From assembly GCF_000018305.1 (NCBI RefSeq), contig NC_009954.1, positions 1,350,001 through 1,382,000 on the forward strand: DNA of 32,000 bases. The letters run 5' to 3'. A program made the position numbers and the translations under genes. Under the pieces are notes generated by a model, which was not told the DNA's origin, did not search any database, and worked only from the letters and a program-made list of their open reading frames with translations. Positions 1-32,000 of the stretch are shown piece by piece. Each line of letters begins with the position of its first letter. Positions within the stretch are counted from its first letter, which is position 1. This DNA comes from Caldivirga maquilingensis IC-167. Lineage in GTDB: Archaea > Thermoproteota > Thermoprotei > Thermoproteales > Thermocladiaceae.

Positions 1-871
1 CGTAAACACCTGCAGCAACCATTGTGGCTGAGTGAAGTAATGCGGAAACACTGGTTGGACCAGTCATGGCTGTGAGGAGCCAGTCATTGAATGGGAATTG
101 AGCGCTCTTAGTGAATGGGCCAAGCAGGAAGGCGATGAGAACTATGGCTGTTCCAGCGGTACCCAGTACGCTTATTAAGTGACTCCAGTTTATCATATTG
201 AAGTCTAGGCTGCCTCCAAATATCCCTATTGCCGCTAAGGCACCCAGCATGGGCATGTCACCGAACCTTATTGTAACAATAGCCCTATAGGCGGCGTAGG
301 ATGGTGTAGTCCACGCTGGCTTACCAAGCACCATGTCACCCAGCTTCCCAACGAAGGATATTTCATCATCATCTCTGAACCAATTACCTATCAACGCCCA
401 TGAACTTAGACCTAATCCCTCCCACCCTATGAACAACAGGAGTAGGTTATTGGAGTAAACGAGCAGTAGCATTGATGCTGCGAAGGTGTTGTAGAAGAAC
501 CAGAACCAGCCAAGCCTATAGTCATTAGCCATGTACTCCAGGCTGTATACACCTATTATGAAGGCAAGCCAAGCTGTTAATAACCCCATATACCTGCTCA
601 GGAAGTCAACTATGAATGACACGTACATTGTGAAGATACCTGGCACCGAGATCCATGGGTATGAGTAAATAATGGTCTTCATCGGGTACGCAATGGCTAT
701 GTATGTTGAAACTAATGCAGCCACACCAAGCCCAGTCACAGCAAGATACTCCAGTGGGCGTGCCTTACGGTTATCCTGCTCAATAACCCAGTACACTGAC
801 ATTGGTGAAGCAAACAGTATGGGCACTAGTGTCATTAAGGCTATTAAGGTGGGGAGAATGGACTCATACAT
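1..871 (-). CDS. nuoL: NADH-quinone oxidoreductase subunit L, N-terminal part (gene runs off the window at position 1)
   Basis: Absent from the ORF track because the window edge truncates it. My minus-strand translation from ATG 871 gives MYESILPTLIALMTLVPILF...FIGWEGLGLSSWALIGNWF...TKSAQFPFNDWLLTAMTGPTSVSALLHSATMVAAGVY. These match the WEG.GL.S..LIG and KSAQ.PF..WL..AM.GPT.VSAL.H.ATMV.AGVY signatures of NuoL/ND5. It overlaps the upstream gene by 8 nt. Confidence 0.85.
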   Translation of the reverse strand, partial: MYESILPTLIALMTLVPILFASPMSVYWVIEQDNRKARPLEYLAVTGLGVAALVSTYIAIAYPMKTIIYSYPWISVPGIFTMYVSFIVDFLSRYMGLLTAWLAFIIGVYSLEYMANDYRLGWFWFFYNTFAASMLLLVYSNNLLLLFIGWEGLGLSSWALIGNWFRDDDEISFVGKLGDMVLGKPAWTTPSYAAYRAIVTIRFGDMPMLGALAAIGIFGGSLDFNMINWSHLISVLGTAGTAIVLIAFLLGPFTKSAQFPFNDWLLTAMTGPTSVSALLHSATMVAAGVY

Positions 872-2330
872 GCATTATCACCCCTATTGCACTTAGTACT
901 GAGTGAACTAATGCTGTTGATATGGGTGGGAATAGTAGTATGACGCTTGTTAAACCAAGTACGTAAAGCGGCACCACCAGCTTATTACTTGGCTTAGTTT
1001 TAGTGTAAGGCCACCTTGGTTGTCCATAGAAGACTTCCTTAAGTGCCCAGAAGCCGTATGTTCCAGTTAGCAGGAATAGGAATGCTAAACCCACGAAGGC
1101 CCATAGAGTGCTTAGACTGAAGCCTAGTGTTGTTAATAGGCCTAGGAATAGGAAGAATTCACCCAGTAACCCAACAGTGAATATGCCTGCTAAGCTCATC
1201 CAACCAAGCAATGCCGCACCGCCTATTGATGGTATGTAGTTCTGGAGTCCACCCATCTTAGACATATCAAGTATATCATATTGAACAATAATTGCCCCAG
1301 CAGTCATGAAGAGGACTGCCTTACCTAATTGATGCGCAATGAAGTGTAGTGTTAAGCCCACTATACCATATGTACCTAGTGTTAAACCAGCCAGTAGGTA
1401 AGCCATGTTAGCCACAGTTGAGTAAGCCAGTAACCACTTGTAGCTATGTCTCTGCCTAAATACAGCGAAGCTAACTAATATGCCACCTATTATGGCGTAG
1501 GCAAGTAATGGTGTCCTAATTGATGTTATGAAGTACGGTGATATTAAGTATATTCTAGCCAGTATGTATGATGCTAAGCCAACAACTGATATTATTAATG
1601 CTGCAACCGGTGTTGGATGCATGCCGTGCGCCCAAGGTAACCAAACGTGTGGGCCATAGCTTGGTAGCTTTATCAACATGCCGATTAGTATTAAGACCCA
1701 GGCCACAGGTGGCACGTACTTTATTGCGGCTAGGTTCATTGTCCCATTAGTTAATGCAACTATAATTGCACCCACTAGGAATAGTACACTGGCGACGTGG
1801 GTATAGACGAAGTAAAGTAAGCCTATCCACTGTCTAGTTCTCCCGTAGCCGTCATAACCGTAGAAGTATATTAGGAGGAATGATGATATTAAGGATACTT
1901 CAAGGCCTATGTACATGAGGAGTAGATTATATGCGTACACTATCCACTCCATTGATATGCCGCATAGTATGAATAATGGGTAATATATGTTGAACTCCTC
2001 CTTAATACCCAATGCACGGAACCTATGCTCCATGTACGGTTCAGAGACTATGGATATCATGGCTGTGACTAAGGCTATTGTGAAGCCGAATGAATTACTT
2101 AAACCATCGTTAATAAGGTACATGCCGCCTATTGGGCTTGGTAAGCTACCAAGTGGAACCAGGTAATCAAGGTTAGCGAATATGCCGTATAGTGAGTAGG
2201 CTATTAACGGCATAAATGATATTACGGCAGTATAGAGTGATGCACGTTTATTTAAAAACGCGGTTAATATAACTGCTGCAATTGGGAGTGATAGTGAGAA
2301 TATGAGGATTGGATCCATGTAAACCATCAT
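864..2330 (-). CDS. NADH-quinone oxidoreductase antiporter-like subunit (NuoM/NuoN/MrpD family, 488 aa)
   Basis: Polytopic membrane protein carrying the family motif LIKLPSYGPHVWLPWAHGMHPTPVAALI (compare K.P..P.H.WLP.AH). Its start overlaps the nuoK stop (ATGA) and its stop overlaps the nuoL start. I cannot separate M from N by eye. Confidence 0.8.
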   Translation of the reverse strand: MMVYMDPILIFSLSLPIAAVILTAFLNKRASLYTAVISFMPLIAYSLYGIFANLDYLVPLGSLPSPIGGMYLINDGLSNSFGFTIALVTAMISIVSEPYMEHRFRALGIKEEFNIYYPLFILCGISMEWIVYAYNLLLMYIGLEVSLISSFLLIYFYGYDGYGRTRQWIGLLYFVYTHVASVLFLVGAIIVALTNGTMNLAAIKYVPPVAWVLILIGMLIKLPSYGPHVWLPWAHGMHPTPVAALIISVVGLASYILARIYLISPYFITSIRTPLLAYAIIGGILVSFAVFRQRHSYKWLLAYSTVANMAYLLAGLTLGTYGIVGLTLHFIAHQLGKAVLFMTAGAIIVQYDILDMSKMGGLQNYIPSIGGAALLGWMSLAGIFTVGLLGEFFLFLGLLTTLGFSLSTLWAFVGLAFLFLLTGTYGFWALKEVFYGQPRWPYTKTKPSNKLVVPLYVLGLTSVILLFPPISTALVHSVLSAIGVIMHV

Positions 2331-2635
2331 GACCTATCACCCCCAGCTAAAATACTCCTCGTCTCAATACTCCTCCTCATTCTATCCACAGTTATGATTG
2401 CAGTTATTAATGCTATGAATTCAGCAGCCGAGGCTATTACACTAATTGCAACAACTATGAAGGCTAAGTAGGGTTGGTAAACATACAGCGCCACTGCGGT
2501 TAGGAAGACTGAGTTGAACATTAACTCAAGGCCTATTAACAGTCTAATTAAGTCCCTTGAATTAATGACCACGGTTAAGCCTATTGATAGTACTAGTATG
2601 GCTGTGGCTATTAGGGATAAGGCTTCACCAATCAT
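2327..2635 (-). CDS. nuoK: NADH-quinone oxidoreductase subunit K (ND4L-like, 102 aa)
   Basis: Three-TM protein of about 100 aa with LIGLELMFNSVFLTAVAL (conserved membrane Glu, compare LSLELMLNA.NL). It sits between the J-like and antiporter-like subunits with 4-nt overlaps on both sides. Confidence 0.85.
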   Translation of the reverse strand: MIGEALSLIATAILVLSIGLTVVINSRDLIRLLIGLELMFNSVFLTAVALYVYQPYLAFIVVAISVIASAAEFIALITAIITVDRMRRSIETRSILAGGDRS

Positions 2636-3120
2636 GACTGGGTCACCTTTAGATACCTTATCGTTATGGCCATCACCATGGATAGGAACGACACCAGTAG
2701 TATAAGTAGCATAATCATACTACTGCTCAATACGTCGTGGGCCAATTGAGCAGAGCTTAGGCTAATGGGCTGCAGTGGGGTTGTGTAGATGGATTTAAGG
2801 GCTATTAACGATAACACCACTATGACTAAGGCAACACCAAGCCACTTACCCTCAACCCCAGTGTAGGCGACGGGCCTCCTGTAGGTTGCGGCAAGCACTA
2901 TGGTTATTGTTATTGTTGCGCCAACGTAAATCATTACTATTAACACGAAGGGGAGTACACCATTCATTAGTAGTAATGCGGTCGCTGATAAGCCTGAGGC
3001 GAGGGCTAGGTATAGGGCTGAGTATAAGTTATCCTTAGTCAATAATACAGCTAGAGATGATGCCACAGCCAGAACCTCCACAACCACTAGGGCTAGTCCA
3101 ACATCAGTCACATCCATCAC
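2632..3120 (-). CDS. nuoJ: NADH-quinone oxidoreductase subunit J (ND6-like, 162 aa)
   Basis: Hydrophobic 162-aa protein with LYSALYLALASG...IVMIYVGATITITIVLAATY, which resembles the NuoJ (Q)I.VY.GAI.VLF.F core. It lies immediately upstream of nuoK in the same operon. The start is GTG 3120 or ATG 3117. Confidence 0.75.
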   Translation of the reverse strand: MMDVTDVGLALVVVEVLAVASSLAVLLTKDNLYSALYLALASGLSATALLLMNGVLPFVLIVMIYVGATITITIVLAATYRRPVAYTGVEGKWLGVALVIVVLSLIALKSIYTTPLQPISLSSAQLAHDVLSSSMIMLLILLVSFLSMVMAITIRYLKVTQS

Positions 3121-3384
3121 CTCTAATTACTTTACCTGAATTAATTACCTCTAGGCTTCTTTCTGCATTAAAGGCTTGGCATTGATCATTACTGAGCATA
3201 ATATGGTCATCACAATATTTGTTTTTAAGCATTTCCCAATAACAATACTGAAATACGTTTTACTCAAGGAAGTAAGTTTACTACCATGGTTAATTCTACT
3301 ACATTTAGTAAAGTATAATTATGGTAGAAATAGTGAGTACACCATAATACTATATATGTATCGTATTAAAATGAGAGTAGGAAA

Positions 3385-3420
3385 CATGAATCATGACTCT
3401 GCCCTATTGCATGATTCATG
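3385..3420. repeat. Perfect 11-bp inverted repeat (CATGAATCATG ... CATGATTCATG) with a 14-nt spacer
   Basis: Read directly: arms at 3385-3395 and 3410-3420 are exact reverse complements. It lies in the 429-bp AT-rich divergent region between nuoJ and nop5. Confidence 0.8.
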
Positions 3421-3549
3421 AAGAGACATAGGCGAATTACAATTATGGGTAATTATTAAAGGAGATGTGGTTAATGGGGTCGCGGTGAATTACGAAGGCC
3501 ACATGGTTTACCCATTAGGCATAATATTTAATAATGCCCTTAATTAAGT

Positions 3550-4785
3550 GTGTATGTGAGTTCCACAGTATACCTAATGCTGGACGCCTTAGGCATCATT
3601 GCGCTTAGGGATGATGGTTCAGTAGTGGATAAGCTAGTGTATGATTATGATGCTCAAAGAATCGCTAGTATGCTTAACAGCATTGAGGTTGGTAAACCCA
3701 CCGATGAGTTAATAAGCTTCATTAATAAGTTAGCTAAGGCCGGGGTCTCCACAATTTACGTGGAGCATAAGGAATTAGCCAGAAACCTAGCCAACGTAAT
3801 TAAGGGTGTTGAGATTAAGGCTGAGTTACCCACTAAGGTGGGGAGGCTATTTAGGGAGGAGTTTTGGGGCAGGTACCTTAAGGAGGTTTACGGTATTGAA
3901 CCCATTGAATACATTAAGAGGGTTCATGAAGTCTCCGTGATCCAAACAAGGCTGAAGCTGAAGCAGGCAGCGGAGAGGAGGGACTTATTCATAGCCCAGG
4001 CAATAAATTCAGTGGATGACTTAGATAAGGTATCCAACCTCGTGGCCTCTAGGCTTAGGGAATGGTATGGAATACACTTCCCTGAATTAGAGAACTTAAC
4101 GAGGAACAATAATGAGTACGCCGTGCTCGTTTATAAGCTTGGGGATAGATCCAACTACACTAAGAGTAATATAATGGAGGCTTTACCCGAACTAGGCGAG
4201 GAGAGGGCCAGTAGGATTGCTGAGGCGGCTGCTAAGAGTGTTGGGGCATCAATAGTTGAGTGGGATCTCCAGCAGATTAAGGCGCTGGCTAAGCTTTACC
4301 TTGATATGCAGACCATTAGGGAGAACTTAACTGAATACATTGATGACGCAATGAAGGATGTTGCACCAAACATTAGGGAACTTGCAGGTTCACTACTTGG
4401 CGCTAGGTTAATTGCCTTAGCTGGAAGCTTAATGAAACTAGCCCTAATGCCAGCGTCAACAATTCAAGTCCTAGGCGCCGAGAAGGCCCTCTTCAGGGCA
4501 CTTAGGGGTAGGGGGAGGCCGCCTAAGCATGGTGTAATATTCCAGTACCCAGACATATTCAGGGCACCAAGGTGGCAGAGGGGTAAGATTGCTAGGGCTC
4601 TTGCGGCTAAATTAGCCATAGCGGCTAAGGCTGATGCATTCACAGGCAACTTCATTGCACCTAGGCTTAAGGAGGAGTTCATGAGGAGGGTTCAGGAGGT
4701 TAAGACTATTTACGCCAAGCCACCGCCCAGGAAACCGGCGGCTAAGCCGCATGGTAAGCCTGAGAGGAAGCCCAGTAGAAGGTGA
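3550..4785 (+). CDS. nop5: Nop5 (Nop56/58-family) C/D box sRNP core protein, 411 aa
   Basis: Contains SRLREWYGIHFPELENL and GAEKALFRALRGRGRPPKHGVIFQ, both hallmark Nop-domain motifs. It also has a coiled-coil middle region and a short basic K/P/R tail. GTG start at 3550, with an AT-rich TATA-like stretch at about 3521-3535. Confidence 0.9.
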   Translation: MYVSSTVYLMLDALGIIALRDDGSVVDKLVYDYDAQRIASMLNSIEVGKPTDELISFINKLAKAGVSTIYVEHKELARNLANVIKGVEIKAELPTKVGRLFREEFWGRYLKEVYGIEPIEYIKRVHEVSVIQTRLKLKQAAERRDLFIAQAINSVDDLDKVSNLVASRLREWYGIHFPELENLTRNNNEYAVLVYKLGDRSNYTKSNIMEALPELGEERASRIAEAAAKSVGASIVEWDLQQIKALAKLYLDMQTIRENLTEYIDDAMKDVAPNIRELAGSLLGARLIALAGSLMKLALMPASTIQVLGAEKALFRALRGRGRPPKHGVIFQYPDIFRAPRWQRGKIARALAAKLAIAAKADAFTGNFIAPRLKEEFMRRVQEVKTIYAKPPPRKPAAKPHGKPERKPSRR

Positions 4786-4876
4786 ATGCCTCCTCCACTA
4801 GTCAATGGCGTGTTTCTAATGAAGCCCTCATGTATGTGTAAGGTAATACCTATATACTCCCCTGGGTTGACCCGAT

Positions 4877-5455
4877 GTGTATTATGCATTATTAATAACT
4901 GGATTAGCCTATGTGGCTGTAACACTGATTGTATGTATTAAACCCATTAACAGTGTTGATTCAGTTATTGCCTCATTAATTGCAGGTATTAATAGGCCTA
5001 GGCCACTGGACTATGCCGCAGTAGTATTGACTAAATACGGTAGATTCTACACATGGGGTCTCGTGGACCTGGGGCTACTGGTACTGAGGCTGTGGATCCC
5101 CTTCGCTGAGTTAACTTTATCAATAATGTTAGCCTATATTATTGGTGGGGTAACTAGGCTACTTGTGAAGCGTCGAAGACCCTATGAGGCTGGTTACGGT
5201 AAACCAATACTTGCGGCCAGTGGGTTCTCATACCCCAGTGGCCATGCCGCAGTGGTCTTCAGTGGGGCATTAGTAGCATTAATGACGCTTAATAAGACTG
5301 TATCACTAATACTCCTAGCTGAGGCAATACTGGTGACGGCTTCTAGGGTTTATTTGAATGCGCATTACTTAACCGACGTAATAGGTGGTGTACTGCTTGG
5401 TTTAACTTCAGGGTTCCTTGCCATTGCATTAACACCAATCCTAATAGTATCTTAA
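4877..5455 (+). CDS. PAP2-superfamily membrane phosphatase (192 aa)
   Basis: Three PAP2 motifs appear in order: KRRRPY, PSGHAA and SRVYLNAHYLTDVIGG. Several TM segments are present. GTG start, with a TATA-like CTATATAC at 4850-4857. Confidence 0.8.
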   Translation: MYYALLITGLAYVAVTLIVCIKPINSVDSVIASLIAGINRPRPLDYAAVVLTKYGRFYTWGLVDLGLLVLRLWIPFAELTLSIMLAYIIGGVTRLLVKRRRPYEAGYGKPILAASGFSYPSGHAAVVFSGALVALMTLNKTVSLILLAEAILVTASRVYLNAHYLTDVIGGVLLGLTSGFLAIALTPILIVS

Positions 5456-5473
5456 TTAATTCATAAAGAATAA

Positions 5474-5560
5474 AGCTGCCCCCGCGGCTCGTCCCCAGGC
5501 CTCATAGGGGGGATCATACCCCTCTTAGCCTGGTCCAGTTACTGCGTCAGCTAGTGTTTT
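5474..5560 (+). ncRNA. Candidate structured small RNA (GC-rich nested hairpins, unknown class)
   Basis: About 65% G+C by my count over 5476-5552, with AT-rich flanks. There are three nested helices: 5474-5478/5548-5552 (AGCTG/CAGCT), 5495-5500/5528-5533 (CCAGGC/GCCTGG) and 5506-5512/5519-5525 (AGGGGGG/CCCCTCT, one G-U). A TTTT run follows at 5557-5560. The G-U pair would be an A-C mismatch on the other strand, which favours the + strand. Confidence 0.3.
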
Positions 5561-5565
5561 ATAAA
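5558..5565 (+). promoter_or_regulatory. TATA box (TTTATAAA) for the 5587 gene, leaderless geometry
   Basis: TTTATAAA ends 21 nt before ATG 5587. Confidence 0.55.
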
Positions 5566-5586
5566 CCTTAATTTAATTAAAAACTA

Positions 5587-6030
5587 ATGCACAGGGAGGG
5601 GTTAAGATGCCCTAAATGCGGCTCAACTAGGATTGGAGTAATTGCGGGTGGTCAATTCCAGTTGAAGTGCCTGGGATGCGGGTACATATGGACACCTAGC
5701 CTAGTGCCAAGCGGATACATTGAGGTTAATGGAAAGTTAATACATTGGACTGAGGTTGAGGCGGCTAAGGAGAAGCTGCTAAGTGAGCTCAGGGAGGTTC
5801 TTGAGAATGCTGGTGACTGTGAACGCATTAAGCCTATACTAGCCAAATACAGTGGCACGCTTGATGCAGAGAGGATAAGTAGGGTTGTTAAGAACGCCTT
5901 AACTCAAGTTGAACCTAACCTAAGGCTTAAGGGCCAGTCATTCGTAGAGAGGTATAGTAAGGCGGTTATGGCATGTGTTAATGAGTACTTTAATTCAAGT
6001 AAGGTCACTGAACCAAGGCATTTAGATTAG
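5587..6030 (+). CDS. Zn-ribbon protein of unknown function (147 aa)
   Basis: The N-terminus has CPKCGS...(17 aa)...CLGCG, a four-Cys ribbon, followed by a helical charged C-terminal region. ATG start with a well-placed TATA. I recognise no family. Confidence 0.6.
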   Translation: MHREGLRCPKCGSTRIGVIAGGQFQLKCLGCGYIWTPSLVPSGYIEVNGKLIHWTEVEAAKEKLLSELREVLENAGDCERIKPILAKYSGTLDAERISRVVKNALTQVEPNLRLKGQSFVERYSKAVMACVNEYFNSSKVTEPRHLD

Positions 6031-6566
6031 GGAGTAGGTTGAGAATGATTTATTTACTTAATAATGAATTAAATATTCAACTTTAAATACTGAATTAATG
6101 CTCAATCATTTAGCAGCGTCAGCCTTATTGTGCCTCAGTATTAAATAATTTATAATTATAACTATTGATACCGTGACTACAGCGGATTGATCATTGCCCC
6201 ATTAATGTTAATGTATTGGCCACTGCACTGGTTACAGTGTTCATTGAGGTATTGATTAATGTTGAAACAACCAGTTGACATTACAGTAATACCTGTTACT
6301 ATGCTTATTAACGTTACCGTAACCGGTGTTTAACTTCATTAATTAAATAACAATAATGTTCATTAATGCATTAATAGAATCGCTCATCTTGTCTACTGTT
6401 AAGTAAAATCATTATAATTATTGAATCCGTAAGACTCAATGGCATTAATGTTAACCTGCTAATGATTCAGTGGCTTAACGCTAGGGAAATCTTAAATGCA
6501 CTGGTCTTGAGTAATAATGCCTCATGCGTAGTTAGTGTTAAGTCAAGGGGCTAATGATGGGAAAAC

Positions 6567-6573
6567 TTTATAT
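6567..6573 (+). promoter_or_regulatory. TATA box (TTTATAT) for tRNA-Ser
   Basis: GAAAAC TTTATAT lies about 24 nt upstream of tRNA position 1 (6598). Confidence 0.55.
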
Positions 6574-6597
6574 GACCAATTCACTAAGACAATATAG

Positions 6598-6683
6598 GCC
6601 GGGGTGGCCGAGCTTGGTCCAAGGCGCGGGACTGGAGATCCCGTCCCCGCAAGGGGGCCCGGGTTCAAATCCCGGCCCCGGCA
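6598..6683 (+). tRNA. tRNA-Ser (anticodon GGA), class II with a long variable arm, no intron, no encoded CCA
   Basis: Folded by hand. Acceptor GCCGGGG/CCCCGGC. Anticodon stem CGGGA/TCCCG with loop CT-GGA-GA. Variable arm CCCC-GCAA-GGGG. T arm CCGGG-TTCAAAT-CCCGG. Discriminator A at 6683. Confidence 0.92.
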
Positions 6684-6908
6684 TCATGTTTAGGTCTTTG
6701 CTGTAGCTATTAATTATGGTTAACACGGCTTCAATACAGTGATTATACGTGAATAAGGTTAATCTCATGCATGTAAACATGCCTCCCAAGTACCTGCTCT
6801 GGTTCAGTCTAGGATTCACTAGGCTAGTATTACCCTAATAGTCAGTAAATAAGTGGGATTGTAAAGTGTTGTGCAGTAAGGTTTATAAGTAGGTAGCCGG
6901 CTTGGTGA

Positions 6909-7862
6909 TTGTATAGTTCCTTACCAATAAACGTAATGGTGATCTCTATGAACCAGCGATACCTAGCCCTAGCAGCCCTAGCGTCGGCTCTGTGGGGAGT
7001 ATCATACACCTTAACCTATCTGGCCCTGCGGACAATGGATGCTGCATCATTAATTGTAATTAGTTACGTATTCTCAATACTCATAATTCTCTTAATCACT
7101 AGACTTAAGATTAATGCTGAATCAATTATCAAGGGTGTAATTCTATCGCCAGTGAACTTTGCTTTAACGTACATATACGTTAAGGTATCTGGGGATTGGG
7201 GAGGCTTTGCTGCCTTAATAAGTGGTGCATATGTATTACCTCTGATGCTGCTAAACTATGTTAAAAATGGTGACCTTCAATTAAGGTACTTGATCTCAAG
7301 CCTACTTATGTTAACAACCCTATATTTCATCGGCGGATTTAGTGGTGTAACAATTTATGCTGTTGCAGTCATGTTACTTAACCTGGCCTATATGTTAATG
7401 CTAAGCCTATTCCATAATTATGAGGAATATAGCTTAATCCTAGGCCAGTCCATAGGTACTTTACTACTCTCAATCATAATGGTTAAGGGGATTACACTAA
7501 CGGTGAGTAGTGTCTACTATGGATTAACACTAGCCCTGGTTAACAATACCATACCCTATGTACTCTATGCACTAACGGTTAAGAGGATTGGTGCAGTTGA
7601 GACTTCATTAACCATGGGTATTGAGGTTATGACTGCAGTATTATCTATGTCACCCATATCTAGGGTTCAGGTAAACCCATTTCCCGTAGTGTTACTAGTA
7701 CTGGCATTCATGGTGCTTTTCATGGATCTAAGGCCGGTTAATGAAGATGAGGAGGTAGTCATATATAAATCAATAGGGTGCATTATTAGTAATGAAGGAT
7801 CCGAGACCTACCATGGTTCTTCAATAATCTTTAAAACCCCTAAGCCACCTCAATGCATTTAA
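6909..7862 (+). CDS. DMT/EamA-like 10-TM permease (about 305-317 aa)
   Basis: About ten predicted TM helices arranged 5+5, as in drug/metabolite transporters, plus a short soluble acidic C-tail. The start is uncertain: TTG 6909 lies 20 nt after TATA TTTATAAG at 6882-6889, and ATG 6936 and 6948 are alternatives. Confidence 0.55.
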   Translation: MYSSLPINVMVISMNQRYLALAALASALWGVSYTLTYLALRTMDAASLIVISYVFSILIILLITRLKINAESIIKGVILSPVNFALTYIYVKVSGDWGGFAALISGAYVLPLMLLNYVKNGDLQLRYLISSLLMLTTLYFIGGFSGVTIYAVAVMLLNLAYMLMLSLFHNYEEYSLILGQSIGTLLLSIIMVKGITLTVSSVYYGLTLALVNNTIPYVLYALTVKRIGAVETSLTMGIEVMTAVLSMSPISRVQVNPFPVVLLVLAFMVLFMDLRPVNEDEEVVIYKSIGCIISNEGSETYHGSSIIFKTPKPPQCI

Positions 7863-8100
7863 ACTTAGGGTATTAAGCATGCGTGATTCTTAACTCGATT
7901 TTTAACCCAGCGTTATTAAGACCTATGGATCTATTAAAATGAATTTTCAAGCCTACATTTCTCACCTGGGGTTAGTAATGAATACTGTAGCATTAACGCT
8001 AGATAAGTTGAATTAACTAGAAGTACGTTGCTAAGTAATGTGACTTTAACTCATTAATTATTTAATTGGGTTAAGCATTATGGTGCGTGAATTGGAGTCA

Positions 8101-9096
8101 TTAATTTACTGTAGCGATTGCTTCCTTATCATTCTTGTTATTGCTGCTTAATTGCATTATTCTACGCATGGGGACCATGTTTTGACCCAGTACGCATAGG
8201 CCCCATAGTGCGTTTATTAACGGTGAGTAAACGTTTAGGCTTGCGTACACTATACCAACTAGGTTACCCACAAGTAGCTTCCCCTTCTCAACCTCATGTA
8301 TCCCAAATATTGTTAAAAGTAATGGAACTACGTAGCTGTAGGCTAGTGATGAGGACCAGTAGGTTCTATCGAAGAATATTTGCCTAGTCATACCCTTATA
8401 CCATTTATTTAAGGCATCCCTTATTTGACCTGGTTCAGCGTTACCCTTAAAGTACTCATCAATTAGATGAATAACCTCACTGTAGGATCCCCTCTCCACC
8501 TGTCTCGCCTCCTCAACACCCTTTATGTATGGTTCCATTATTAGGAGCGAGAACGGTGTTGCGGCGATAGCCATGGCGCCAATGACCGAGCTTAGTTGAA
8601 ATATTGTCGCCAGTGACACGGCTGTTGTCAATATGTTGGGTGTGAACGTAGTGTACATGCCTCCAATATTCCACATTACAAAGTCAACATCACTAGCCAA
8701 CCTACCAACCATGTCATTTACGTTAACCGAGTTCCTGGAGCCGTTTAACTCCATTATGATCCCATTCTTAATATTGACAATAGCCTTAGTTACAGTATTC
8801 CAAAAGGGCCTAAACAACCACTCAGTGGCTGCATATATTATTGTAGTTGCTAGTATCATTAATATTGCATTCATTATACCGCTCTCCCTAATGCTTAATG
8901 AACCCCCTGACGCTGAACCCTCCAGTGAATTAACTAGACTGGTTAAGGCGAGAGGCATTAGTGAACCTGATGCAATGGCCCTAAGCACGAAGGCTATTAG
9001 AGCAATGATAAATCCGGCGTTAATCTCCCATGAGTACAGGTATCTTCTGTAAAACTTCCAGGTTAAGTCAAGTACCTCAATTATCTTCAGTTTCAT
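8101..9096 (-). CDS. ABC exporter transmembrane domain protein (type I exporter TMD only, no ATPase domain), 331 aa
   Basis: The N-terminus (WKFYRRYLYSWEINAGFIIALIAFVL...) and the six-TM layout with long intracellular loops resemble MsbA/ABCB-type membrane domains. The ORF stops at the position where the linker to the ATPase domain normally begins. I found no Walker A, signature motif or Walker B in or after it. Confidence 0.6.
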   Translation of the reverse strand: MKLKIIEVLDLTWKFYRRYLYSWEINAGFIIALIAFVLRAIASGSLMPLALTSLVNSLEGSASGGSLSIRESGIMNAILMILATTIIYAATEWLFRPFWNTVTKAIVNIKNGIIMELNGSRNSVNVNDMVGRLASDVDFVMWNIGGMYTTFTPNILTTAVSLATIFQLSSVIGAMAIAATPFSLLIMEPYIKGVEEARQVERGSYSEVIHLIDEYFKGNAEPGQIRDALNKWYKGMTRQIFFDRTYWSSSLAYSYVVPLLLTIFGIHEVEKGKLLVGNLVGIVYASLNVYSPLINALWGLCVLGQNMVPMRRIMQLSSNNKNDKEAIATVN

Positions 9097-9164
9097 AATC
9101 TAAGCCCACTTTATAAGCATTTAAATACCTTGAGGTTAACCTGTGTTTAAAAGCGGGATTAAGC

Positions 9165-9172
9165 TTTTAAAA
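9165..9172 (+). promoter_or_regulatory. TATA box (TTTTAAAA) for the alpha-mannosidase gene
   Basis: Ends 20 nt before ATG 9193, which supports ATG 9193 over the ORF-track GTG 9184. Confidence 0.5.
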
Positions 9173-9192
9173 GTAATGCCTACGTGTTCAGT

Positions 9193-12123
9193 ATGGTTAC
9201 TAGGTCTATTGAGGAATTAGGCGCAAGGTTAGTGTTCGTAATCGCCAGTTCATTCCGAAACATAACGCCACTCAACTGGGATACGGTTGGTGATGGGAGG
9301 TTTAAGCTAAGTGTTAATGCAGGTAATTCAAGTGAATTAATCGTTATTGGTTATAGGGGTAGTGCTTTAGTTAGGCTTAATGGTAAGCCTTACTTTGAAC
9401 TGGATGGGTACCATAAGGCCATTCCCCTACCCAGTGGTTCACATACCGTGGAGGCTGAATTCACACCCTACGCAGCATTCGGTGAATTAGTGGGTATTAA
9501 TGCCGGTAAACCCTACCTGGTTACTAGGGATTACTCAGCGTTGAGGTTTTGGGCGTATGCCTCAAGCACCCTTGAATTAGCCAGGATTATTAATGATGAT
9601 GCAGTTAAGGTGGAGTTACTTAAGGCCTTAACGGAGGCCTTCAGGAAGATTCCCTTCACAAGCGTCTCAAGGGAGCAGTTAATACTTGCAGCTGAACTAT
9701 ACGGTATGCCTTGGAGTGAGAGAATTAACCAAACCATAACCCAGGACTTAGACTACGTTTTCACTGAGGCAAGTGGCGGTAACTTCGATGAGGCCCTTAA
9801 TGTTTTAAGGGGCCGGCTTAATGCCCTTTTACCTAAGTTCGGTAAGGGTGGTTTACTCACTGGTCTTGCCCACGCCCATATTGATACCGCCTGGTTGTGG
9901 AATTTTGATGAGACTAGGCGTAAGGTTCTCAGGACCTTCGCCACCGTTGTCTCATTAATGAGGAGGTTTAACTTCACTTACATGCAGAGTGCAGCCCTAT
10001 ACTACCAGTGGCTTCTTGAGGATGATCCGGAATTATTCAATGAGGTTAAGAGACTTGTTAATGAGGGTAGGTGGATTCTCGGCGCCGGTTGGGTTGAGGC
10101 TGATGCTAATGTGCTTAGTGGTGAATCATGGGCTAGGCAAATGCTTTATAGTCAAAGATTCTACATGAGGCACTTCGGCAGGGTGGCTGAAGTACTATGG
10201 CTACCGGACACCTTTGGATTCAATCAAACGTTACCGCAAATAGCGAGGTTAAGTGGGGTAAAGTTATTTGCAACGCATAAAGTGTACTGGAATGATACAA
10301 ATAAGTTCCCATACAATGTCTTTAATTGGGTTGGACCAGATGGAGATAAGTTACCTGCAGTAACCTTCGGTAACGGTAGGGGTGGTTACAATAGTGACTT
10401 CACAGTGGCCAGTGTCCTTGAGCAGTGGAGGAATTGGGTTGATAAGGATTACCCAATGCTATACAGCTACGGTTACGGTGACGGTGGCGGTGGACCAACA
10501 GTGGAGATGCTGCTTAGGGCTGAGGCCATTAATGAATTACCAATACTACCTAAGGTTGATTTAGTAACCGGCATATCCAAGTACCTTGATGCTAAACCAA
10601 TCAATGAGTGGAGGGGTGAATTATACTTAGAAACCCATAGAGGCACATTAACCTCCCACTCCAAGATGAAGCTCCTTAATAGGAAGTGCGAGATTGCCTT
10701 AAGGGAGGCTGAGCTCTGGAGTGCATTAGCAGGCACCTATGATGCGGTTAAATTCAGTGAACTCTGGAAGACTCTACTCAAGGATCAATTCCACGATGTG
10801 TTACCGGGATCAGCAATAAGGGAAGTTTACCAGAAGGTTGTTTACCAGGAGTTAGAGCAGGTGATAAAGGAGGCTAATGAAATAGCCGTGGAGGCGGCTA
10901 GGAGGATTGCAGGTGAAGGTGAAGCCCTATTAGCCTTCAATTCACTACCATGGGATAGGGTTGACTACGTGGTTGTTAATGAACCAGTTGAGGGTGGTCA
11001 AAGGATTGATGAAGGGTACTTGATCAGGGTTAAGGTACCCAGTGTGGGTTACGCCACGGTTAGGCATATTGAACCCAGTGAACCAGTGAGGATTACTGAG
11101 GATTCTGATGGATACGTTATGGAGAATAGGTTAATTAAGGTTAGGCTTAGTAAGAATGGTAGACTCCTCAGCGTGATTGATAAGGGGAGTGGTAGGGAGT
11201 TACTAAGGGAGCCCAGTAATGTACTGGTGGCTTACGAGAATATGCCTGGTTGGAGTGATGCATGGGATATTGAGAAGGGTTATGAGGAAACCAGCTTCAC
11301 CCTAAACGCCTCAGAGTCCAGTGTTGAATCAAGGGGCCCATTAATGGCTTCAGTTAAGTTTAAGTATGACTTTAGGCGTAGTAGCATTATTCAGGAGGTT
11401 AGGCTCTACGCAGACTCAAAGAGGCTCGACTTCAAGACAACCATTAAGCTTATTGACAGGGAGTTACTGTATAAGGCCTGGTTCCACTTCGACTTAAACA
11501 CTGATGAAGCCTACTTCGATGCACCATACACACCCATTAAGAGACCCACCGTCACTAACACCTCATGGGATTTAGCCCGCTTCGAGGTTCCAATGCATAA
11601 GTGGGTTAGCCTCAGTGAATGCTGCTTCGGTGCGGCGCTCCTTAATGACGGTAAGTACGCCGTTAGCGTTAAGGGCTCCAGTGTAGGTGTTACACTCGCC
11701 AAGACCCCAATATTCCCAGACCCCTCCACTGACCTTGAGGAGGTTACCTTCACGTATAGTTTAATGCCTCATGGAGGCGACTTAATTGAGGTTCATAGAG
11801 CCGCCTGGGAGCTTAACGCACCAATGCTGGTTATTAAGGGTAGGCCAGGTGAGGCTAGCTTAATTAGGCTTAGGCCAAGTAACCTAACGCTTGAGGCAGT
11901 GAAGGTGAGTGAGGATGATTCAAAGGCCTTGGTGATTAGGGTGAGTGAGTTAATTAATGGTAGGGGTATTGGTGAATTAGAGTTACCGTTTAAGCCCAGT
12001 GAGGCCTATGAGACTAACCTAATAGAAACCACTAGAAGCAGTGATGGCATTGAGGTTACTGGGAGCATTGTGAGGTTTAGGTATGGGAATAGGCAGGTGA
12101 AGTCAATTATAGTTAAGTGGTGA
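9193..12123 (+). CDS. GH38-family alpha-mannosidase (about 976 aa)
   Basis: Contains GLAHAHIDTAWLW (GH38 metal-site motif), WLPDTFGF, FHDVLPGS and a long beta-rich C-terminal region, in typical GH38 order. No signal peptide is evident. Confidence 0.9.
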   Translation: MVTRSIEELGARLVFVIASSFRNITPLNWDTVGDGRFKLSVNAGNSSELIVIGYRGSALVRLNGKPYFELDGYHKAIPLPSGSHTVEAEFTPYAAFGELVGINAGKPYLVTRDYSALRFWAYASSTLELARIINDDAVKVELLKALTEAFRKIPFTSVSREQLILAAELYGMPWSERINQTITQDLDYVFTEASGGNFDEALNVLRGRLNALLPKFGKGGLLTGLAHAHIDTAWLWNFDETRRKVLRTFATVVSLMRRFNFTYMQSAALYYQWLLEDDPELFNEVKRLVNEGRWILGAGWVEADANVLSGESWARQMLYSQRFYMRHFGRVAEVLWLPDTFGFNQTLPQIARLSGVKLFATHKVYWNDTNKFPYNVFNWVGPDGDKLPAVTFGNGRGGYNSDFTVASVLEQWRNWVDKDYPMLYSYGYGDGGGGPTVEMLLRAEAINELPILPKVDLVTGISKYLDAKPINEWRGELYLETHRGTLTSHSKMKLLNRKCEIALREAELWSALAGTYDAVKFSELWKTLLKDQFHDVLPGSAIREVYQKVVYQELEQVIKEANEIAVEAARRIAGEGEALLAFNSLPWDRVDYVVVNEPVEGGQRIDEGYLIRVKVPSVGYATVRHIEPSEPVRITEDSDGYVMENRLIKVRLSKNGRLLSVIDKGSGRELLREPSNVLVAYENMPGWSDAWDIEKGYEETSFTLNASESSVESRGPLMASVKFKYDFRRSSIIQEVRLYADSKRLDFKTTIKLIDRELLYKAWFHFDLNTDEAYFDAPYTPIKRPTVTNTSWDLARFEVPMHKWVSLSECCFGAALLNDGKYAVSVKGSSVGVTLAKTPIFPDPSTDLEEVTFTYSLMPHGGDLIEVHRAAWELNAPMLVIKGRPGEASLIRLRPSNLTLEAVKVSEDDSKALVIRVSELINGRGIGELELPFKPSEAYETNLIETTRSSDGIEVTGSIVRFRYGNRQVKSIIVKW

Positions 12124-12688
12124 GGCAGGCTTCAATACTCATTAATATTGAGTGAAGCCTCTCATCACCACCATACTTCACTAACCAATCCACCTCCTCA
12201 CTTAACTTATTGTTAATAACCATGAGGACCTTGCCCCTTAATTCATCAATATTACCCGTGAAAACCAATTGCCTAACCTTACCATTAAACAGCGACTCAA
12301 TATCATTAACGTGGGAACCAGTGACTTCACTAACAGTATTATTGAAAATCTTCACACAGGGCCACCCTAACCTACTGTACTCCTCATATAGTTGAATTGG
12401 GTCACGCCTAATCACCATAACCAAGTCCACGTAGCCGGGGTCCACTAGCTCATAGGCAATGGACTCTAGGGCGCAGTTGACGCCGCAGTTTAAGATAGAC
12501 TTATTAACCAAGTCCGCTGCACAGTCCTTATCAGTGATGTCAAATGACTGGTAATCCTCATTCCACTTAACGCAACCACTACCCAGTAGTAGGTCTGATG
12601 CATTAATTACCTTATACCCTAATTCAGACAGTATTCCTAGGATTGTTGACTTACCTGACTTAGCAACACCAGTAACAAGAATCTTCAC
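12113..12688 (-). CDS. P-loop nucleotide kinase, Fap7/AK6-like (191 aa)
   Basis: Has the Walker A motif MKILVTGVAKSGKST at the extreme N-terminus. The later segment VDLVMVIRRDPIQLYEEYSRLGWPCVKIFNNTVSEV matches the Fap7/AK6 pattern (D.V.VLR..P..L..RL..RG....KI.EN..AE). GTG start directly abuts the upstream stop, preceded by GAGGAGGAGGT. Confidence 0.5.
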   Translation of the reverse strand: MKILVTGVAKSGKSTILGILSELGYKVINASDLLLGSGCVKWNEDYQSFDITDKDCAADLVNKSILNCGVNCALESIAYELVDPGYVDLVMVIRRDPIQLYEEYSRLGWPCVKIFNNTVSEVTGSHVNDIESLFNGKVRQLVFTGNIDELRGKVLMVINNKLSEEVDWLVKYGGDERLHSILMSIEACLTT

Positions 12689-13465
12689 TTAAACCTCCTC
12701 CTCAAGCACTATTGGTGCCTGGGACATGTAGGGTATGTAGACTCCCTTTAATGGACCCTTAACCACAACCCCCATGCCGCTCTCTATTGTGAATTCGTAG
12801 ACCGCTGGTTGAATAGGCTGCCACCTCATCTTCCTAATGAATAAGTACCTCTTAAAACCATCATTAGTCCTAGCTAACCCAAGTATGAAAACCCCTGTGG
12901 CAAGGAACTCCTCGACACCATACCTAGATATGGCCCTTGAACCAGCGGGAACCTCAGTGGTTATTAATGACGTGGCTTGGATCTTCCTCTCAATGCCCAT
13001 AACCAATTCCCTAATATACTCCCTAAGTACCTGTACATCCTTCTCCATGGCAACTAACGGAGCAATGGGATCTATGACCAGTCTCTTAGCGCCAATTGAG
13101 GCTGCGTACTCTGCAATGGATTCAACCATCATTCTAGCAACCACTGATGGATCCTTCTCCCTAATGGTATCTAGTATATCCATTTCAGGAACCAGTACCC
13201 TGAAGAAGCCGGTCCTAGTTAATGCATTAATATCCCAGCCAAACCTCAATGCGCCATTAACGAATTGTTCATAAGTCTCATCAACTGAAACATATATTCC
13301 AGGTTCCCCAAGCCTATAACCATTGATTAGGAATGATAGTGAGAATAGGGTCTTACCTACCCCGGTCTCCCCGGTAACCAGGTAGGTTCTACCTCTAATC
13401 AAGCCACCGCCAATAACCTCATCCAGCCCTGGTATCCCTGTTGGTTCAATATCGTAATACAGCAT
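12689..13465 (-). CDS. KaiC/RadA-paralog-type RecA-superfamily ATPase, single domain (258 aa)
   Basis: Contains GIPGLDEVIGGGLIRGRTYLVTGETGVGKTLFSLSFL (Walker A) and KRLVIDPI (Walker B), as in the KaiC/RAD55/GvpD family. I place the start at ATG 13465 (MLYYDIEPTG...) because a TATA lies 23 nt upstream. The ORF-track start at 13552 would read through that promoter. Confidence 0.8.
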   Translation of the reverse strand: MLYYDIEPTGIPGLDEVIGGGLIRGRTYLVTGETGVGKTLFSLSFLINGYRLGEPGIYVSVDETYEQFVNGALRFGWDINALTRTGFFRVLVPEMDILDTIREKDPSVVARMMVESIAEYAASIGAKRLVIDPIAPLVAMEKDVQVLREYIRELVMGIERKIQATSLITTEVPAGSRAISRYGVEEFLATGVFILGLARTNDGFKRYLFIRKMRWQPIQPAVYEFTIESGMGVVVKGPLKGVYIPYMSQAPIVLEEEV

Positions 13466-13488
13466 TAAGGCTAATCCACCCTGGTGGA

Positions 13489-13497
13489 TATTTAAAT
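13489..13497 (-). promoter_or_regulatory. TATA box (ATTTAAATA on the minus strand) for the KaiC-like gene
   Basis: Lies 23 nt upstream of ATG 13465. Confidence 0.5.
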
Positions 13498-13621
13498 GTT
13501 GCATTGTATTGAGGCTGTTGTTTCGTTTGGTGTAATGGTTGGGGATAGGCATTATTAAGGGGTTTATTAGATAATTACTGGCGCGATAGGTTTATAAAAC
13601 ATTAGGGTAACCCGAACGTTT

Positions 13622-14872
13622 ATGATGCAGGAGGGGAAGGGTAAAGATAGGGCCACTATACTTGGATTAACATCAATCGGTCATTTTATTAATGATGGTA
13701 ATACATGGTTAATACCAGGTATAATACTACCAGTACTTAGTGAAATGGGTGTTAACTACGCTGTAATAGGCTTATTATCAGCATTATACTCAGCTATATC
13801 CGCATTAGCAAGTCCATTAGTGCCGTTAAGCATTAAGTGGCTTGGCGGTCATATGAAGGCAATGGCCCTCGGCATGTTCCTATGGGCGTTCGCAATCGGC
13901 CTATCGTCAATCGGCTTCCTAATCCATGATCTACCCTTAGTTTATGTAGGTGTAGTGTTAGCTGGAGTTGGTGCAGCTTACTATCACCCAATTGGTAGTG
14001 CGCTACTATCCGCCACATACGGTGGAACAGCTGGTTCAGCATTAGGGGTAAATGGTGCATTCGGTAGCCTCGGTAGAACGCTTTACCCATTAATAGGTTC
14101 ATTACTCATATTCGCGGGATCCGTTAGTGAGGCTTATAATCTGTGGGTGTTGGCCTTTATTACGTTTATTGTTGGGCTTTCAGTACTACTCTATGGTGTA
14201 TATAGGTTTGATGTCCATGCCTATGGGAAAAGCACCAGTAGGAGTGATCCATCCAGTAATTCCATGACGCTTAAAGTATCTGTAATGTTGATAATCCTAC
14301 TCTTCATAATCACATTACTAAGAAACACAGCGGGTCAAGGTGTTCAGACGTTCCTCGGCATATACATAAATAAGGTGCTTGGCATTAAACTGAGTGTAAC
14401 GTATGGGGAGGTTCTTTCAATGATCCTAGCCTCAGCTATAGTTGGACAGCCGGTACTCGGTTGGTTAAGTGATAAGGTGGGTAGGAGGTTTATGGCTTCG
14501 CTCTCAACCTTCGCATTCGCCGTACTCTTCATTATTTTCATATATACGGGTAATTTAATTGCAGTGTTCTTAGCAATGCTCTTCGTCTTCAGTAATTTCC
14601 CATTAATAATGGCGGTGCTTGGTGACTTATTCCCAAGGGAGCAGGTTAGTTGGGCTACTTCAATAATATGGAATGGTGCAGTGACTGGAGGTAATGTGCT
14701 TGGTTCTCTAATAACTGGTTTACTTGCTCAATACTATGAACCAATATACGGTGAGGTTGGTGCCCTTGAGCATGCATTACTCATAGTGCTTATACTAGCC
14801 TTCATATCCAGTGCCCTTTGGGTAGTTGTACCTAAACCACCGAAGAGGAGTAGGATTCCGCTTTTCGGTTAA
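13622..14872 (+). CDS. MFS transporter (416 aa)
   Basis: About 12 TM helices split 6+6 by a central hydrophilic loop (YGKSTSRSDPSSNS). It has the MFS-like GWLSDKVGRR loop motif. TATA TTTATAAAA at 13581-13589. Confidence 0.8.
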   Translation: MMQEGKGKDRATILGLTSIGHFINDGNTWLIPGIILPVLSEMGVNYAVIGLLSALYSAISALASPLVPLSIKWLGGHMKAMALGMFLWAFAIGLSSIGFLIHDLPLVYVGVVLAGVGAAYYHPIGSALLSATYGGTAGSALGVNGAFGSLGRTLYPLIGSLLIFAGSVSEAYNLWVLAFITFIVGLSVLLYGVYRFDVHAYGKSTSRSDPSSNSMTLKVSVMLIILLFIITLLRNTAGQGVQTFLGIYINKVLGIKLSVTYGEVLSMILASAIVGQPVLGWLSDKVGRRFMASLSTFAFAVLFIIFIYTGNLIAVFLAMLFVFSNFPLIMAVLGDLFPREQVSWATSIIWNGAVTGGNVLGSLITGLLAQYYEPIYGEVGALEHALLIVLILAFISSALWVVVPKPPKRSRIPLFG

Positions 14873-15432
14873 TCCTTAGATTCCTTAAATTCCTTAAGCT
14901 CCTCATTAAATACACCGCTGAATACATTAAATGCCTCATCATCGTAAAGACATATTATTATCAACCTGACACTCCTCAATCCAGGTGCCTCACGCCTTAT
15001 GGCTTTGGCCATTATCCTAGCGGCCTCATCATAGGGGCAACCGAAGACCCCTGTACTAATGGCTGGGAATGCTATACTCACGATATTCAATTCCTCAGCC
15101 TTCCTCAATGAGTTAACTACAGCATCATTAAGCTTCTCAATAGGTTCAATGCCGCATCTTGGGCCAACGGTGTGAATAATGTACCTTGCCTTCAACCTAC
15201 CAGCCCCAGTGACCGCAACACCACCAACTGGTACTGGGCCATGCTTCTTAACCCACTCCCTCGACTCCTCCTGAATCATCCAACCACCCCTCCTAACAAT
15301 TGCCCCAGCTACACCGCCACCGTGTTCAAGGTACGGGTTAGCGGCATTAACTATGGCATCAACCTCAAGGGTAGTAATATCCCCCTTCATTAACTCAACA
15401 ACCACACCATTAGGGAACTTAAACCTAGGCAT
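14869..15432 (-). CDS. Macro-domain protein (ADP-ribose / O-acetyl-ADP-ribose binding or hydrolase), 187 aa
   Basis: Contains GDITTLEVDAIVNAANPYLEHGGGVAGAI and AFPAISTGVFGCP, which are canonical macro-domain motifs. Confidence 0.9.
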   Translation of the reverse strand: MPRFKFPNGVVVELMKGDITTLEVDAIVNAANPYLEHGGGVAGAIVRRGGWMIQEESREWVKKHGPVPVGGVAVTGAGRLKARYIIHTVGPRCGIEPIEKLNDAVVNSLRKAEELNIVSIAFPAISTGVFGCPYDEAARIMAKAIRREAPGLRSVRLIIICLYDDEAFNVFSGVFNEELKEFKESKD

Positions 15433-15598
15433 TAGGATGCTTCAGTGAGTTGACTTAAATGCATTACAATTTATTCATGGTAGTGGTATTAATATTGCAG
15501 TAGTGTTGGCTTAAGGGTTTAAGTCTTCAGTATAATCCCATTCCCTAAGGCGTGGGAGGTGTTGCTTCAATAAGCCTCCTGAATGAAATCAAGTATTC

Positions 15599-16723
15599 TT
15601 ACTCCTGGATTCTACTCCTCCTTTTAGTGTCCCTAGCCTTGGATACGTTCTTAATTATGCTTTGCATTATCTTATCCATAGCCTCCCTAATGGCGCTCAC
15701 CGGATCCCTATCCTCGGCTGTGGCTGTGTGGAGTTCCTTATCATCCTTAAGCCTCACAGTGACCTCATACCTCTTCCCAGAGTCCCTGGCCCTTATGTCA
15801 ACCTTAAAATCAACCACATTAACCAGCTTACTAATCTTCTCTAAGTGATTATTAATCACCTTCTCTATTAATGGTTTAGCATCATTATTAATCTCTATCC
15901 TAGCTTGAATAGGGAGGATTATTTTCTTAGAGTCCATGTAGGCCTTAAGCACGTCACTGCCTGATAATACACCAACAACCCCGCCATCATCCGTTACTAT
16001 TAAGCCTGTAACACCCTTACTGACCATCAAATCCACGGCCTTGGTTAATGGCTTATCGGAACCTATGGAGTAAACCTGAGTAGTCATTATACTACTCACT
16101 GGCGCGGCCAGGAACTCCTCTTCGCCCGAGAAGTCACCCCTCCTAGATCTCCTGGGCATTGATACGTAGTATATTTTCTCAATTAAGTCTGTTAACGACA
16201 CCACCCCAACTAGCCTATTACCATCAACCACAGGTAACCTACTAATACCGTGCTTGATCATTAGCCACCTAGCCTTAGCAACATTATCGCTCGGGGTTAT
16301 TGTTAGGACTGGCTTAGTCATGTAATCCCCAACCTTAGCGTTAGCCGGTAATTGATCCTTTATGGCTGTGAGTAATCTGCTCCTAGTTAATATGCCGATT
16401 AACTTACCATTATTATCAATAACAGGGTACTCCCTAAGCCTAGTTTCGTAGAACTTCCTAACAACATTATCAATATCACTGTTGAGGCTTATTGAGTGGG
16501 GTGGAAGCATTACTGAGGATGCCCTTGACCCGAGAGGAGCCTTCCTCCTTAGTAAATCCCTGTAATCTATTACACCAATTAGTTTACTTGAATCATTAAC
16601 CACGGGTGCGGTGTGAATCCTCAACTCCCTCATCTTGGGTATTATTGAGGATAACCTGTCCTTAGCATTAACCACCACTGGTGACTCTTGAATAAGTTCA
16701 CTCAACATTAAGTTATAATCCAT
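15599..16723 (-). CDS. Four-CBS-domain protein fused to a C-terminal HPF/RaiA (ribosome hibernation factor)-like domain
   Basis: Four CBS repeats, each ending in the pattern h.PVVD..GKLIGVh...DLL. The last 106 aa (nt 15602-15919) are ILPIQARIEINNDAKPLIEKVINNHLEKISKLVNVVDFKVDIRARDSGKRYEVTVRLKDDKELHTATAEDRDPVSAIREAMDKIMQSIIKNVSKARDTKRR. By eye this aligns along its length with E. coli HPF/RaiA (..I.G....IT.AL...V..K..KL........V..V.L.......A...........A....D.Y.AID...DKL.RQL.K.K). I prefer the start at ATG 16723 (MDYNLML...), and the ORF-track ATG 16765 is also possible. Confidence 0.8.
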   Translation of the reverse strand: MDYNLMLSELIQESPVVVNAKDRLSSIIPKMRELRIHTAPVVNDSSKLIGVIDYRDLLRRKAPLGSRASSVMLPPHSISLNSDIDNVVRKFYETRLREYPVIDNNGKLIGILTRSRLLTAIKDQLPANAKVGDYMTKPVLTITPSDNVAKARWLMIKHGISRLPVVDGNRLVGVVSLTDLIEKIYYVSMPRRSRRGDFSGEEEFLAAPVSSIMTTQVYSIGSDKPLTKAVDLMVSKGVTGLIVTDDGGVVGVLSGSDVLKAYMDSKKIILPIQARIEINNDAKPLIEKVINNHLEKISKLVNVVDFKVDIRARDSGKRYEVTVRLKDDKELHTATAEDRDPVSAIREAMDKIMQSIIKNVSKARDTKRRSRIQE

Positions 16724-16847
16724 GTTAGGTCTTAAAAAAGTTATGCCTATAATTACCACATCCACACCTCGTCTAATCCATCATTGGTAACTTTACTCAT
16801 TCACACTTCAATGAAACCTATTAAGGCGGGGAACTTTAGTAGTAAAG

Positions 16848-16855
16848 CTTATAAG
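16848..16855 (+). promoter_or_regulatory. TATA box (CTTATAAG) upstream of carA
   Basis: Lies 41 nt upstream of the carA ATG and about 26 nt upstream of the mini-ORF ATG at 16882. Confidence 0.45.
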
Positions 16856-16895
16856 TAGGATTATTAGTAGGGTTTGTTGATATGATGGGACGAGC

Positions 16896-17975
16896 ATGAG
16901 GTACAAGGAACGCTACCTAGTGCTTGCCGATGGTAGTGTTTACAGGGGTTACGCCTTTGGTGCGGATTCAGAAACCGTGGGTGAAGTCGTGTTCACCACG
17001 GCTAATGTAGGTTACCCAGAGTCCTTAACCGACCCATCCTATAAGGGTCAAATACTGGTTTTCACAAGCCCATTAATAGGTAATTACGGGGTTTCAAAGG
17101 AACAGTGGGAGAGTGACTCAATTCAAGTCAACGGCGTCGTGATCTTTGACTTAACTAAACCAAGCCACTACACATCAATAATGAGCCTCGATGAGTGGCT
17201 TAGGAACCAGGATGTTCCAGGTATTTTCAGGGTTGATACCAGGGCATTAACAATAAGGCTTAGGGAGCAGGGGGTCATAATGGGTGCTATAGTTGATGAC
17301 CCAGGGAGAGGCATGAGTATGATTAATGAGGCCCCATCCTACGATTCAATAAACTTCGTTAAACTGGTCTCACCTCAAAGCCCAATCACCTATGGGGGTG
17401 AGGACCCATGCATAGGCATTATTGACTGCGGTGTTAAGCTAGGTATAGTTAGGGAATTGGTTAGTAGGGGTGTTGAGGTTATTCGCTACCCATGCCTAAT
17501 GTGGAGGAGGGCGCTTGATGAGTGTGATGGCGTGTTAATAAGTAATGGCCCAGGTAACCCCATGCTTTTAACCGAATTAACAAGCCTAGTGGATGATGTT
17601 GTTAAGGATCGTAAACCAACACTCGGCATATGCTTGGGTCATCAAGTGGTGGCCCTTGGAATGGGGGCTAGGTTATTTAAAATGAGGTACGGGCATAGGG
17701 CTATTAATAAACCCGTCCTCGACTTGGTTAGGAATAGGGTGTATGTAACAACGCATAATCACGGCTACGCAGTGGATCCATCAACACTAAGCGGTACTGG
17801 GCTTAAGGTTTGGGCCATTCAGCCTGATGATGGTACAGTGGAGGGTCTTTACCATGAGAAGTTACCAATATTAACAACCCAATTCCACCCTGAGGCTAGA
17901 CCAGGCCCAGTGGATACTAGGTGGATTTTCGATAAGTTCATTAGTGTTGTTAAGGGTGAATCAGGTTGGATGTGA
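16896..17975 (+). CDS. carA: Carbamoyl-phosphate synthase small (glutamine amidotransferase) subunit
   Basis: The N-terminal CPSase small-subunit domain has VFTTANVGYPESLTDPSYKGQILVFTSPLIGNYG. The class I amidotransferase triad region has GICLGHQ...HNHGYAV...FHPE. Confidence 0.95.
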   Translation: MRYKERYLVLADGSVYRGYAFGADSETVGEVVFTTANVGYPESLTDPSYKGQILVFTSPLIGNYGVSKEQWESDSIQVNGVVIFDLTKPSHYTSIMSLDEWLRNQDVPGIFRVDTRALTIRLREQGVIMGAIVDDPGRGMSMINEAPSYDSINFVKLVSPQSPITYGGEDPCIGIIDCGVKLGIVRELVSRGVEVIRYPCLMWRRALDECDGVLISNGPGNPMLLTELTSLVDDVVKDRKPTLGICLGHQVVALGMGARLFKMRYGHRAINKPVLDLVRNRVYVTTHNHGYAVDPSTLSGTGLKVWAIQPDDGTVEGLYHEKLPILTTQFHPEARPGPVDTRWIFDKFISVVKGESGWM

Positions 17976-20900
17976 GGAGTGTCTTAATAATTGGTAGTGG
18001 GGCAATTAAGGTTGCTGAGGCTGCTGAATTCGATTACTCAGGTATACAGGCATTGAAGGCATTTAGGGAGGAGGGTATTAGGACTATTCTAGTTAACCCA
18101 AATGTAGCCACTGTCCAAACAACCAATGTATTCGCCGATAGGGTTTACTTCACCCCCATTAAGACTCAGTTCCTTGAGAAGGTTATTGAACAGGAGAGAC
18201 CTGACGCAATTGCCTGCGGCTTCGGGGGTCAAACAGCGTTATCAGCCTGCATAAACCTTAATGATGCAGGGGTGTTGAGTAAGTATGGTGTAAAGGTACT
18301 GGGTACCCCGATAGAGGGTATTAGAAGTGCATTAAGTAGGGACTTATTCAAGAATCTAATGTTAAGTAAAGGCCTACCTGTACTTAAGTCAGTAACAGCA
18401 CACGGCATTAATGAGGCGTTAAGGGGGGCTGAGGAGATTGGGTACCCAGTGCTGGTTAGGGTTTCATTCAACTTAGGTGGTGCAGGTGCATTTGTGGCTA
18501 GGAGTAGTGAGGAGTTGGTGAGTAGGATGCATAAGGCGCTTGCTCAAAGTGAAATCAAGGAGGTTCTGATAGAGAAGTACATTGGTGGGTGGAAGGAGAT
18601 TGAGTTCGAGGTGATGAGGGACTCCCACGGTGACTCAGTGGCTGTGGTGTGTATGGAGAACATTGACCCAATGGGTATTCACACAGGGGACTCAGTTGTA
18701 GTGGCGCCGTGCTTAACGTTAACTAATGATGAGTACCAAAGGTCAAGGTACATTTCAATTAAAGTGGCTGAATCCATTGGGCTAGTGGGTGAATGCAATG
18801 TACAGGTAGCCATTGATAATAAGGGCCCTGAAATGTACGTGGTTGAAACTAACCCAAGGATGAGTAGGTCAAGTGCCCTAGCCAGTAAAGCCTCAGGATA
18901 CCCTCTAGCCTACATAGCGGCTAAACTGGCTTTAGGCTATAGGTTAAGTGAACTCCTCAATAAGGTAACCGGTAGAACAATAACAGCCTTTGAACCAAGC
19001 CTAGACTACATTGTGGTTAAGATACCTAGGTGGGAGAACGATAGGTTCAATGTTAATGAGTCACTTGGCCCAGAGATGATGAGTATAGGTGAGGTAATGG
19101 GTATTGGCAGGACCCTTGAGGAGGCTTGGCAGAAGGCAGTGAGGATGCTGGATATTGGTGAACCAGGCCTAGTGGGTGGACGCATATACAATGAGTCAAC
19201 CCTTGAGGAGGCTGTTAAGATGGTTAAGGAGAGGAAGCCTTACTGGTTCCTATACGCCGCTAGGCTTCTTAAGGATGGTTACAGTATTGATGATATTTCA
19301 GAATGGACTGGGGTTGATAGATTCTTCATAAATGCAATTAAGAATGTAGTGGATACCTATGAATTAATCAAGAGGGGTGGTGAATTACCGGTTAGTGAGG
19401 TTTACGCCCTAGGCTTCAGTGAGGAGCAACTTAGGGGTATTGGGGCGTATTTAAGTCAAGGTGTTGTTAAGGTTGTTAAGCAGATAGATACCCTTGCCGG
19501 TGAATGGCCTGCATCAACCAACTACCTATACTTAACCAGTGGTGGTCAATTCGATGATAATACTGGACCCAGTGTTGATGCATTAGTTATTGGTGCAGGC
19601 GTATTCAGGATTGGTGTTAGCGTTGAGTTCGATTGGTCAGTGGTTAATACTGTGCTTGGCCTTAGGGAGTTGGGTTACAGGGTTGGTGTAGTTAATTACA
19701 ACCCTGAAACAGTTAGCACCGACTGGGACTTCGCAGATAAATTATTCTTCGAGGAGTTAACACCTGAGGCGCTTAGATGGATTATAATTAAGGAGAACCC
19801 TAAGTTAGTGGTATTATGGGCTGGTGGACAGATTGGGCAAAGGCTATACAGTAAGGCGCGCACATGGATAGGTGACTCTAGGATACTTGGCACTGATCCA
19901 AGTTCCATTGACTTAGCTGAGGATAGGGTTAAGTTCTCTAAGCTACTTGATAAGCTTAACGTGGCTCAACCACCATGGGCTTACGCAAGCAGTATGGGTG
20001 AGTTAATCAACCTGGTGGAGAGGTGGCTTGATTACCCAGTAATAGTGAGGCCCAGTTATGTTCTCGGTGGAACATACATGGGTGTGGCTAGGAATAGGAG
20101 TGAGTTAACCAGCTTTGTTGAGAAGGCTGCTAAAATAAGCCCAGAACACCCAGTGTTAGTGTCAAAGTTTTTAAAGGGCGGTGTTGAGGCTGAGACTGAC
20201 GGTGTCAGTGATGGTAAGGGAACCATACTAATCCCCATAGAACACGTTGAACCACCCGGTGTACACTCCGGGGATAGTACAATGGTCCTTGTACCCAATG
20301 GGTCAAGTTATAGGTTAAGTAATGGGCAAGTTAATGAAATGGCTAAGGTAACTCATTTAATAGCCTCAGAATTAGGTGTTAAGGGTCCATTAAATGTTCA
20401 ATTCATAATAAGTGATAAGGTCTACGTAATTGAGGCTAACATTAGGTCAAGTAGATCAATGCCCCTCAGCAGTAAGGCCACTGGAATTAACCTAGCTAAA
20501 CTAGCCTTAAGAGCAGCAATAAGTGGACTTGGTATAGAGGGTTATAGGTTAATTAAGCCTAGGGAATGGTGGGTTAAGTCGGCTCAATTCTCATGGTCAA
20601 GGATAAGGGGCGCATACCCAAGGCTTGGCCCAGTCATGTATAGTACGGGGGAGGTTGCTTCAAGTGGAGTCACCCTGGAGGAGGCTCTCCTTAAATCATG
20701 GTTATCCACAGTACCATCAAGAATACCGAGTAATAACGCCCTAGTCTACACTTACGATGAGGATCACGTTAAGAACATTGAGGAAGCCAGGAGGCTACTT
20801 AGCCAGTATTTAAACATAATTGAAGTGGAGAAGGCGCATGAATTACTGAAGCTTGGTAAAGTCGATATCCTGGTTACTGGAGGATCCACCGAGGATAAGG

Positions 20901-21067
20901 ATTACGTAACCCGTAGACTGGCTGCAGACACATCCACCCCACTCATCTTAGACTCAACACTAGGGCTTGAGTTGGCTAGGGCGTTTAAATGGTATTGGAG
21001 TGGTGGTGAATTAAACGTTAAGCCATGGGGTGGTGAATCAAGTATAGGTGACCTTAAGTGGAGTTAA
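17966..21067 (+). CDS. carB: Carbamoyl-phosphate synthase large subunit (1033 aa)
   Basis: Contains VLIIGSGAIKVAEAAEFDYSG and a duplicated ATP-grasp half (VIGAGVFRIGVSVEFDW...), plus NPRMSRSSALASKASGYPLA and an MGS-like C-terminus. The start (TTG 17966 or GTG 17972) overlaps the carA stop. Confidence 0.95.
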   Translation: MDVRSVLIIGSGAIKVAEAAEFDYSGIQALKAFREEGIRTILVNPNVATVQTTNVFADRVYFTPIKTQFLEKVIEQERPDAIACGFGGQTALSACINLNDAGVLSKYGVKVLGTPIEGIRSALSRDLFKNLMLSKGLPVLKSVTAHGINEALRGAEEIGYPVLVRVSFNLGGAGAFVARSSEELVSRMHKALAQSEIKEVLIEKYIGGWKEIEFEVMRDSHGDSVAVVCMENIDPMGIHTGDSVVVAPCLTLTNDEYQRSRYISIKVAESIGLVGECNVQVAIDNKGPEMYVVETNPRMSRSSALASKASGYPLAYIAAKLALGYRLSELLNKVTGRTITAFEPSLDYIVVKIPRWENDRFNVNESLGPEMMSIGEVMGIGRTLEEAWQKAVRMLDIGEPGLVGGRIYNESTLEEAVKMVKERKPYWFLYAARLLKDGYSIDDISEWTGVDRFFINAIKNVVDTYELIKRGGELPVSEVYALGFSEEQLRGIGAYLSQGVVKVVKQIDTLAGEWPASTNYLYLTSGGQFDDNTGPSVDALVIGAGVFRIGVSVEFDWSVVNTVLGLRELGYRVGVVNYNPETVSTDWDFADKLFFEELTPEALRWIIIKENPKLVVLWAGGQIGQRLYSKARTWIGDSRILGTDPSSIDLAEDRVKFSKLLDKLNVAQPPWAYASSMGELINLVERWLDYPVIVRPSYVLGGTYMGVARNRSELTSFVEKAAKISPEHPVLVSKFLKGGVEAETDGVSDGKGTILIPIEHVEPPGVHSGDSTMVLVPNGSSYRLSNGQVNEMAKVTHLIASELGVKGPLNVQFIISDKVYVIEANIRSSRSMPLSSKATGINLAKLALRAAISGLGIEGYRLIKPREWWVKSAQFSWSRIRGAYPRLGPVMYSTGEVASSGVTLEEALLKSWLSTVPSRIPSNNALVYTYDEDHVKNIEEARRLLSQYLNIIEVEKAHELLKLGKVDILVTGGSTEDKDYVTRRLAADTSTPLILDSTLGLELARAFKWYWSGGELNVKPWGGESSIGDLKWS

Positions 21068-21858
21068 CCATAACCTACGATTACTTAAGAGAGGAGGAGG
21101 TGGAGTTAATTAAGGCATTTAATGAACTCGGCGTTAACGTTAATACGCTGCAATCCACGAAACCACTCCACGTTAAGGAGCTTAATGGAGTCTTCCTAGT
21201 GAGGAACCTTAACCATAGGACTGCAATAACCATGGCCGGTATAATTGAGAACACTGGTGGTGTATCAATAAACAGGTACCTGACCCTCTCATTAACGTGG
21301 AATAAGGCCATTACGACTGCACTACTTAAGAGAATAGGCCTACCCGTCCCAGACACCTACGTTGTATTTGAGCCTATTATTGATGGTGTAGCCGGTGGTG
21401 GGCGTATTATTAAGCCTGCCTCAGGTTCATGGGGTAGGTTAACGGCCATTGTAAGTGATGGTGAAGCTAAGCTACTGATAAAGCATGCTAAGGATCACTT
21501 ACCCGTGCTTCTTCAAGAGAGGATTGGTGACGGTAGTGACTTAAGGATCTTCGTAATTAATGGTTCAGTGGTTGCATCAATGATGAGGAAGCCCCCTCAG
21601 GGTGATTGGAGGAGTAATGTAGCTAGGGGTGGGTTGGCTATGCCCATTAAGGTTAATGAGGAATTAGAGGAGTATGCAATTAAGGCCACTGAGGCTGTGG
21701 GTGCATTCTATGCTGGTGTTGATGTTTTAATAGGTAGGGATGGCTACTATATAAGTGAGATTAACGGCATCCCTGAATTTAAGGCAATAAGCAAGGTCAG
21801 TGGTGTTAGGGTTAGTTTTAAGCTGGCTGAGGCTGTCAGTGAGTGGATTAAGAGATGA
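21058..21858 (+). CDS. RimK/LysX-family ATP-grasp ligase, candidate glutamate--LysW ligase (ArgX-like), 266 aa
   Basis: Contains IIKPASGSWGRL, DLRIFVINGSVVASMMRKPPQGDWRSNVARGG and YYISEINGIPEF, which are LysX/RimK family motifs. The GTG start overlaps the carB stop by 10 nt. The ArgX assignment is inferred from this coupling to carAB. Confidence 0.75.
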   Translation: MELTITYDYLREEEVELIKAFNELGVNVNTLQSTKPLHVKELNGVFLVRNLNHRTAITMAGIIENTGGVSINRYLTLSLTWNKAITTALLKRIGLPVPDTYVVFEPIIDGVAGGGRIIKPASGSWGRLTAIVSDGEAKLLIKHAKDHLPVLLQERIGDGSDLRIFVINGSVVASMMRKPPQGDWRSNVARGGLAMPIKVNEELEEYAIKATEAVGAFYAGVDVLIGRDGYYISEINGIPEFKAISKVSGVRVSFKLAEAVSEWIKR

Positions 21859-22663
21859 TTAACCTAGCCACCTCCTCAGCTATTTCACCGGCAACATTAA
21901 TCCCAGTAACCCTTTGAACATTCTTGAATTCAGGCACACCATTAACCTCAAGAACAAGGTAACCCCTATCAGACTCAACAACATCCACACCTGAGTACAC
22001 TGAACCAGTAGCCTTACTGGCCTTAACTGAAATATCCTCAAGCTCAGGGTCAATCTTAACAGGGGCTGCTGAACCACCCCTTGCAGTGTTGGTTCTCCAA
22101 TCATCACTATACCTATAGATTGCGGCCACTGCCCTATCACCAACAACAGTAACCCTAATGTCCCGCTTAGGCTTCCTAACATACTCCTGACCCAGTAATA
22201 CATCATCACTGTAACTCCTAATTATTAAACCAGCTTCCCTGGCAGTGTTGGCTAAGGCAACTAACCTACCCCATGAACCATCAGTTGGCTTTATTATTAA
22301 CGGTGCCCCAAGTTCACTTAAAGCCCCCTCCTCATGATCCAGTAGGAGCATTGACCTCGGTACCGGTACACCAGCTTTAATCAACCTAACTAGGGTGAGG
22401 AACTTATCGTGCGTTATGTATAGGCTGTTGAATGGGTTAATTGACCCAAGCCCTAGTTCCTGGTAGGTGAATGATAATGGCAAAACCTTACTCCTACCAG
22501 CCACCCTAATTAACCCGAATGCATTAATGCTAGTATTACTAATATTAATGGATTCAGCCCTAATAGGCCTAACGCTTAATCCTCGCTTACCCAGCTCATT
22601 AATAAGAAGCTTCTCCTCCAGTCTAATTATGTCGTAGAGGATGTGGACTTCAATAGAAATCAC
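21848..22663 (-). CDS. lysX: Alpha-aminoadipate--LysW ligase (LysX, RimK family ATP-grasp), 271 aa
   Basis: Contains YDIIRLEEKLL, LIIKPTDGSWGRL, DIRVTVVGDRAVAAIYRYSDDWRTNTARGG and LVLEVNGVPEFKN, all close to characterised LysX. The GTG start directly abuts the lysW stop codon. Confidence 0.85.
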   Translation of the reverse strand: MISIEVHILYDIIRLEEKLLINELGKRGLSVRPIRAESINISNTSINAFGLIRVAGRSKVLPLSFTYQELGLGSINPFNSLYITHDKFLTLVRLIKAGVPVPRSMLLLDHEEGALSELGAPLIIKPTDGSWGRLVALANTAREAGLIIRSYSDDVLLGQEYVRKPKRDIRVTVVGDRAVAAIYRYSDDWRTNTARGGSAAPVKIDPELEDISVKASKATGSVYSGVDVVESDRGYLVLEVNGVPEFKNVQRVTGINVAGEIAEEVARLIIS

Positions 22664-22843
22664 CTATTCACCGTAATCCTCAACATCCCCCTTAAACTCC
22701 TCGAGTTCAAGCTTATCCTTACTAATCTTCACAATGTACTTTGTACCGCATGTTGGGCAACTGGTTAACTCACCATCCATTATATCCTCAGGTAGGTCGA
22801 ACTCGGTTCCACATACTTTACAGGTTGCTTTAAGCGCCTGCAT
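22664..22843 (-). CDS. lysW: Amino-group carrier protein LysW (59 aa)
   Basis: Has the Zn ribbon CKVCG...CPTCG and an acidic C-terminus ending EDYGE (family consensus EDWGE, with the terminal Glu as attachment site). I place the start at ATG 22843 (MQALKATCKVCG) because TATA TTTATAAA lies 22 nt upstream. The ORF-track 99-aa version reads through the promoter. Confidence 0.9.
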   Translation of the reverse strand: MQALKATCKVCGTEFDLPEDIMDGELTSCPTCGTKYIVKISKDKLELEEFKGDVEDYGE

Positions 22844-22865
22844 AGTTACCCGTGTTTTCCACGTG

Positions 22866-22873
22866 TTTATAAA
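22866..22873 (-). promoter_or_regulatory. TATA box (TTTATAAA) for lysW-lysX
   Basis: Palindromic TTTATAAA lies 22 nt upstream of ATG 22843, inside the 112-nt lysZ-lysW spacer. Confidence 0.55.
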
Positions 22874-22955
22874 TTTTTCTATATAAGTAAAAGAAAGCAT
22901 GCACACTATGCAAAGTATGTTGACGTCAAACATCCATGTATAAACCCGTGAAGGT

Positions 22956-23732
22956 TTACTCAACCACGGTTCCTAATCCATTGAGCGCGGATCGTATTGG
23001 CTTATCCCTCAGGCCATTGGCTATTATCGTCCTAACACCCAGTTCAGTGAGCTTAAGGGCTGTCTCAAGCTTCCTCCTCATACCTCCTGTGGTGTATTGG
23101 AGTATTTCCTGGGCATTGGCCTTAGTGACCTTATCAATGGGCTTACCGTTAACCAATACTCCATCAACATTAGTTAATATTACTAATTCCTTAACATTCA
23201 TTGATATTGCTATGTTTTCAGCTATTTGATCGCCATCAACGTTAAGCATAAGTCCCTCTTGGGATAAGGCTATTGGACTCACCACAACTACGTCTGAGTT
23301 ACTCAGCATTAGGTTCATGATGTTAACGTTAACCCCAGTCACCCTGCCACTGAATCCCCCATCAATAACCCTAGTCCTCCCCCTCTCATCAATAATCATT
23401 ACCCTCTCCTTCCTCTTAGCCGTAACCAACCCTAAGTCAACCCCACTTAGGCCTATTGCCCTAATTCCCCTTGCATTAAGCTTACTCACTATTAGCTTGT
23501 TAATGAGCATCATGGTCATTACGTAAGCCTTAAGGGTCTCCTCATCAGTGTACCTGCTGGTGTATCCATTGGGGTGCTTCAGTATAACTGGCTTAACACC
23601 CATCCTCTCCATTACGCTATTAACCATGCAGCCACCACCGTGAATAAGCACGGTGCCTGGTTCAACATCATTAGTAACGTTATCCAAGCCTCCACCGCAT
23701 ATTACTGAACCACCAAGTTTAACAAGTATCAT
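22956..23732 (-). CDS. lysZ: [LysW]-aminoadipate / [LysW]-glutamate kinase (LysZ, ArgB family), 258 aa
   Basis: Amino-acid-kinase fold motifs are present: MILVKLGGSV, VLIHGGG and TNVDGV. AGGTGAT (SD-like) lies 5 nt upstream of the ATG, and the gene starts 11 nt after the lysY stop. Confidence 0.9.
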   Translation of the reverse strand: MILVKLGGSVICGGGLDNVTNDVEPGTVLIHGGGCMVNSVMERMGVKPVILKHPNGYTSRYTDEETLKAYVMTMMLINKLIVSKLNARGIRAIGLSGVDLGLVTAKRKERVMIIDERGRTRVIDGGFSGRVTGVNVNIMNLMLSNSDVVVVSPIALSQEGLMLNVDGDQIAENIAISMNVKELVILTNVDGVLVNGKPIDKVTKANAQEILQYTTGGMRRKLETALKLTELGVRTIIANGLRDKPIRSALNGLGTVVE

Positions 23733-23743
23733 TTATTAATCAC

Positions 23744-24820
23744 CTAAACTGGGTATGGTGTAATGAACCTAAGCCCCTCGTCTTCAGGGAATCCTTGATT
23801 AATGTTGAATGATTGAATAGCTTGCCCAGCTGCTCCTCTAATTAAGTTATCTATGGCTGAGAAGACCACGACACGGTTGAGTCTTTGATCCAGTTCAAAC
23901 CCAACATCAACCATATTCGTCCCCACAACATACTTAACGCTGGGGTAGTGGGCTAAACCCGCCTTATCCTTAACTATGCGTATGAACCTCTCGTTACCGT
24001 ACATTCCCCTATAGGCCCTCCATAAGTCTGGTTCACTAATACTGCCGCTTAACCTAGCATGCCCAGTTACGAAAATCCCCCTAACCATGTCAACCGCATG
24101 CGGAGTGAAGGCGACATTAACCTGACTCCCGGCTAATAGGCTTAACTCCTGCTCTATCTCGGCTGTGTGCCTATGGCCAACAGGTTGATAGGGCCTAACA
24201 ACATGAGTCCTATGCCAATGGTAATCAAGCACAGTCCCCTCAGCTCCAGCGCCGCTGCTGGCTATCTTAGCGTCAACCACTATGAAGTCATTGTTAATTA
24301 AATGCCCCTTAACCAGAGGCGCCAGTGAAACTATTGAGGCTGTAGCCATGCATCCAGGCACTGCAATAACCTTAGTAGCCTTAATCTCATCCCTATGTAG
24401 TTCAGGTAGACCGTAGGCGGCGGCCTTAAGTAAATCAGGGTATGGGTGTGGTTGAGGCCAGTGATACCACTTAACGTAGTCATCAGGGTTCTTTAACCTA
24501 AAGTCTGCGCTTAGGTCTATTGCCAATAGGCCGCTTTCAACCAGTTTAGGTACCCATTTAACTGATTCACCGTGGGGTAGGGCTAGGAAGACCACGTCTG
24601 ATTCACTCTTAAGTACCGCATCAATACTGGGTTGAGTGAACTTCAGGTTAATGAACCCCCTGAGGTTTGGGTGCACCCTGTATATGAATTCACCTGCGAA
24701 TCTTCTTGAGGTTGCGCAGACGACTTCAACATTATTATGACCAAGCAGCAGCCTAAGTAATTCACCGCCTATAACGCCACTGGCACCTATTATGCAGGCT
24801 CTACGTATCGTCCCTTCAAT
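23744..24820 (-). CDS. lysY: [LysW]-aminoadipyl/glutamyl-phosphate reductase (LysY, ArgC family); start codon unresolved
   Basis: The catalytic region has AVPGCMATASI, typical of ArgC. The ORF-track GTG 24676 start would remove the in-frame upstream Rossmann motif IRRACIIGASGVIGGELLRLLLGH, which I translated from 24808 downward. The reading frame is open back to a TGA at 24829-24827 but has no ATG, GTG or TTG. Candidate starts are ATT 24820, ACG 24811 and ATA 24808. Confidence 0.85.
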   Translation of the reverse strand: MEGTIRRACIIGASGVIGGELLRLLLGHNNVEVVCATSRRFAGEFIYRVHPNLRGFINLKFTQPSIDAVLKSESDVVFLALPHGESVKWVPKLVESGLLAIDLSADFRLKNPDDYVKWYHWPQPHPYPDLLKAAAYGLPELHRDEIKATKVIAVPGCMATASIVSLAPLVKGHLINNDFIVVDAKIASSGAGAEGTVLDYHWHRTHVVRPYQPVGHRHTAEIEQELSLLAGSQVNVAFTPHAVDMVRGIFVTGHARLSGSISEPDLWRAYRGMYGNERFIRIVKDKAGLAHYPSVKYVVGTNMVDVGFELDQRLNRVVVFSAIDNLIRGAAGQAIQSFNINQGFPEDEGLRFITPYPV

Positions 24821-24967
24821 ACAAACTCACCGAAGCCTATATAGGTTCAGTCTTTATAAACTTAACGACCATCTTAAGCTAAATTGATTAAAATGAGTCA
24901 ACACCCGCTGCGGCAGTTTTATTAAGCCTTACCCCTATAGCCCACAGTACAGGAGGAAGTGGGGAGT

Positions 24968-25738
24968 ATGGTTGAGGTTAAGGACCTGTATAAAGAGAGG
25001 GTTAACGTTGCTGTAGAGCTTTGGGATAAGGTGCTTAGGGGGGAGGTGGTATCAAGGGGTGAGTTAATTAACCTACTAACTAAGTACTATGATGAACACG
25101 ATATTGAGCCGTTTAGGGGATTAAGTAAGATTGATATTTACGATAAGGAGTTAGCCACAGTGTATGTTGTTGGGGTTTATGGAATGGGGCTTGTGACTCA
25201 ACGTGAGGTTAAGGATAACTACGGTTCAATATTTAAAGTGGAGTTAATTTCAGATGAGGCCTACGGTATAATTAAGAATTACAATGGTGAGGAGTCTAAA
25301 TTAGCCTTAAGGAACCTAATAGAGGATAATCAAGCCCTCGGTGACTCACTGGAGGAGAAGGTTTTCAGGGTGTATAGGCTGGTGTACACTGGGGCTGTCC
25401 TAGGCTTCATGCCTGAGGACGATATTTCAAGAACCTACAGGGTTCTCTACGAGGTATTTGAACCACTTAGGCAGAGGCTTGTTAACTATGTTAAATTCTA
25501 CATAGCCACTAAGATAGCTGAGGGCATTGCCATAGGCCGCTTCAGCAACCAGAATGAGGTTAGGATTGAGAAGTACGCCTACTGCATAAGGCTAGGCTTA
25601 GAGAAGTGTGCGCCGAATAATAGGCTCATTCATGAGATAGCCCTATCAGTATACAAGGTACCACCCAATGTTGTTAATAGGCTTGTACCATTGGTTAAGA
25701 GATCATCCAAGTCCTCCCTTATCCCTAAGGCTTATTAA
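24968..25738 (+). CDS. Hypothetical protein (about 256 aa, helical, no family recognised)
   Basis: Coding-like composition. ATG 24968 is preceded by AGGAGG about 13 nt upstream. It lies directly upstream of the helicase on the same strand. Confidence 0.6.
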   Translation: MVEVKDLYKERVNVAVELWDKVLRGEVVSRGELINLLTKYYDEHDIEPFRGLSKIDIYDKELATVYVVGVYGMGLVTQREVKDNYGSIFKVELISDEAYGIIKNYNGEESKLALRNLIEDNQALGDSLEEKVFRVYRLVYTGAVLGFMPEDDISRTYRVLYEVFEPLRQRLVNYVKFYIATKIAEGIAIGRFSNQNEVRIEKYAYCIRLGLEKCAPNNRLIHEIALSVYKVPPNVVNRLVPLVKRSSKSSLIPKAY

Positions 25739-25798
25739 ACCAGTTTCAATACTTTTTTGAATCTAAGTGAGGGGGTTAGTTTGAAATCTAGGAGGTTA

Positions 25799-28051
25799 AT
25801 GATAATTGAGTTGGCTAGGAGTGATGAGGTCTTATCTAGGCTACTGGCTGATAATGGGCACCAGGTCATATACGCTAATGTTGAGAATGGGGAGAGGGTG
25901 GAGCCAAGCCTTGATGTTGATTACGTGAAGCCAAGTGAGCTAGCTAATGCACTTAAGGCAATGGGCATAAGTAGGCTTTACGAATACCAGTATAAGGCAT
26001 ACCTCAGCATAACTGGGGGGAGGAACACAATAATAACGTCAGGTACTGGAACAGGTAAGACTGAGGCGTTCCTAATACCCATAATCGCCAGGGCCCTTAA
26101 CCACAGGAGGGAGGTCATCATCTACCCAACCAAGGCCTTAGCCAGGGATCAGGAATCCAGGTTCAGGGCCTTAGCTGAGCCACTGGGGTTAAGGGTAACC
26201 ACGTATGATGCTGATTCCCCATCAGAGGTTAGGAGGGGGGTTTACGATGGTGAGTACTCCCTGGTTTTAACTAACCCAGACATGTTGAATACGGCTATGA
26301 TTCATGTCCCAGCCTTCAGGAGGTTTATGGCAACTGTGGATTACGTCACAATAGATGAGATCCATGTCTATAATGGGGTACTGGGATCACACATGCATTA
26401 CTTAATTAAAAGGATTAGGCACCTCAACCCGGGGGTTAAGTTCGCTGCAGCATCAGCAACAATAGGTAACCCAACCCAGTACTTCAGTAACCTAGTGGGC
26501 TCTGAGGTTACTCACATTGAGGGTATTAGGGGGGTGAGGGGGGAGTTGGTTCACGTAATGCTTAGGCCAATTAGGAGGGGGAAGCTCCAGGAGGTTACTA
26601 ACCTGGTTAAGCTGTGTATTGAATTAGGTAGGAAGTGCATAGTCTTCGCTGATAGCCACTGGATGGTGGAGGTTATTAAGAGGATGATTAACTCCATGGG
26701 CCTTGGCGGTAAGGTGGCTGTACATAGGGCTGGGTTAAGGCCTGATGAGAGGAGGAGGGTTGAGGACTCCTTCAAATCCGGTGAACTACAAGCGGTATTA
26801 GCCACACCCACACTGGAACTGGGTATCGACATTGGTGACGCTGACTTCGCAGTAATGGCCACTAACCCACCCAGCTTCATAAAGTACCTTCAAAGAGCTG
26901 GGAGGGTTGGCAGGAGGGGTCAGAGGGCTTATGTTATTCAGGTGCTTGGGGATGACCCAATGAGCACCTACTACGCCAACCACCCTGAGGAATTCTACAA
27001 TAGGTCACCTGAACCAATGTTCATGGAGCCTAACAATGATGAGGTTGCTGTAAGGCACCTACTAGCAATGATTAGGGAATCAGCGGTTAAGTTAAGTGAA
27101 CTCGACGATTATTTAAGGGGACTCGTAAGTGGATTGGTTAATGAAGGGTTAGTATCCATTAGGGGTGATAGGGTTTTCCTAACAGAGGATGGGTTAAGGG
27201 TCATTAATTCATTCAACGTGATTAGGGGGAATGGGGATGTTGTGGTGATTAGGCGTAAGGGAGGTGGGTTAATTGGGTATAGGGAGATGCCCATGGCTAT
27301 TAAGGAACTTCACCCAGGGGCAATATACATGCACGGTGGCTTAACCTATAGGGTTCTTGAACTAGATGTGAGGCATAGGAGAGCCATAGTGGTTCCTGAG
27401 GATTCAAGTGAATTAATCACTAAGGCGCTGTATAACAGTAACCCCACTGTGGTCAATGTTATTGAGGAGTCAAGTTACAAGGGTATTCCAATAAGGTACG
27501 CTGTACTTGATATTGAGGAGGAGGTGTATGGATACGTGGTTAAGAGGATGAGCAGTAATGAGACCCTTGGTGAATATAGGTTAAGTGAACCAATAAGGTA
27601 TAGGTTCAGGACTAAGGGCATAATACTCAACATGCCTCCAGTAAACTTCTCAGCAGTGGAGTTAAGGGACTTAGTGGAGAAGGGTAAGGCCTACCACGCC
27701 ACTGAACACGTATTAATATCGGCTGGTGAAGTTGTCGCCAACGCGGCGCCAACAGACATGGGTGGTATATCATATCCAACAGGCCACATTGTAATATATG
27801 ACTCATACCCAGGGGGCTCCGGGGTTACTAAGCTAGTAATGGAGAGGATTGATAAGGTTATTGACATAGCCTACAGCATTGTAACCTCATGTAATTGTAG
27901 GGATGGTTGCCCAAGATGCGTATACTCACCCTACTGTGGTAATAATAATAGGATGTTGTCACGCTTAAACGCAATAAGGGTTCTTGAAGCCGCCTTAAGG
28001 GGGGAGAGGGGTATTGATGAGCCCCCGCCCTTTGAGGGTTCAATACCATGA
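25799..28051 (+). CDS. DExH-box helicase with a C-terminal DUF1998-type Cys-cluster domain (COG1205 / MrfA(YprA)-like), about 750 aa
   Basis: Helicase motifs: motif I TSGTGTGKTEAF, motif II DEIH, motif III SAT and motif VI QRAGRVGRRG. The C-terminus has ATEHVLISAG...IYDSYPGGSGVTK...CNCRDGCPRCVYSPYCGNNNRMLSR, a four-Cys cluster. I place the start at ATG 25799, which has GGAGGT 5 nt upstream. The ORF-track TTG 25757 is less likely. Confidence 0.9.
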   Translation: MIIELARSDEVLSRLLADNGHQVIYANVENGERVEPSLDVDYVKPSELANALKAMGISRLYEYQYKAYLSITGGRNTIITSGTGTGKTEAFLIPIIARALNHRREVIIYPTKALARDQESRFRALAEPLGLRVTTYDADSPSEVRRGVYDGEYSLVLTNPDMLNTAMIHVPAFRRFMATVDYVTIDEIHVYNGVLGSHMHYLIKRIRHLNPGVKFAAASATIGNPTQYFSNLVGSEVTHIEGIRGVRGELVHVMLRPIRRGKLQEVTNLVKLCIELGRKCIVFADSHWMVEVIKRMINSMGLGGKVAVHRAGLRPDERRRVEDSFKSGELQAVLATPTLELGIDIGDADFAVMATNPPSFIKYLQRAGRVGRRGQRAYVIQVLGDDPMSTYYANHPEEFYNRSPEPMFMEPNNDEVAVRHLLAMIRESAVKLSELDDYLRGLVSGLVNEGLVSIRGDRVFLTEDGLRVINSFNVIRGNGDVVVIRRKGGGLIGYREMPMAIKELHPGAIYMHGGLTYRVLELDVRHRRAIVVPEDSSELITKALYNSNPTVVNVIEESSYKGIPIRYAVLDIEEEVYGYVVKRMSSNETLGEYRLSEPIRYRFRTKGIILNMPPVNFSAVELRDLVEKGKAYHATEHVLISAGEVVANAAPTDMGGISYPTGHIVIYDSYPGGSGVTKLVMERIDKVIDIAYSIVTSCNCRDGCPRCVYSPYCGNNNRMLSRLNAIRVLEAALRGERGIDEPPPFEGSIP

Positions 28052-28091
28052 GGAACTTCCCCTAAATAATTGAGCCATACCGAGGATAAGG

Positions 28092-28098
28092 TTAAATA
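28092..28098 (+). promoter_or_regulatory. TATA box (TTAAATA) for the dehydrogenase gene
   Basis: Ends 21 nt before ATG 28120. Confidence 0.5.
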
Positions 28099-28119
28099 GT
28101 GGTCGAATACCTAACGCTA

Positions 28120-29169
28120 ATGAAGGCGGTAACAGTTATTCCCAGTGTCCCGGAGTCCTTAAGATTAAGAGATGTTGATAAGCCTAAACCTAATCATGGT
28201 CAAGTACTACTTAAGCCGATTAGGGTTGGGATATGTGGTACAGATAAGGAGATTATTGAAGGCAAGTACGGTAAGGCACCACCGGGTAGTCAATACCTGA
28301 TACTTGGTCATGAGGCGTTAGCGGTCGTGGAGGAGCTTGGGGATGGTGTGGATAATGTGGCTGTGGGCGATGTCGTGGTACCAACGGTTAGGAGACCCCT
28401 TGACTGCAACCTACCCGTTGACTACTGTCCAATGGGGCATTACGTGGAGCATGGTATATGGGGGCTTCATGGGCATGCAGCCGAATACTCAGTAACAGAC
28501 GCCAAGTACCTTGTTAAGGTACCCAAGGAGTTAATTGATGTGGCCGTATTAACAGAGCCATTAAGCGTAGTTGAGAAGGGTATTGATGTGGCGCTTAGCG
28601 TAGGTGGTTCAAGGTTCGAGTGGAGGCCTAGGAGTGCGTTAATACTTGGGGCTGGGCCAATAGGCCTACTCTCAACAATGGTTCTTAGATTAATGGGCCT
28701 ATTAACAACCACCGTAGCCACTAGGCCTCCTGATAGTCTTAAGGCTAGGTTGGTTAGGGAATTGGGGGGAGTTTACGTGGATTCTGCATTAAGCAGCATA
28801 GAGGGTGTCTTTGACCTAGTGGTGGAGGCAACAGGATCCCCCCAGGTCATGGTGGATGGTTTAAGGCACCTAGCCCCTAATGGAGTAATGGTGCTCCTCG
28901 GGGTTTACCCACCTGGTGGGGTTATTAATGACTTAGGTAATGTGTTAACGGACTCAGTCCTTAATAATAAGGTTTTAGTTGGATCAGTGAATGCTGGTGT
29001 TAAGCACTTTGAATTAGGCTTAAGGCATATGGCTGAGGCTAAGGGTAGGTTTGGTGACTGGCTTAGTAGATTAATCACGAAGAGGGCTACCCTTGATAAT
29101 TACCAGGAAGCCTACTCCTGGACCCATGACGACATTAAGACCGTCCTTGAAATAAACCCACTTAATTAA
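28120..29169 (+). CDS. Zn-dependent MDR-family dehydrogenase, glucose 1-dehydrogenase-like (349 aa)
   Basis: Contains GICGTDKEIIEGKYG, LGHEALAVVEE, AKYLVKVPK and LGAGPIGLL, a pattern close to archaeal glucose dehydrogenases. Start is ATG 28120 (MKAVTVIP), supported by promoter spacing. Confidence 0.75.
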   Translation: MKAVTVIPSVPESLRLRDVDKPKPNHGQVLLKPIRVGICGTDKEIIEGKYGKAPPGSQYLILGHEALAVVEELGDGVDNVAVGDVVVPTVRRPLDCNLPVDYCPMGHYVEHGIWGLHGHAAEYSVTDAKYLVKVPKELIDVAVLTEPLSVVEKGIDVALSVGGSRFEWRPRSALILGAGPIGLLSTMVLRLMGLLTTTVATRPPDSLKARLVRELGGVYVDSALSSIEGVFDLVVEATGSPQVMVDGLRHLAPNGVMVLLGVYPPGGVINDLGNVLTDSVLNNKVLVGSVNAGVKHFELGLRHMAEAKGRFGDWLSRLITKRATLDNYQEAYSWTHDDIKTVLEINPLN

Positions 29170-29208
29170 GGGAGGCAATAATACTAATTAAGCATGCATG
29201 AAGCAGAA

Positions 29209-29613
29209 TCAGGATGCTGCATTAACCTCCTCAGCCAGCTTCTCCTCAGGCTTAATTGAAGCCATCTTATCCATCACACTCCTTATAACGTTCATTAATT
29301 CAGCATCACTCTTAACTTCATCAAGATTCATGCAGTTGGTTAATATGTCCTTAAATAATTGAGTCGTTAAATCACTCTTCAACGTACTTATCGCCCTCCT
29401 ATACTCTGAAAGGAAGTCCCCTGTTAGGAAGTTAACAACATCATTAACACTCTTGAACCCACCCTCAGCGTTCCTAAGTTCATTAACTATCGTCTCAATG
29501 GAGTAGAGTATGTTCGCATCATTCTCCTTAAACCCAGCTATCAACTTTGAGTAAGCCTTATTAACGCAGTACCTAACGAACTTGTACGTTAATGGATGCG
29601 GTGCCTGCTGCAT
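29209..29613 (-). CDS. Hypothetical helical protein (134 aa)
   Basis: ORF with its own TATA (TTTATAAA at 29635-29642, 21 nt upstream of ATG 29613). I recognise no motif. Confidence 0.55.
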   Translation of the reverse strand: MQQAPHPLTYKFVRYCVNKAYSKLIAGFKENDANILYSIETIVNELRNAEGGFKSVNDVVNFLTGDFLSEYRRAISTLKSDLTTQLFKDILTNCMNLDEVKSDAELMNVIRSVMDKMASIKPEEKLAEEVNAAS

Positions 29614-29666
29614 AATGCATTCAGGAAACCAGTGTTTATAAACAATTTCGTGAAATTAACACTGCC

Positions 29667-30734
29667 TCACTTTAACTCAGCGCCGAGTGCTCTCTCATGG
29701 GTTATCTTTAGGTACGTTATGAGTTTATCCCTCAACGGCCCATTAATCAATTCATCAATCAACTCCCTAGTACCGGTGCATTTCAGAGCTGACGTTAACC
29801 TGTATGGGTATCCCAAGTCTCTTAAGGATTCCTCAACAACCTTAACCTCCTCCTCAGTGGCTAAGTCAACCTTATTGATTACGGCAATTATGTCGGCTTT
29901 AAAGCTTTGACTAATCTCCTTAAGTAGGTTTAATTGCTGATTAAGCGCATAGCCACTATGCTGGGTTGGGTCAATCATGAACACTATTGAGTCCGCTAAG
30001 TGCCTTAACGCTAAAATAGCTTGAAGCTCAATCCTATTCCTCTCACTAAGCGGTCTATCCAGTAACCCTGGGGTATCAATAACCTGGACAGCGTACATGC
30101 CGTATACCTTAACGTGGCCTATTATGATTTGTTTAGTTGTGAATGGGTAATCGGCTATTTCAGGCTTCTTCGTTGAGACGCAGGCCACTAGGCTACTCTT
30201 ACCGGTATTGGGCATTCCTGAGATGACTATTGTGGGCTTCTCAACGCTTACGGATGGTAGCCTACTAATCTTAATCGCAGCCTCCTTCAATGTCCTTAAC
30301 TCTGGTTCTAAATCATTTATTAGGTCAATTATTCTTGATAAATACATTCTCCTAGCCTTAATTATCTCATCCTTATCCTGAGCGTACTTAATCATCCTTA
30401 ACGCGTCCCTACTTATACTACTCACCGCCTTACTTGAATTAATGAGTTTACCCAGTGAATGCTTATAATCATCAATATTAATTATAATGCCTATCAACTC
30501 CCTGTAGAAGGGGTGTAGATCATTCATGAAAGGCATGTTATATACAATACCCCTAAATAAGCTGAGCAACCAGCCTGAAGTCCCCTTAACCCTAGCCACC
30601 TCAAGTCTCCTCAACCTTTCAATACCGGGAAGTGAGGTCGGTGACTTAGCTTCCATTGACCTATACTTACTAATGAACTGCCTAACAGCCTCCTCTGCAT
30701 TGGGAATGTATGGTAACGTTGACTTGAAGTTCAC
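29667..30734 (-). CDS. NOG1-family GTP-binding protein (archaeal Nog1/Obg-class GTPase), 355 aa
   Basis: Helical N-terminal NOG1-type domain followed by G1 GMPNTGKSS, G2 YPFTT, G3 DTPGLLDRP and G4 NKVD. GTG start, with TATA-like TTTATTAATA about 20 nt upstream. Confidence 0.85.
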   Translation of the reverse strand: MNFKSTLPYIPNAEEAVRQFISKYRSMEAKSPTSLPGIERLRRLEVARVKGTSGWLLSLFRGIVYNMPFMNDLHPFYRELIGIIINIDDYKHSLGKLINSSKAVSSISRDALRMIKYAQDKDEIIKARRMYLSRIIDLINDLEPELRTLKEAAIKISRLPSVSVEKPTIVISGMPNTGKSSLVACVSTKKPEIADYPFTTKQIIIGHVKVYGMYAVQVIDTPGLLDRPLSERNRIELQAILALRHLADSIVFMIDPTQHSGYALNQQLNLLKEISQSFKADIIAVINKVDLATEEEVKVVEESLRDLGYPYRLTSALKCTGTRELIDELINGPLRDKLITYLKITHERALGAELK

Positions 30735-30770
30735 GTGAACGTTACTAAACCACCTATTAATAAACCGTCC

Positions 30771-30793
30771 GCCTCCTAGTTTGCCTCCTAGTT
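30771..30793. repeat. Tandem direct repeat GCCTCCTAGTT x2 (period 12) abutting the psmB TATA
   Basis: Copies at 30771-30781 and 30783-30793 are identical. TATA-like GTTTAAAA follows at 30797-30804. The repeat lies in the NOG1/psmB divergent promoter region. Confidence 0.7.
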
Positions 30794-30837
30794 AAAGTTT
30801 AAAACGCCTCAGTGGAGGGAAGTGAAGGTGTACTGTA

Positions 30838-31440
30838 ATGTCTGATCAACTCGAATTAATGACTGGAACCACGGTTGGTATAAAAGCTAAGGATGGTGTT
30901 GTCCTGGCAGCTGAGAAGAGGGTTTCATACGGCTTCTACCTAATGAGTAAGTCAGGTAAGAAGGTTTACCCAATAACTAATAGGATTGGGTTAGCCTCAT
31001 CAGGTATTTTAGCTGATATTCAAACAATAACTAAGGTAATTAGGGCTAATATAGCTAACATGGAGATAGAAATGAAGAGGCCTGTCTCAGTTAGGGCAGC
31101 CGCCAAGTTACTGAGCATAATGCTGTTTCAAAACAAGTACATGCCCTACATAGCTGAAACCATGGTTGGTGGTATTGATGAGGAGGGGCCTAAATTATTC
31201 ATACTTGACTCATGGGGTTCATTAATTGAGGATGACTTCGCGGCTCTAGGTAATGGCGCTAGAACAGCCATAGGCCTAATAGAGACAGGTTACTCAAGCA
31301 GTATAACTGTTAAGGAGGCTAAGGAGTTAGCCATAAAGGCGATTAAGGAGGCTATTGCAAGGGACCCAACCTCAGGGGATGGTATAGATACCTTAGTAAT
31401 AACCGGCAACGGCTACTTAGAGGATTCAATTAAGCTTTAG
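30838..31440 (+). CDS. psmB: Proteasome subunit beta (200 aa)
   Basis: A short propeptide is followed by G|TTVGIKAKDGVVLAAEKR, containing the catalytic Thr1 and the typical beta-subunit core. Confidence 0.95.
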   Translation: MSDQLELMTGTTVGIKAKDGVVLAAEKRVSYGFYLMSKSGKKVYPITNRIGLASSGILADIQTITKVIRANIANMEIEMKRPVSVRAAAKLLSIMLFQNKYMPYIAETMVGGIDEEGPKLFILDSWGSLIEDDFAALGNGARTAIGLIETGYSSSITVKEAKELAIKAIKEAIARDPTSGDGIDTLVITGNGYLEDSIKL

Positions 31441-31472
31441 TGAATTACACAGGATCCTAAAGTGGCTGCGTA

Positions 31473-32000
31473 ATGCTTGTTGACTCCCACACCCACTTAT
31501 ATGAATTCAACAGTGATGAGTTAAGGAGTTTCAGTGAAATAGTTCTTGTCTCCGTGGCTGAGGATGTTGAATCATCAATGCTTGTCCTTAAATTAACAGA
31601 GGAATTCAGTAATGTTAATCCATGCATTGGTATACATCCATGGAACGTTAATAAAGTACCCTTCAGTGACGTCAATGTTATTGAGAATTTAGTGAAGAAT
31701 AATGATGTTAGGTGTCTTGGGGAGGTTGGTTTGGATCTTAAGTTTGTACCAGATACCATTGATAAGCAGAGGAGGTTCTTCAATGAGTTCCTAAGGATGG
31801 CTAGGGAATACGACCTAGTCCTCAACATCCACTCCCCTAACGCATGGGGGGAGGTGTTTGAAATGCTCATTAAGGCCGATGTAAATAGGGTAATGTTCCA
31901 CTGGTACACTGGGCCTCTTGACTTAATAAGTGACTTAACGGAACAGGGCTACTACATATCGATTAACGCGGCCATTAAGATTCAGGAGAAGTCCAGGAAG
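31473..32000 (+). CDS. TatD-family metal-dependent hydrolase (partial, runs off the window end)
   Basis: Absent from the ORF track because it has no stop in the window. My translation from ATG 31473 gives MLVDSHTHLYEF...GIHPWN...CLGEVGLDLKF...VLNIHSPNAW...VMFHWYTG. These are the TatD metal-ligand motifs (DSHTH, GE.GLD, H, HW..G). Confidence 0.85.
   Translation, partial: MLVDSHTHLYEFNSDELRSFSEIVLVSVAEDVESSMLVLKLTEEFSNVNPCIGIHPWNVNKVPFSDVNVIENLVKNNDVRCLGEVGLDLKFVPDTIDKQRRFFNEFLRMAREYDLVLNIHSPNAWGEVFEMLIKADVNRVMFHWYTGPLDLISDLTEQGYYISINAAIKIQEKSRK

Follow-up and report, generated by a model that had tools for sequence, protein, structure and literature searches.

Identity of the gene and its closest relatives

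The minus-strand gene at positions 15599–16708 of the window (the whole 32,000-nucleotide stretch of Caldivirga maquilingensis DNA that was analysed) is very probably, at a rough probability of 90%, the C. maquilingensis orthologue of the hibernation factor HibA (= AHA), and a HibA/AHA-type mechanism would be expected of its product by homology. This assignment draws on the domains present, the predicted fold, homology and the conservation of the start codon. An exact-sequence look-up showed that the product is identical to WP_048063002.1 of C. maquilingensis, a RefSeq protein of 369 aa that has so far been labeled "CBS domain-containing protein" and nothing more.

15599..16708, minus strand: coding sequence of the probable hibA/AHA orthologue, 369 aa plus a TAA stop at 15599–15601 (minus-strand open reading frame, start-codon conservation, exact-sequence look-up, Pfam, collinear HibA match)

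HibA was described in Pyrococcus abyssi and Thermococcus barophilus (Madru et al., Nat Commun 2026, PMC13324472; PDB 9SR9–9SRF) and AHA in Haloferax volcanii (bioRxiv 2026, PMC12934967). Both are CBS-tetrad-HPF fusions that were visualized on 70S ribosomes by cryo-EM, with the HPF fold occupying the 30S site of bacterial HPF, and both are associated with inhibition of translation in vitro, with deletion phenotypes and with a requirement for stationary-phase recovery (PMC13324472, PMC12934967). The HPF family, which the preliminary description of this DNA gave as textbook bacterial and plastid, is not limited to those groups. Since the CBS-tetrad plus HPF architecture was described, tested and published in 2025–2026 as HibA/AHA, the Caldivirga gene is an ordinary case of a known family, albeit an under-annotated one. 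HibA/AHA proteins are found in about 47% of archaeal genomes (PMC13324472, PMC12934967), and the genome of C. maquilingensis is included in the survey database of the HibA paper (PMC13324472 supplement).

The best relative in the PDB was P. abyssi HibA (9sr9_H), which matched residues 65–369 of the Caldivirga protein with its own residues 66–381 (E 2.3e-25). The match was collinear and spanned CBS2 to CBS4 and the HPF domain at a low overall identity. The same chain was also the top match of the CBS module alone and of the C-terminal family profile alone (E 9.8e-16, residues 270–384). Full-length homologues occur across the Thermoproteota, in Caldivirga, Thermocladium, Ignisphaera, the Desulfurococcales and the Sulfolobaceae. 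The homologous loci were gathered with a 14-sequence alignment, and the conservation counts given below use 91 relatives.

The C-terminal HPF domain

An HPF-like domain had been proposed at 15602–15919, and its boundary proved to be right. The profile-HMM search against the S30AE/HPF family was positive, as Pfam PF02482 (Ribosomal_S30AE) matched residues 279–363 of the 374-aa reading over 81 of the 88 profile positions. The full protein scored 35.7 bits and the isolated domain 38.6 bits, the gathering cut-off being 23.7.

15602..15919, minus strand: HPF domain, residues 264–369 (Pfam PF02482, AF2 secondary structure, family-profile matches, hhalign)

15602..15640, minus strand: basic C-terminal tail KARDTKRRSRIQE, residues 357–369 (sequence; KRR nearly invariant)

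When the domain was used as a single sequence in a phmmer search of the PDB sequences, nothing was found (best E 0.85), so a family profile was required. This C-terminal profile detected Thermus thermophilus HPF (E 2.7e-6), E. coli HPF (2rql, E 1.3e-3) and RaiA (E 2.4e-3), and in all reached more than 25 distinct HPF, RaiA and PSRP1 chains, with nothing else significant apart from CBS-HPF fusions of the same kind, including 9l96_a, a 406-aa CBS-HPF chain that looks haloarchaeal (E 9.3e-15). The hhalign comparison with E. coli HPF gave 90% and paired LHTATAEDRDPVSAIREAMDKIMQSIIK with the E. coli helix to which the preliminary description had likened it. The order of secondary-structure elements suggested there is likewise borne out by the AF2 model, in which the predicted topology is identical to that of HPF; the run with the 91-sequence alignment was used for this purpose, the single-sequence model being poor (pLDDT 61.6). 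The basic tail, also foreseen, is present as KARDTKRRSRIQE at the C terminus, where the KRR motif is nearly invariant.

These results bear on the idea that the likeness to HPF reflects chance or convergence of a small alpha/beta fold, the domain being unrelated to HPF. The empty single-sequence search would fit such a view, as would the score of 22.5 bits against the NCBIfam yfiA equivalog TIGR00741, which falls under its cut-off of 40.9, and other weak Pfam matches to Nse1 and LeuA_dimer. Against it stand the PF02482 match above the curated threshold, the restriction of the profile matches to HPF-type chains, the hhalign result with the identical predicted topology, and the cryo-EM structures of the orthologues, in which a domain of this fold occupies the 30S site of HPF. 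A chance fold is thus effectively refuted, with a next to negligible likelihood left to it. On sequence grounds, the domain is homologous to HPF but no bacterial-type equivalog, and by homology it would serve as the module binding the 30S decoding centre and mRNA channel.

The CBS tetrad and the PTC loop

The four CBS repeats, or two Bateman modules, of the preliminary description were recovered by Pfam CBS as four stretches (E 3.8e-52), the best of which falls in CBS3, and the AF2 model contains four beta-alpha-beta-beta-alpha units in the N-terminal module.

16349..16708, minus strand: Bateman module 1, with CBS1 at about residues 1–57 (nt 16538–16708) and CBS2 at about residues 62–120 (nt 16349–16525) (Pfam, AF2, Foldseek)

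15935..16339, minus strand: Bateman module 2, with CBS3 at about residues 124–182 (nt 16163–16339) and CBS4 at about residues 204–258 (nt 15935–16099)

16100..16156, minus strand: extended basic CBS3-CBS4 loop PRRSRRGDFSGEEEFLAAP, residues 185–203, corresponding to the "PTC loop" of HibA and to "loop 3" of AHA

In a Foldseek search of the PDB, the tetrad matched the CBS tetrads of MJ1225, SriA, Dri and AMPK-gamma with TM scores of 0.75–0.80; the PDB copy searched ends on 2026-04-08 and is without HibA entries, and the matches are to CBS tetrads only and do not cover the HPF domain. The ribose-binding Asp is kept in both CBS3 (LTDLI) and CBS4 (GSDVL) and is invariant or nearly so in the family, in one alignment (A1) the residues are D193 and D271, both invariant, and in another (A2) D174 and D252, both nearly so. 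The AMP/ATP sites of HibA (PMC13324472) and AHA (PMC12934967) lie at the CBS3/CBS4 interface, and the conserved Asp residues hint at adenine-nucleotide binding at the same interface of the Caldivirga protein.

The loop PRRSRRGDFSGEEEFLAAP aligns with residues about 189–207 of P. abyssi HibA, where the PTC loop comprises residues 190–207. Measured between the anchors YYVSMP and AAPVSS, the loop segment comprises 21 residues, which is the family mode (52 of the 91 relatives), and its R, E, E, A, P and V hardly vary. Both this length and the basic/acidic motif of the loop are thus conserved among the relatives. In the AF2 model the loop is unstructured and of low pLDDT. In HibA and in AHA this loop enters the peptidyl-transferase centre (PMC13324472, PMC12934967), a putative role that we carry over to the Caldivirga loop by analogy.

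A CBS tetrad could also belong to a metabolic or transcriptional regulator of the HhpR (CM-3) or AMPK-gamma-like kind, with the HPF-like domain repurposed for binding nucleic acid or protein. An NCBIfam HhpR match, one among many CBS families, points in this direction with a score of 54.6 bits, where the cut-off is 520, and all the HhpR-type and other CBS matches are far under their curated cut-offs. Taken by itself, the CBS module is almost as close to the non-ribosomal, stand-alone tetrad MJ1225 (88.3 bits) as to HibA, its best PDB match (90.1 bits). HibA pull-downs in Thermococcales revealed links to DNA replication and recombination proteins (PMC13324472), and the compact HPF domain with its Trp-to-Arg change, described below, could mean altered binding. 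However, the protein keeps its HPF domain, PTC loop and basic tail, each of them conserved, the closest full-length relative is a ribosome-bound protein, and the CM-3 proteins are without an HPF domain. We therefore regard a regulator of this kind as very unlikely, and retain the assignment to HibA/AHA.

Translation start, putative promoter and gene neighborhood

Comparison of the orthologues indicates that the true start is ATG 16708, giving 369 aa, and not ATG 16723, which gives the 374-aa reading. ATG 16723 is missing in two of the three Caldivirga orthologues, while ATG 16708 and the upstream GCATAACYTTTTTAAGAC box are kept. Both GTG 16765 and ATG 16723 were ruled out as starts by conservation and the RefSeq call.

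16729..16746, minus strand: candidate promoter block GCATAACTTTTTTAAGAC, a putative BRE plus TATA box, the latter being TTTTTTAA at 16732–16739

This block is kept at four Caldivirga loci, at which the flanks diverge, and its putative promoter role is suggested by archaeal promoter geometry. The TATA box lies 23–30 nt upstream of ATG 16708, with its centre about 27 nt upstream, a spacing that points to a leaderless or near-leaderless mRNA. Transcription from this box probably yields an mRNA that is leaderless.

A further in-frame ATG precedes the HPF domain and raises the question of a second product.

15935..15937, minus strand: internal in-frame ATG, Met258 of the 369-aa protein (MDSKKIIL...), read from the sequence; probably no start

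The preliminary description was correct about the presence of this codon and placed it at 15947, 10 nt away from its actual place at 15937–15935. It also raised the possibility of a stand-alone form; started at ATG 15937, this would be an HPF-like protein of about 112 aa, made in addition to the full-length fusion. The position of the codon directly before the HPF domain would suit such a form, and stand-alone HPF/RaiA-like proteins, derived by loss of the CBS module, occur in about 8% of archaea. Among the relatives, however, the residue is M, I, L, V, S or A, with substitutions found even in close members of the Caldivirga clade, so that the lack of conservation of the Met leaves the stand-alone form without support. 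The sole AT-rich upstream element, GTATTATC, lies about 26 nt before the codon and, in a genome of 56% A+T, resembles a TATA box poorly, and the known stand-alone archaeal HPF forms are separate genes and not internal starts. A second product from this codon is accordingly a highly improbable addition to the single fusion protein.

The gene is monocistronic. Its sole conserved neighbor is carAB, within Caldivirga only, and outside the genus no conserved operon partner was shared among the macro-domain gene, the MFS gene, the KaiC-like ATPase gene and carAB. Two Caldivirga species lack the MFS-plus-macro pair in the interval from the hibA homologue to the KaiC-like gene. As the synteny is not kept, we rejected a functional link with the macro-domain gene.

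Comparison with known hibernation factors

The likeness to HibA (the PAB0961/TK1186 family) consists in collinear homology and similar size (369 versus 392 aa), and the differences in low identity, reduced insertions, a Trp-to-Arg change and the host, a crenarchaeon (Thermoproteales) as opposed to a euryarchaeon. AHA belongs to the same family by its published description: its CBS tetrad inserts loop 3 into the PTC, and its HPF domain lies on the 30S subunit. It holds two AMP molecules at the CBS3/CBS4 junction, and the Caldivirga protein keeps the ribose-binding Asp of CBS3 and CBS4; unlike the Caldivirga protein, AHA is haloarchaeal and acidic in sequence. Homology to bacterial HPF, RaiA (YfiA) and PSRP1 extends over nearly the whole Pfam model, with the same topology. 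The bacterial HPFs, however, are either stand-alone (about 95–115 aa) or carry a C-terminal dimerization domain (long HPF), and have no CBS tetrad reaching the 50S subunit, whereas the window protein has HPF as the C terminus of 369 aa after four CBS motifs.

Two other groups of archaeal proteins share the tetrad. The hibernation factor Dri (dual ribosomal subunit inhibitor) of Pyrobaculum calidifontis (Nissley et al. 2024/2025; PDB 9E6Q/9E7F), also of the Thermoproteota, has an N-terminal CBS tetrad on the 50S subunit with a loop in the PTC, and matched the window tetrad with E 2.6e-18 in Foldseek and E 1.2e-16 in phmmer, the chain 9e6q_3 matching via its CBS repeats only. Dri is a protein of 655 aa in which a second CBS tetrad blocks the 30S mRNA channel, whereas the window protein has one tetrad plus HPF; on the 50S subunit, the Dri tetrad is rotated by about 180 degrees relative to that of AHA (PMC12934967). 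The SriA-D/ARC-A/P proteins of Methanosarcina and Methanolobus (PMC13454478; 10.64898/2026.01.19.700304) are hibernation factors as well, ribosome-binding CBS tetrads on separate polypeptides without HPF, and SriA was the third-best Foldseek match to the window tetrad (E 2.7e-22). The association of ARC is reported to depend on adenine nucleotides (10.64898/2026.01.19.700304; PMC13454478), and the phyletic distribution of SriA-D/ARC is largely complementary to that of HibA/AHA (PMC12934967).

Proposed mechanism

Ribosome binding, nucleotide binding and the physiological role of the Caldivirga protein are what we infer by homology with the P. abyssi and H. volcanii cryo-EM structures. The C-terminal HPF domain would occupy the decoding centre of the 30S subunit, within the mRNA/tRNA channel, its basic tail directed towards the mRNA channel. 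The N-terminal CBS tetrad would dock on the 50S subunit, where it would cover the A, P or E tRNA sites, and push the basic CBS3-CBS4 loop into the peptidyl-transferase centre. With HPF on the 30S subunit and the tetrad on the 50S subunit, its loop in the PTC, a single polypeptide would thus clamp the idle 70S ribosome, blocking translation and shielding functional rRNA from damage in stationary phase or under stress.

The orthologues bind AMP, ADP and ATP with Kd values of 12, 65 and 113 µM, respectively (PMC13324472, PMC12934967), and the ITC and cryo-EM nucleotide data come from P. abyssi and H. volcanii only (PMC13324472, PMC12934967). The CBS3/CBS4 pocket of the Caldivirga protein would most likely prefer AMP over ADP or ATP and, through this preference, report energy status. 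Of the nucleotide-gated hibernation factor envisaged in the preliminary description, hibernation and adenine-nucleotide binding have been demonstrated in the orthologues, but gating has not, as the HibA authors found AMP or ATP to be without clear effect on ribosome binding (PMC13324472).

Lineage-specific features and implications

The HPF segments of the Caldivirga clade are the shortest among the 91 relatives, at 20 residues versus a mode of 24 and 13 versus a mode of 22. The two archaeal-specific HPF insertions (P. abyssi residues 283–285 and 324–330) are absent from the clade, in which these segments are of approximately bacterial length. In P. abyssi the insertions contact uS19 and uS12 and are dispensable for inhibition in vitro (PMC13324472); they are characteristic of HibA/AHA and not strictly defining. 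In addition, the Caldivirga protein has Arg, within an EDRDP motif, in place of a near-invariant Trp before the last helix (Trp is kept in 82 of the 91 relatives). It is conceivable, although we consider it unlikely, that the Caldivirga-clade protein is a streamlined HibA variant that contacts the 30S subunit (uS12, the uS19 tail and the decoding bases) otherwise than P. abyssi HibA does. Thermoproteales ribosomes have unusually divergent peptidyl-transferase centres, and the sister lineage Pyrobaculum has Dri instead.

As for annotation, WP_048063002.1 can be renamed HibA/AHA and its start set at 16708, within a family already mapped over thousands of archaeal genomes in a set that lists C. 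maquilingensis. Outside bacteria and plastids, HPF thus has an archaeal form, joined to an AMPK-gamma-like adenylate sensor which also plugs the peptidyl-transferase centre. The compact, insertion-free HPF module of Caldivirga may be of use in comparative structural work. If the protein is indeed a streamlined variant, it could mark an evolutionary stage between HibA and its replacement by Dri in a single order.

Domain Architecture and Homology of the C-Terminal Domain

Pfam analysis of the minus-strand hibA homologue product identified four CBS stretches (E 3.8e-52) and PF02482 (Ribosomal_S30AE) at residues 279–363 of the 374-aa reading, spanning profile positions 7–87 of 88. PF02482 scored 35.7 bits with the full protein and 38.6 bits with the C-terminal 116 residues alone, against a curated cut-off of 23.7 bits. 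These matches, well above chance, therefore established that the two Bateman modules and the HPF-like C-terminal domain (15602–15919) proposed in the preliminary description are real. NCBIfam gave only sub-threshold matches, including many CBS-containing families and TIGR00741 (HPF/YfiA; 22.5 bits, cut-off 40.9). AlphaFold2 prediction from the single sequence was poor (pLDDT 61.6) and reached a pLDDT of 86.3 with an alignment of 91 relatives. The latter model (369-aa numbering) contained four CBS units, a low-confidence loop at approximately 184–195, and a C-terminal domain composed of a strand (269–271), a helix (278–293), three strands (298–308, 313–322, and 326–333), and a long helix (336–367).

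No match was obtained when the C-terminal domain was searched as a single query against PDB sequences. A profile built from 26 diverse family C-termini (alignment A3) was also searched against PDB sequences and yielded the following matches.

Matches of the A3 profile to PDB sequences
9sr9_H, residues 270–384, E 9.8e-16
9l96_a, residues 289–391, E 9.3e-15
6gzx, T. thermophilus HPF, E 2.7e-6
2rql, E. coli HPF, E 1.3e-3
E. coli RaiA, E 2.4e-3

The profile also matched, with weaker E-values, over 25 additional chains of HPF, RaiA, and PSRP1, among them chains from B. subtilis and L. lactis and spinach PSRP1. An hhalign comparison of the profile with the E. coli HPF sequence gave 90% probability (E 1.6e-6) and paired LHTATAEDRDPVSAIREAMDKIMQSIIKNVSKA with the matching 32-residue HPF stretch, the same register as originally proposed.

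Relationship to the HibA/AHA Family

Among solved structures, the best match to the full-length protein was 9sr9_H (392 aa; further entries 9sra–9srf), with which residues 65–369 were collinear (9sr9_H 66–381, E 2.3e-25). Entries 9sr9–9srf come from the work of Madru et al. (Nat Commun 2026, PMC13324472; preprint October 2025) on HibA of Pyrococcus abyssi bound to the ribosome. HibA joins a four-CBS module (residues 1–269) to an HPF/RaiA-like domain (270–392) that occupies the 30S mRNA/tRNA channel, as bacterial HPF does, while the CBS module adopts three positions on the 50S subunit, in one of which a “PTC loop” (residues 190–207) enters the peptidyl-transferase center; Kd values of the module for AMP, ADP, and ATP are 12, 65, and 113 µM, and the family is present in 47% of 4026 archaeal genomes (PMC13324472). 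The C. maquilingensis genome is named in the survey database of that paper. Souza et al. independently described this architecture for AHA of Haloferax volcanii, with two AMP molecules at the CBS3/CBS4 junction, “loop 3” placed in the PTC, and 3,160 homologues across 2,723 archaeal species (PMC12934967). The related CBS-only factors Dri, SriA-D, and ARC have also been published. Chain 9l96_a (entries 9l96, 9l98, 9l9c, and 9l9v) is a 406-aa “CBS domain-containing protein” of acidic, haloarchaeal appearance, and may represent a third, independent ribosome-bound structure of the family; a full-text literature search found no paper citing the code 9l96.

Every architectural hallmark was present in the window protein, namely the CBS tetrad, CBS3–CBS4 loop, HPF domain, basic tail, and ribose-binding Asp. 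The extended basic CBS3–CBS4 loop PRRSRRGDFSGEEEFLAAP aligned with the HibA PTC loop; its anchor-to-anchor length of 21 residues is the mode among the 91 relatives, and several of its residues are nearly invariant. The ribose-binding Asp of CBS3 and CBS4 is invariant or nearly so, with Arg in CBS2, a pattern that appears to match the published HibA/AHA nucleotide sites. For the CBS module alone, 9sr9_H was again the top PDB match, and the pairwise scores (HibA, 90.1 bits; MJ1225, 88.3 bits) weakly suggested placement in the HibA-CM clade.

Two insertions termed “archaeal-specific” in the HPF domain of P. abyssi were looked for and not found in the window protein. The corresponding segments of the Caldivirga clade are the shortest among the 91 relatives (20 versus a modal 24 residues, and 13 versus a modal 22) and are of about bacterial length in the hhalign comparison. 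Since inhibition in vitro does not require these insertions (PMC13324472), we did not take them as defining. The Caldivirga-clade HPF domain (15602–15919, minus strand; residues 264–369) is the most compact among the relatives, which probably explains why PF02482 recognizes these proteins, whereas a precomputed match to this family is missing from many longer crenarchaeal homologues. The Trp of a G-W-D motif preceding the last helix is kept in 82 of the 91 relatives and is Arg in the four Caldivirga sequences (EDRDP).

Translation Start and Putative Promoter

The long minus-strand ORF (15599–16765) begins with GTG and has 388 codons. When the region upstream of the gene was aligned with four related loci (from three Caldivirga genomes and one unclassified Thermoproteaceae MAG), the ATG at 16708 (MLSELIQ...) was conserved. 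The ATG at 16723, previously assigned as the start of a 374-aa product, was ruled out by its non-conservation, as ACGAG or GCAAG occurs there in two species. The resulting 369-aa protein has exactly the sequence of RefSeq WP_048063002.1 (“CBS domain-containing protein [Caldivirga maquilingensis]”); GenBank ABW02121.1 is a 386-aa version. A block at 16729–16746, GCATAACYTTTTTAAGAC, is kept in the three Caldivirga orthologues with diverging flanks, and within it TTTTTTAA is centered approximately 27 nt upstream of the ATG at 16708, a geometry that would suit an archaeal TATA box from which a leaderless mRNA is transcribed.

An internal ATG, reported at 15947 as a possible start of a stand-alone HPF form, is in fact the codon 15937–15935. 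Because this Met varies among relatives (M/I/L/V/S/A in the family alignment), a separately initiated HPF protein found no support. Archaeal HPF-like proteins that do stand alone are encoded by genes of their own, which have lost the CBS module (PMC13324472).

Gene Neighborhood

The hibA homologue, which looks monocistronic, is flanked by housekeeping genes: divergently upstream, carA, carB, and lysine/arginine-pathway genes; downstream, a gap of 166 nt separates it from a macro-domain gene on its own strand, and genes for an MFS transporter, a KaiC-like ATPase, and an AAA_18 protein come next.

Features flanking the hibA homologue
12113–13552, minus, KaiC/RadA-like ATPase gene (PF06745, E 1.8e-64) then AAA_18 (adenylate-kinase-like) gene
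14869–15432, minus, macro-domain protein (PF01661, E 2e-40), with its own TATA-like element ATTTAAGT
16896–24676, carA and carB cluster with ATP-grasp, kinase, and dehydrogenase genes
21058–21858, plus, RimK/LysX-type ATP-grasp
21848–22663, minus, RimK/LysX-type ATP-grasp, opposite to the preceding gene
22956–23732, minus, amino-acid kinase
23744–24676, minus, semialdehyde dehydrogenase

The 16896–24676 cluster looks like an archaeal carrier-protein lysine/arginine pathway beside carbamoyl-phosphate synthase. In Caldivirga sp. UBA161, approximately 3.5 kb separate the macro-domain gene from the hibA homologue, and in Caldivirga sp. MU80 and RSNS23 it was not found beside the homologue; this lack of conserved adjacency makes a functional link between the macro-domain gene and hibernation unlikely. 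In MU80 and RSNS23, the KaiC-like gene directly follows the hibA homologue (window 13622–15432 versus L002:5140–5990 and L003:2376–3065 in the related loci), whereas the MFS transporter and macro-domain genes intervene in the window, pointing to a species-level indel of approximately 1.9 kb. The KaiC-like and AAA_18 genes probably form a two-gene operon, since their stop and start abut at 12688/12689; the pair is kept in MU80.

Across 37 related loci, carAB adjacency was confined to Caldivirga, and outside this genus nothing was shared in the neighborhood, with no conserved partner. Full-length homologues (32–45% identity) occur in Thermocladium, Ignisphaera, Desulfurococcales, and Sulfolobaceae. 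In the draft genome of Thermocladium modestius JCM 10088 (L037:4001–5101), the homologue appeared as four tblastn segments in different frames, while a separate T. modestius record (P0007) encodes an intact 375-aa protein; the split most likely reflects sequencing frameshifts in the draft, not a pseudogene.

Elsewhere in the window, six ORFs of 134–331 aa had no Pfam match at E ≤ 1e-5: 2632–3120 (minus), 5587–6030 (plus), 6909–7862 (plus), 8101–9096 (minus), 29209–29613 (minus), and 31457–31909 (minus). A tRNA-Ser (GGA; 6598–6683, plus) was the sole Rfam or ARAGORN match, and no C/D-box sRNA family reached its threshold, despite a Nop5 gene at 3550–4785.

Discussion

Pfam, profile, and fold evidence confirmed the CBS-HPF architecture first noticed in the sequence, and homology to experimentally characterized orthologues supports both its interpretation as a hibernation factor and its assignment as the C. 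maquilingensis HibA/AHA orthologue, a protein of an already-known kind. Nucleotide gating of ribosome binding is a family-wide question, not one newly raised by this locus. Points of residual, modest interest are an HPF module that is compact and free of the insertions, the replacement of Trp by Arg in Caldivirga, and the occurrence of HibA within an order whose sister lineage relies on Dri.
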